DNA of 64,000 bases from Amphiscolops sp. MND2022. Lineage: Eukaryota. The notes beneath the pieces were generated by a model, which was not told where the DNA came from, did not search any database, and saw nothing but the letters and a program-made list of their open reading frames with translations. Where the stretch lies: positions 24,676,001 through 24,740,000 of the forward strand of contig OZ076415.1 in NCBI GenBank assembly GCA_964187785.1. The letters are read 5' to 3'. Position 1 is the first letter of the stretch. Each line of letters opens with the position of its first letter. Below, piece by piece: positions 1 through 64,000 of the stretch. The position numbers and the translations under genes are program-made.

Positions 1-124
1 CTGCATGGTGACGGTACTTATATTCGATTGACAACTACCATTCGCTACCGAAGAAGTTGAATATTTGAATATTGGAATTGATTTGGTCAGATAAATATGG
101 TATGAACTAAAAACACAAAACAAT

Positions 125-3101
125 TTATATTTATTCATATGAGGAACACATATCTGACCGGGACGTAGAAAGGAGCTTTACAGCTCTAGGGTATACGCCC
201 CCAAAAACAAAAAAAGAGTTGTCAGCTCCAATAAAGGAATATACTAGGAATTCTGGAACTTTAACCAAAAATGAGGTTAAAAGTTGTTTCACTGTCAAGG
301 ATGTACAGTTCTTTGAAATTCATTATGAACTTTTTTAACATTATTTTGTCAATATTGTTTCCGAAACTAGGCAATAGATCGTTTTTCATTAAAAAGTTGT
401 AACATTTTGTAACTCTCCCGGCTAATGAGTTTTTGGCTGTAACAGTTCGCGAAAAATGGGGTCGAATTAGTCCAGCAATTTGAGATCGAGTTGTCCGTAG
501 GAAAGCTTGATTTTGAAGATCCAATGATCTAATTGTCGAAAAACCATAAATTTGAAATAGAGTCTCTTTGAATATTTCTTCAACGTAAAGTTCAAAAACT
601 GTTTCTATTTTATGTTTCATAAACAAGTCAGACACTGTATCGCTACGTTTTCTGAAGAAAATTGTTCGTATAATTCGTTTTTGCATTAATAGAATCTCAT
701 TCAGCACTGAATGTCTTGTACCGCCGTATATGAGCAAACCGTACAGTATAATTGGTTTTGCATATGCTTGATAAAACCTTAAGAGAGCTTTCCGGGAAAA
801 ACAATAACGTGCCTTGTAGACCAAACCATTAAATTTAGCTAATCTTTTCTGGATACTCGCTATATGGCTATGAAAATTCAATCTTTTGTCGATACTAACG
901 CCTAGGTACTTCAATTTATCTACAATGTCTATTTCGCCTGCTAAACCCTCAAGTTCGTCAATTTCCGTTGCGGTTATTGTTTTTCCAAAGGGTAAAATTG
1001 TACACTTAGATACGTTGACAGTCATTTTGTTAACCGAAAACCATTGATTCATGCTTTTTAGATCCAATTCTACATCTTTTGTTACATTTCTACAGCTTTT
1101 AGAAGTTACAATTGCGGTATCATCAGCAAATAGAACCATGCTTGAATTCTTACATGTTTCAGGCAAATCATTTATGTATATCAAAAACAAGAGTGGGCCC
1201 AAGATTGAACCTTGTGGAACTCCACAATCAATGCTCCTCGATGAAGACTTTTGATTACCCGAAAATACGAATTGTTCTCTGTCAGATAAGTAATCTCTGA
1301 GCAAATTTTCAATTTGACCGCGTAGTCCAAAGCTATTTAGTTTTTTAATAAGAAGATTGTGATCAACGGTATCAAAGGCTTTTTTAAAATCAATGAAAGC
1401 TGCCAAGCCATAGTGTTTTTTGTCAATTGTTTTTCTCATAAATTCAGTGATTTCTGCAATTGCATGTGCACAAGAAAAATTTTCTCTAAAACCGAATTGT
1501 TTGGGAGTTAGTAGTTTATGCTTCGCCAAAAATTTTGTTATACGTTTGTGAATGAGTTTTTCAAAAATTTTGCTCAGCGAAGTCAAAAGACTAATAGGGC
1601 GATAATTATCCGGTAGGGAAAAATCACCTTTCTTCAAAAGCGGAAGAACTTTCGCAATTTTCATAGACTTAGGAAACTTTGAATCATTTATACACTCATT
1701 GAAAATATTGGCTAAAAATTGACTAATTGAAGATGCAGCAAGCCTCAAAAGTTTATTAGAGATGCCATCATGACCAGAAGAAATTTTGTTCTTTAGGTGT
1801 TTGATTATACTGTAAACTTCAGATGCATCTGTCTCGAAGAGAGCGAAAGTTTGAACAGGTCCGTCCGCGTCGAAGTCAACATTGGGTAAGGATTCACTAC
1901 ACTCATTTGCAAGTTTTTTTCCAATACTTACAAAAAAATCATTAAATTTCTCAACGTCTACTTCTCTTTGTTTTTTGGTTTCTTTCCCACAAAAATGGTT
2001 AAAACAGTTGAATAATTCTTTTGAATTGCACACGTTTTTGATTTTTTTGTCATAATAGGATCGTTTAGCTTTCCGAATTTCACTGGTGACCGAGTTACGG
2101 AGTTTCTTGTAAACTAACTCGTTCTTTTTGCTAGCCTCTTTAACGTAAGAGGCATGCGCTTTATCACGTTTATGAATCAAAGATTTGATATGGTTTGTTA
2201 CCCAATTTGATCTTTTCTTCGTAGCATCAAAAGTTTTGTGTGGAGCATACTTTTCGGAAGCTGAATTCAGAACACCGGTGAGGTACTCTAATTTGCTTTC
2301 AACTGTGTCACACTGACATTTACGAAGTGCTTGATCTATGTAGAACAAAAATTTCAAATGATGATCTTCTTTAGAAAAGCCGGAAAAATCACGAAACTGA
2401 ATAACATCATTATCGTTGCAATGATTTGTGTCATATAAAATAGGAAATCTCAATGCATAGTGGTCACTGATTTTGTATTTGAGAGTTTCAACTTTTATTT
2501 CTTTAGTTGATATGCAGAGGTCAATGCATTTCGAAGTTGACAGAGTCTCTCGAGTAGGCTCTTCATTCTGCACAGATAGTCCGAATGCTTCCAAACAAAT
2601 TTCTAGTTTTTTGGTTTTATAGTCTAGATTATCAAGAACATCAATATTGAAGTCTCCTACGAGTATGGAATCTCCTTTCATTTCAAACAAATCAGTTAGA
2701 AGACAATCCATTTCATCAAAAAAGACAGCTTTAGCATCTGGTGGTCTATAAATCAGGCAGACATTTAGCGGACCTAAAGCGTCCCGATGGATTGTGACAA
2801 TTACGTGTTCAATATTAGATTTACATTTGGTTGTAGTGTAATTCACGTCTTCTCTCGCGTAGAAAGCTAAACCGCCACCAAGTTTGTTCAGTCTATTTGA
2901 TGTTTCAATTTCAGAGTAGTCGTCGAGCCAATAAAGGTCAATAGGGTCATTTTCTGTCAACCAAGTTTCACAAAGGCAAATCAACACAGGTTTTACTTCA
3001 AAATCATCAAAAGTAGTAATTAACTGGTCATGATGGCACCTAAGTGAACGTATGTTCATGTAAAAAATGTCTGAGGTTTTAAAAGTTTCCACAGATTCCA
3101 T
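125..3101 (-). mobile_element. CR1/L2-like LINE copy including 3' UTR; 5' boundary undefined
   Basis: ORF2 is followed on the minus strand by about 130 nt of UTR containing a GAGCT-GTAA-AGCTC hairpin (173-186) and AATAAA (130-135). No ORF1 is visible upstream. Confidence 0.65.
261..3101 (-). CDS. Non-LTR retrotransposon ORF2 (APE/EEP endonuclease + reverse transcriptase), CR1/L2-like
   Basis: Uninterrupted 946-aa ORF. Endonuclease motifs: YMNIRSL, CLCETWL, IYRPP, GDFNID, SDH. RT motifs: YRPISLL, FIDFKKAFDTVDH, GVPQGSILGPLLFLIYINDL, FADDT, KYLGV. Confidence 0.95.
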   Translation of the reverse strand: MESVETFKTSDIFYMNIRSLRCHHDQLITTFDDFEVKPVLICLCETWLTENDPIDLYWLDDYSEIETSNRLNKLGGGLAFYAREDVNYTTTKCKSNIEHVIVTIHRDALGPLNVCLIYRPPDAKAVFFDEMDCLLTDLFEMKGDSILVGDFNIDVLDNLDYKTKKLEICLEAFGLSVQNEEPTRETLSTSKCIDLCISTKEIKVETLKYKISDHYALRFPILYDTNHCNDNDVIQFRDFSGFSKEDHHLKFLFYIDQALRKCQCDTVESKLEYLTGVLNSASEKYAPHKTFDATKKRSNWVTNHIKSLIHKRDKAHASYVKEASKKNELVYKKLRNSVTSEIRKAKRSYYDKKIKNVCNSKELFNCFNHFCGKETKKQREVDVEKFNDFFVSIGKKLANECSESLPNVDFDADGPVQTFALFETDASEVYSIIKHLKNKISSGHDGISNKLLRLAASSISQFLANIFNECINDSKFPKSMKIAKVLPLLKKGDFSLPDNYRPISLLTSLSKIFEKLIHKRITKFLAKHKLLTPKQFGFRENFSCAHAIAEITEFMRKTIDKKHYGLAAFIDFKKAFDTVDHNLLIKKLNSFGLRGQIENLLRDYLSDREQFVFSGNQKSSSRSIDCGVPQGSILGPLLFLIYINDLPETCKNSSMVLFADDTAIVTSKSCRNVTKDVELDLKSMNQWFSVNKMTVNVSKCTILPFGKTITATEIDELEGLAGEIDIVDKLKYLGVSIDKRLNFHSHIASIQKRLAKFNGLVYKARYCFSRKALLRFYQAYAKPIILYGLLIYGGTRHSVLNEILLMQKRIIRTIFFRKRSDTVSDLFMKHKIETVFELYVEEIFKETLFQIYGFSTIRSLDLQNQAFLRTTRSQIAGLIRPHFSRTVTAKNSLAGRVTKCYNFLMKNDLLPSFGNNIDKIMLKKFIMNFKELYILDSETTFNLIFG

Positions 3102-3850
3102 CCTTATTGCAAGCTGACAAAATCTGAAGAAAAACGCAAAGTTCAGAGAATTAAGGAAGTTCCTCTAATCTCTTTGGCTTCGATGTTCTGTTACATACCA
3201 CCGAAGCATCGAAGTACTCAGAATGTGTTACCGGTGTAAGGACGTCTTGCATTTCAACTGGTTTTAACTTTTTTTGAATATTTTGTACGGTCCATGTTAA
3301 CAAGACCATGTGGTGTTGTATAAGGAGTCGCCTTGTTGAACATAGGCGATAAGGTTTCATGAATTTAAGCGCACTGAAGACTCATGTATTTAGATTCAGG
3401 TATAGCGGATGACGACTTCGTTAGCACAACAGGGCCTTTTGCAATATTTGTGACCATGCTATGTTTGGGAAACTGCATTAAAAACATTAGATTGAACCCT
3501 TTTTTTATTTCAGAAAAGGACGCTAGTCTGGTCATGCTGAAACATTAGTCGCAATCTTGACTCGATTCTCACTACGATTGTAGTGATGTAGCACGATCGT
3601 ACCACGAAACGTAGGCTAGCGTTCATATATTGGTTGTGTGTAAGCAACACAAAATTGATTGCCTTGTCAAGCCTAATTGAGACCACTACCGTGCAAAATA
3701 GCACTATTGCTCCGCCGGGCTTTTAAAATGAGATAGGTTGACATTTTTGAAGCAAATTCAAGCCACTATTTTCTATGATCATTCAGTTTCATGTCCGAAG
3801 TTAGGAAATGTATAACCTCTTTTGTACTCTGCAATTCCAGGAAGATGACA

Positions 3851-4047
3851 TCTCAACGTGGACATAACAAATTCACTGGCATTTTCTAGACTTCTTTCAC
3901 AATTTTCTCACGTTTTCTCCAAAAGTGCACGCTCGTCGCATGTTCATTCAATGAACATGCGACGAGCGTGCACTTTTGGAGAAAACGTGAGAAAATTGTG
4001 AAAGAAGTCTAGAAAATGCCAGTTAATTTCTCATGTCCACGTTGAGA
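3851..4047. repeat. Near-perfect long palindrome (fold-back)
   Basis: Symmetric about position 3949. Perfect 74-bp arms span 3875-4023 with a 1-nt centre, and the symmetry extends to 3851-4047 with 3 mismatches. Confidence 0.95.
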
Positions 4048-6269
4048 AGTTTCTTATGTCCACGTTGAAAGTTTCAAACTACACCTACGCGCTATAGTAC
4101 TTGGTTTGGTTGTATAGAAATTTTCGCCAGCACCGGTATAATTTTAAGCCCATGTTAGTTTTTCGTTAGAATTTGTTGTACGAATGGTAGCATGAAGTCC
4201 GTGATTGATACGAGCTGCCACGATCTTACGACTATAGGCGTGATAGTACTGTGATGGTGAATCTGGGAAACAACCGTGCATTCCTGTACAACGGCATATC
4301 GAATCCGAAGCATGAACTTATCTAATCTGATAACATCTGTTTTTTGGTTGCAAGAAACGAAACATTTAATAGCTCCTTCTTGGAGACCTTCAAAAACCCT
4401 AAATGAGTATATATTCTAGTCCTATGTTGATTATAGCATGGTCTTTCCTGTTTACTGCTATAAACTGCCCAGTGCAAAATATCTTGAAACACTTGCCAAG
4501 ATCTTGCTTATTCTTACAAATTTCCGTTTACTGTTGAGAGCCTGAATGAGATTTTGTTCTTACTTGAAGATTTTGACGAGAATCTTGGTAATAGTTTTGT
4601 CAAGAGTGTCAGGAAATTAAATAACTGGCGAAACAAACAACAATCTTGTTTACAATTACTTCACTATTGATCGAACTACCCGCTACAATTTCATTCTTCG
4701 CAGTGGTTTTAATAGGACAATACAAAGTATTGACTTTCACCATAGTTGAGGCTGCTGGAATTTTTTACATGCTGTAGGCCTACAGGCAGTGTAACGTTTT
4801 GGTAAAACCTAGGAAATTCAGTAAGGTTCCGGTGGTAACTCTTGTAGAAATACACTGAAATTTTCACTACTGCATTTAAACTTGAATATAAGTCATTTCA
4901 TTTCAGACTGAATTACGCTGTGTTCACACTCTGATCTTCTCACCGACTGATCTGATGTGATTACCGCTCCTCAAATTCCACGCAAAACATGGCGGTAGTT
5001 TGCCATTACGAATTATTACGCGACAGAAGTTATTTTGCATTGAAATGGCTGTAAAACTGATAGTAACTTTTATTTGCTTTCAAAATTGGAACTGTTTCCT
5101 TATGAAACTTGCAAAACTTAAAGACTCAAAATTTCCGCCGAAACTTTGATGAATTCTGATAAAAGTCAAACCCAAACGGGAAATATTTTTGCATGAAAAC
5201 TTACGTAACAGTTTTGGAATTATGAAAATTGCTGGCAACAATAAAAAACAAACAGTGCAATCAGTTTTAAGGGGCAGAACTTGATATCTTTGTTAATAGC
5301 GTGAACGCCGGTTGGCGTCGGTTGTGTGTGTTTCCATCCACTTTGTTAGCTTCTCATTTGCAGTTCTTGGCACAATCGTACATAGTCTTGGTGCTCTTGA
5401 TAAGACGCTTGCGAAAATTCTTACCAAGGTTTCACAAAAATGCAAGATTCTTATCAAAAATTTCAAGAATTTTCACACTGGGTATCATAGAATGGTAATT
5501 CGTGTTTGTGATTACAAGCTGAGTATAGGCTGGGTAATTTTGCTTCCGTCTTCGATCAATCGGATTCCTGCCTAGTAGTGCAAAATAAACTTGGTTTTCA
5601 ACCAATGTGAAAATGTCACTCTGTAAATAGAGACAATATCACATTTTACGACTTTAGCATTTTATTTTAATTCGAATCTTGATGACTTATGGTGATCGCC
5701 ATGATCAGTCTTGAACGAAACACATAATTCCTTGAGAAGTGAGAACTACTGTGATCAAGTAGTTAATGCTTTAAAACCTAGTGGTTCAGCTGTTCTGTAA
5801 CATTTGTCCTAAAAGATCAAACTACATTTCCTTATTTTTTTTATAGGCAAGGTCAAATATGCCCTCAATCGCCGGTTTCATCATGAGATTGATAAGTTGA
5901 CAACATTCAACATTTGACTTTCTTTTCATCCCTTGCAACCAGAGGAGGCTAAAAGCTTTATGACCATATTTGACAATAGAGAAACACACTTTCAACTGTT
6001 ATTTTTCAAGATTGGCACCCTTGATTGGATGAATACTCATAACCAAACCCCTTTTGTGTTCGAAAATTACGTTTTGACTTTGATTTCAAAAGGCTTGCCT
6101 TATTTGTCTGTTGAATGTCACTTTCAATTGAGATTTCTATACGGAAATAATTTTTATACTTTTTATATGCCACCCAGGAATGTAAAAAAATACGTATAAA
6201 TGATACTTTTGAATACAATATAATTGCTTTAAAAATAATTTAGTATGTTGTCTCACATTGTACGAGGGA

Positions 6270-6410
6270 ACAACGCGGGAACTTTTAAAGTCAGAGCTAT
6301 ATCCAAGGCTCAAAAAGTGCAAACTTTTTACAGTAGTAAATAGGGGCACTTTGTGTTTTTTGAAAAACCAGTTTGTTGCAAACTATCAAAAAAATTAAGG
6401 GGGATGTTGA
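6270..6410. repeat. Truncated end fragment of the dispersed Helentron/HINE-like family
   Basis: AACAA..CGGGAAC...CTATATCCAAGGCTCAAAAAG matches the terminal motif at 30605 and, as reverse complement, 21891-21937. Confidence 0.45.
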
Positions 6411-7624
6411 CGTTATTTCGTCCTTTTTCCGATGAGAACTGTCGAGTCCGGGTCAGGGCTGAAGTCCTCTTCTTGGACTTGGAGAAGTGAATCTCTTCCT
6501 GAAATGAAACCATTCACCATTGCGGATTTAGAAGTACTGGGTTTTTGGTTCTTATGACGTTCAAATTCCGGTTTCCTCTCTTTACCAATCTCTGTTCTCA
6601 GTGCAAAGAGGATTCTTGAAATACATTTTAATTTTCTTTCTGAAACCACCATTTATCTCTGCGAAGTCTCTCATTTATTGTCTTGATCTTTCATTCAACT
6701 TTCCGTTATCTCCATGATTTTTCATCTGGCATACTGTGTTTTATGTATTTAACTTAACCATAATTTTGTGAATTTTTCGTTTTTGAACGCTGTTCCAGGT
6801 CTTTATTTCTAAGTATTCCGTGGTGTACTATATATTCTGCAATAAATTCTTAAACGCTTTCGGTAGTATGATTGGTTAAAAATAGCGCCTCCGACAGTCC
6901 TGAAATATTATTTGCAGAAACCCACTAATCCTTGTTTCTTCGAGGTGAAATTTGGAAAGCGCCTGCAAAATCTAGTGAATTTTCTTGGTTTGGTTTTTCA
7001 GCCTTAGGTAATGTTCCAAATTCTTTTTGTCATTTTACACACTTTATGATCTTACCTGCTTTGATACATTCTGGGAAGTTGTTCGCCGGCCTCTCTATGG
7101 TTTGTTTCCCGACGAACTCTGGGCCACCAAACATCTGCGGCTTCTCTGAACAGGGCATATAAGCCAGCATGCCCAAATTGAATCACCGTCAGCATCTTTA
7201 GTTTCCCACATGTCTTTGGGTATAACTAGTCTTTCATCAAGATATAATAATTTGTTCGAATCTAAACTAAATTAATTGAACGTTTCCCTACAAGGAGGGA
7301 AAAGGCGTGCATTTTGGGCAGTATCACGGTTCGGGAATAATCTGATCATATTCTGCAATTGTTTATCCTTTTCATAATTCGCCTGAGCGTACACTCTGCT
7401 AATCTCGAGTTCGCGGTTATTGAGTTGTTTCTTGTGTTTGAATTAGTTTAGACGCTTTTATATGTTTTGGCGTTTTGCAACACACTGTCGTTCTGCTGAG
7501 ATACTGTGAAAACCTGCGTTCTTGCTTCTGATTGGCTAATAGCTCTGCTTATCAATTTTGTTGTTTGCATTATTTTCGCCGTAATCACTTCATCTAAATC
7601 CTTTGTAAATTCACTAGCAACTGT
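6410..7624 (-). pseudogene. Decayed Ty3/Gypsy integrase region (host element, downstream of the BEL insertion)
   Basis: Frameshifted remnants: YLDERLVIPKD, FGHAG...VWWPR...C (zinc finger) and LDFAG (integrase core start). The frame joins the RNase H fragment at 16982 when the BEL element is removed. Confidence 0.75.
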
Positions 7625-8007
7625 TAAAAGAGTGTTATAGAATCCGGTCTCTACATCTCGTTTTTTAGAGAGAAAGCAACTGAATATTGTATTGTTCTCG
7701 TGCCAATAATGAATATCAACTGGTGTCATATGAATTCAGAAAGCTACAATGGTATAAATGAAGAAACTGTCAAAATAACAAAAGTTGTTTACTAATATAG
7801 AAAATCAAATTAAAATTTCGAGACAGCAAATTATCGAAAAGAGTATTTTAGTGAAAAACGGAATTTTAGTGATTTTTTACCAAAGACTCCGCCGGTTCTG
7901 AGAATCGAACTCTAGACCTTTGGAATAGAAACCGAACGCGCTAAGCTTTTGTGCTAAAGTGCCTTGTTATTTGTTTATTTTAATCCAATCATATTGTGTA
8001 CACAACA
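7625..8007 (-). repeat. 3' LTR of the BEL/Pao element
   Basis: 383 bp with 5 substitutions versus 16599-16981. On the minus strand it begins TGTTGTG right after the PPT and ends CTTTTA. Confidence 0.95.
7890..7963 (-). pseudogene. tRNA-derived (Arg-TCT-like) sequence inside the 3' LTR
   Basis: GGCACTTTAGCACAAAAGCTTAGCGCGTTCGGTTTCTATTCCAAAGGTCTAGAGTTCGATTCTC: A-box-like element, TCT anticodon-like loop, and B-box GAGTTCGATTC. Confidence 0.6.
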
Positions 8008-8019
8008 TCCTCCGGGCCC
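8008..8019 (-). other. Polypurine tract of the BEL/Pao element
   Basis: GGGCCCGGAGGA immediately precedes the TGT start of the 3' LTR on the minus strand. Confidence 0.7.
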
Positions 8020-8168
8020 AAGAAGATGTGAATGCAAGAAACATTAGAATTGAAAAGGAAACTTTTTTTGGAAAACGGTTTACATGGATTTTCGATGATG
8101 TACATGTTACATTTTATTCATGTTAGGTACGATTACAAGAGAGAACAAAAACGGAGAGTTATTACAGA

Positions 8169-11100
8169 TTAAGTAAGATTGGGGGAATCGGGGGATGGAA
8201 GAACGGGTGCGAGTTTGACAACGGGTCGAATGAGGTTTCCTGTTGCGGTTTTCAGTTCTGCAGAACGAGCGACAGCGTCGGTACCGTAGTTCAGCTTGAC
8301 CACACGTGCAAGTGGGTAATGTCCTCGTGGACTCGTAGGCTCCACAATCCAGACAAGGTCCCCAATCTTGAGATCTTGATCTGGTTGGGCTGACCACTTC
8401 GAACGGCGGTTAAGCGACGGAACGTAATCTTTTAGCCAACGGTCCCAAATAGCATCTGAGTACGCTTGCGCACGTGCGTAGCGTTTCCTGTGGTCGAAGT
8501 CGGCTCTTTGGTGTGATGGCATTGTGGAACCCGCGGTTCCCAACAGGAAGTGGTTTGGTGTCAAGGCGTCAAAATCCGTAGCGTCGCAGCTGACGGGCAC
8601 CAGTGGGCGGGAATTGAGACTCTGTTCTACAAGACAAAAAGTAGTTGTTAATATCTCGTCGGTTAGGCGACGGTTTCCAAGAATTGCGTAAAAAACGTGT
8701 TTGAAGCTCCTGACAATTCGTTCCCAGACACCTCCGTGGTGGGGAGCACTGGGAGGATTGAACTTCCAGTGATTCCGTTTTTTGACCAAAACTTCAGACA
8801 GAATCTGTTGATTCCACGCTGACACGTTTTGTAGCAACTCCTTTTCACTGGCGATGAAATTGGTTCCGTTGTCAGACCACAAAACAGATGGGACGCCCCG
8901 ACGGGCAGCAAATCTTTCGATTCCCATAACACAGCTACTAGTGTCCATTGACGGGACAACTTCAAAATGGACAGCTCTGGTTGTTAAGCAAGTGAATAGG
9001 AATCCCCATCGTTTTTCGGTTGATCTTTTAACAGCTACGTAAAACGGGCCGAAATAGTCAATTCCGGTGTTCGTAAATGGACGCTCTTGAAATGCCAGTC
9101 TTTCCCGAGGAAGGTCGGACATTATCGGGTTGAGAGTTTCCGCTCGACGTTTGCGGCAAGTGACACATTTGGAGACAATTGACCTCAGGGCGGTTCTAAG
9201 CTTGACGATGGCGAACTGTTGCTGCACCAACGCCCTCATGTAGTCCACACCCTGATGGCAATGCGTTTCATGGAGCTGCTCTAAGTACAAGCGTACGGCG
9301 GGGTGACGGCTGTCCAGTAAAATAGGGTGTTTTGCGTCGAAGTTGGAAACTGTTAGTTGTTTGGTCCGACCGGTTGCTCGCAGTAGGCCTTGAGGCCCAA
9401 TGAAAGGGGAGAATTGGGAAAGTTTAGAAGAGTTGCTGACGGGGGATTTTTTCAGCAAGCACTTCAGTTCGACGGGAAATGACTCTTGTTGGATGAGATA
9501 GAAAAGTCTCAATTCAGCATTTCGCATTTCATTTGGGTCAGTTACTAAACCAGAGTCGGATCGGTAACCTTCGTTTTTTGGCAGTAGGCGCAAAATGTAA
9601 GCAACAACGCGCAGAAGTTTCTCGTACGAGCTGTACTTCTGCCACTCGAAAGTTGTCGCGATGCCGATCACGGTTGCACTTAAAGCTGTCAAAAATTCCG
9701 AAGTTTCTTGTTCCGAAAGGGGAGTGTCCGACTTTTTCGCTTTCAATTTGACCTCAACTTCTTTTGGTGGTTTGAACAGCCAGTCGTGTGTTCGCAAGAA
9801 TGAAGGACCTTTGAGCCAAGGACTGTCACGAAGTGAGTTGGCTGAAAGACCACGCGTTCCTGCATCAGCGGGGTTGTCACTTGATTTAACATAGTTCCAT
9901 TCATCCACTGTTGTTAGTTCCAAGATTTCGGCAACGCGGTTGGTTACAAACACCGGTTGCTTCTCTAATGAATGGAGCCACTGAAGGACCGTCGTGCTGT
10001 CCGTCCACATGAAAGTGTTAGCAACTCTGACCGTTAGCGCATTTTCAATTTCTTTTCGGAGTCGTGCAGCAAGCAACGAGGCTTGTAGTTCAAGCTTCGG
10101 GATCGTAAGGGCTTTCATGGGTGCTACTCTGGCTTTCCCAAAGACGAAAGCTAACTCTGTTGTATAACCAGTCGTGGTGTCAACTTTTCCTCGTAGAAAG
10201 GCGACGGCGCTGAAGACATCTTGAGAGCTGTCACCGAACATATGAAGCTCCAAGGTTTCAACTCGCGCTTCGAAATAGCTCCGTGGGATTTGAATTTCGC
10301 TCAAAGTTGGCAGTTCCTTGCTCCATTCGTTGAACTTAGTTACGACTTCGTCTGGCAGATCGTCATCCCACTGTTGACCACTTAATCTCCAGATGTCTTT
10401 CAACAACAGTCTTGCTTGGACGGTAAACGGAGCAACGAGTCCAATGGGATCGTAGACAGCTGAAACTACGCTCAGTACCACTCGTTGAGTAAGTTTCTTG
10501 TTCGTAGCAGGGCTCGTTCCCCGACTTACAACGAAAGTGTCACAGGCATGATTCCATTTAAGTCCCAAGACATGTGAGGACTCGTCTGGTTTCGGAATCA
10601 CCTTCTCATCGGTCGGTGCTAGTTCGCCGCTTTGTTGCAGTTCGGCTGAAAGGTGATTAATGTTGGAAACAAACTTAGTTAGATTAAAGCCACCTTTTGC
10701 AAGCAGTGCCACCAAGTCCTTTGCTTTGTTACTGGCTTCTTCGACCGTAGGGCTTGATTCCAAGTAGTCGTCCATGTAAAAATTGCGGTGAACGCTTTTC
10801 GCTGCTTCAGGGAAAGCGTCTTGGTTATCGCTACCAGTACGTTTCAGTGCGTAGTTCGCACATGTTGGTGAGTCCTTCGACCCGAAGATGTGCCGGACGT
10901 ACTGATACACAGCGATTTCTGCAGCTGGGTCTTCCCGCCACAGAAAACGAAGTGAAGGTTGATCTTTTGGTATGACTCCAACTTGAAGAAACATACCTTC
11001 GATATCGGCAGAGACGGCGTACTTGTGTTGACGAAAGCGGATCAGTATGTGTATCAAACTTTGTAGCAAGTCCGGTCCGGTTAACAAGGCGTTGTTCAAA

Positions 11101-14100
11101 GATTGGCCCTGGAACCTTGCTGCGCCATTCAATACTCTGCGAACTTTGCCAGGTTTGTGCGGGTGCACTACAGGATGGTGTGGCAGGTACCACTCGCGGG
11201 GTTGGTCTAATTTGAAACAGTCGCTTTTGTCAACTTTGGTGATGTAACCTTTGTCGAAGTCGTCGTGAATTGTTTTGGCATAAAGTTGTTTCAATTCAGG
11301 ATCTTTGTCGAGGCGACGTTCCAACGATTTTAGCTGCACGAGCGCGGAAAAGTAGTTATTCGGCAAACTACTGTCAGCTTCGGTCCACAACATTCCCACA
11401 TGGTATCGGAGTTGGTCGGTAAGTTCGGAGTCGAATTCCTTGTTAGAAGCAACAGCTTTAAAACAAGTTGAATAGAGACCTGAGGACGAGGGGAGCGGTC
11501 CACTCAAAACCCAACCCAACGGTAAACGAACGGCAACTGGAGCATTTTTGCGGTCGGAATCAAAATACTCCAGCGGGCGGATCGAGTGGAAAACATCCTG
11601 ACCTAGGATCATTTCAACATCGGCGTAGCTGTACTTTTTCAAAGAGATTGGTTGCAAATGGGGGTACTTTGTTTTCAAAAGTTCGACATCGATGGTGTCA
11701 GTTCCGACTTTGAGGTCTTCTCTGACATACGGTTTAACAACAAAGGGAGAGCAAGAGCCACCCGAATGAACGGGTGTCAACTTAAGCTCCACCAGTTGCG
11801 TGTCTACGACTTGGTTGGAATTTATGCCATGGACAGTAAGCTTGGTCGGGGTGCCGTGTACGTTCAACTTCGTTGCCAGATTCGCTGAGATCCAGGAATG
11901 GCTGCAGGCAGAATCACACAGTGCTAGGACTTTTTCGCTTTTGCCGTTCGAGTGAAGTTCAACTTCCGTTACTTGTAATAGGCCTTTGACTTCAGCAACG
12001 GAAGGCATGCCTGAGCTCTCGTATGATCTTTCGTTTTTCACTGACGTTCCGACGCAACCAGATGTTTCAGTTTTGTCCTTGTTCACGCTAGTGACTTTCT
12101 TAGCAAAAATCCTGTCAGCTCCGTGCAAGAAAGTGTTGTGTGAACTCCCGCATCCATCTTTTGTACACTTGCGGGGTTGCGGGCACTGGCGAAACGTGTG
12201 GTTCTGGTTGAAGCATGAAAAGCAAAGCTTATTGTCAGCTACAATTCTTGCTCTTTCTGTGGGTGTTTTTCCTCTGAATGCTGGACATCTCCACAAAGGA
12301 TGTTTTTCTTTACAAGCGGCACAAGTGTTGGGCGGTTTGCCATTCTTAACTTTGGCGCTGGCACTTTGTTGACTAGAAGTCGTCGCTGCGAAAACCTTGG
12401 AAGCAGTCTTGGTCTTAGTTACAGTCACGTTGTTACTTTCTTCAGGTTTCGCTTTGTTCGGCAGAGACTTCATGCGCTCATGCATTTCGGCTTTGTCTTT
12501 GAGCCAGTCATTGAAATCAATGAGCGTCGGTCTGTCCAAAGTTCGCCTCACTGTGTGCAGTGACCATGCTTCTTTCATGTTTGGCGGAAGCTTTTGAACG
12601 GCTTGTCCAAGCAATGATGCGCTTGACAGGTCTTGGACGTAGTTTAGAGATCGGAAGACCCCGACTAGAGAACAAATTACTGCTGAGTAACTGATGATGC
12701 TCTCACTGTTGTGCATCTTCACGGGTGGAAAGTTTGCCAACTTATCCAGATAGGCAGTTACTACAGCCTGTGGCTGTCCAAACTTCCGTTCTAGTGTCTT
12801 TAGGGCGTCTCTATACATTGCTCCGCAGTAAGCAAATTCAGCGATAGCAGTTTTTGCTTTACCTGTAACAAGAGTCTTGAGGTATGTTAACTTGACGTCA
12901 TCGGTGAGTGGGGCTGAGTCTATGGCACTTTTGAACTGGCCAAACCATTCATGCCATTGTATCGGGTCACCATTATATTGTGTTAGTTTCCACTCTGGCA
13001 GATGATCTTTCTTCGTTGAAGCTAACAACAAGGCAAGATCTTGTATCGTGAATCCGGTTGTACTTGGTTGCATAGTCGTTGACGTTCCGGCTGGTACAAA
13101 GGTAGCGGCTGTTGGATTAAGAGAAGTCGTCGGTTGTGCTGTACTGTACAAAATTGGCGTTGTAACGGTTGCTGGGGGTACATAATAAACAGTTCCACCA
13201 GTGGTAACGGGTACGGTCGGAGCGGCATAGGTTGGCGTGTGAGGAACCGGTATGAATGTAGGTGCCGTCGGCTGTGTCGGGGATGGAATTGTTGTTACAA
13301 TCGGTGCGGTGGTAACGGTCGGGTTCGGGAAGGTCCAAGCGGACAAGTTGGGGAGGATGTGATTCACCGGCATTGTGAATGTGGGCATACGTGATGTCGT
13401 TTGTGGCGTTAAAACTTGTGCATTAAAGCTTCTAGTTTGGGTCGGGATGATTGTCGGTTGAACTTGTTGTTGTACTGTGACATCCGAGGTTGAAGGTCCG
13501 ATATTCCCAAAGTTTTGCGCTGTCAATGGAGGAGTCTGAATTTGTACCGCAGGAGTGTGATTTAAACTCATTGATGGAACGGTAGTTGTTGGTAGTTGTA
13601 CTGCCACGCTTGTTTCATTGGGATCACCTGGTGCGAAAATCGGCTGAGAGACATTAACCGGAGGTTGCTGAGATGGGATCAAAGCGGTAGTATTTGCGGC
13701 AGAAGTCGCTAGACTTGCAGTCACCGCTGTTACAGTCTCATGTTGAGTCGTGGTAACGATTGGCGAGTTGTTAACCCAGTCACTAACTCGGCGCGTTTCG
13801 CTAGCGTCTGTTGTTCTGCTCAACCGCGAGAGAATCTCATGAGCATCTTCGTTAGCTTCAGATGGGTCTTCTTGAAGTTCAAGTTCAATTAGATGCGCCT
13901 CTGCAAGTCGTTTGCGGTTCTCTTCTTGCAGTTGATCAAGTTCCAGCTCTTGCTTTTGTTTAGCCAGTCGTAAAGCAGCTTCGTTTTGCCTTTCTACTTC
14001 TTCTCGCTTGTGTTTGGCAATAAGCAAGTCTCGTTGGCGCTGACTTGAAGTTTTCGACGCTTTGCTGCTTGAAACTTTGCTAGACTTAGTCTTCACGGTG

Positions 14101-14516
14101 GCATCTTTGACTGAAGTTTGCGAAGAATTATCTGTTTTGGGACATTGATCGATATATTCCCTTGCGCTTCTCAAAATTCCGTCATTTTGTATGCTCGTGA
14201 CGTTCAACCATTTTTCTAGGTCTGCAGTGACAGTTGCCGGGTCGTTGGTTTTCTTGGCAAGCTCGAGTAGCTGTTCGTTCTTAGCGAAAGCTTTTGTCAT
14301 AGCCTCTTCGCAAGAAGTGACCAACCGTTCGACGCGGACTCGTCTATCGGCATTGTTTACTGCTTCTGTCACGTCTTTTTGATATCTGTTCAGGTCGGCT
14401 TCGGCTTTCGCGCGACTGTCATATAACTTTTGCACCTTTTCGTGAATGGGGTCGGACATGACGTTGTCAAATTTAGGGGATCGGTGGGCGTTTATACTTT
14501 TTCGGACGGCAACCAA
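8169..14516 (-). CDS. BEL/Pao gag-pol polyprotein (first ATG at 14459)
   Basis: Open 2115-codon frame. DUF1759-like gag (YNGDPIQWHEWFGQF, KLTYLK), three Cys/His knuckles, protease LCDSACS, RT (PHHPV, ADIEGMFLQV, FYMDDYL), RNase H (LHMFGDSS, KARVAP, IPKLELQA, WTDS), integrase (HPILL, H..H..CVTC, GIDYFGP, SDNGTNF, GGVWER) and a DUF5641-like tail. Confidence 0.95.
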   Translation of the reverse strand: MVAVRKSINAHRSPKFDNVMSDPIHEKVQKLYDSRAKAEADLNRYQKDVTEAVNNADRRVRVERLVTSCEEAMTKAFAKNEQLLELAKKTNDPATVTADLEKWLNVTSIQNDGILRSAREYIDQCPKTDNSSQTSVKDATVKTKSSKVSSSKASKTSSQRQRDLLIAKHKREEVERQNEAALRLAKQKQELELDQLQEENRKRLAEAHLIELELQEDPSEANEDAHEILSRLSRTTDASETRRVSDWVNNSPIVTTTQHETVTAVTASLATSAANTTALIPSQQPPVNVSQPIFAPGDPNETSVAVQLPTTTVPSMSLNHTPAVQIQTPPLTAQNFGNIGPSTSDVTVQQQVQPTIIPTQTRSFNAQVLTPQTTSRMPTFTMPVNHILPNLSAWTFPNPTVTTAPIVTTIPSPTQPTAPTFIPVPHTPTYAAPTVPVTTGGTVYYVPPATVTTPILYSTAQPTTSLNPTAATFVPAGTSTTMQPSTTGFTIQDLALLLASTKKDHLPEWKLTQYNGDPIQWHEWFGQFKSAIDSAPLTDDVKLTYLKTLVTGKAKTAIAEFAYCGAMYRDALKTLERKFGQPQAVVTAYLDKLANFPPVKMHNSESIISYSAVICSLVGVFRSLNYVQDLSSASLLGQAVQKLPPNMKEAWSLHTVRRTLDRPTLIDFNDWLKDKAEMHERMKSLPNKAKPEESNNVTVTKTKTASKVFAATTSSQQSASAKVKNGKPPNTCAACKEKHPLWRCPAFRGKTPTERARIVADNKLCFSCFNQNHTFRQCPQPRKCTKDGCGSSHNTFLHGADRIFAKKVTSVNKDKTETSGCVGTSVKNERSYESSGMPSVAEVKGLLQVTEVELHSNGKSEKVLALCDSACSHSWISANLATKLNVHGTPTKLTVHGINSNQVVDTQLVELKLTPVHSGGSCSPFVVKPYVREDLKVGTDTIDVELLKTKYPHLQPISLKKYSYADVEMILGQDVFHSIRPLEYFDSDRKNAPVAVRLPLGWVLSGPLPSSSGLYSTCFKAVASNKEFDSELTDQLRYHVGMLWTEADSSLPNNYFSALVQLKSLERRLDKDPELKQLYAKTIHDDFDKGYITKVDKSDCFKLDQPREWYLPHHPVVHPHKPGKVRRVLNGAARFQGQSLNNALLTGPDLLQSLIHILIRFRQHKYAVSADIEGMFLQVGVIPKDQPSLRFLWREDPAAEIAVYQYVRHIFGSKDSPTCANYALKRTGSDNQDAFPEAAKSVHRNFYMDDYLESSPTVEEASNKAKDLVALLAKGGFNLTKFVSNINHLSAELQQSGELAPTDEKVIPKPDESSHVLGLKWNHACDTFVVSRGTSPATNKKLTQRVVLSVVSAVYDPIGLVAPFTVQARLLLKDIWRLSGQQWDDDLPDEVVTKFNEWSKELPTLSEIQIPRSYFEARVETLELHMFGDSSQDVFSAVAFLRGKVDTTTGYTTELAFVFGKARVAPMKALTIPKLELQASLLAARLRKEIENALTVRVANTFMWTDSTTVLQWLHSLEKQPVFVTNRVAEILELTTVDEWNYVKSSDNPADAGTRGLSANSLRDSPWLKGPSFLRTHDWLFKPPKEVEVKLKAKKSDTPLSEQETSEFLTALSATVIGIATTFEWQKYSSYEKLLRVVAYILRLLPKNEGYRSDSGLVTDPNEMRNAELRLFYLIQQESFPVELKCLLKKSPVSNSSKLSQFSPFIGPQGLLRATGRTKQLTVSNFDAKHPILLDSRHPAVRLYLEQLHETHCHQGVDYMRALVQQQFAIVKLRTALRSIVSKCVTCRKRRAETLNPIMSDLPRERLAFQERPFTNTGIDYFGPFYVAVKRSTEKRWGFLFTCLTTRAVHFEVVPSMDTSSCVMGIERFAARRGVPSVLWSDNGTNFIASEKELLQNVSAWNQQILSEVLVKKRNHWKFNPPSAPHHGGVWERIVRSFKHVFYAILGNRRLTDEILTTTFCLVEQSLNSRPLVPVSCDATDFDALTPNHFLLGTAGSTMPSHQRADFDHRKRYARAQAYSDAIWDRWLKDYVPSLNRRSKWSAQPDQDLKIGDLVWIVEPTSPRGHYPLARVVKLNYGTDAVARSAELKTATGNLIRPVVKLAPVLPSPDSPNLT

Positions 14517-14887
14517 ACAATTAGGTTTGGATACTGTTCAGGAAAAGTTTGGTGGCAGAAAGAACGGTGTTTATCGGTGACAACACTGTGTTTGTAAAGC
14601 GCTTCAACGAAAAAACTGGCGATTTTTTTTTTGTTTTAAGTTAAAAGTAGTCACAGACTACGAGGACGGAACACGATAAACTCAAAGTCGCGTCGACTCA
14701 ACGCGGTCTCAGTTGACGGTGGTGCGGGTGAGGGACGAAACGTTTTTTCAGAGTATCAACCAGTCAGTCAAGACTGGACACAACTCTGAAAAAAGAAGGA
14801 AGAGCTGAAGAAACTTCAACCGATCAGTGAAGTTCGGACACTGTCTCAACAGCTGGAAGGAGCGGGGGGGGGGGTTGTTAACTGAGA

Positions 14888-15497
14888 TTAAAAAGAGGCA
14901 GCGGCTCTCTTCTCAGCGTTACGGGCACGCTTATTTGACCGTTTGGGTCGGCTCTTATCAGTTATTGAGGATAGTGCGTTCTCTTTACGGAGCAGAAAGT
15001 ACAAATTTTTCAGTTCAAGCTCAGGGCTTTGATGCAAAGCTTTAAATTTTTTCAAAAGGTCGGCATCCTTCTGTTTTTTTCGGAGAAATAAAGTCTTTGA
15101 CTATATTGAATACTTTGATATCAAGATCGGTTTCCAATGTTTTCAATGATTCAAAGATCTCGGGGGTACGAAAGCGGTGGCAATACACCAGAGCACTGAG
15201 TTTTTTCTGAATGCTTTTCAAAATTTCAATCAATTCGGACACTGATAATGCACAGAAGTTGTTACTATCGTGACGAGAAATGCTGTTATTTAGGACATCG
15301 TGCCAAATAACAATGTTGTTTTTATCTTTCAGATCTTTCGAAAGCAAATTTTGGACAATTTTCTTCGAATTTTTCGTCAACGGATTAAGACTTAGGCCCG
15401 GGATGGGATAAATTTTGTCATTGAAATGTTCTTTTTCATCGGGAGTTAACGTTTCTATTGCATGGTGCAAAGAACTAGCGGCCAATATGAAAACCAT
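14888..15497 (-). CDS. Accessory ORF (~203 aa after one frameshift), SGNH/GDSL hydrolase-like
   Basis: MVFILAASSL...IPGLS...IVIWHDVLNNS... then, after a shift in the 7-T run at 15074-15080, KKQKDADLLKKFKALHQSPELELK...KRAAASF* with the stop at 14888. S, G, N and H candidates occur in SGNH order. Fold assignment is by eye only. Confidence 0.55.
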
Positions 15498-15649
15498 GTG
15501 TGTTATTTTTTTTACAATACTTTGCGGAATCAGAATTTTTTCTCTCAAAATTTTTTTCTTTCGGCTACACGGATTATCAAAGGGCGGTTACAACAATTTT
15601 TTTCAAATTGGAAATTGGAACAAGGTTACATTGAGTTTTCGGGACAGTT

Positions 15650-16420
15650 TTTTTTACAAGAAGCAAAAAATGAAAAAAGCACTCAGGTTTCCAAATTCTT
15701 TGCCGAGTTTTAATCAATAAATAGGATTTGGACCCCTTTTTGGGTTCTGTTTAAAAGAAGGGTATCAAATTTTTGTGCCTTTTAGGAAAGTGGTACTTTG
15801 GATTTTTTCATCAATCTCCCTTTTCAAAGTTCGTAAGAAACTGGAAGTTTTAAATAACACAAAAAGTTGTCTCAAATTTGACAAACTTTGCTATCTCGAA
15901 GATTAGCACAATAATGTTTCGTCGGGTTATTGGTTTTTTCAAGAAACGCTTTGCAAATAATTAATACTGAAGCGCAAAGTTTCCAAAGTTTTTTCTTTTT
16001 TCTCGGGTACTCACGACCATGAATTCATATTCGGGTTTAGCCTTCAACGGGTCTGCAATGATGAATGTCTACTGTTGAGGTGAATCTCTGAAAAAGGAGT
16101 TCCAGGGATAGCGTTTTGAGATCCATAGGTATCATCCTTTACAAAGATGGACGGCTTGCAGATGTTAAACCGCCTTTTGCCCGAAATTTTTATCAACTTT
16201 TCTGTTCCTGATATTTCTTTGGTGAATCAAAACACATCCAAAGTGAAGCCACACTCACAGACGTTGATTCCCGAGACTTTGAATGGAATTAAAGCATATG
16301 AAGTACTTTGGAAGGTTTGGATTTAAACACAATTAGGTGATAATGCGATTGGTAAACAGGTACAGGAGCACGCGATCAGAAACTCATGTGTACTGGTGAA
16401 ACGTATTGAGGTAAACTCAT
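15650..16420 (-). pseudogene. Decayed accessory ORF of unknown function (~250 codons) in the BEL 5' leader
   Basis: Stitched translation from the ATG at 16420: MSLPQYVSPVHMSF*SRAPVPVYQSHYHLIV...VWLHFGCVLIH...YLWISKRYPW...FIIADPLKAKPEYEF...HYCANLRDSKVCQI*DNFLC...YPSFKQNP. Multiple stops and frameshifts. The 3' boundary is approximate. Confidence 0.5.
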
Positions 16421-16580
16421 TCATGATAAACGAAAGAAATTTCTTCCTCAATGATTTGAGCCCAGAATTGGCCTAATTCGGAGCCATGAACAATATGTTT
16501 ACCATAATTATACTTCTGAACCGGAAGCAACAGAAGGGTAAAACGTATCTTCAAAAAATTAAACGAACGATGAATCTCGT

Positions 16581-16598
16581 GCCTCTCTATGGCCACCA
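16581..16598 (-). other. Primer-binding site of the BEL/Pao element
   Basis: TGGTGGCCATAGAGAGGC directly abuts the 5' LTR and is complementary to a tRNA 3' end ...CTCTCTATGGCCA-CCA. A GGCC-type acceptor suggests tRNA-Ile (inference). Confidence 0.8.
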
Positions 16599-16981
16599 TA
16601 AAAGAGTGTTATAGAATCCGGTCTCTACATCTCGTTTTTTAGAGAGAAAGCAACTGAATATTGTATTGTTCTCGTGCCAATAATGAATATCAACTGGTGT
16701 CATATGAATTCAGAAAGCTACAATGGTATAAATGAAGAAACTGTCAAAATAACAAAAGTTGTTTACTAATATAGACAATCAAATTAAAATTTCGAGACAG
16801 CAAATTATCGAAAAGAGTATTTTAGTGGAAAACGGTATTTTAGTGATTTTTTACCAAAGACTCCGCCGGTTCTGAGAATCGAACTCTAGACCTTTGGAAT
16901 AGAAACCGAACGCGCTAAGCTATTGCGCTAAAGTGCCTTGTTATTTGTTTATTTTAATCCAATCATATTGTGTACACAACA
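16599..16981 (-). repeat. 5' LTR of the BEL/Pao element
   Basis: 383-bp direct repeat of 7625-8007, followed on the minus strand by the TGG PBS and flanked by the TSD ACTGT. Confidence 0.95.
16864..16937 (-). pseudogene. tRNA-derived (Arg-TCT-like) sequence inside the 5' LTR
   Basis: GGCACTTTAGCGCAATAGCTTAGCGCGTTCGGTTTCTATTCCAAAGGTCTAGAGTTCGATTCTCAG: A-box TAGCGCAATAG and B-box GAGTTCGATTC. Confidence 0.65.
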
Positions 16982-17400
16982 ACTGTAAATGTAAACCAAT
17001 CGTTGAACATTTGTTCCCATTTGATTACTGCAACACTTGAAGGGAATGAGTGTCGTGATAAGTAATCCGCCATTCCTAATATTCTTCCCGTAGTAGGTAC
17101 AACGGTGAATTCGAATGGAAGTAGTCTATACACCAATTTTGTTGAACGACTAGAAAATGTTTTGTTCGCTTTGCTCGCTTTCAGTACTTTTGTTAAAACT
17201 CTGTGATCAGATACTGTTTCTAATTCATTTCCGTACACATACTTATTAAAATGATCAATTGACCATATTACTGCTAGTAATTCCATTTGTTAAATTGAAT
17301 TTTTTGCTTCGAATTCCGTTAAAAATCGAGATGCGTACGCAATTGGTTTCCAACTTTTTTTCGTTGTTATAGTACTGCCCTTAGCGTCTCATTTGGATTC
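16982..17400 (-). pseudogene. Ty3/Gypsy RNase H fragment (host element upstream of the BEL insertion)
   Basis: WKPIAYASRFLT...ELLAVIWSIDHF..YVYG...SDH...LLPFEF...GMADYLSRH. Confidence 0.85.
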
Positions 17401-17419
17401 CGTCGCAACATATTCTTAA

Positions 17420-20400
17420 CGGACGGTTTCTTTTGAAACGTGTCAATTCAACTACTTTTTTCACATGAATATTGATGTTAACGTGGAACCGGAACTGATT
17501 GAAAACACTTTGAGGACAAATGTGTATTGATGAACTTGTATGAATTGAAGTGAATGTTAACTGGCTTTTGCTTCATAGGCTTTTGCAAATGGTTCTCAGT
17601 TTTAACTGAGGTATAGGCATTTGACAGGTACTTATTTACAAGCATTGTTTTTTACTCGTTTTCACTTTTTATCACATTGCCCCGATTAATTGTGGCGGCA
17701 CATATGATCAATATTAAATAAAAAAAACACCAATCAGAATTATTAACCAATCACTTGGTTAAACTTCACTGCGGCTTCTTTTTCTTTCTTGTCGAGTTTC
17801 ATGACGTCGATGCCATAGCGTTTTGTGGGGACTCTCTTCCTCTCCAGGATTCTCAATGGTCCGCTTTTTGGTTTTTCCCACGAAGTTGATGCTCTTTCGA
17901 GGACTTGGGTTTTTTGTGGGCGACTGCTTCTTCTCTATGTCTTGGCATTTTTCCTCGTGACCTAAAACTACGCTTTTCGTTCTCTCTCAGCTTTTGTCAC
18001 AGTGGAGCTAATCTCAGTAATTTGGGGAGCCTTTCTTCTTCAAAGTCGAAAACGATCTCGGGGTTCTTTCTCTCTTCCTTCTTTCTCCGTCTTTTGGAAT
18101 ATCTGTACTTGTTCTCCGCTTTCGCTCGATTTTGTTGTTTCTGCCACCACTGCTTCACCTCTGGATTACTCTTCTTTTTCCCCTTTTGCTCATTGGTCGC
18201 TGTTGCGAAGTAGTCTCTTTTGGAGCAAGTTTTTGGGGTGTTGGACGACTTAGAGAGGATGGTAATGGTATGCGTTGACTCTTTGATCATTCTGCCGTTG
18301 ATCAGTCTTCTTGCTGAAGCAGTTTCTAGTTTTCAGCCCCGGGTATTCTCTCTGAACAACACAGTTGGTTCAAGTTCGTCCTGGAAGTCTGACGGATGAA
18401 ACGCCACGTTTGGATCTTGTTCTGAAAAATACAACAACCCCTTTAATTGGTTAGACTTCACCGTGCTGGGGTTTTTCCGGATATGTTGCTCGATCGGCGA
18501 CCTTCCATGTTTCTTCTTTCTTACTCCTAACGCATATTCGTACTTGTCCTCAGGTAGAATTTTTTGCTTGTTCGTTCGCCGTCGTTTATTTGTTGTTCGG
18601 AATAATCGTTCGGTTTTTCCATTTCCTCTATGATCCCGCGGCGGGCATGTGTTTTATCCCAAACATTGTGCAAAACTTGAAAATTCCACGCTTACAAAAA
18701 CTGTTCCTGGATCTGTTCGTATTTTCCTTGGGACAATGTATTGCGCAAAATTATGCTTTAAAAGCTCTATTACTTTCTTTGTCGTTGGGCGATAAAAACT
18801 TTGCATCTGGCCAGCGTGAAAAACGATGTCCTGAGACCTGCATGTACTTTTCTCTGCGTTTTGAAAAACCCGGCAAATTTTAGTGCTGCTTCCTCTTAGT
18901 TCTGCTACCTTGCTTACGGTATTTTGCCCATTTGTTTTCTTTCTTTCTTTTGTACCTTTCTTCATTATATTTCGGAAAGGAAAACATCCTGCTGTCAAAT
19001 CCGAAAGAATTTATTCAACTGAATAACTGCACCTAGACACAATCTCAATTCTTTCAAACTCATTGGTCGCAATCTTTCTGTGATCAATTGCACTAATTCC
19101 AAAATTGGCGATACTCCTGTTTTGGTCAAGTCAAACCCGAGCCACTCGATTTGACTTTGCGCAAATTTGCATTATTCTGTTTTTACTAACAATATTGCCA
19201 AATCTAATACGTTAAGTATTTCCTGCACTTTTGCCATATGCTGTATCTTTGTTTCTTTAGTTACACTTAAAATGTCATCGATAAAAACAATTACTTCTCT
19301 AAACCTAGCTAAAAAACCGTCCCTTACCTTTTGAAACTCTGTTGGCATTACCGTCAGACCAAAAAAAACTTTTACAAAACGGTACGTACTTATTGTTTTT
19401 TTGCCAAAAATTTGGAAAATACAGTTTTTTGCCGTAAATGCTAGTAACGAGACTTGGCAATATGCGTATTTTAAGTCTACTGATGAGTACCAAATATCTC
19501 TGTTTTCGCTTGCTAGCGTTTCCGCTGTCATTTCGATCAAAGTTTTCAAATTTGGCGTTTGATATTCGTCTTGGTGAATCGCCTTTTTCAGCGCTCTTGC
19601 TTCAAGTGCTATCTTCACCGACCGGTCTTTCTTTACCATTATTACCGACGGCTGGATGAAAACTCGTCAAAAAATTCATCAATTTTTTCAATATGGCCAT
19701 CTTTGAGTTATCTTTTTATCCCCGAATCAACCGCTTTTTGCATTTGAAGGAGTTTTGTTCTTCCTCTTTGTTGAGAAATTGTGACATCTTCTTTCATTTT
19801 CTTTTACTTTTATAGTCTTTTTTCCCTTTTCTCGAGAAAAGTTTTAAGAATTCTTTTGCGATTGTTTTTGTTTCTGCACTTAACTGTTCTACTTCTTTCT
19901 CAGTTCCATTAATGTCTGACTTACCCACTGGGTTTTGGACCAACTTGAAGTTTAAAGCTGGCCACCACTTTCTTCCCGCTATGGACTTCATGCCTTCTTT
20001 TGCAACAAAAATAGTTGCTTTCTTGAAAAAACAGAAGACGTAGCTCAAAAGGTTTTTGGTTTTAACGTTGAAATCTACATGTTTTTCCCGTTCTATCATT
20101 CTTCTGACTTGGAGGCCTTTCCTGCGCATGATCTTTTTTATCTCGTGAACAGCGAAGATAATGACAGTTGATCCGGTAAGTGTCATTGTTTTGGAACGGA
20201 AACCATTTTTTCAACCTCCCATGTAAGTAGTAGGCACTGTTTTCTGTGTCCCTTCAGCTTCAATGTTTAGCATTATTTCGTCGTTTTCAGAACCTTCTTT
20301 CTCTCAATTTTAGTCCACTCTTTACACTCTTTTGGCATTTTGGTCACGTCTGTTAAAATTCCTTGGAATGGCAATTTTCCAAGTTGGTCTTTCTGTTTCG

Positions 20401-21325
20401 AATTTCAACGGTTCTCAAATTGACCTTTCATGCCGCAATAGTTACAATGTGTTTCAGATGCCTAGCAAACTCTCAAATGTGCTGCCGTAAAATTTCCTGC
20501 TACATATCTCCAGCTATCTTTTTCGTTTCTTTGGCCAGGGACCATTTTCTTCTTTTACTTTCTTTACCTTCACGGATGTGCTAGACTGGCCAAAAGCCTA
20601 TTGGCTTCTTAAGCCTCTCTCAAATGCTATAGTGTACTGAAGTGCCTTCGCTGGATCTTCTTTTGGTTTAGTGCAAAGCTTCTCTTCCTCCTGCTTATTT
20701 GACATATTTAGAATGAATATGTCGTACACTGAGCTTTACGTTTGTTCTCCGAAGTCGTCTTCGCGGCTAGACCGTTTAGAATGTTCCAAAACTGCTGAAG
20801 TGATTGTTGTTTGCTTGAGACGGAAGCATGTCTGGCGAAAGTGAGATTTTTCTTACCCCGAAACACGATCTGCATCTCCCCAGCATTTCGGCATGCTCAA
20901 TTACAACGATGTTTTTGTGCGGGTTTTCGTCAGTTATCATCTTTTGCTAGTTTTCCGAATGGAAAATGAAGTAAACTTACTACTTTCGTTGTAGCCGTAG
21001 AGACTGTGAAGTTTCCTAATAAGGCACGAACTGAAGGATTTTGTTCAGTTGGAGTTTTTATTATCTCCGAAACCGAAATTGAATATCTGGCCAATACTGC
21101 CTGTTCAAATGATTCGGGCCAATTATTCCATTCTGTTGCAGGGGGTTTTCCACATCCTGGCGAAAGTACGAAAGTTCCAGAAGAGGAGATGAAGGTGAGT
21201 CGTAAGAGTCATTGACATCGCAGCGCCATGTTGATGTTATTCTCAGACTTGGCTAAGGACTTAGAAATGGCAAAAGAGTGTGAATTGGCGTAATTGTCTT
21301 TTAAGGCGTGAACTGCTAATGTATC
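17420..21325 (-). mobile_element. Decayed Ty3/Gypsy copy: gag, protease, RT, integrase core and 3' region; RNase H and integrase zinc finger deleted
   Basis: Gag-like remnant ~20600-21300. Protease-like TGSTVIIF ~20180. RT VKKDRSVKIAL...DLKYAY...GLTVMPTEFQ...FIDDIL (19172-19639). Integrase RPTTKKVIE...IRTDPGTVF (18654-18800). Boundaries are approximate. Confidence 0.75.
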
Positions 21326-21940
21326 TTTTTCAGTCGGCGCTTCATGAAGTGAAACGCGACTTTTATAGCGACTCTTTTTTTTCTATCCACAGGAACTGAC
21401 CAAAATAGTTCTTAAAAGTTCTACAAAATAATATTGCACCAAATTGCACTATTTGACCTAGCGAACTGAACCAAAAAGGTTTTCCCTGTTTTTCTGCGTA
21501 ACCTACCATACCGGGCGAGACCAAAGGGTCCCACCTTTCATTTTTTTTCGGAACTGCGAGACTTTTTTTCGAAAAAAATTTTCCCAAAGGGTCCCCCTTG
21601 CGTTTTTTTGATGTTTTGCGACAGAATGGATGTTGAAAAATCCCAAAGGGTCCCCCTTTCAGTTTTTTTCGGCATTGTGAGATTTTTCCCGAAAAAAAAG
21701 TTTTTGTTTTCTTCAATTTTTTCATGTTTTGCGACAGAATGGATGTTGAAAATCCTCAAAGTGTCCCCCCTTTCAGTTTTTCGGCATTGTGAGACTTTAG
21801 CGCGCCACTCGGTCTTTTTTTGAGTATGTAAATTTCGATTTTCGAGTACTGTAAAAGAGAATACTTGACACTTGGAAGTCTTTTTACTTTTTTTGAGCCT
21901 TGGATGTGGCGCCGACTTGGGCCGTTCCCGGCTTGTTTTT
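21326..21940 (+). mobile_element. Non-autonomous Helentron/HINE-like element (abundant dispersed repeat)
   Basis: TTTTT plus subterminal IR AGTCGGCGC (21332-21340), internal sub-repeats, IR GCGCCGACT (21909-21917), hairpin GCCG-TTCC-CGGC (21921-21932), then TTGTTTTT. Related copies occur at 30605, 55865, 6270, 24190 and 42167. Confidence 0.6.
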
Positions 21941-22133
21941 AACAATTCTGCGATAGCTTGTACTTTTGTAAATTACATAATGCGTTGACTAATATTTAAG
22001 TCATGTCAATTTACAACTCTACCACAGGGGACCTCTAGGAGACTTCAAAAAATTTTCGGAAAAAAAACTAAGATTCGGTAATCATAAGATCAAATCTAAT
22101 AGGATAGATTAAAAGCGACGTTTTATGGAACGT

Positions 22134-22236
22134 AATTACCGTCGACGAAATATCTGACGACGAAATTTCTTACGTCAGAATTTCTGACGATGAAATTTCT
22201 GACGACAAAATTTCCGACGACGAAATTTCGGGTAAT
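22134..22236. repeat. Short array of about five 15-bp units (TTTCTGACGACGAAA) bounded by short inverted ends; mini-MITE-like
   Basis: Units start at 22151, 22166, 22181, 22196 and 22211. The ends are ATTACCG and CGGGTAAT. Confidence 0.65.
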
Positions 22237-23997
22237 CATAACACGAATACCTGATTCCAAATACTTCATCATAGTTGGCCGAGAAATTGAATTGAGCTTC
22301 GTGGTTTCGCGTTTTCGCGTCTACGATTACTATCATTCATTTGTATTGATCCTCGCTACCTTAAAATGAAAATCAAAATTCGTTGGCCGAAAGAAGTATA
22401 ATTACATTAGAACAAAAAATAAATAATTTTATTGTACTCAACCCAAGATGAGTCTATTTCATTGTCGATACATATCTTTAAATACAATATACCTTTTTAC
22501 ATCTCTGAGGTCAATTATTCAATGATAGGAGATAGCTCAAATGTGAACAAATAAATCTTGATCCTATTTCCAGGCTAACCTGTAATAGAACATCGTGTTT
22601 TGTAACACTGTCAATTTCATGCACATTCATGTCAAAACATGCTGCGATGCTTTCGATTGTGGAAATTTGCATACTCTCTTAAAAGTCAGCCTCAAAGAAT
22701 TTTCGAACAAAAAGCATGATTTATTCTTCTTCAAGTTGCATCATAACTTCCATAACCCCCGTAATTGAATACAGGTCAGTTGTCGCTCGTTTTCCATCCA
22801 AAATCAGTCAAGTCCGATTCATTACCATTCTTTTTACATTGCAAACTTACATACAATTGCGCAATTTTTGGACAAATATATCCACGCCGCACATCTATGT
22901 CGCAATCACGGATGTAATAACTTCTTTGAAGACGGGTTAATTTTCATTAGGGCGTTATTTGATTTTTTCTCACCCAGCTAATATGCAAAGCAACTACGGG
23001 ATTGTCTTTCATTGCAAATCTTTTGCCAGGAAACGCAGAGAGGCAAAGGGCAATCAAAAAAACAAACAAAAAAACTTTGAAATTATTTCTGCAATTACTT
23101 TCCACGAAATTTTAACTCCCTCCCCCAAAAAAATTGGAACGTTTACATTCGCAGCCTGTATTTTCGCGCCGTTATCCTGGGGGATGTTTTTTGATGTTTA
23201 TCAACTTTCGCGACAAACAAAGAGTTCTACCAACAAATTGTGCTTTGCGTGCCAATTTGCGAACCGCCAACGTCGGTTAATTATTGGTCTACTTCCATCC
23301 TATTTCTTGTAATCTTCCTCTACTTACTTTGAAAACCAATTAAACTCCACATACACGTTAGCTCATTACATTTTCAGTATATTTTCTTTTCACAGTGCAG
23401 TTTTCAGGGCTTGATAATGATTGGGGCAACAGATTTAAAAAATGAAAGCAAAAAAAACATTCACTAACGTCTGGATTGAATGGTAATTTCACTCCATATG
23501 TTCCCTCCTGAACTGTTTTTGTCCGTGCTTGTTGAAAGAGAAAGTTTCCGACTCTTAAAATGGCAAGTTTGGCTCCGAAAGGGGACCTCACTACGCGTTT
23601 TTCGGCACTTTGCGACTTTTTGTGACTTGAAAAAATTCTATAAAAGTGAATGTTTCTTTGAAATTTTTTCCAAATCATTTTTTTTGACATTTTGAGTAAA
23701 GTAAAAGCACTTTTAAGCACAAAAGTTTCTGACATTGCGGGGTTTTTCAGAACTTTCATGAAAAAGCCCTTGAGCATGTCTGCACAGTGTAAGACTGCGC
23801 TTTTTGATGGCGCATCGACTTGAGACGTTCCGATCTTGCTGTTTACATTTTATTTTACGTTTTAATCGAACAGACAAAGTATCGATGAACGCATGAATTT
23901 CAATGTTTCTTGAACCACCCGGTGCCAGACCCCATGTAACTCCATGCATGCCCAAGCAAGGTCGATGAGAACCCATGCATGGTTATGTCAATTAATA

Positions 23998-24472
23998 CCC
24001 ATGTTGAGCGTTCCTTGAGAATCTGTACAGATCTGTGAGCCTTTTTCCTTGAGGATCTTTAAATCTTTTATCTGGAATTGCTGATATCCGTTTTGCGTTA
24101 AATCCTATATGGGTTGTGTTATTCTCAAAGGGGACTCCTTTACAGCACAAATGTAGTATGTAGATAGCCAAAGGGACTTTGTCAAATTTGAACTAGAACT
24201 TTTGGTAGAACTATTTGGACAATTTAGATGTATCAAAAAACTGACGAAAAGTCATGACTATATTTGATTCTTTTCTGAAGAAAAGCGCCGACTAAATACG
24301 GCAGATGTGAGTTAACAACCAGCGGTTAGCGAAAACATCAATCAGCTAATAAAGAACAGGTACATCAGGTACATTGGAGAAACAACCACCATAGACTAAT
24401 TGCCTTATAACCCATGGTGAGCTTTCCTTGAGAATCTGTAAAGATCTGTGAGCCAATTTTCCTTGAGGATCT
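23998..24472. repeat. Pair of ~63-bp imperfect direct repeats (23998-24060 and 24411-24472)
   Basis: CCCATG.TGAGC.TTCCTTGAGAATCTGTA.AGATCTGTGAGCC..TTTCCTTGAGGATCT occurs twice. Confidence 0.7.
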
Positions 24473-27152
24473 GTAAAGATCGTGCCACTGCTATGTGAGG
24501 ACAACTGCAGATCTGCAAGGATCTTTACAGATGTTCAGAGACTTTCTGTACAGATTTTTTTAGGAAATTTTATTCCGGAGATTCCGGGAAACAAAGTATT
24601 GAATTTTTGGCTTTTTCAACAAGTATTTTTGCTGACCAAGGATCAGTCAGTTTAAACTCTCTATCACTCAAAATTCTTGACCAGGAAAGCTTGTCCCCAT
24701 ACCGGTAACTTTGGTGTCAGGTTTAAATATTTCATTTAAACCGTTGTAATTTAAAGTCTAATTTTATAATCAATGATATAATTTAGTTGCAGAGGACATG
24801 GAGTCAGTAGCACAAACCATAAAACATTGGACTGGCATCACAATTTCGATGTCAGGTTAAACCATTATAAACTCAATTTGGGCTTCGTTATTTAGTTACC
24901 GGGAGATATTTGCACAATGAATTAGATACAGTCTAAAAAGCATCACTAGGACATCTAGTGTTAGAAGACTCTTAGTTCCGTTAAAAACTTTGCAGTCGCT
25001 TCTTTATCGTCCGACCAAAGGGATGCAATTATGATGGCACATTTTTCTAGTGACTAGGGTTGCTGTTCTAGAAAAAGTTCACACCAGGGAAGGAGACACC
25101 TTTGAAAAATAAAAAAAATGCATTCGAATAAAGCGTGCTCGAAGCTTTCGTCTTTATCTCTGATCATCATTCTCTGCTTTCATGAAGAACTGCAATTCAT
25201 ATGAAACCACCTAAAAATCGACATGTTGAGAAATTAATTGCTTCGAATTGAAGTAACTGTCATACGGTGTCTATACCGAACCGATTTATTCGGAAACTCT
25301 GCCTTATCAAACTTTGATAGAAAGATACCTAACAGAACTAGCTCATTTCAAATGACATTTATGTTTCATATTAAAATCCATATTTGTAAACATAACTTTT
25401 GTTTTCGTATCATCACAGCATGATTTGATACGATTGTTTAGCTAGAGTATAGATTAGTAGGCAGTACAATTAACAAAATACCTCCTAAATCTCTTAAAAG
25501 GTACATCTTGACAAAATACTTGTTTTCTTATTGTTACCAAGAAATAGAACAGTAACCTGCATAAATTGGGTGATAATCTTTAACTAAAACGAGTTTTTCA
25601 ATAGGCTTGCTCAAGAATATACGTTGACTTGGTGTTGCGTAGGACTATGTCAGTCTCTAACTTTTGGTTCAAATTTATCTCCAGATATATTTGTCGAGCA
25701 TCAATTCAAACTGTCTTCACAAATTCCACTGTCTTGTCTCTCAAACTTTACCAGGGTGGCGCCGATTTGGACGGTTTCACGTCTTGATCTCAGTAAGCAT
25801 AAAACAAAAGTAAAAACTTGCGTTTCTCTTTCAAAAACTTCTCATTCAATTTCTATGGTATTTATTCTCTCAATTACTTCAATGTCGGCAGAGTTTAAAT
25901 ACCCTTATTTTGACCAATTTTCGGAATCAGCATATCCATGATAATTTAGAGCATTTGATGATGATTCGTGTTTTGATTGCTGGTTTTTCAAAAGCAAAGT
26001 TGAGTTACCTCTTTCTACCAAAAATTCAGCTTGCTTCGAGAATGGCTCTTGAAGATAAAAGTTCGTTGCATTGAGGAGAAGATTTCAAAGCGTGTAGTGA
26101 AAAAGTTAATCTAAGAAAGGAAGTCTTCCACTACATGAATGACATTTTCCCATCTCGGCAAGAGACCGAAAAGTGTGAACAGAGTGCTGGTCACGCGTGA
26201 ACTGGTTGTTCACGCATTTTGACTGTTGCTAAGATAGCTGATAATGAAGTTCCAGCTAGTAACAAACTGGGGTGTTACTTTCCGCCATAATTAGATAAAA
26301 ACTGTGAACACTTTCACATCGAAGCACCTCGTGCTTCAATGAACTTTTTCAACAAATGTCAAAATTCAAACTACCCCAAGAGACTATCCCGGACCTTTAA
26401 TCTATTCCCGCTGACAGAACAGTCTTAGCATTACTCACAAAATATCTGTGTGGTATTCTCCATCCAGTGGAAGTTCTTACCGCCAAATCCAGGTAATGAC
26501 GTTTGAATTAGCTGATTGTTTTCACTATTTTGAACATTTTTATGTTTTGTTTAGCTTTCCAAGGTTTTTCCAAGTTTTAATAACATGCTGATTTTACATA
26601 GAGCTCCAAAAACTAATGGTTTTTTAATAGTCTCCCCTCTGGTGAGATTTGACACCCGGCGCGTGAAAAAACAGACGCACCCACTGCTTGAACACGCAAA
26701 AACTAGACCGTCAAAGTTAGTTTTATTTGTCTGCTAAGATTCAAATAGAATAAAGTGTTATAACTATGATAAGGGACACCTGTGAAAGCTGAAAGTTTTT
26801 ATCGAATTTACAGCGCCAAAAAGTATCTGAACCCCTAAGACTCAAAAACTACTTTTTAAGTCAAGTAAAAAGTGGAAAATTCAATTCCCGAAAAACACGG
26901 GATCCGCATTTGGCCCATTTTTGACTTCTACCATCTACCCTTTTGATACCATCTACCCGAAGCAAGCTTCATTACTATAGTCGCAGCCATGACGTCAATT
27001 GATGGTGGACTTGAAGGTGTGAATTTCGCTCTAGGCCTGAGTGCCCGATGCTGTCTTTTCACGTTTTCTCTACCAATTGGTCGTTTTCCAAGACCATACC
27101 ACTAAGCTATGATTTTGAAGCTTGCTCGAAGTCCATTTTTGCTCCTTTCAGA

Positions 27153-27214
27153 AGGATTCAATCCTGATTCCGCCCTAACACAGGCCTAACGCCGTAACCA
27201 CTACACCATAGTCC
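27153..27214 (-). pseudogene. tRNA-derived SINE-like head
   Basis: A-box TGGTGTAGTGG and degenerate B-box GGATTGAATCC at tRNA-like spacing. No intact cloverleaf. Confidence 0.45.
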
Positions 27215-29599
27215 TCTATAACAGAAAATTTTGGTTTCTTCTACACAATTTTTTTGGAAAAAGGCGACCTTTTCAAATGCTGAAGTACAAGACGTAGCTG
27301 ATAGCTTTGTTTTTCAATTTTAAAAATCTCCTCATCTCAAGTTCGCTGCCTGCCGAGGATTAAACATCTTGTTTTTGTTTCTGTCGCAGAATGCTTGTTT
27401 CTTTTTTTGTCAATAAGGCTATTTTTGTGTTTTTAGTGTATTATCTAAATCTCTCTAATCATATTGTAAGTTTTAAAACCAATTTCCAGTCACATTTTTG
27501 GCTCAAAGAGAGTAACGGGAGCTTCTCGGTCGTTTTCAGTGAGCCATGTAAAGTAATCGGCTAGTTTCATAAAGATCTGCCGACTGTGCCTTGTTGTGTT
27601 GCTGGAATAAAACGAATATACCCTTGAAACTGATTCGTTTCTCTCTAGTCAGTAAAACTGAGAACAAAATCAAAGTAGGCTACCATCCAGTTAATGTGGC
27701 ACAACTGGAAAATTTAAGTATGACAACAACTGCTGGTGCTTAACTGTCGTCCGAATACTCGATTGGGTTCAGTGCCACCCAAAACGATTTATCAAGCCAT
27801 GGCTTCGATGCATCGACCGATTGACTGGCGGAATACCGTCTCTTTTTTGCGGCAAACGAATAAACTTTTGAAATACTACACTATAAGTAGTTGAGCTGCA
27901 GCCAATCGCTGAGAATAGGGTTAAAGTGAAATGGCTAAATCAACTCTATTTGCGATTTCACTTGAGTTGGTCAAATCGTTTTCTGGAGATTAGATACCTG
28001 CTCTACAGGTATCTGAACAGTACTGAGAGTATTCAGTCAAATATTTCACTTGGTTCTTCAAAATTTCCTTGTGGAAACTGAGTCGAAGGTACTCATAAAT
28101 TCTTGCTCACAAATTATCGCTATGCGTAACAAGAATTATTTTAAATTGTAAACGCAAAGGAAAGTTTGGTTTTCTTGATATGTGAACTTTGCATGTCTTC
28201 ACATGTGGATGGTTTTCAAAATATATACTTGAGAAAGTATTGACAAACATTTGACATTCACTGCTTTGAGCCAGAATCGGATTCGGATCGATAGGCGTTC
28301 CTCATCAAATTACTGCCGATGTCAAAACGTGTCACGCATTATGAAAAACCTCCGGAAAAATTTCCACTTACATTTGGTTCATCCATTAATTCTGTCCAAT
28401 TCAATTCAACAGGTGCTTTGAGGCATTTGAATTAACACTCTGTTGAGCTCTTTAGAGAAAAAATCTCAAAATTTATTGTATATTTTCGTATATGCTTCAC
28501 TGGTGATTGTCTTAGAATACAGCCTTAGAGAAAAAAAAGATTTATAAAAAACAAGTTCGTTAATTTTAGTCTTTTAAAAACTCTATCTGAAATTACTTCG
28601 AATAATAAATCTGAATTCGGGTTTTTTGTTTTAATTCAAGTTTAATTTCACTGAAAATGAGCCAATTTGTTTTATTTGATTTCGTAAAGTGAGACATCGT
28701 CACTAATTCCATAGTTGTCAGTTGAAACACTTTGTCACAAAACGTTACTGCTTTTTCAAAAAAATTTTCTTGACTTCGCTTGTGTCAATTTCTTTTCAAT
28801 TAAATTCATGAAATACGCATCTGGAGAAAATTGTAGGACTACAAATGCCATTGTTTTACATTTAAACTTACCGTTACCATTTGTTTATTACTTATTCTCT
28901 TCTCCAAATTATCAATATTTGACAGGTTTTCTGATTTAAAAAAAGGAGAGATTCTTTTGACTTTATTATAGTTTAAAATGGTTACCAGGAAAAGAGCAAC
29001 TCAGACAAATGAGCCACAGACAAAAGCGTCTTAATTTAACACGTTTCCAGGTTTAATTGCTCACTTACTGATTTCGTTTCAAGAATTGTCTTGGTCCAAT
29101 GCTTCGTTTTCGAGGCGTAATTACGTACTAAAATGTTTTGAATTAAAAGACTAATTTTATTCGGTCACTTCAAAACCAATGCTAACAAGACTGGTGGATA
29201 GCTCAGTGGTCAAAATTTTAGTTGTTCACGATTATTCATCGTAACTACATGGAAAATTCCAAGAAAAAGTCCACATGTGATGCCCCGGAAAAGTTGAACG
29301 GAACAGCCGGTTCCAACTCAACGGAAACAGTTTACTGAGCTGCCAAAATAACGTCACGGTACTTGGAGTTTTCTTCAGTCAATGCTTCTCTTGTCATAGT
29401 TTCAGCACAGTATAGTTCATCTTCTATTTTTTTTTGGACTGGGACTAATGACAATTCTCACTCACATTCAAATCTCATTGGCAACGTTAATTCTACCCGG
29501 CAATTTCATTCGGCCACTTCCATAGCTACGTTACATATTTGAGTTTCTTGCTTTTCGGGTAAAAACAACCCCAGTGAGTTATTTCTTGGTGTTTATTGC

Positions 29600-30330
29600 T
29601 GTCCAGGACAATGATTTCCCTTTGGCTGGTACTTACAGTGATTTTCACAACAGGTATTTCAAAGTACTTCAGAAGAGTGTGAGTGTGATGATCCTTCTTC
29701 TCTGAGTCCTCATTTGAAACTATTGTTACATTTAGATCTAATTGCTTTCGGTATAACGGTTTAGCAGGATGTCTCAAATTCTTCATTTCGGAAACTTTAA
29801 GAGGACAATCCTCATTTTCTGAATCGGAATTTTCATGCTTTGATGCGTGACCTCCTTTAGAGTTATCGTTTTTAGATCCCGACGGCTGTGTATCTTGGGT
29901 ATTTTTGTTTATGACCATAGATTTCGTAACTGTGGATGGACTTTTGTTGGTCCTAATCTCTTTCAGAATCGACTAAAATTTGTTTTCCATTTCGTTTCTC
30001 ATTTTAATTATCATTTTTTTCTATCATTTTTCTATCGTTGTTCTATCATATTTCTATCATTATGCTTTTGTTCAACCATTTGCGTCCATACTTGGATTTC
30101 GTTGCTACTTTGACTGAGTTCAGGTAATTGCGTTTCCAGGATATTTTCTACCAAAGTTTCTCGTACCCTAACATTAGAATTAGTTAAAAGTCGTATTATC
30201 TGAATTAGTGGTTTCAACTTCAGCATCTCTTGCTTCTCTCCCAGGAAAGGGTGTTTCTATTTTTCTAGAATGTCAAGTTCGTCAATTTCCCATCTTTCTC
30301 GGGTAAAAAAAAACAAAGTTTTGTTGTAGA
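29600..30330 (-). pseudogene. Decayed ORF remnant, probably TE-derived; product not identified
   Basis: Protein-like fragments in ORFs 30032-30226 and 29526-29918 (TQLPELSQ...QVWTQMVEQK; SDSENEDCPLK..MKNLRHPAKPLYR) are broken by stops and frameshifts. Confidence 0.3.
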
Positions 30331-30604
30331 AGAAATAGCCGAGTGTCTATGTAGGTATTTAGTAGAAACAATATTCAATTGGAGGACAGAACGGTTGGGA
30401 AAGGTTTACAAAAAAACTACTGGGTAAAAAAGTCTCTTTACAAAGTGACTCCACTTGATGGAAGTTAATTCGCAAAAGAATTCAATTCTAAACTGCGTTT
30501 TTGGTACAAAAAAGAACATAATGACACTCCTTTGTAAGGGAGTCACATTCCTGGAATTATATAAATATTGTTACGTCAAAATAACGTAATTCTGTGTATA
30601 GTAT

Positions 30605-31110
30605 AACAAGACGGGAACGTCTAAAGGTGGGGCTATATCAAAGGCTCAAAAAGCGCAAAACATTTTTTTGAAAAAAACTTGAAATTTTTGAATTTTTTTG
30701 GGAAATGTCGCATAGTGCCTAAAAATGTAAAAGTGGGACTCTTTGGGATTCATTACCATATAGTCTGTTGCAAAATATCAAAAAACTTGAAAGGGGGACT
30801 CTTTTGAGACATTAAAAAGATTTCGAAAAAAAAGTCGCACGATGTCGAAAAAAAATCGAAAGGGCGGACCCTTTAGTCTCGTCCGGTTTTGTAGGTTACG
30901 TTTAAAAAGTAAAGAATGAAAGGGGGACCCTTTTGCACTAATTTCCGCTGACCGGACTTGGGCTTATGGTCCTAGTAGTTTTCGTAGTTCCAATTGTAAG
31001 AAAAGTAAACCAATCAAAGTGAGATTGTAGTCTGACGAAAAAAAAAGAAAGAAACACTAGCCACTGTAATAGTCAGGCTCTTTTCACTAGGAAATCGCCG
31101 ACTAAAAAAA
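30605..31110 (-). mobile_element. Helentron/HINE-like element, opposite orientation to 21326-21940
   Basis: AACAA-GACG-GGAA-CGTC hairpin end, CAAGGCTCAAAAA, GGACCCTTTAGTCTC internal blocks, and CGCCGACTAAAAAAA at the other end. Confidence 0.55.
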
Positions 31111-31549
31111 TGGTTACATGACATTCAAAATGGGACTATTTCAACAAATCGGGGGTCTTTTCGAAGTGAAAGAAGTGTTTCGGTATAGGAAACTATGCTT
31201 AATAACGTATATTCATCCCCAAAGAAAGCTGTGGATAACGTATATACCAACACAGATATAGATATGTAGCGTTAAAGGCCAATTTTGTATAATACCGCAT
31301 ATACGTATTCTCAAAGTGCACATCATGACGTATGGAAGAAAAATGCGATTTCGTATATACAATATCTTAAATCTGCATGATGCCGTATGGTGCACAATCG
31401 CATGATGATGTATACGCATCATACTACAATATGCATAATGATGCATATGTCCAGTTCAAGATACGTATAATGACGTATATAAAGATACCCAAAACACGTA
31501 TACTGCAGTATAATGATTCATATGTCGATTTGTTCTGGTTAGTCTGCGT

Positions 31550-32433
31550 TTGCTCAACATAGAGTACGACAACGTTCTTTCTTGTATTACTGATGGAGTC
31601 GCTTACATGACTAAAGCAGTGCAATCCTTACAAGTTTTGATGCCAAAAATGATACTCGTGAACTGTTTGGCTCTGAACTTAAACCGAGTGGACGAAAAAA
31701 TTATGGAAAAATTTCCTGAGCTCATTTCCGTCATATCTCTGGGCAAGCAAGTGTTCATAAAAGCGCCACTACATAGACAATTGTTACTCGAAGTAGGTCT
31801 GACCCTACCTCCAGAAACGATCATTACTCGTTGGGGAACGTGGATACAGGCTACAACATATTACCTAGACAACTACGAAGCTTATTTTGCTGTTATTGAT
31901 AATCTAGATACGGAGTCAACGGCAATTGCTAACCTGAGAGCAGTTCACTCTTCCTCAGCCGATATTATTCAGCAGCAATTGATGGAGTGAGTTTGAAGTA
32001 CTACAGTTTTGTCATGAAGAAGCTCTAGAAAGGCGCAGCTGCACTGCTCAAAAAGCATAGTTTGTTCCGGACGAGTTGCAAAAAGAGTGCGATAAGGACG
32101 TCAACGAGAAATTTGCCTCTGAATTGAGAAAAACAAAGGTTTCAATGTTCTTATTGAAGGCGAATTTGAAGGACTGACGCTGAAAGAACGCCTTCTCATC
32201 AAGAACACCCAAGTTGTTTCGTGTGAGGTTGAGAGAAATTTCAGACAATACCATGTCTTTATGCGATCTAACAGGCTTTCCATGACTGAGGAAAACATAA
32301 TATTTTCATACATTGTATCATAGAACGACTAATAACTGGTTCTGATGTTGCATATATTTTTGCATAAATCATGTTTTTATTGTATTGTTATGGCATAAAA
32401 TACCTTTTTTTATTGCATCAAATGTTGGCCCTA
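31550..32433 (+). pseudogene. 5'-truncated hAT-superfamily (DUF659/CGGBP-like) transposase remnant with probable right end
   Basis: ITDGVAYMTKA...NCLA..LNRV...FIKAP...LPPETIITRWGTWIQA..YY, then in another frame the dimerization-like VVSCEVERNF...NRLSMTEENI. The sequence ends GGCCCTA at 32427-32433. Confidence 0.8.
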
Positions 32434-33022
32434 ATAATGAGCACATCAAGATGTATTTAGACGCTTATTCATCATGCCTCGACTTGTAGAGTGATGCATA
32501 GTAAGTTGTAGAAATGGTTTTTGTGTTCCAAAAATGTTTATAACCAGCAATTATGAATGGCAATTTTGAATGGAAGTGGACACGTACAAATGACCAAACA
32601 TCACTAAAAGTATAGTAAAACATATCCTAGAATATATTCACGGACACAAAATTACATGACTTTAATTAGATCCAAAAGAAGCAGTTTGTAAAGTTAACAA
32701 GACGCCCGATAAGCACCGTGATAGTTTCCGCTACTAGAATAGTCAAGTTTTTAAAATAGTCAAGTAATTATCAGAATGATACGAAAGCTAGTGTTACTGG
32801 TCAAGTGAGGTGAAACTGGGAGGAAATTTGGAAGATTTTGAAAAAAAAACGCATCATCACAGATCATGATTTTCCTCCCCCATTTATGTGGGCGGAAAAT
32901 AATAATGTTTCGATGACTTGGGTTTGCTGCCATTTGCTTTCTTAAGACCGATCCACGGGTCGAGCGCAATAGTGCGGTTGCGACAGTGAGTTTGATACCT
33001 TTGGTAATATCCGGCTGGGTGA

Positions 33023-33069
33023 GTTGCCATTTCACTATGTTGCCATTTCACTAGTTGCCATTTCACTAT
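33023..33069. repeat. Three tandem copies of GTTGCCATTTCACTA(T)
   Basis: Read directly from the sequence; typical of subterminal arrays of small DNA transposons. Confidence 0.7.
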
Positions 33070-33558
33070 GTGTGACAATAGCCACTCAAATTTCAGCAAG
33101 ACGCTTCTGGTTGGGTCGCTTTAATGTGTGAAAGTCAGCGTCTTTGTCTGTACACGATTTAAAATAGGTTTTAATCTCACCAGAGTCAATTCATCTTACT
33201 GAAGCCATCAACCGGTGAGTTCCACGATTTAACTTTTTTCGACAAGTTTCGTTAAATAAATTGAGTACTTTGAATTCTTTTGTTCATGCATGTAGCGCGT
33301 ATTATTTTCCTTCCCAAATTATGATTCTGTATTAGTGTAGAGATTTGAATTGAGTTCCAAAGCCAAATTTTCATTCAACAGCTCATAAATGAGACAATAA
33401 ATATATAAATTTGTTTAAGAAGTATCTAAAAATTGAAAATGCCAAGGCGTTGGGGCCTCCACATTTTGCCGAAAAACTTTTACATTTATCAAAACTTGTA
33501 CTATTCCGGCTTTTAATGTAAAAAATGAAGAAAAACTTAAGGTTTTGATTCAAGCTGG

Positions 33559-33758
33559 NNNNNNNNNNNNNNNNNNNNNNNNNNNNNNNNNNNNNNNNNN
33601 NNNNNNNNNNNNNNNNNNNNNNNNNNNNNNNNNNNNNNNNNNNNNNNNNNNNNNNNNNNNNNNNNNNNNNNNNNNNNNNNNNNNNNNNNNNNNNNNNNNN
33701 NNNNNNNNNNNNNNNNNNNNNNNNNNNNNNNNNNNNNNNNNNNNNNNNNNNNNNNNNN
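33559..33758. other. Assembly gap (200 N)
   Basis: Run of exactly 200 N. Confidence 1.
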
Positions 33759-36700
33759 ATTCGCACCGTATTACACTGTTAACCTCACTTATCCTAGCGA
33801 TGCTTTAAACAAGCCTACCAAATTTCTAATTTTTGAATCTATTTGTCAGTAGTACATATTTGCTAGCAATTTTTAAAGTTTCCGCCCATGTTTTCAAATT
33901 AGAAAGGAATAATTACTGACTGGAGGTGCGTATTTTTTTAAAAAAATTGAATTGCGATGTTCCAAATTTGAACCCAATAGGCAGAGGTTCTCCCACAGAA
34001 TTCAATCGAACTTTTATCAACTTAGTTTCCTGCATTATTTATTTGCAGAGATTTTGAACTTTTTCGGAAATGATGAAATTGACACCAAATTATTCAAAAT
34101 CCCAAAATATTCTAATTATCAAGTTTTTTATGCGATTTCTGTACAGTTTTCAAATATTTTGGTGGGTTAGCAAATCCAGGAGGAACGAGCCAGCTAACCA
34201 TGACGCTTTTCGAAAAGGGCACCAAAACTTTTGTTACAAATGATCCATCCTAAAATGATTCATTCTAAGCTAGCCAAAATTCCGAAATTACTTTTTTTCT
34301 CCTTATAAGAGCAATATTTGTAATTTTGAATTTTTTATCAAGTTAGAACTTCAAATTAGAAGTTAAGTTTTCAACTAAAACCAGCTATACAGTATGCTCT
34401 TTTGAATCGAAAATCAAAAAATGTGGATGAAAGGTGTCTTAAAATGCAGTTTTTGAATGATTTTTTTCCGGTAAAAAATTCACTGATTTCAACAACTAAA
34501 AGCCCGTTTCAGTACCCCCTATTAAAATGAAATCAGTAGAGCTTTGTTTAAAATGAAACATCTCAAAATGACCACGAAGTAGTTTAAACATGCAAAATGT
34601 ACATTACGAGAGTGAAAATGAACAGAATTTAAAACAACGAATCAACCCACTCCACAGTGCGCTTTTTTGAGGGGAACTCGGGAGTCTTTTGTTCGAGACA
34701 TGACTCAAAATAACAAAAAAGTAGTCAAAAAACGACCAATTTGTTACATTAGTTTTACTTTTTAACAATCGTCATAATTTTAAGTAGCCAACAATGTCGA
34801 TGAAAGCTCTCTAGTATGCTTTTCAGAAGGATATATTTGATTTCTAAATTCAAAATTTGCCCGAAATTTACTCAAATTATGAATCTTTTCCTACGTTTTC
34901 AGGTGTTTAATGCCTTAAAATGCCCTGGAAGCATTAAAAAAGCCCGAAAAAGGATAAATAAAAAGAGCAACGGTGAGCAGTCGGACCCTTGTGACCTTGA
35001 GCAAGTGACTTTGAAACCACAGCTTCAAGTCCACTATTACTTGACCACTTGGCTGCAAATATGGTACCATAGCTTGCTACGGGGATATAGTATCCAAAAG
35101 AGCGCCGGCTTAGAAAAGCAGAACTCCTTATCCAGTGTCCACCCCGCGGAATTGGGGAAATTAACTTTGTTCCCCTTTTTATGCGACTCTCCTCACATTA
35201 ATCAATCAATTAAGAACAAAACTGTGACTTCTACCGTCTCATTGTTTTAGATTCGATTTTATTGACAAGTTATTGTCATTCTCAAGTTCAATGCTCACTC
35301 GAAATTAGCTGTAGACAAATACTTTAAAAAAGCAAAAAAAACTCTAAGACATCAAAATGTGAGATAGGGAAACAACTAAGATAGGTGTGTAACTTTTTTG
35401 TGAACGTTCGAGGCATCCGTCGTACAACATTTGGCAAGAGAGCAAGAGAGCTCCATTTAGAATTGACAAAAAAGTAAACATTTTTGAGTACCTCATACAA
35501 ATGTTACTATTTTGTATATAAGAAAAAATGTTGCCGTTATCAAAACGTTATAACATCGCAGAAAGTTTGCCTACCATGGCTAAATGCATTTAGGGCATAA
35601 AGAGGGAGAAAATTGAGGCGTTTCATGTTGAAAGTGATCGATTTTCAACGTCGAATGCATCATTTTGGAACATATGAACCGTCTCTTAATTCAATTAGGA
35701 TATTCCAAAATTCCATAGTTTTTCCTCATCAGAAATTGCAGGAATTCGTGTTGTTGGTTAGCAATCAAACTAATTTATTGCGAAAACGACGACCGTTTGA
35801 ATATTCGGATCGCACACGCTTGCAACACAGTATCGTTCTAAAATAATGCAACTCCATTACTCAAAATGACAAAATTGAAAACCAAATGTCTCCTAAGCTA
35901 TCACAAATGGACAAAAATTGTCAGTTAAAAATTGTCAGTCAAAATAAACATAAAAATCTCCAATTGTCTATGTTTGGTACTCTAAGAGAGATCTGATTGA
36001 TTTTGATTGACAATGTTACCGTAGATTTCGGTATCGGTATTTGCACCGTATTACACTGTTAACCTCACTTATCCTAGCGATGCTTTAAACAAGCCTACCA
36101 AATTTCTAATTTTTGAATCTATTTGTCAGTAGTACATATTTGCTAGCAATTTTTAAAGTTTCCGCCCATGTTTTCATATTAGAAAGGAATAATTACTGAC
36201 TGGAGGTGCGTATTTTTTTTAAAAAATTGCGATGTTCCAAATTTGAACCCAATAGGCAGAGGTTCTCCCACAGAATTCAATCAAACTTTTATCAACTTAG
36301 TTTCCTGCATTATTTATTTGCAGAGATTTTGAACTTTTTCGGAAATGATGAAATTGACACCAAATTATTCAAAATCCCAAAATATTCTAATTATCAAGTT
36401 TTTTATGCGATTTCTGTACAGTTTTCAAATATTTTGGTGGGTTAGCAAATCCAGGAGGAACGAGCCAGCTAACCATGACGCTTTTCGAAAAGGGCACCAA
36501 AACTTTTGTTACAAATGATCCATCCTAAAATGATTCATTCTAAGCTAGCCAAAATTCCGAAATTACTTTTTTTCTCCTTATAAGAGCAATATTTGTAATT
36601 TTGAATTTTTTATCAAGTTAGAACTTCAAATTAGAAGTTAAGTTTTCAACTAAAACCAGCTATACAGTATGCTCTTTTGAATCGAAAATCAAAAAATGTG

Positions 36701-38209
36701 GATGAAAGGTGTCTTAAAATGCAGTTTTTGACAGTTTTTGAATGATTTTTTTCCGGTAAAAAATTCACTGATTTCAACAACTAAAAGCCCGTTTCAGTAC
36801 CCCCTATTAAAATGAAATCAGTAGAGCTTTGTTTAAAATGAAACATCTCAAAATGACCACGAAGTAGTTTAAACATGCAAAATGTACATTACGAGAGTGA
36901 AAATGAACAGAATTTAAAACAACGAATCAACCCACTCCACAGTGCGCTTTTTTGAGGGGAACTCGGGAGTCTTTTGTTCGAGACATGACTCAAAATAACA
37001 AAAAAGTAGTCAAAAAACGACCAATTTGTTACATTAGTTTTACTTTTTAACAATCGTCATAATTTTAAGTAGCCAACAATGTCGATGAAAGCTCTCTAGT
37101 ATGCTTTTCAGAAGGATATATTTGATTTCTAAATTCAAAATTTGCCCGAAATTTACTCAAATTATGAATCTTTTCCTACGTTTTCAGGTGTTTAATGCCT
37201 TAAAATGCCCTGGAAGCATTAAAAAAGCCCGAAAAAGGATAAATAAAAAGAGCAACGGTGAGCAGTCGGACCCTTGTGACCTTGAGCAAGTGACTTTGAA
37301 ACCACAGCTTCAAGTCCACTATTACTTGACCACTTGGCTGCAAATATGGTACCATAGCTTGCTACGGGGATATAGTATCCAAAAGAGCGCCGGCTTAGAA
37401 AAGCAGAACTGCTTATCCAGTGTCCACCCCGCGGAATTGGGGAAATTAACTTTGTTCCCCTTTTTATGCGACTCTCCTCACATTAATCAATCAATTAAGA
37501 ACAAAACTGTGACTTCTACCGTCTCATTGTTTTAGATTCGATTTTATTGACAAGTTATTGTCATTCTCAAGTTCAATGCTCACTCGAAATTAGCTGTAGA
37601 CAAATACTTTAAAAAAGCAAAAAAAACTCTAAGACATCAAAATGTGAGATAGGGAAACAACTAAGATAGGTGTGTAACTTTTTTGTGAACGTTCGAGGCA
37701 TCCGTCGTACAACATTTGGCAAGAGAGCAAGAGAGCTCCATTTAGAATTGACAAAAAAGTAAACATTTTTGAGTACCTCATACAAATGTTACTATTTTGT
37801 ATATAAGAAAAAATGTTGCCGTTATCAAAACGTTATAACATCGCAGAAAGTTTGCCTACCATGGCTAAATGCATTTAGGGCATAAAGAGGGAGAAAATTG
37901 AGGCGTTTCATGTTGAAAGTGATCGATTTTCAACGTCGAATGCATCATTTTGGAACATATGAACCGTCTCTTAATTCAATTAGGATATTCCAAAATTCCA
38001 TAGTTTTTCCTCATCAGAAATTGCAGGAATTCGTGTTGTTGGTTAGCAATCAAACTAATTTATTGCGAAAACGACGACCGTTTGAATATTCGGATCGCAC
38101 ACGCTTGCAACACAGTATCGTTCTAAAATAATGCAACTCCATTACTCAAAATGACAAAATTGAAAACCAAATGTCTCCTAAGCTATCACAAATGGACAAA
38201 AATTGTCAG
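33759..38209. repeat. Tandem duplication of a ~2.17-kb segment (33759-35924 and 36039-38209; period ~2.28 kb) adjoining the gap
   Basis: Near-identical copies differing by a few substitutions and two small indels (5 bp and 10 bp), with a ~115-bp spacer. Confidence 0.95.
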
Positions 38210-39874
38210 CTACAAAAATTTCTCAGAATTTTATTTAGGTTACAAAAAGGTTTATTTGAAATATCTACAACCCTTATTCAGAAAGTTGGAAATTGCAAAT
38301 TTTAGTTATTTCATAGGAAATAGTTTTTAATTCTTAGGAGGCTCAAATACAATTTTTGGTAATAAGTTTATTCGACGATTCGTTACAATCTGCCGAACCT
38401 ATCAAATTGTCCTGGTCGAGAATTGTTATTAATCAGAAATTATGCCCGATATTTTGTGTCAGAGCACTGCAGAACAAGTATAAAGATAAGCTATAAGAAT
38501 TGTACTAAAAAGTCTGATTTAATTGGAAATGAAAGTGTTTCAATCAAATCATATCAGCGCCCTTAGGCGATCTGGGGGCAAAGGATCAACTGAATGTTTT
38601 TCCGAAAGTTTTTCTCAACTTTGTGAAAATCGAGAAAACGTGCCATTTTAAAAAATTTTGTTAAATTTGCACAATCTAACTTTTATAATTTCGTCGCAAA
38701 AATTCAAACACTATCAAAATTACAAAAAAAGTATAAGAAGCTTTCATGGCTGACAATTTTTGAACTCATGACAGTTTCCAAATTATTTGGATTTAAAATT
38801 AGCAATTTTTAGCATTACCCTGGTTGAAATTGCTTGAAGTTTTTGTAGGTTACTCAGCTAGTTTTTCATGATTCTATAAAATTCTCAAAAACACTTCCCT
38901 GCAATAAAATTTCACTGATTCCATTTTATTTTATTAGGCTGCCTATAAGATGGGTCTCAAATTTGGTGGCAATTCCGAGGTTTCAATAAGAAGCAGCTCT
39001 TGTTTTGAAAGAATCATCAATTTTACCGCGATTTCAATGCAAATAAACTTCATTCACATTATAAATTTCAAAGTAGCGTCATATTCAGCGTGCTATTTGA
39101 CTAACTGTGACTAACTATAAGTTTACTCTTTTGAGAAACGTAAGCGTGAAAAAAGTGATCGCGACGATGTTGATGGGGAAATGTTTGCAGTTTTAATTGA
39201 GATAGCGGAAGTTGCAATGTAATTCTGCAAAATTTCTTCAAACAGGCTCCCAGATATTTCCATGTTTTGTAAAAAAATAGACTGCATGTTTCCAAGCAGC
39301 ATATGAAATGTTGAAACAATATCAACTATGGTAGAGTTGTGATTTTTTAGTAGAGAACCCTACTGTAAATAGCAATACAATAATACCCAAGCGGCCACAG
39401 GGGGGATAAGAACAAAATTCATTATAAGAAACGATACTGTTAGGTCGACATTGCTCGCGCTGAAGTTTTGGTCAATTAAAAATGTCGATATAAGACTTCT
39501 TTTTATATTGATTCACAGTTGAAAATTGCTCATTTTAATTTATTGCGGAGAAAACTTGCGTTAAAATAGAGGCTTTTCTTTACAATTTTAGCTTGTTCCA
39601 GTTGCGAATTTTTGCTTTTTTGTCAGATAAATATCAAAAAGTACGGATATTTTTTTGCTGCAAGTGTTAAAACAACTCTCAAGTATTTATGGCCATAAAA
39701 ATTTCTTTAATTCTCCCAGGAAGTTTTTTCAAGCATAAAAGTTTTTTAAGTATTGGAGTGATTAAGATATATGGTCCTATTACCCAACCCTGGTCATGTT
39801 ATTATACCCTGGAGTATGCAAAATATATGACTACAGGGATATTGCATCTAAGTATGTCGAAATTTGTTTTGCAG

Positions 39875-40051
39875 GTGTTCGACATGAAGGGAGACGGATT
39901 GATCACCAAGGCTGCATTTAGACACGTGCTGGCCAACCTGGGAGAAGACATTGACGGGGAAGATGTCGACAGAATCGTGGATGACGCAGACAAGGACGGA
40001 GATGGAAAACTAAACTTCCACGAGTTCAAACAACTTTTCAGCGACATGTAA
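39875..40051 (+). CDS. Terminal coding exon of a calmodulin-like EF-hand protein (C-lobe, EF3-EF4)
   Basis: Acceptor TTTGTTTTGCAG at 39863-39874, then VFDMKGDGLITKAAFRHVLANLGEDIDGEDVDRIVDDADKDGDGKLNFHEFKQLFSDM*. The upstream part of the listed ORF 39689-39874 looks intronic. Earlier exons were not found. Confidence 0.85.
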   Translation: MFDMKGDGLITKAAFRHVLANLGEDIDGEDVDRIVDDADKDGDGKLNFHEFKQLFSDM

Positions 40052-40081
40052 TCATTGCAGCATCACACAAACCCCCCTTTA

Positions 40082-40258
40082 TGACGTCACTGTTCACTAC
40101 CAACCTCGTCCTCTTCCTTTTAACTGACGTCATTGAAGAAAACGATTCATTATTGCGTCACTCAATCACATTTAAAATATTTGCCCATTTATGATGACGT
40201 CATTCGCCCAAGACTTTGTTGATGACGTCATTCACTCACGTTTTGATTGATGACGTCA
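40082..40258. promoter_or_regulatory. Cluster of five TGACGTCA (CRE-consensus) palindromes just 3' of the calmodulin-like stop codon
   Basis: TGACGTCA at 40082, 40125, 40195, 40223 and 40251; the last three are 28 bp apart. Function is not shown. Confidence 0.4.
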
Positions 40259-43200
40259 TTGATTTCGGAAGAAAAACTGTAGTGTTCGTTTTATTGCGTT
40301 TTAGCTTTCGTCGTTTCACTCATGCTAATCTTTCTGTGTCACCGAATGATTTTAGATGTAAAGTTTTTCTTACTACGCTTTCAGATTGTAATTGAATGGT
40401 AACTCGCATATCCCCTATTTTTTCAGTTCTTGCTTTTGACTGAAGTTCTCCTTAACAATTGGTAGTAGACGTTTTGTTTCTTTCACCGCAACATCAACCC
40501 ATGTTTCAATCGGAAAACTTCATTTTTGGATCTTCGAAAAAGTATTTGGGTCAAAAGGCCAGTTTTTATACAAAGTGAAAGTTAAAGATGCGAAACCTCT
40601 AAAGATAGTTTGGCTGTCAAAGCTTAGTTATCAAATTCAGAAATTGATAATTTTCACTACTTTTGGAACGCAGAAAATATGCTAGATTTCGAATAGCTGA
40701 AATAATAAATAACAATTTCCTGTGGTTCTATTTCGTCTGAAAAACATAAAACTGTAGAACCAAATCGCTTACACTTTTTCTCAGTTTCGTCGGTATCGTA
40801 TCCCAAACAAATACAATGATTCTGTGGAAACTTTTTCCTCGGTGGTAATAAAAAATTCATCTCTGGCGCATTTACGTTCTAACTGTTAGCTCGTCATCAA
40901 CTGTCAATCATATCTCTTCAATCAAGAGCGATGCCACTTAGAATGAAGCGGTCACTTCTTTTGTTGCTGAAAGATCATAGCTTAAGAATTTTTTCAAAAC
41001 AATTACATTGTCTTTTTCGGAACTGTTTACATACCGAAGAACGTCCGTTCTGATTCAAAAGCCGTCTTTTTCAGCAAACGTTGCCGGGAAAGAAATGAGG
41101 CGACGCAAATGCTATCAGTTTACATAAAATCGCTTTCAAAGGTTGGTTTGGTTTTTCTTCGGTTCCTCGTTTTTCTCTAAAAAGTAAAAATGTGCGTTGT
41201 TTCTGAGTATGGTACTACCAATCTGGATTTTGCTCGATTTTGTGCGGAATAATCCAATCGCTAAACCCAGACTGCAGACCTCGGGCCTCAAATTTTGTTA
41301 GCCCTGATTTCTTTCATCTTTCCACTCTGAAAAACACATCAACAATGAAGCGGTCGGTTATAACATTTATGGTTCGGAAAAATTACGACTTTTACTATTA
41401 TCACTTGTAAGAAATATGAGGTAAACAGCAATCGGCCATAATGTAGTCTGTTATACTTCCCACAATTATTTTTGGCAGCGAGAACAAACGATACGCGAAT
41501 GTCAGAATCAAAAGCCCAAACGTGATGGGACCCTTTAGTCTCATACAGTTTTGTGATATAGGTAAAATAGTAAAGTGAACAAAGGGGGACTCCGGAAACT
41601 CTTTAGATCTCAGGCAAGACGTCTCTGCAAAGTAAATCATCGGTGTTGGGAGAAAGAAGAAAAATGGCGTCACTAGGCATAACTGATTTTGATCAATACC
41701 TGTTTTAAACTTGTGTTAATTTTCTACATAGACTATCCAGCAACAATAAAATATTGACGCTTCAAGCTAGCAATGTCAGAAAGGCACAAAGTTGTCCTCG
41801 TTTGTCAATTTTATGCGACACCAATAAAAACGTTGGTTTTCAAACGTCCCTCTCCCAGAATCTGAAAATATTAGCTTTGTAGAAATATAGTCATTACTTT
41901 TCAAGATTTTAAGGTTTAATTATCTTCTTCATTTTGTTTCTTGCAGTCGAGGAAACAGGATTGTCATGTAACTAGAGGAGTAGTTGGTGTACTTCAGTAG
42001 CAAAAAGCAACACAACCTTGGTCGAAGGTATTTTTCATGGTATTCTTTACCAAGTACTTATCAATAGGATTCACAGCTTCAGAAATAGAAACGTTCCAAA
42101 AAGTTTGATTTCACCACCTGACAAAAACTCCGAAGCATTTTTGAGGTCGTATTAATTGTACGATGAAACAAGCCGGGAACTGCATAAAACGGCGCCCCGC
42201 GTAAGGCACCACAAAAAACGCAATTTACTTCTGATATAACGTCAAAAATTGGGAAATAGCGTGCTGGGCGAAACATCGCTTTTTTCGAAAAAAATAAAAA
42301 CCTTACAAACAATCACTATGATTGACACGTTTTTTAATTTCGGTAACCGCCGACAAAAAAGCGCCATGTTTTTATTTGTCTCTAAGCTTCTCAGACTTTT
42401 ACTTGACTCAGATTTTTGGTAACAACGCCGAGTAATTAGAGCCGTGTGAATAAAAATGGTCTATTCGGGAAAATTATTGAAACGAAAACAAATTCTCAAT
42501 TTATTTACTAATTCTCCAAAAAATCAAAATTGATGGAATAAATAATATCAAGAAGTCTCTAATACAGAGTGCCTCTTCCATTCCCAAGAATTGCTTCACG
42601 AAGAACATCTAGCAGTAGACTCATGTATCATTGATAACATCGAGGCCTGGAACCTGCGCCAGTCAAGTTCTGAAGATATTTTGCACCCTTTTCGAATCAC
42701 CAAATGAAAGTCTCGTGTGTATTCAAATGCGAATGCGGAACTTCGTTACGCTTAATAGCTATATTTGCTTTAGTCCGAGATTTAAAAGCGGTATAAACTG
42801 GTACAAAGATTAATTTTGCGATAAATAATTAAACAGGAGTGTATTGGTATTCCAGATATGATTCTATTATTTTTGAAAGATTAAAGCAAGAATAATAGTG
42901 TGCCCCGGAGTGGCATATTTTATTATTTGCGAAAATTCAATCATTGTTTCATCATGAAAATTGACATTCAAAAAATGTTGTTTCTAAAATGAGTTCTAAA
43001 GCAACTTTTATTTCTAAACTGCCCATGACGTTGGGTAAAAACAAATCTCGGAGTCCAAAACTGAGACGTATTTTCCGTACCAGGGTGATCGAACAAACGT
43101 GTCAGGGTTTCAGATGTTGTAAAACGACATAAAATAGTTTTTCAGATGATTCATTGATAAATCTATGTTCTTTCCTACCTCTGTGCCGAACTCTTTGACC

Positions 43201-43271
43201 TCCCGCGGTATTTCAGTTGGCACCATTGCCTCGGGAATTAGGATGATGATTGACATTGATGTGATGTTTCC

Positions 43272-43466
43272 TGTGCCATGATGTCATCTCATGTATTCAT
43301 TCTCATATTTGCTAAATTTAGAAGTTATGACGATTTATTACCATTCAATAGTACTCCTTGTGAAGTTATGCGCTGACCTATTCACTTGACCTTATTAGCA
43401 CGTTACAAAACAGAATAGAAGATTCAGCATCAAACTTTTTTCTCATATTATACATAAGATACAACA
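43272..43466 (+). repeat. 5' LTR (195 bp) of the old Gypsy element
   Basis: Shares blocks with 49782-49958 (TGATGTCATCTCA, CATTCTCA, CTCCTTG, CACGTTACAA.ACAGAATAGA, AAGATACAACA) but is strongly diverged. Confidence 0.65.
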
Positions 43467-44997
43467 TAACGCAGTAAGCAATATGGAAAATCAGAAATCA
43501 TCAGAGAGCATAAACTCTCGGGTGGAGAAGTCTCCGAAAGAGCAAATACAAAAACCGAAAAAACTCACCAAAAAAGTTACCAACATTTGAAAAACGTGGT
43601 ATACAAGAGGCGAAGTTATGGTGGAGAAGAGTCACACAAAACAATAATTTGACGCAGAACATCGACCTCAACGAACTGACGGCAAACTACAGACGGCGAG
43701 GATTTACCGAACTACAGGTAGGACTTGGAACTCCGGATAAAAGATTTATTCATCTGGGCGTTGGGTGAATCAGTGATAACTGAATTGACGACAACCGTTA
43801 GAGATAATGATCCAATTAAAACGGACAAAAACCAATTATATTCGCTGTCCCGATTACATTTCATACAAGAATGAAACAAAGTCCACAGCAGAGCAGACGT
43901 CTTCGGACTAACAAGAGAAAAACATGAAACGGCAGACGACCTGTGGACGGGAATATTACAAGTGGAAGAGAAGTTTGACTTCGAGAATGTGACACATGAC
44001 GAACTAGTAGCATCAAAGTGTTTGTCCCGGATCGGCAGATCAATACGCGACTACGAACTAAGGAAGAAAATTAGGAAAAGTGACATATCAATCGAAACAA
44101 TAAGAGCCTCAATACACGAACATATGTATGACCGACTAAATATTACAAACAACTCGAACGACGGAGAAGACAATAAACACGTAGAGGAACGACCATACAA
44201 AAGAAAATGGACAGATAAATCCGATGCGGACAGAACAAAAAAGTTTTTCAAAAAGACCAGAATTCCAACATGAAAAAAAAGAGAGAACCGTTTTGGACAA
44301 TGCGGCGCACCAAATCGGACGAGAGAACACGTATGTCGAGCAAAAACAGCAGAATATAGAAACTGTAAAAGGAGGGGAGAGTACAATACGTAGAAACAAC
44401 AACCTCATCCACAGAGAAGACGATAGGGTGTACGACAAAATTCATAAAATAAACGATACCAAACAGCAGGGAGGCTTCTACAAGGGAACACTATTGGTCA
44501 ACAATGTACCAATCAAATTCATCATCGATAGCGTTTCGCCAGTCACTTTCGTTCCGGAGTGCTTTATAACTACAATCAAACCACTTATAAAGATGTGAAC
44601 AATCAAAAGTATTATTTCGTTGGACAAACGAAAGCAACGGTCAAATCAAACGAAGAATCAATTGAATTGCCATCACTAATCACAAGAGCACAAACAGCTC
44701 GGCAATTTGGTTTGGATTGGATGCAACGGCTGAAAATAAACTTATGCTGAAATAACGATGCAATTCCAAGTCACAGTATAAGACTGGACTATAGAGAAGA
44801 GACTATAAAGTCTCCAGTACGACTTCAAAGATTTGTTTTACAATTAGGAAGAGATCAGAACCTCTCTGCTAAATTAAAGCTACACGATGGAGCACAAATA
44901 ATACAACAAAAAGGGCGACCAATCCCAATACTTATTCAAGACCAAGTACCACAGTAGATGAAACCACTGATAAAACACGGATACCTGGAAAGAGCAT

Positions 44998-47057
44998 CAG
45001 AAAATACCACAGACTGTTTTGTGAGCCCTGCAGTAATAACTCTGAAGAAAGATAAATCAGTAAAGACTGCTCTGGACTTCAGAAAACATAACGAGGTAGC
45101 ACTAAAAGGGATAAACACTAATGCCCCACATGGAGGAACTGATATCTCGAATATCACGAAAAACATCTGGAAGAACAGATAGAAATATTGGCCACAAAAT
45201 TTGAATTCAACAACGCATATGGGCAAATCATGTTGGACGAAAACACAAACAACCTTTGTATTTTTAACGTTACAGGAGGAGAGTTTACTGGATAAGACCG
45301 TTTCTTGATAGGTTTTTACGTACAGGCGGTTATTGCAACAGTATTCCAAGAACGGATAGACACAACACTGGACACAAACATCCGGGATGGCTAGACAACA
45401 TAATGATCGTCACGCAAGGAAACGGAAAAACACGAAGCAAAGTACGAGAAACAATGACGAAATTGGAACAAACTGGCAACAGACTAAACCCAAAAAAATA
45501 AGAATTTTTCGAAGCAGAAATCGAATGGGCGGGACACAAAATAGACCAACAAGGAAAACGACCACTACAAGATAGAATTAGAGTCAATAACCAAATTCAA
45601 TATACCCATAAACAAAAAGTTGAAGTCATTTCTAGATCAATACAAAACCTATCCAATTTCCTTGAAAAGTTGTCTGCAAACACCAACTAACCGATAAATC
45701 TTTTGTTGAAACAAAATGAATGGATATGGACAGAAGAACATACAAAACTATTCAACAAAATAAAAAAAGGTATCACCAAAAAACTTTGTCTAGCACACTA
45801 AAATGCGCAGAACGAAAACATCATTGCAACAGATGCCAGTAATAAAGGATTGGGATCAACACTGTGGCAGAAACAAAAGATGAAAAATTAAAATCAATTG
45901 GATTCGCGAGTAGATTCTCATCAGACACTGAAAAGAATTACGCAAAAGACGAGGTAGAACTACTGGCAGTAATATGGAGATTAAAACATTTCAGATTACA
46001 CATCGAACACTAATGAATTGTTTGAACAGAAAATACCACAGACTGTTTTGTGAGCCCTGCAGTAATAACTCTGAAGAAAGATAAATCAGTAAAGACTGCT
46101 CTGGACTTCAGAAAACATAACGAGGTAGCACTAAAAGGGATAAACACTAATGCCCCACATGGAGGAACTGATATCTCGAATATCACGAAAAACATCTGGA
46201 AGAACAGATAGAAATATTGGCCACAAAATTTGAATTCAACAACGCATATGGGCAAATCATGTTGGACGAAAACACAAACAACCTTTGTATTTTTACCGTT
46301 ACAGGAGGAGAGCTTACTGGATAAGACCGTTTCTTGATAGGTTTTTACGTACAGGCGGTTATTGCAACAGTATTCCAAGAACGGATAGACACAACACTGG
46401 ACACAAACATCCGGCATGGCTAGACAACATAATGATCGTCACGCAAGGAAACGGAAAAACACGAAGCAAAGTACGAGAAACAATGACGAAATTGGAACAA
46501 ACTGGCAACAGACTAAACCCAAAAAAAATAAGAATTTTTCGAAGCAGAAATCGAATGGGCGGAACACAAAATAGACCAACAAGGAACACGACCACTACAA
46601 GATAGAATTAGAATCAATAGCCAAATTCAATATACCCATAAACGAAAAAGTTGAAGTCATTTCTAGATCAATACAAAACCTATCCAATTTCCTTGAAAAG
46701 TTGTCTGCAAACACCAACTAACCGATAAATCTTATAAAGAAACAAAATGAATGGATATGGACAGAAGAACATACAAAACTATTCAACAAAATAAAAAAAG
46801 CGATCACCAAAAAACCTTGTCTAGCACACTACAATGCGCAGAACGAAAACATCATTGCAACAGATGCCAGTAATAAAGGATTGGGATCAACACTGTGGCA
46901 GAAACAAAAGATGAAAAATTAAAATCAATCGGATTCGCGAGCAGATTCTCATCAGACACTGAAAAGAATTACGCAATAGACGAGGTAGAACTACTGGCAG
47001 TAATATGGAGATTAAAACATTTCAGATTACACATCGAACACTAATGAATTGTTTGAG
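44998..47057 (+). repeat. Head-to-tail ~1.03-kb duplication of the RT/RNase H region (44998-46026 and 46027-47057)
   Basis: Near-identical copies sharing the same inactivating lesions, with CAGAAA microhomology at the boundaries. Confidence 0.9.
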
Positions 47058-49781
47058 CAGAAACCCAATTTCAATGCCAGATCGAAAAATAAGATGAAGA
47101 GTACGCAATTAATTGCAAAATACCAATATTTGAGTTCATCAACAATTATGACAGCGTCGCCAGTCAACAGAAAACAGAAGCGCGAACGGATCACATTGTG
47201 TGGTGTGAACAAAAAACAAACCAATCAGAAACTAGCAAAAGTCACAAAAGAGCAAATCAAACCAGCGCAATTCGATGCTACCCCTCCAAATAAAATCAAT
47301 CACGCAAATTTCAACGCTGTTCAAAACGATCAAGCAATAACAATGGACGACACAAGGATAGCGCAAATCGAAAGAGAGGACCACTTACAACGCGTTGGAA
47401 AGAATTGACAAAAACAGGAGAATACAGAATATCAAACGGGGTATGGAAAAATACAATCCACCAAGCGGTGACTACAGAGCGGAGATGAAATGAAAAGAAA
47501 TGGCATCAAACAAAAGAAGAAACTAAATGATTTGAGACCGAATGGAACAGCAGAACAAAGAACCTGAAGACAAAACTTGAAGAGAGAAGAGAAGAAATAC
47601 ATACAGTTTTGAAAAAGATCAGAAACATGCCACGAAGTCAACGAGACGAATGATCAGGAACACGCGGAAGTACAGGGGAAATTAACGACTCACCGGAAAC
47701 AGCCCTACCGAATCAACAGGCTCAGACAATTCATTCGGCGTACCAGCGATAAACTTCAATAAATAACTGGAGGCATCTGGTGTACATTATATCCAGATGG
47801 GACAAGCAAGCCACATACAAGATGACAATAAGTGGGATCCACAAGAGACAATCAGACAGGCAGAGCAGGAATTTACAACCAATCTAAAGACAATCGCCAC
47901 TGAAACAACAAACGATCAAAAAATATTGAGGTCACTAGTTTGCTTGAAACGAAGACTAATGGAACAAATTCATGAAGAGTACAGACTCTACCAGAAACAG
48001 CTGTCAACGAGATTTGGTGTAATATTCTACAACGACCGAATAATCATACCAAAAGAACTCAAAAACACAATTAGCATGCTGCTGCACGAAGTACACGCGG
48101 CCATCAATAAGATAACGAGAGTGGCAAAACCATTTTGGTGGCCAAGAACAATAGGAGATATCCAACAAAAATACGAAGAGTGCATCCCCTGCAAAATGGC
48201 CGGTGAGAACATTGAAGCACAAATACCGATGACCGAAATTAATTATTTACCACCGGTAGAGTGAACAAACCAAGAAATACAATTGGGTTTCATTGGACCA
48301 ATACGATTCAAGCATTATTAATTGAGCTTTTGCAATGTAATTCAGTAGACCGGTACAGCATATGGTAAGCGGCGTTTAAATGAGAAACGCCTACAGGAAA
48401 ATCACCAAAAAAATTCAAGGAACAAAACGTTACGTTAAACGGCTTGCCACATTCAAACAGAACAAATAAAGTCTGGGCTTTCACTGGAAAAGAATTCACA
48501 GTTTTTTGTAATTTTTTAAACTCAAAACTGATATCCGGAACACCGTATATACATTTAGCAACGGGGTTGGTTGAAAAGGCCTTCAAAACGCTGAAAGATT
48601 ACCTACGAACGACTTTGGAAAATGAGTACAACATATACGAAGTTTCAAAACATTCACTGCATGTAATGAGACAAACGGGCCTTTCAAGCATAAGTGAAAC
48701 TCTAATCGAATGTCATTATATTAGAAAACCAAGAACGGAAATCCATAATTACTTGAATGTGTCATCGAACAAACAATATGTTGTTTCAGCAAAACAAGAG
48801 ACGCTACAAGTTTACTCATTCACGAATGGAAGTGGCCAGTACCATCAACTAGTATTGAAAGCCCCAAGAAAGCTGAAAGAAGACGTGAGTCAGAAATTTC
48901 TTTAGTTCTTATGTCCATAAAAACAAAATAGAGATAAATTTGAAAGTATGTATGACATAAATCCACAAATAGCGAATATCTGGCACAAAACACAAAAAAC
49001 AAACAGACACAAATCATATGATATAGAGAAAAAGAGCAGGTAAACCAATAATTCCATTCTTTCAGAACCTCTATCACGGAGGGGAGGAAACCCAAAGGGA
49101 AGAAACGGGAAGTTCACTCACATAGAGCTACAAGAAAACAACGCCACAGCCGAACTTTCCGAGAGATGTAGTACACCGGTGCTGGAGAAAACTGTGTTGA
49201 ATGACACATTGGAGATGGAGAACACTACGATCAACCCGGTGTACAGCAGAGGACGAACAAAACTGATCCGAGACAGAGGCAGCATGACAACACCTGGCGC
49301 AACAATAGAAGCGAGACCGACAACGGAAGACAATCCGAACATAATCACTGTGGTAGATCATAACGGTAATACCGATTTAATAAAATCGGAAAACATAGAT
49401 ATGAATGAATATCAAAACGAACCGAGTTTACGAACGTCAACAAGAGCAAGATCCACTGACCCAATAAATCGATACGGTATTCCGGTCACATTTTGACTAG
49501 TACAGGTAACACCGTTGATAAGTGGAATGAGGAAAAAACCAATGAAACGGACGAGCTGCAGCGAACGATGGAAGGAGAGGCAACGACGAAAGAAACATCG
49601 TCAAAAGAAGAAGAAGAGGAAATTACGGTGAAAACCGTGTACGAAGCAAAAACAAACAACCGGACCAGTCGGTGTCACAAACATTTGAAATTTAAATTTC
49701 CTATTATTGCATTTATTCCTACAACATCTGTTTACATGAAACAACAATCTATTTACGTATTTATATTCTGAACAGGCGGAA

Positions 49782-49958
49782 TGTGAGATGACGTCATCTC
49801 AGGTAGTCAGTAGTCATTCTCACTTATGCTAAAAAACAGTACTGAATTTCAAAACTAGTCAATAGACCTCCTTGCGGAAACCATGATGATCACGTTACAA
49901 TACAGAATAGATTATTCAATATCAGCTTCTTCTGTTATCTTATTCAAAAGATACAACA
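49782..49958 (+). repeat. 3' LTR (177 bp) of the old Gypsy element
   Basis: Preceded by purine-rich AGGCGGAA, starts TGTGAG, ends ACAACA, and is followed by the TSD TTTCC. Confidence 0.7.
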
Positions 49959-51302
49959 TTTCCAGAGTATTTAAAATAGCCGAAAGTTTAGGTAAAGCCT
50001 TGTTATGCAAAGAGGTTGATATGTGGTTGTTCGCATCCACGTAGTTCGAGACATCGTTTGTCATTTGTTGACAATTATTGAAAGGTGTTTTTTATTATTG
50101 AGAATTTTTAATTACTCGGGTGCATTTCTCTCAGAAACCCAGGCGTTTCAATAGTCTGTTTGTCGCAGGCTGCCGCCTGTGATGACACGATGATAACTAC
50201 AACCCCAGATGGTCAGGAAAAAGCGCCCGGACCCATCCCCATTTATTAAATTACAAATTAATAACCATTTTAAGTCAATCAGTATCACTTGGTAAGTTCT
50301 TTTGAAAACACTGTTGCTGTAGCTATTTTTATTAGGCTGTTAACCGTTGATGAAAGATCAAATTTACTGTAAATCTTTTGCAAGATTGACAAACATAAGC
50401 TGATGTAAGTACACTAAGCAGCGGAAAGGAAACCTGTTCAAATGCGGAAACGTAATTCAACCACTCACAGTGCAATGCCTTCAGTACTATTTTGAAGTGT
50501 TATTAATATGAGCCAATTACGGCCAGTTGACGAACTAGAGCTGACAAGTAATGGAACACCAGTCAAATGGTCGGTTCCGGCCACCTATTTTTTTAATCGC
50601 GTGGGGTGTGCTATTTTACTGATAATAATATAAGCCTGTCTAAATAGTACTTAAGTTGCTTTCTTTTGTGTATTACAGTAAATAAGGACTGCCAGATAAT
50701 GACTTGCTAGTTGGAGATGCTATTTTTATGCGCCGGTCCTTAGACCAAATGTGACGGAAGATATCTCCGTCCTTGAATAAAGATCCTATAATGGCCACCT
50801 CAATATAAAGGTCAAAACACGAAAATTAGTGCAACATTCAACCGGGTATACATTTGTTTACGTACATGAATGCGTGATTAGAAATGTTGATGCATGTTTC
50901 CAATGCCATTGAGGTATTGATGACATTGATATTTGTTGCTATTTATATTTAGATGATGTGATGCATTCCCTCTAATCCTGTTTAGGCCACATTCCTAAGG
51001 AGCTTTGATGGTGTTGACACCTCTAGTAAAGTGTTGTACTAATAGAGAATATTCACTCTAATCAGGTGCCCCTTATGGAATTTGTAACTTGAAACTGCAC
51101 AATACTCTGTGTGATGAAATGCACCTGGAAAGTTTTTTTTCGTTCAAACAACAATGTAAAAAATGTGAATGTCACTTTCTCAGGGGTATATATACCCATG
51201 TTTTCCTTGAGAGGGACACAACTTGGTTAGGTCTACTACGATTCATACGCTCCAAAACATCCAAACTTGATTTCCTAATAAAGTTTTACAATCGGGATGT
51301 CT

Positions 51303-51780
51303 TGATGCCTACCACTAGAAAACAGAAGAAAGCTAGAAAATCTAGAGGAGCAGAGATGTTATCAGTTATAGAGAATCTAGATATTATGTTGGGAGGCAAT
51401 TATTAGGAAAGGGAAGAAAGCGAGTATAGCAACTCCATTAGGAGACCTGATATTCCAAGTGATAATGCACCAGAAGATAACGAGGAGAACCGTTACCCTA
51501 ATTCTAGGGAAAATAGATCAAGTTACAGTGCCGATTATGGCCATATCTCAGCTGGTACAGACTCTAGTGTTGTGCTGAGTTTAAAAGATTATCAGGCGAT
51601 CTCAATTTAAGGTTCTCGAGAGAATTGGATGAAGTGAGGAACAGTGTCATTGTTCTAATCCAAAGGGCAATTAATGATGCCTCTAAAGCAATCAAGTTTT
51701 GCCTCAAATTCAGAATGCCCCTATGGCCGGTTCGGGACCGTTGACACAGAAAGGATGGAACGTCTCGGCCGAGTGACCTG
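51303..51780 (+). pseudogene. Decayed ORF start (MPTTRKQKKARKSRG...), probably TE-derived
   Basis: Protein-like frame continues across a stop (LDIMLGGNY*EREESEYSNSIRRP...). No diagnostic motif. Confidence 0.3.
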
Positions 51781-53629
51781 AACGTAACACCGATTACAAC
51801 CCAAACCAGAAAATCAGGAGTAGTTCAAGAAGTGAGTATTTCCGTAGTCTTTGTGGTGAAGATGCGGATAATACTCACGACAGTGTTTTTGGCGAAAAAA
51901 ATACTTCTGCTCTTCTGGAACAATATCAATTTCTATTCTTTCTCCTTTGGTTGTCTGTTCTGGTCGTATGGAACCATGGAATTCACGTGTAGACTCATGC
52001 TATTCAAAACCAAATCAAACCGAAAAAAAACGTGTCAAATATTTTATTGGACTTTGTGGATATCATTTTGTTTTGCCTGTGTTTTGCGCACAAACATCCC
52101 AAGCAACTTCATATAAGATTCCTTTCCTAAAGAAACGAGAAAGTGTAGTTTTAGCACGGGAATACCTAGCACTTTTGTAATGCTTGTTTCCAACAGGTTT
52201 TGCCGATAGCCACTAGAACTCTTGTAAATGTGGAGAGTACTTTACACAACGCCAAGATGTTAACGCGGACTTTTCTACGTGGTGCGAAGGCCTGTCTGTG
52301 TGTAGGTGGGTTCAAAGTTTTACGTTGGATCAAAATTGTTTTGTTTATTGCTAAGGTAATGGGAATCTATAGTGCCTCATGTTGTTTTTAAGCACTTCGA
52401 CTTCGAAGGATGTTTTTTGGTTTTTCAAACGTTTGTAATTTAAAAAGCCGTTTCTTTGAATGCAGAACTTTTTCAGTGTCCTGAACTAGATTTAAAATTA
52501 AGCCGACGAAAAAGCGCTATGTTAGGAAAGACTGAAAGATTGCTCAAGGATGAATTTTAGATTGAAATAATGAGGATTTTTGAGTTGTTGAGAGTGTACA
52601 ATGTGATGTCTGGAAAATTGAAAAGTCTGAAACACAAAAAAAACTGGTTTTGGCAGCAGTAAATTTCAATAAATAGTGTCAAGGAGCCCTAAAAAACATT
52701 CAAGATTCACAAGTTTCCGACATTTCCAACATTTCGCTTCTTTCACAATCTGGAATTGTAAACTGTCGGCAATATTGATGTCAATCATTTCCATGACGCC
52801 CAGGTTCTCAGATTAATTCAGCAAAAATTTATGCTTTTGTATTCAAATAGTAGGAACAATATTGTAGAATGGTTTCATAAAAAGCTTTGTTATTGTCAGA
52901 ATAGTTGCTCGTTTCACCGGTGATTTTTCCCTTTCAAGGTCTCAAGATAGAACACTTTTATAGAACTCAAGATAACTTTTTCATTTTTCCGTTATAACTT
53001 GTCATTCTGAGTCCTTCATTCACTAATTTGGAGAAAAGTAAATTGAAAGCGTCACTGCCTTTCGTAGGTTGTTCAGTACTTTTGTTGATTATTCTGGGTA
53101 CGTAACAATATTATACCTTAAACTTCTCTTAGTTTTTCCCAGTTTATTCGCACGACGCAAAGTTTCTGTTTGTGTCGTTTTCTATATTTGGAAAATTGGT
53201 TCCAATTGTCCAAACGCTGCTTGCACATGACCATTTTTAAAGGAGAGTAGAATTTCCCCGAACGAAGTTCATAGTTTTCATGTACATTTCAGCAGTCAAC
53301 GGGATATTTTCTGGACTAGGACTAATCCAGTTTGGCTGCGGTCGAAGACTAAAAACTATAAATGTTTTTCCTGAAAAGAGGTTAAGCTAAAAATGGCGCT
53401 TTTCTGAATTGGCAGCATTCGATGGTTTGTATTTGTGAGAAAATTATTTTGCGAAATTGACAAATTGCTCACTTATGTGGAAAAAGTTAATCAAGTCTAA
53501 ATGTTTCAGTGAAACCCCGTCACCAATATCGCATTTTCAAGCAAACTGAATTGTTACTTTTCCAGCCGAGTTGAAGAACTGCGTGAGTTCTGAATTACTA
53601 AAAAAAACTTTCTGCCCTATGCGGTATAT

Positions 53630-53741
53630 TACCTGTAAAGCTTATACGTCTAGTACTTGCTGATTATCATTTTAATTTGTAATTTGTACGCTTCTCGGGT
53701 AACAAATTAATAAATTATTCATTCATTCTTTCATTCATTCA
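53630..53741 (+). mobile_element. Probable 3' tail of a 5'-truncated LINE/SINE
   Basis: AATAAA (53709-53714) followed by a (TTCA)n microsatellite tail, typical of CR1/L2 3' ends. Confidence 0.45.
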
Positions 53742-54045
53742 TTTTGTCGAATTAAATTAAAAAGTTTTCTTTTTAGTGTTGGGAGCGCAACGCTATATTC
53801 GGACCCCTGGTGATGGAGAGTTGATTTCGTTTATTTTTAAACCTTTCATATCACCAACGCGACCTATTATTTTTCAACTTTTTATTTCATCCCCTAATAA
53901 ACTTTAAAGAGGTTCATATCAAGCGGTTCGAAGGGTTTACTATCATTTATTGGATTGTGCTAATAGTCTTTTATGTACTAAATCCGGAAGAAAAAGCATC
54001 GATGTTCAAGGTTCTGTTAAACTTCCTACCTGTTATTGTTTGAAT

Positions 54046-54450
54046 TAGAGGTGCACCGGACAGCAAAATTTCCGTCTGGCCGGACAACCGGACATGACTG
54101 ATTGAAGCCGGATACCGGCCGGACCGGACATTATCCTCAATTGTAAGCAATGAAGGGCTGTTTTCAGAATTGAGCAAAGAGGATTACGAAAAACGAAGCA
54201 GGTTTTTACCACAGAACGGTGAAGACTATTTTCCCTCCGCCATAAATTGATGAATTTTGATTCACAGTCACAAATTCAATTTTTCGATGCACATTCACTT
54301 TTTCTCGGTTAGATATTCCGATTATTTAAGATTATTATTTAAGATAATATCCTGCCGGACATTGTAAAAAGTCCGGCCGGATACCGGACAGGACATATTC
54401 CTGAAATCCGGCCGGATACCGGACCGGACTTGTTGTCCGGTACACCTCTA
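54046..54450 (+). mobile_element. Non-autonomous hAT element (405 bp)
   Basis: 16-bp TIRs TAGAGGTG(C/T)ACCGGAC, perfect 8-bp TSD GTTTGAAT (54038-54045, 54451-54458), CCGGA-rich subterminal repeats, and an internal dimerization-domain-like remnant PSIVSNEGLFS...EKRSRFLPQN. Confidence 0.9.
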
Positions 54451-55864
54451 GTTTGAATTGACATTCTGTCCTGTTGAATCCTCATCTAAAATCGAACAAA
54501 TTGAGTTCGTCTCTTGGGTTAGTTTGATTTTCATTTTTACGTTAACTGGAACGAAACGTTTAGAATCATATCTTTCGATTGTCACTCAAGTAATCCAATG
54601 ACATTTATATTCATTTCCAGGGTTCTAAATGCCAGGTAAAAGTTATCTAATCTATCTTTTTCAGTAAATTTATGCAAATTTCATTTATCTGGCTTTAATT
54701 TTTGCCTTGATTGATAATAAGAGCTTGTCTCCTTAATTTAATAAATGTTCCATATATGCATCTTGTTGTTCAATTCCTTTTTACATTGGCCTCCGAAGCA
54801 GAAAATTTTCAAAAATGGGCGTATGGGACAAAAATGAAATATGTAATTTATGGTATGGCGGAAAATGAAAGTACTTTAAAAATCTGTTTTGAACAGCTCA
54901 ATTTTTTGATCTTGTTTACCTTGAGGTTTATGAATCAACTATGAGTGTATCACTTCAAGTATTCAATATATTCCTTTTTAGGACGACATATTGGATATCA
55001 AGTAAATTTTTGAAAATAGCGTGGTTTTGACATTTGTCGTAAAACTTGTTGACTTTTCTCAACTCTCCAAAAATTGTCGAGCTCGTGATTGAGTCACTTT
55101 TCGTAAAGGGCCCCTTGCATCGTTGAACATCCCAGTCTAATTAATAATCATCTGAAGAGCCATTTATACAAAGAATTGCACTGTTTTTCCATTGGGATTG
55201 AAAAGGTTGTAGTTTTTGAATAACCTCATTTTTACAGCAACATAGCGTCTAACATAATGTGTTTTTAATCCCGGGAGCGACGCCGTTTAGGGCTACTTCC
55301 GTTAAGCAAAGGTGAAATGGTTATCTCAAAAATCGTTGTTGATTTTGGAACTTGTTCACGTGTTGAAATTATCAAAGCCTGAAAAATATCACACGATAAG
55401 ATCTATTTATGCCATGTGATATAAAAAGCGCATTTTTAATTACAGCCATGCAAAATGATAACTGAGGGATTAGAAATACATAAAATGATTTTATTCGATT
55501 ATTCAATTCCAGAAAATGTACCTCGGTTGTGTTTCGTTTCGCTGAATTGTCAATACGAATATTACGAAAAGGAACAAAAAATAGGTTAGTGTTCAAACAT
55601 TGATTTCATTATAATACTTACCAATATAAAGTTTCATTTTCTCATAAACATATACCTATGAATTGGAATTTGCTATGAAAGCAAGCCGGAAAAGGTCCAA
55701 GTCATCACCCCGCTTGAAGTGCAAAAGTGAACGTCGGCGCTCACTGAAAAACACTGAATTTTGAAATGAAAAACATCGCAAAAGAAGACTGCATATTCAG
55801 AATACATATGGGCACGACTGCAAAAAAATGCGAAGAAAAGACTCTGAAGGAAATAGGAATCAAG

Positions 55865-56610
55865 GAACAAGCCTGGACCGGCCCAAGTCGGCGCCCCGCT
55901 CAAGTTTCTTAAACATGCAAAGAACATTATTTTCAAACTTTTATCAATTTCTCAGTGCCGAAAAAGACGCCAAGATATACGCATAAGACTCAGAAACCAC
56001 TTTTTCCCGACTGGAAACAAAAAATCTGAAATCAGCTATGAAAGCGGGGGTTTACCTTTGACCAAATTGAAGTTTCAGAAAAAAGACACAGACAGCCTTA
56101 AAAACGGCTGAAAATGGTATTTTCCACAGATAAAGAAAACTCATGAGTTCCACAGGATAAAAAAAATAACAAAGAGATCACTCTCAAGACCCAGAAAACA
56201 AAAAAAAACAAAAAGTGTGAAAAAAGGAAAATTTTTTGAAATATTTTTCAATTTTATTCACTTCGGTAAGTTGCATAGTGCGGAAAAATGTGACCATCTA
56301 TACTCGGAAAACGCTGTCGTTTCTGCTGAAAATAGTGGGACGGGTTTGGAGAAAACTGAAGAAAATCGCATAGTGTGGCATCAAAAACCTTTTGGTTCAG
56401 TGCGCAACTCGAACCCACTTACCCCTGCTTCAGAAATCCACTAGGCGTTAACCTCTAGGCCAAATGGCAGTGAGAAAGTTACTAAAAAATTACAGAACCA
56501 TTGAAAGAAACGCTTTGGACAATTCAGGTGTATCGAAAAAAAACTGACGACAAGCCATGACTATAGTCGCTCTTGTCTAAAAAAAACTAAAAAATAGCGC
56601 TGACTAAAAA
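55865..56610 (-). mobile_element. Diverged Helentron/HINE-like copy
   Basis: AACAAGCC.GG.CCGGCCCAAGTCGGCGCC at one end and CATGACTATAGTCGC...GCGCTGACTAAAAA at the other. Confidence 0.5.
56402..56468 (-). pseudogene. tRNA-derived head inside the HINE-like copy
   Basis: A-box TGGCCTAGAGG and B-box-like GGGTTCGAG at tRNA-like spacing. Confidence 0.4.
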
Positions 56611-58517
56611 GAGGAAAGTGTTTTTAATATTCGAGGCAAAACTATTGAGAAACTTTTGAAATACCATACAGTGCCAAAAAATACGCGAAGGATTGCTTTT
56701 AAACTCGAAACCCACTTCTTGCTTTGATCCTATGATCTTGTTCATCTTTTGAGGAAAACACTTCCTTTAAAGCCACGCTGCCATCCACTAGGCCAAGTGG
56801 CCGTCAAAGATAGTCCGGAACAAGTCATCTGGAAGAAAGCTTAAATCAAACGTTTTTTATGTTCCAAATGAATGGTTTCATTCAAAAATTTCAACTGACG
56901 TAACACGGTTACCATGCAATATGTATTTGTAGAGGTTTATGGACTTTTTGCTTGACCCCAAAGACCCCAGAATGACCCAAACATGACAAAAAGTGCAAAG
57001 TTTTGTGTACTTTAAAGTTTTTTTGCCATTTTTGTGAAATCTTGGATAGTTTTCCTGCCTTAGAATGTTGATAACGTCCAAAGGCAAAAAATATGGTGTC
57101 CGAGAGGCTTTTTTGAGAATTGAATGTAGTTTTTAAATGAAAAAATGCGTCAAAATCAGACAGTTTTATGATTTCCACGATTTATGAAACTTTTGTCATG
57201 TTTTCCCACAATTTCGTTGATCAAGACGTTTAAAATGTTTAACAAGGAATGCATTCAATAGGGTTTTTCGGGGAAAAATGCAGTTTTGTTGGAAAAAACT
57301 GTAATGACACCAAAATGGTCGAGAATCCTATTTTTTTCAATTTTTGATTTTCTGACGCCATTTTCGTAATTTTTTTCATCGTCTCCATGAATTAGAATGA
57401 TTGAATACGTTGTCCAGTAGTTTTTTGAAAGGAAAGTGTGGTTTTTCGATGAAAATATACTTTAATTTGACACCAAAACTGTCGGAAAGTCCAAAATTTC
57501 TCAGTTGATCAAGATTTTCATGTTATCTGAGTGAAAAAAATGATTTTGAGCGTTTTTGTGAGCTAAAACGTTTAAAACAACCAAAGGCAAATTATGGAAA
57601 TTATGTATATAATATCCTTTTTTGATGTGAAAATTACAATGTTTTACATCAGAAACGCTTAACACCCCTTGAGTCAGAAAATACAAAAAATCAACTTGTT
57701 ATTTTGTTCTAGTGTGAAATCTGTGAAATTTTCGAAACGTTTTGAGGTTTAAATTATAAAAAGGTTCAACAACGATTTCACCCCAAAATATCGAAAGCCC
57801 AATTCTTTCCAGTTTGTCGTTTTTCATGCAATTTGTGTACAATTTTTGAAGGTTTTTGTGACTAAGAAGGTTCAAAACACTCAAAAACGAAAAAAAACTA
57901 GCTATGAAGTGTTCTATCTGGAAGAGAGAGTTGCAGTGTTTTGCATCAAAAACACTTCAAAATAACCCTGATGAGTCGTAATTGAAAAATTGTAAATTCA
58001 ACTTTTCTTATGCAAAGTTTCTGAATTTTTTGAGAAGTTTCTATCGTTGGCAGAATGAAAACCCTCAACAGCGAACAAATGTGCTATACAGTATGCTTTT
58101 TGAAGGTCAATTGCAGCTTCACGTTAGAAAACAGCCTCAATTTGACCCCAAAATTGTCGAAAAAAGTATTGGCAGGTCTTTGACACTTTAGTGAATTTTT
58201 ATTGAATGATATCAAATTTTCGAAATTTTGTAAACTTTTTAAACAGGCACGCAGAATGTTTAAAAAACGAAATTTACAATTGTGTATGTAGAAAATTCGT
58301 CAGAACGACTTAAAATATTCAAGAAATCCAAATTTTTTGTTTTTCAAACTTCTATATATATTTTTTGTAAACGTGCACAAAAAAGTATAAAAAAGATTCA
58401 AAAAAAAGGAAGTTGGGGAGGTTTTTCGACGCCTTTCAATATTTACACCCCAGAAGTAAACAAAACGCCCGCTAAGTACCGGGATGTTTTCTGCGACACG
58501 CTTATCGCAAAAAAGAA

Positions 58518-58647
58518 TGGCGAAGGAGAGGATCGAACCCATCACCTACTGGCTGGGAAACACGAAAAAATTTCAGGCACCAGCTCGGGTTCGAACCAAC
58601 GACCTAATGGCTCGGAAAGCAATAAATGAAGTGCACTACACTCCACC
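58518..58647 (-). pseudogene. tRNA-derived sequence with two B-boxes (SINE head/dimer-like)
   Basis: GGAGTGTAGTG (A-box-like), GGTTCGAACCC, then GGGTTCGATCC about 55 nt later. Confidence 0.45.
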
Positions 58648-58759
58648 AATAAATCATACAAAAAAACCTTTTGTGCATGTTATTGTCACGTTTCTATTCA
58701 CGGTTCGATCTTCTATTTGATGACTAGTAAGTTATCACTTTTAGGCTAAACGTTTGGGT

Positions 58760-59340
58760 TTTTTCGCCGTCAGAATGAAGCCCTAACTTGTTCTACCGGT
58801 AAGGGTGATTTGTTTGATACCCGTTTCTCCCGGAAGTTTCGTGATTGTCAAAATCGCCTTCTTCGGCCTCTTCGATTCCTCTCTCCTCATTTCTGGACTC
58901 TGGACCCGTCTTTCTTTTCGCTTTGGTCAATTTTCCGTTTTTCGTTGAGCATATTCTGGAGGATTTTCTTAACCAAATGTACTTGTCCACAACGCAGGGT
59001 CTATGGCGGATTTGCTGTGCAATTGTATCATCACTTTGCAGAGCCTTTGCGTTCGTTCGTTTTCGGGTCTGAAAGATGATTGGTTTAAAAACTTTTCGGT
59101 GAATTGTTTTTTGTTAGCCGTAGAACCTTCTGTGTCATCTTTTATTTCCGCTTTTGGTTAATTTCCGGATTAACTGTTAATCGGTGTTTGTTTGTCTCCG
59201 TGTTCTAGTGAAGAGTCACTTTTTTGCAAACGTTGTAGCATGTTTGGTCGAACACAGGAATTTTTTGTGTAGGGTCAATTCTGTACTTTGCAAAATTTGC
59301 ATGGTTTAGCATTGCTGAAATTATTTTTCGTTTCATTTTC
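58760..59340 (-). pseudogene. Gypsy gag C-terminal/zinc-knuckle-like remnant
   Basis: KPCKFCKVQN*PYT..C-like fragment with multiple stops and frameshifts. Confidence 0.35.
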
Positions 59341-60263
59341 TGAATCTGTCTTTGAAGTATATGTAAGATAGGCTCATGAAAAGAGTTAAGAATCAAAGTG
59401 TACTCTAACTGAAGGTTTACTATAATGATGTCAACTTTAGAGTAAGGGTTAAATAGTTGTTGATAAACAAGTTCAAACTAAAAATAGCAACGGAGATATA
59501 ATGTTGTTTGTCAACAGTCTATTACATTCCCCCTTCTGTAATTGGAGGAGAATCATCCAATGGGTTTGTGTATCCGTTGCTGTCCATGATGTAGTTATGT
59601 CCGGTGTTCCGTCCATGGTCTGGTGATGTTTTCTCCGGTGTTCCGTGAGAGGCATGTTGTTTTTCCGGTTGTGGGCTGGTTGTGAATTTCGGGCGGTTTA
59701 TTGGTCGACCTCTTTGTCTTGCTCCGGCATTTCTTTTGAGCATTCTGGAAGTGGTGACAGGTTGAGTCGTTTTACTGTTTCCTGTAATCAGCTTGATTAA
59801 CTGGATTATTTAATCTGACAATTGGATTTGTTTTCGTTAACCTTTTTGACCGGCGTATGTTATCATTTTCTAGTTGTTCTGTGTCTTTCTCTGTTTCGGT
59901 ACTAGAGCTTAGGTTGCTTGCTAATTCTAGTTCTGACGAGTCTGGTTCGTTTTCTATTTTATTGTTATTATCAAATGGTACCTTACCGGAGTTGTCTTTG
60001 ATCTGGATTTCTTGTCCTGACTGTGTGGAATCTTTTATTTTGTGGTCTATGTCGGACTCCGACATTTAGTCCGTATTTATTGTGAGTGTTCCCATTCCTG
60101 TGTTGTTTTGTTTGTCCGGTGTGTTGTTCGATGCTGGTGCTGTATTATCTGTCGTCAGCCGTGGCATTACCCTGCCGGTTGTGCCTTGCCGTTTAATGGT
60201 GGGTGGTTCTGGGCTGGTGTCCGTATCTTCTTCTGATTGGGATTTTCTGGGGTTGTTGTTTGT

Positions 60264-61868
60264 TTAGGTTTGCTTCTTTGCAAATCTTTCGTCCGGTCCT
60301 CTTGGGCCAGTCCCCCTGTTTGTTGGTTCCTGGTCAAATGTATTAATTGGTTTGCTAATAAGTTCACGGTGAATTATATTATTATCTAAAGTGGTCACGG
60401 TATGTTTTGTTCCGGTGACTGCCGTTTGTAAATTTTCTGAGTATGGACTTTCAAATTTTCCTTTCTGTTTCTTTCGTTCGAAAAATTGAAACGGATATTT
60501 ACTTACCGTTTTTGCTCCTTTTCTCTTTTGTTTCACTGGTAGATGGTCGGAGCTACCGCCGTCTCCACTGAAAGTGTATACCTGTAGGGTATCTGGTCTC
60601 GCTGAAATAAAGTCATTGGTTATTGATTTGGTTTTGTCTAGTTTTAACATGTTACTCCATTCCGTGTTTGGTTCTCTGCCGAAGTGTAATTCGAATGCGG
60701 ATTTTCTTAACCTGGTATGTGGCAAATTCCGCATTACGTTTAGAGCTAAGTCCAATGCTCTTCCAAGTGATTCTCCGGTTTTAATATTAGTTAGGAGGTT
60801 TTCTTTTAAAGTACGTACGCCTCGTTCTACTAGGCCGGTAGGAGTGTGAATATACGGTGTTCCAAATATCATTTTGATGAATTTGTTTTTGCAAAAGTTT
60901 CTAAACTGGCGACCGGTGAAGGCTGTTGCCTTATCTGTTCGTATGGTTTTCGGTATACCGTTCAGGTTGCAGTATTGTTCTAGAAATTGTATTGCCGTTT
61001 CTCCGTCTGTGGTTTTGCACAGACTGGCGGCTGGCCATTTACTGTACCTGTCCATGGAAAGCAAAATGTAAAATCTACAGTTCTGGTTCGTGATTGGTCC
61101 GATGAAATCCATTTTGATTTCTTCGTTCGGTGCGCCTAATGGGGGTAAGCTATTTTGTTCCGTTTTAGGAATGTTAGGTTCAATACTCTTGCCGGAATGT
61201 TTGCATGGTATGCAGTTGTCGCATTTCCGTTGTATTGCTTCCGTCAGTTTAGGCCACCAGAAGTGTTTTGCGGATAGGGTCATCTTATTGATGGCTGGGT
61301 GTCCTTTGTGCAATAAGCTTATGACGGTTGTTCGTAGGTTGAGTGATACAATTATTTTGTCTTCGAAGAACACTAGTCCGTAACGTGTTGACAGTTTCTT
61401 TTTGTATAAGCTGTAATCGTCCGGAATGTTGTCGTCTTGCTGGCGTTCCAAGCAAACAAGTGTTTTTAACAGTTTGGGGTCGTTGGTTGTTTCCGTCATC
61501 AGGAGTTGCAAGTCTGTGGCGACTTCTTTTTCCGTTTCTCGGACGGTGTTTTCTAAGTCCCAGTTGTTTTGTTCGAGGTCTTGTACTTCTGGAGCGGGTC
61601 CCATCTTTATGTACTGTACGCTCTTTACTCCAGTATATTTCGCCCAATTATTGGTTGGTGCCTCCAGTACCGACGGTGCCAGTTCGGAGTCGCTAGAGAT
61701 TTCTCCTTCTTCCATGGGGATATTTTCTTGTGTGGCCGGTTGGAAGTATGATGTGCCCGGTTGATTTTTTTGTGTTGCTGTACGAACCCTCCTCGGAAAT
61801 TCTGCGGTGCGGGCGAGGTGAATTGCCAGTCTGCGGTGTATTCGTCTGATTGCAATTGTTGTTGGCAT
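60264..61868 (-). CDS. Ty3/Gypsy integrase ORF (534 aa; N-terminal ~130 aa is pol linker)
   Basis: LHKGH...FWWP...CDNCIPC zinc finger; MDFIGP, DRYSKWP, RTDKATAF...GLVERG with D-X35-E spacing. Confidence 0.85.
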   Translation of the reverse strand: MPTTIAIRRIHRRLAIHLARTAEFPRRVRTATQKNQPGTSYFQPATQENIPMEEGEISSDSELAPSVLEAPTNNWAKYTGVKSVQYIKMGPAPEVQDLEQNNWDLENTVRETEKEVATDLQLLMTETTNDPKLLKTLVCLERQQDDNIPDDYSLYKKKLSTRYGLVFFEDKIIVSLNLRTTVISLLHKGHPAINKMTLSAKHFWWPKLTEAIQRKCDNCIPCKHSGKSIEPNIPKTEQNSLPPLGAPNEEIKMDFIGPITNQNCRFYILLSMDRYSKWPAASLCKTTDGETAIQFLEQYCNLNGIPKTIRTDKATAFTGRQFRNFCKNKFIKMIFGTPYIHTPTGLVERGVRTLKENLLTNIKTGESLGRALDLALNVMRNLPHTRLRKSAFELHFGREPNTEWSNMLKLDKTKSITNDFISARPDTLQVYTFSGDGGSSDHLPVKQKRKGAKTVSKYPFQFFERKKQKGKFESPYSENLQTAVTGTKHTVTTLDNNIIHRELISKPINTFDQEPTNRGTGPRGPDERFAKKQT

Positions 61869-64000
61869 GGCCGGTTTCGCATTTCCCTGCCCTGGCTTTC
61901 TATTTTCCGGATTATTTCGGAAAGCCTTTTTTGATTTACCTTCTTTCTCCGCGAAGGAATTTTGGATCGTGGTATTTTTTCCACTTGCTATTTGAGAGTC
62001 GGTGTATTCCTGACTTTACAATATTTCTCCACCGCTCTATCAGATCGATTGTCTCTTGCGATTTATTTATTTTCTCTAGATTATCGATAGTTTTGGCATC
62101 TATTGCTTTGATATCTGTTTGGTTTTGACGGTTAGTGCTGCTTGTTGTGATGCTTTTTCATTTGGTAAGTAATCGTCCGTGTTGTTTTTGATCAGTGGTC
62201 ATGGTATTGTGTTCCTTGTGTTTTTTCCTCTAGTGTTTGTTTTGTTTCATCATCTAGATTGGTTTCCCGGCATCAGTTTTACCTCATCGTTTTGTGTCTG
62301 AGTGTTTTGTCTATGTTTGCCGCCTAGAATTTCAATCACAGTATTTTTCGGCTGCAATGTTTCCGAAGATCAATTGCTTTTCCGTTTTGATCAGTCTCCG
62401 CCATGAATCTTCCGGTGTCTCGGCTTTAGTGTGAATTCTGTGCGGCCGTTGTGCGAATGTTGTTTCGAGACGAAGTGTTTATTTATTACACGGATCAAGT
62501 CTTTGATTGCTACATTGGGCAGTTTTGTTTTGTACTCTTCATGTGTCGTTGGGTACAAAACTTTCGAGTCAATTCTTTTTATGAAGCCCCCTTTGATATC
62601 TGATTCTTTGGGTCCTGCCATTTTGTGTCGTTTTCAACAGTTTCATCTGATCATTTGTGCAATATCCATTCGGTATCTGCTCTCTGCCTATCGAATCACA
62701 GAGGGTGTTAAAATCCACCATTAGTTTCTACTTTCAAGTTTGTGATTTTTGTTTTTTTGTTCCCTCTTGGGTTAAATTTATATACTTTTAAAAAAATAAA
62801 CTGATTGTTGATACTTACGACATACTATTTGCTGACTTTGCCATCTTCTATTCTTGTTAAACAATGGATTATTCCTACGAACACTAGTCCGTAACGTGTT
62901 GACAGTTTCTTTTTGTATAAGCTGTAATCGTCCGGAATGTTGTCGTCTTGCTGGCGTTCCAAGCAAACAAGTGTTTTTAACAGTTTGGGGTCGTTGGTTG
63001 TTTCCGTCATCAGGAGTTGCAAGTCTGTGGCGACTTCTTTTTCCGTTTCTCGGACGGTGTTTTCTAAGTCCCAGTTGTTTTGTTCGAGGTCTTGTACTTC
63101 TGGAGCGGGTCCCATCTTTATGTACTGTACGCTCTTTACTCCAGTATATTTCGCCCAATTATTGGTTGGTGCCTCCAGTACCGACGGTGCCAGTTCGGAG
63201 TCGCTAGAGATTTCTCCTTCTTCCATGGGGATATTTTCTTGTGTGGCCGGTTGGAAGTATGATGTGCCCGGTTGATTTTTTTGTGTTGCTGTACGAACCC
63301 TCCTCGGAAATTCTGCGGTGCGGGCGAGGTGAATTGCCAGTCTGCGGTGTATTCGTCTGATTGCAATTGTTGTTGGCATGGCCGGTTTCGTATTTCCCTG
63401 CCCTGGCTTTCTATTTTCCGGATTATTTCGGAAAGCCTTTTTTGATTTACCTTCTTTCTCCGCGAAGGAATTTTGGATCGTGGTATTTTTTCCACTTGCT
63501 ATTTGAGAGTCGGTATATTCCTGACTTTACAATATTTCTCCACCGCTCTATCAGATCGATTGTCTCTTGCGATTTATTTATTTTCTCTAGATTATCGATA
63601 GTTTTGGCATCTATTGCTTTGATATCTGTTTGGTTTTGACGGTTAGTGCTGCTTGTTGTGATGCTTTTTCATTTGGTAAGTAATCGTCCGTGTTGTTTTT
63701 GATCAGTGGTCATGGTATTGTGTTCCTTGTGTTTTTTCCTCTAGTGTTTGTTTTGTTTCATCATCTAGATTGGTTTCCCGGCATCAGTTTTACCTCATCG
63801 TTTTGTGTCTGAGTGTTTTGTCTATGTTTGCCGCCTAGAATTTCAATCACAGTATTTTTCGGCTGCAATGTTTCCGAAGATCAATTGCTTTTCCGTTTTG
63901 ATCAGTCTCCGCCATGAATCTTCCGGTGTCTCGGCTTTAGTGTGAATTCTGTGCGGCCGTTGTGCGAATGTTGTTTCGAGACGAAGTGTTTATTTATTAC
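61368..64000. repeat. Tandem duplication with 1511-bp period (61368-62489 repeated at 62879-64000)
   Basis: At least 1120 bp are near-identical (I see 2 substitutions). The second copy is cut off by the window end. Confidence 0.95.

Follow-up and report, generated by a model that had tools for sequence, protein, structure and literature searches.

The 64,000-nucleotide stretch of DNA that we analyzed (the window) carries on its minus strand a complete BEL/Pao LTR element (7625–16981), recognized by paired LTRs, a TSD, a PBS and a gag-pol gene. The 5′ LTR (16599–16981, minus) and the 3′ LTR (7625–8007, minus) are each 383 bp long and differ by 5 mismatches (98.7% identity). Their termini read TG...TA rather than TG...CA, a boundary backed by the 5-bp TSD ACTGT, copies of which lie at 7620–7624 and 16982–16986. 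Directly after the 5′ LTR is a PBS that begins TGG (16582–16598, minus), with a primer that is presumably tRNA-Ile-like, and a short purine-rich, PPT-like tract precedes the 3′ LTR (8008–8019, minus). Together, the paired LTRs, TSD and PBS identify an LTR retrotransposon. Between the PBS and gag lie, all on the minus strand, a leader of 1.1 kb (15498–16581) that has 13 upstream ATGs but none opening a long ORF, a separate gene for a protein of predicted SGNH fold (15497–14888), and a 428-nt spacer free of ATG (14460–14887). No second ORF was recognized by eye in the six frames of the leader, and neither motif nor Rfam searches revealed a hammerhead ribozyme near the SGNH-fold gene.

Gag-pol is a single ORF (8169–14459, minus) of 2096 aa from the ATG at 14459. 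Pfam matches above the cut-off were DUF1759 (521–661), Peptidase_A17 (1350–1514), Integrase_H2C2 (1749–1799) and DUF5641 (2018–2111), with Asp_protease_2 (863–918) and RVT_1 (1159–1286) falling below the curated cut-off. The domain order, Gag–PR–RT–RH–IN with Pao-type Pfam domains, places the element in BEL/Pao, and its near-identical LTRs mark it as young. In Gag, a long Thr/Pro-rich low-complexity run (~12950–13800, minus) separates a charged helical region at the N terminus from DUF1759. Near 11408 (minus), in the protease–RT interval, the window gag-pol lacks 38 residues in frame compared with P0269, its nearest relative among the gag-pol matches listed (92% identical, 156 members). This gap appears to be a second lesion of the window copy; with it and a frame break in the SGNH-fold gene, described below, the copy is probably inactive or mis-assembled.

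Both LTRs contain a tRNA-like stretch with a box-B-like motif. The one near the 5′ LTR start, on the sense strand (16864–16937, minus), scored 30.1 bits against the Rfam tRNA model (gathering score 29), and the one in the 3′ LTR (7890–7963, minus) scored 22.2 bits, below the gathering score; the D arm holds two of the five LTR differences. One reading of the stretch is a SINE head, another a polymerase III promoter within the LTR. Cassandra elements, which carry 5S rRNA in the LTR, offer a parallel, and our literature search found no published case of tRNA-like sequence in BEL LTRs. Elsewhere in the window are an open LINE-type ORF of 967 aa with endonuclease and reverse transcriptase (261–3164, minus), upstream of which no SGNH family member was found; a perfect-spaced inverted repeat of 101 bp (3848–4050); near-identical tandem duplications at 33759–37031 (period ~2.28 kb) and 44998–46944 (period ~1.03 kb); and an ORF with rve and Integrase_H2C2 (60264–62015, minus), which represents another LTR element and is partly repeated at 62879–63178.

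The SGNH-fold gene is broken in the window copy. Its ORF starts at the ATG at 15497 and halts at 15042 after 151 aa (piece 1, 15042–15497, minus), while a second frame runs on to a stop at 14888 (piece 2, 14888–15073, minus) and supplies the block V His, the closing helix and a Lys/Arg-rich tail. Comparison with relatives puts the frame break at a run of T (15074–15080). When a profile of natural relatives was run against the 1639 stop-to-stop segments of the window, piece 1 matched profile positions 4–145 (E 1e-63) and piece 2 matched 137–204 (E 2e-14); no further segment reached an E below 0.1, and hence no other copy of the gene was found in the 64 kb. By motif register, the block I Ser8 is encoded at 15476–15474, the block II Gly34 at 15398–15396 and the block III Asn70 at 15290–15288; the block V His155 is visible in the second frame at 15034–15032, and the family alignment adds His66 at 15302–15300 and Cys106 at 15182–15180 (all minus). 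The original prediction, made from this DNA alone, had placed the element, the ORF, its break and four SGNH blocks at these sites, and the LTRs, TSD, PBS and profile matches to both pieces agree with it. It had also proposed a corrected protein of ~203 aa with a basic tail; unbroken relatives are mostly 202–205 aa, in keeping with that length, and the tail extends five residues past the stretch it quoted. As for the blocks themselves, Ser, Gly, Asn and His are conserved as predicted, but block V has the His without the Asp. Of the two adjacent serines in block I, the first, Ser8, is the most likely nucleophile.

We considered whether the T-run might be a site of programmed frameshifting and rejected this, as full-length relatives are encoded by one ORF and breaks go in both directions. 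Of the 120 close relatives listed, 33 end early; the frame moves in one direction in 8 of them and in the opposite direction in another 8, both groups breaking within a common A-rich stretch, and 17 are unclassified. Such opposite shifts argue for slippage or sequencing error, not recoding. Structural work was carried out on P0001, a natural unbroken relative (202 aa, 94% identical), and the window pieces were kept unjoined.

The layout between this gene and gag offers one lead on expression. Among the 197 acceptor-like YAG sites in the element, three of the four most pyrimidine-rich lie in the spacer (14882, 14853 and 14786), an enrichment with a Fisher p of 4e-4 uncorrected for spacer composition, and one site has a branch-point-like motif. 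The best upstream donor-like site, at 16502, is weak (score 1.7), and the absence of ATG from the 428-nt spacer is not significant (447 of 5000 shuffles). As a lead only, gag-pol RNA might be spliced so as to skip the accessory gene.

A search with piece 1 accepted 265 proteins among 291 candidates. The 120 close relatives listed come from ENA contigs (119) or JGI (1), and 70 of them are 200–209 aa long. A second search, with 59 distant members, gave 123 proteins, and a profile search of 1.84 billion representatives returned 783 clusters (50% identity) with E at or below 0.001; of the 150 top-ranking ones, the longest is 282 aa and none shows a stable fusion to gag or other domains. In total, 373 family proteins were collected, 244 of them full-length, with a median pairwise identity of 37%. 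Family members came without an informative name or precomputed Pfam domain, and no SGNH-clan family appeared among the Pfam families listed for the window, for 71 members (25 of 29) and for 59 members (25 of 44). Sequence-profile searches of the PDB likewise gave no SGNH or other meaningful match. ESM Atlas features assigned the window piece to Lipase_GDSL-type clusters (0.89–0.92) and gave nothing usable for P0059. No relatives were found in bacterial genomes, archaeal genomes or phages, and none of the searches brought up esterase sequences from CR1, RTE-X or Penelope elements.

Close members form a clade of 98 leaves on a long stem (support 0.999, stem 0.36). Across 90 of them, 16 of 178 columns are invariant, compared with 0.46 expected at a uniform rate, in a database that lists open frames only and so favors intact copies; allowing rate variation among columns raises the likelihood by 263 units. 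These sequence patterns indicate constraint at the protein level. Family members are basic, with a median pI of 9.9, and in 203 of the 244 full-length ones the tail carries a net charge of at least +6. P0001 has no transmembrane segment, its top 19-residue hydropathy being 1.05.

A first model of P0001, built from 71 close sequences, had a pLDDT of 75.6; an AlphaFold model from 84 diverse sequences reached pLDDT 95.3 and pTM 0.86. The latter has five strands (3–6, 29–31, 62–64, 100–105 and 128–131) plus a free C-terminal helix. In a fold search against 48,161 PDB representatives, SGNH/GDSL enzymes came out on top, led by 7ddy (rmsd 3.7 Å over 159 residues) and 3p94 (3.4 Å over 155), both at Z 11.7. 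The best matches are GDSL/acetyl-xylan esterases, with OatA at Z 11.5 and the Oskar OSK domain (5a4a) at Z 8.7. Foldseek with the P0001 model retrieved 3p94 at E 3e-4, and a repeat fold search was concordant. The 50 rows listed comprise esterases, acyltransferases, GDSL lipases, Oskar OSK, phage tail proteins and a few entries whose titles name no function; we take these last groups to be SGNH members as well. With the first model, a viral structure library gave no match at E 0.001 or better and a few GDSL rows. The ZfL2-1 esterase chain is absent among the rows listed in every PDB fold search, which its domain-swapped crystal form may explain. The predicted structure is a three-layer flavodoxin-like fold with five parallel strands, as in the SGNH superfamily. 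Thus the SGNH fold that had been proposed from motifs is borne out by structure prediction of a relative and by three fold searches that agree.

Across the 244 full-length members, Ser8 is present in 240, Gly34 in 233, Asn70 in 222 and His155 in 236, and all occur together in 205; these catalytic-block residues were placed from motif register and spacing rather than from a superposition of coordinates. The Ser-to-Asn and Ser-to-His spacings are 62 and 147, compared with 63 and 147 in thioesterase I (PMC10792757, Table 2), and the block table of the same paper makes the nucleophile the third residue of block I. Position 9, next to Ser8, alternates between Ser and Cys. The acid of the canonical DxxH motif is missing, with D or E at His-3 in 4 of 236 members, and block III reads WHD..NN, without Gly. 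Further residues are also kept, namely His66 (234 of 244), Asp67 (228), His76 (225), Arg108 (228) and Glu161 (226). Five solved SGNH structures replace the acid by a main-chain oxygen (PMC10792757), so that a Ser–His dyad is plausible here, and the missing DxxH excludes the protein from the canonical triad class, not from the SGNH superfamily. By predicted fold and four residues, then, the protein belongs to the superfamily and lies outside the canonical triad class. In ZfL2-1, the H191/S228 pair is conserved only in transposon esterases and is needed for activity (PMC3905857). Here, His66 lies four residues before Asn70, as H191 lies before N195, a match by spacing only; Cys/Ser106 closes strand 4; and both are present in 200 of 244 members. 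Judged from this spacing, His66 and Cys106 may occupy the site of the transposon-specific His/Ser pair of LINE esterases.

Is the gene tied to BEL elements beyond the window? A gag-pol search gave 361 matches, and contig sizes of the 120 listed were compared with those of the 120 listed of 265 accessory-gene matches. Among the matches listed, 5 of 19 gag-pol rows with at least 63% identity shared a contig size with a close family member, versus 0 of 32 rows below 63%. Two of the shared contigs are short, at 8,866 and 10,066 bp, leaving 1.8 and 2.9 kb beside both genes; none of 200,000 draws gave two such matches among the four short contigs. Their gag-pol sequences are 69% and 68% identical to that of the window, respectively, and both of their accessory genes fall in the close clade. 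Hence, the two short contigs appear to hold both the accessory gene and BEL gag-pol. Over shared columns of the three linked loci, the accessory gene is 72–76% identical and gag-pol 73–75%. Three matches on large contigs (459–674 kb) were dropped as evidence of linkage, since 0.7–2.2 are expected by chance and a test of co-divergence between the gene and gag-pol gave a negative result (six contig-matched pairs; Mantel r -0.37, equalled or exceeded in 678 of 720 permutations). An equal size of 7,157 bp, pairing a distant member with a 31%-identical gag-pol among the other 67 rows, was also set aside, as the sources differ and the match is compatible with chance (p 0.06).

One of the 373 family proteins, P0257, provides a second line of evidence. 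In it, the accessory gene runs into a BEL protease piece, 57% identical to window 11927–11790 (E 4e-11), as a deletion within an element of the window layout would give. Gene order and orientation are seen directly in the window element only and are implied by P0257. Together, the short contigs, P0257 and the close clade indicate that at least one BEL lineage stably carries the gene. The link of the gene with BEL elements reaches beyond the window copy, by indirect evidence.

In our view, the gene is best explained as a long-kept accessory gene of one BEL/Pao lineage, putatively derived from the pool of SGNH 'esterases' swapped among retroelements. As to function, the ZfL2-1 esterase slowly hydrolyzes acetyl esters and binds anionic liposomes by surface charge, and an Arg-rich motif in ZfL2-1 ORF1p has been proposed as RNA-binding (PMC3905857). 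By analogy, we give an even chance to the view that the protein is a cytoplasmic adaptor which works like this esterase and, while weakly active on esters, connects the RNA of the element with membranes. The Lys/Arg tail would grip element RNA or the particle, and the basic SGNH domain would dock on anionic membranes. The Ser8–His155 dyad could bind or slowly hydrolyze an acyl ester, with a backbone carbonyl, Asp67 or Glu161 substituting for the missing acid. Such an adaptor might aid particle assembly or routing, in germ-line cells for instance. More tentatively, the accessory protein could be read from unspliced RNA, and gag-pol from RNA spliced to the acceptors just behind the accessory stop codon. 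What this model draws on is the predicted SGNH fold, the Ser/Gly/Asn/His set, the constraint, a basic protein with no transmembrane segment and a position inside the LTRs; against a ZfL2-1-like reading stand the lack of a DxxH acid, of the block III Gly and of an N-terminal coiled coil. A bolder version seems to us rather unlikely. In it, the BEL/Pao lineage would have reversed the retroviral layout, expressing a captured SGNH gene from full-length RNA and gag-pol from spliced RNA. The protein would found a new SGNH subclass of hundreds of clusters, passed between BEL, Penelope-like and LINE elements, with a Ser–His pair in a rebuilt site (the WHD motif, His76 and Glu161), and would provide matrix-like membrane targeting that BEL Gag lacks.

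Other explanations differ on whose gene this is and on where its product acts. The gene might belong to another mobile element, as a LINE ORF1 or a Penelope-like gene, and be a mere nested or carried fragment in BEL copies, useless to BEL. Its GC content is 36%, versus 48% for gag-pol. In P0433, a distant family member is preceded in the same frame by a Penelope-type GIY-YIG piece (E 0.004 to PF01541, short of the cut-off), and P0242 ends in what we take to be the AP-endonuclease-like motif of LINE endonucleases, although this end has no Pfam match and no match to the window LINE. P0433 and P0242 may point to other carriers, or may be insertion junctions. The negative Mantel test fits the idea of a carried fragment too, as does the finding that, among the matches listed, no distant member has a contig size equal to any of the 51 closest gag-pol rows. 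Yet close members make up a well-supported clade under constraint (98 leaves, 0.999) and are found with 68–69% identical BEL gag-pol on contigs too short for another full element, and no remains of another element were recognized around the gene in the window. On balance, we find it quite doubtful that the gene is useless cargo. Far less probable is an env-like or receptor-destroying esterase that would promote cell-to-cell spread, as viral haemagglutinin-esterases do. Sialate O-acetylesterases and phage tail esterases are indeed among the fold matches, and the first model matched the ISAV HE complex at Z 6.8, but such rows rank below intracellular and bacterial GDSL enzymes. Moreover, a signal peptide would not fit ahead of a domain that begins at residue 1, there is no transmembrane segment, and the gene lies 5′ of gag, not 3′ of pol.

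Two further alternatives concern what the active site does. The fold may have been kept without hydrolase activity, as an RNA-binding or scaffold module like Oskar OSK, steering element RNA to germ plasm or shielding it from piRNA silencing, with His66, Asp67, His76 and Arg108 forming a ligand or metal site. The absence of a triad acid, the fold match to OSK, the strong positive charge and the near invariance of those extra polar residues all suit such a role. But OSK has lost Ser, Asn and His (PMC10792757), which this family keeps across a median identity of 37%, and true hydrolases outscore OSK (Z 11.7), making a non-enzyme rather unlikely. At the other extreme, the protein could be a real deacylase with a specific substrate, either acyl groups on a host defence protein or the aminoacyl ester on primer tRNA, whose removal would let reverse transcription start. 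LTR retrotransposons need a free 3′-OH on the primer tRNA, the protein is basic enough that it could bind RNA, and the catalytic Ser, Gly, Asn and His are kept. However, elements that do without a tRNA primer carry related esterases (PMC3905857), P0433 abuts a Penelope-type nuclease, and nothing points to a substrate; we therefore hold a dedicated deacylase to be unlikely.

It is puzzling that unrelated retroelements repeatedly recruit SGNH esterases: in HeLa cells, ZfL2-1 can do without its ORF1p (PMC3905857), and any activity of rotifer ORF3 is putative (PMC5408684). The BEL/Pao carrier adds an element class and a new position for SGNH passengers. Since this element has a Gag of its own, replacing Gag cannot be the whole role of the esterase here. 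Sister BEL families that have the gene and others that lack it would make a natural comparison. The protein is small and single-domain and has hundreds of natural variants, and its activity, lipid binding and RNA binding are thus directly testable. A family with no Pfam model and an acid-less active site is also of interest for enzyme classification.

Earlier papers describe SGNH passengers in CR1, RTE-X and Penelope-like elements (PMC3905857), in Athena elements and, as ORF3, in rotifer Vesta LTR elements (PMC5408684), in Ngaro elements (PMC9210276) and in a Helitron (PMC4021074). The original prediction had named ORF1 of some CR1/L2/RTE-X elements as an established home of such domains; this is published, but they are not confined there, occurring also in rotifer LTR ORF3, Penelope-like and Ngaro elements (PMC5408684, PMC9210276). 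Its suggestion of an undescribed system does not hold against these reports, and what we see is a new placement of a known passenger. With CR1/L2/RTE-X ORF1p, as exemplified by ZfL2-1 (PMC3905857), the protein shares the SGNH fold, the Ser–Gly–Asn–His order, a basic surface, an Arg/Lys-rich peptide and a place 5′ of the replication genes. Judging by spacing, it may also share the His four residues before the block III Asn and the Ser/Cys after strand 4. It differs in its carrier, an LTR element that also has Gag, and in having no N-terminal coiled coil: the domain starts at residue 1–3, and the profile at residue 1 in most full-length rows. In addition, the basic peptide is C-terminal here and N-terminal to the domain in ZfL2-1, the DxxH acid is missing, and block III reads WHD..NN as opposed to HxGxND. 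Like Oskar OSK (5a4a, Z 8.7), the protein has an SGNH fold without the canonical triad; unlike OSK, which is a host gene product, it retains Ser, Asn and His.

The Vesta clades of rotifer LTR elements are Ty3/Gypsy-like. The GDSL ORF3 of bdelloid Vesta, Athena and Terminon elements (PMC5408684) is likewise an accessory gene common to several element classes, with no coiled coil or transmembrane segment, and in Vesta it is a separate ORF in an LTR retrotransposon. As described there, however, ORF3 of Vesta follows gag and pol, occurs in rotifer-specific clades and has intact invariant residues, whereas the gene here precedes gag in a BEL/Pao element. That paper also found variation among young copies to be neutral, gag and pol included. 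The Hydro-SGNH ORF of amphibian Ngaro elements (PMC9210276) resembles it as an extra SGNH ORF of putative function in a gag-bearing retrotransposon, but Ngaro is a tyrosine-recombinase element in which this ORF comes behind the recombinase, overlapping other ORFs. The carrier itself is a typical member of BEL/Pao (Belpaoviridae; PMC3118150), with LTRs, a 5-bp TSD, a tRNA PBS and a single gag-pol ORF with DUF1759, Peptidase_A17 and DUF5641. The main text of that survey names env as the sole extra gene and does not use the word esterase, and neither esterase nor hydrolase occurs in the available text of PMC2774666. Across the literature searched we found no description of an SGNH gene in a BEL/Pao element, although Repbase, Dfam or supplements may hold an earlier annotation. 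Compared with the SGNH passengers in that literature, the BEL carrier, the stand-alone position 5′ of gag and the acid-less site are new.
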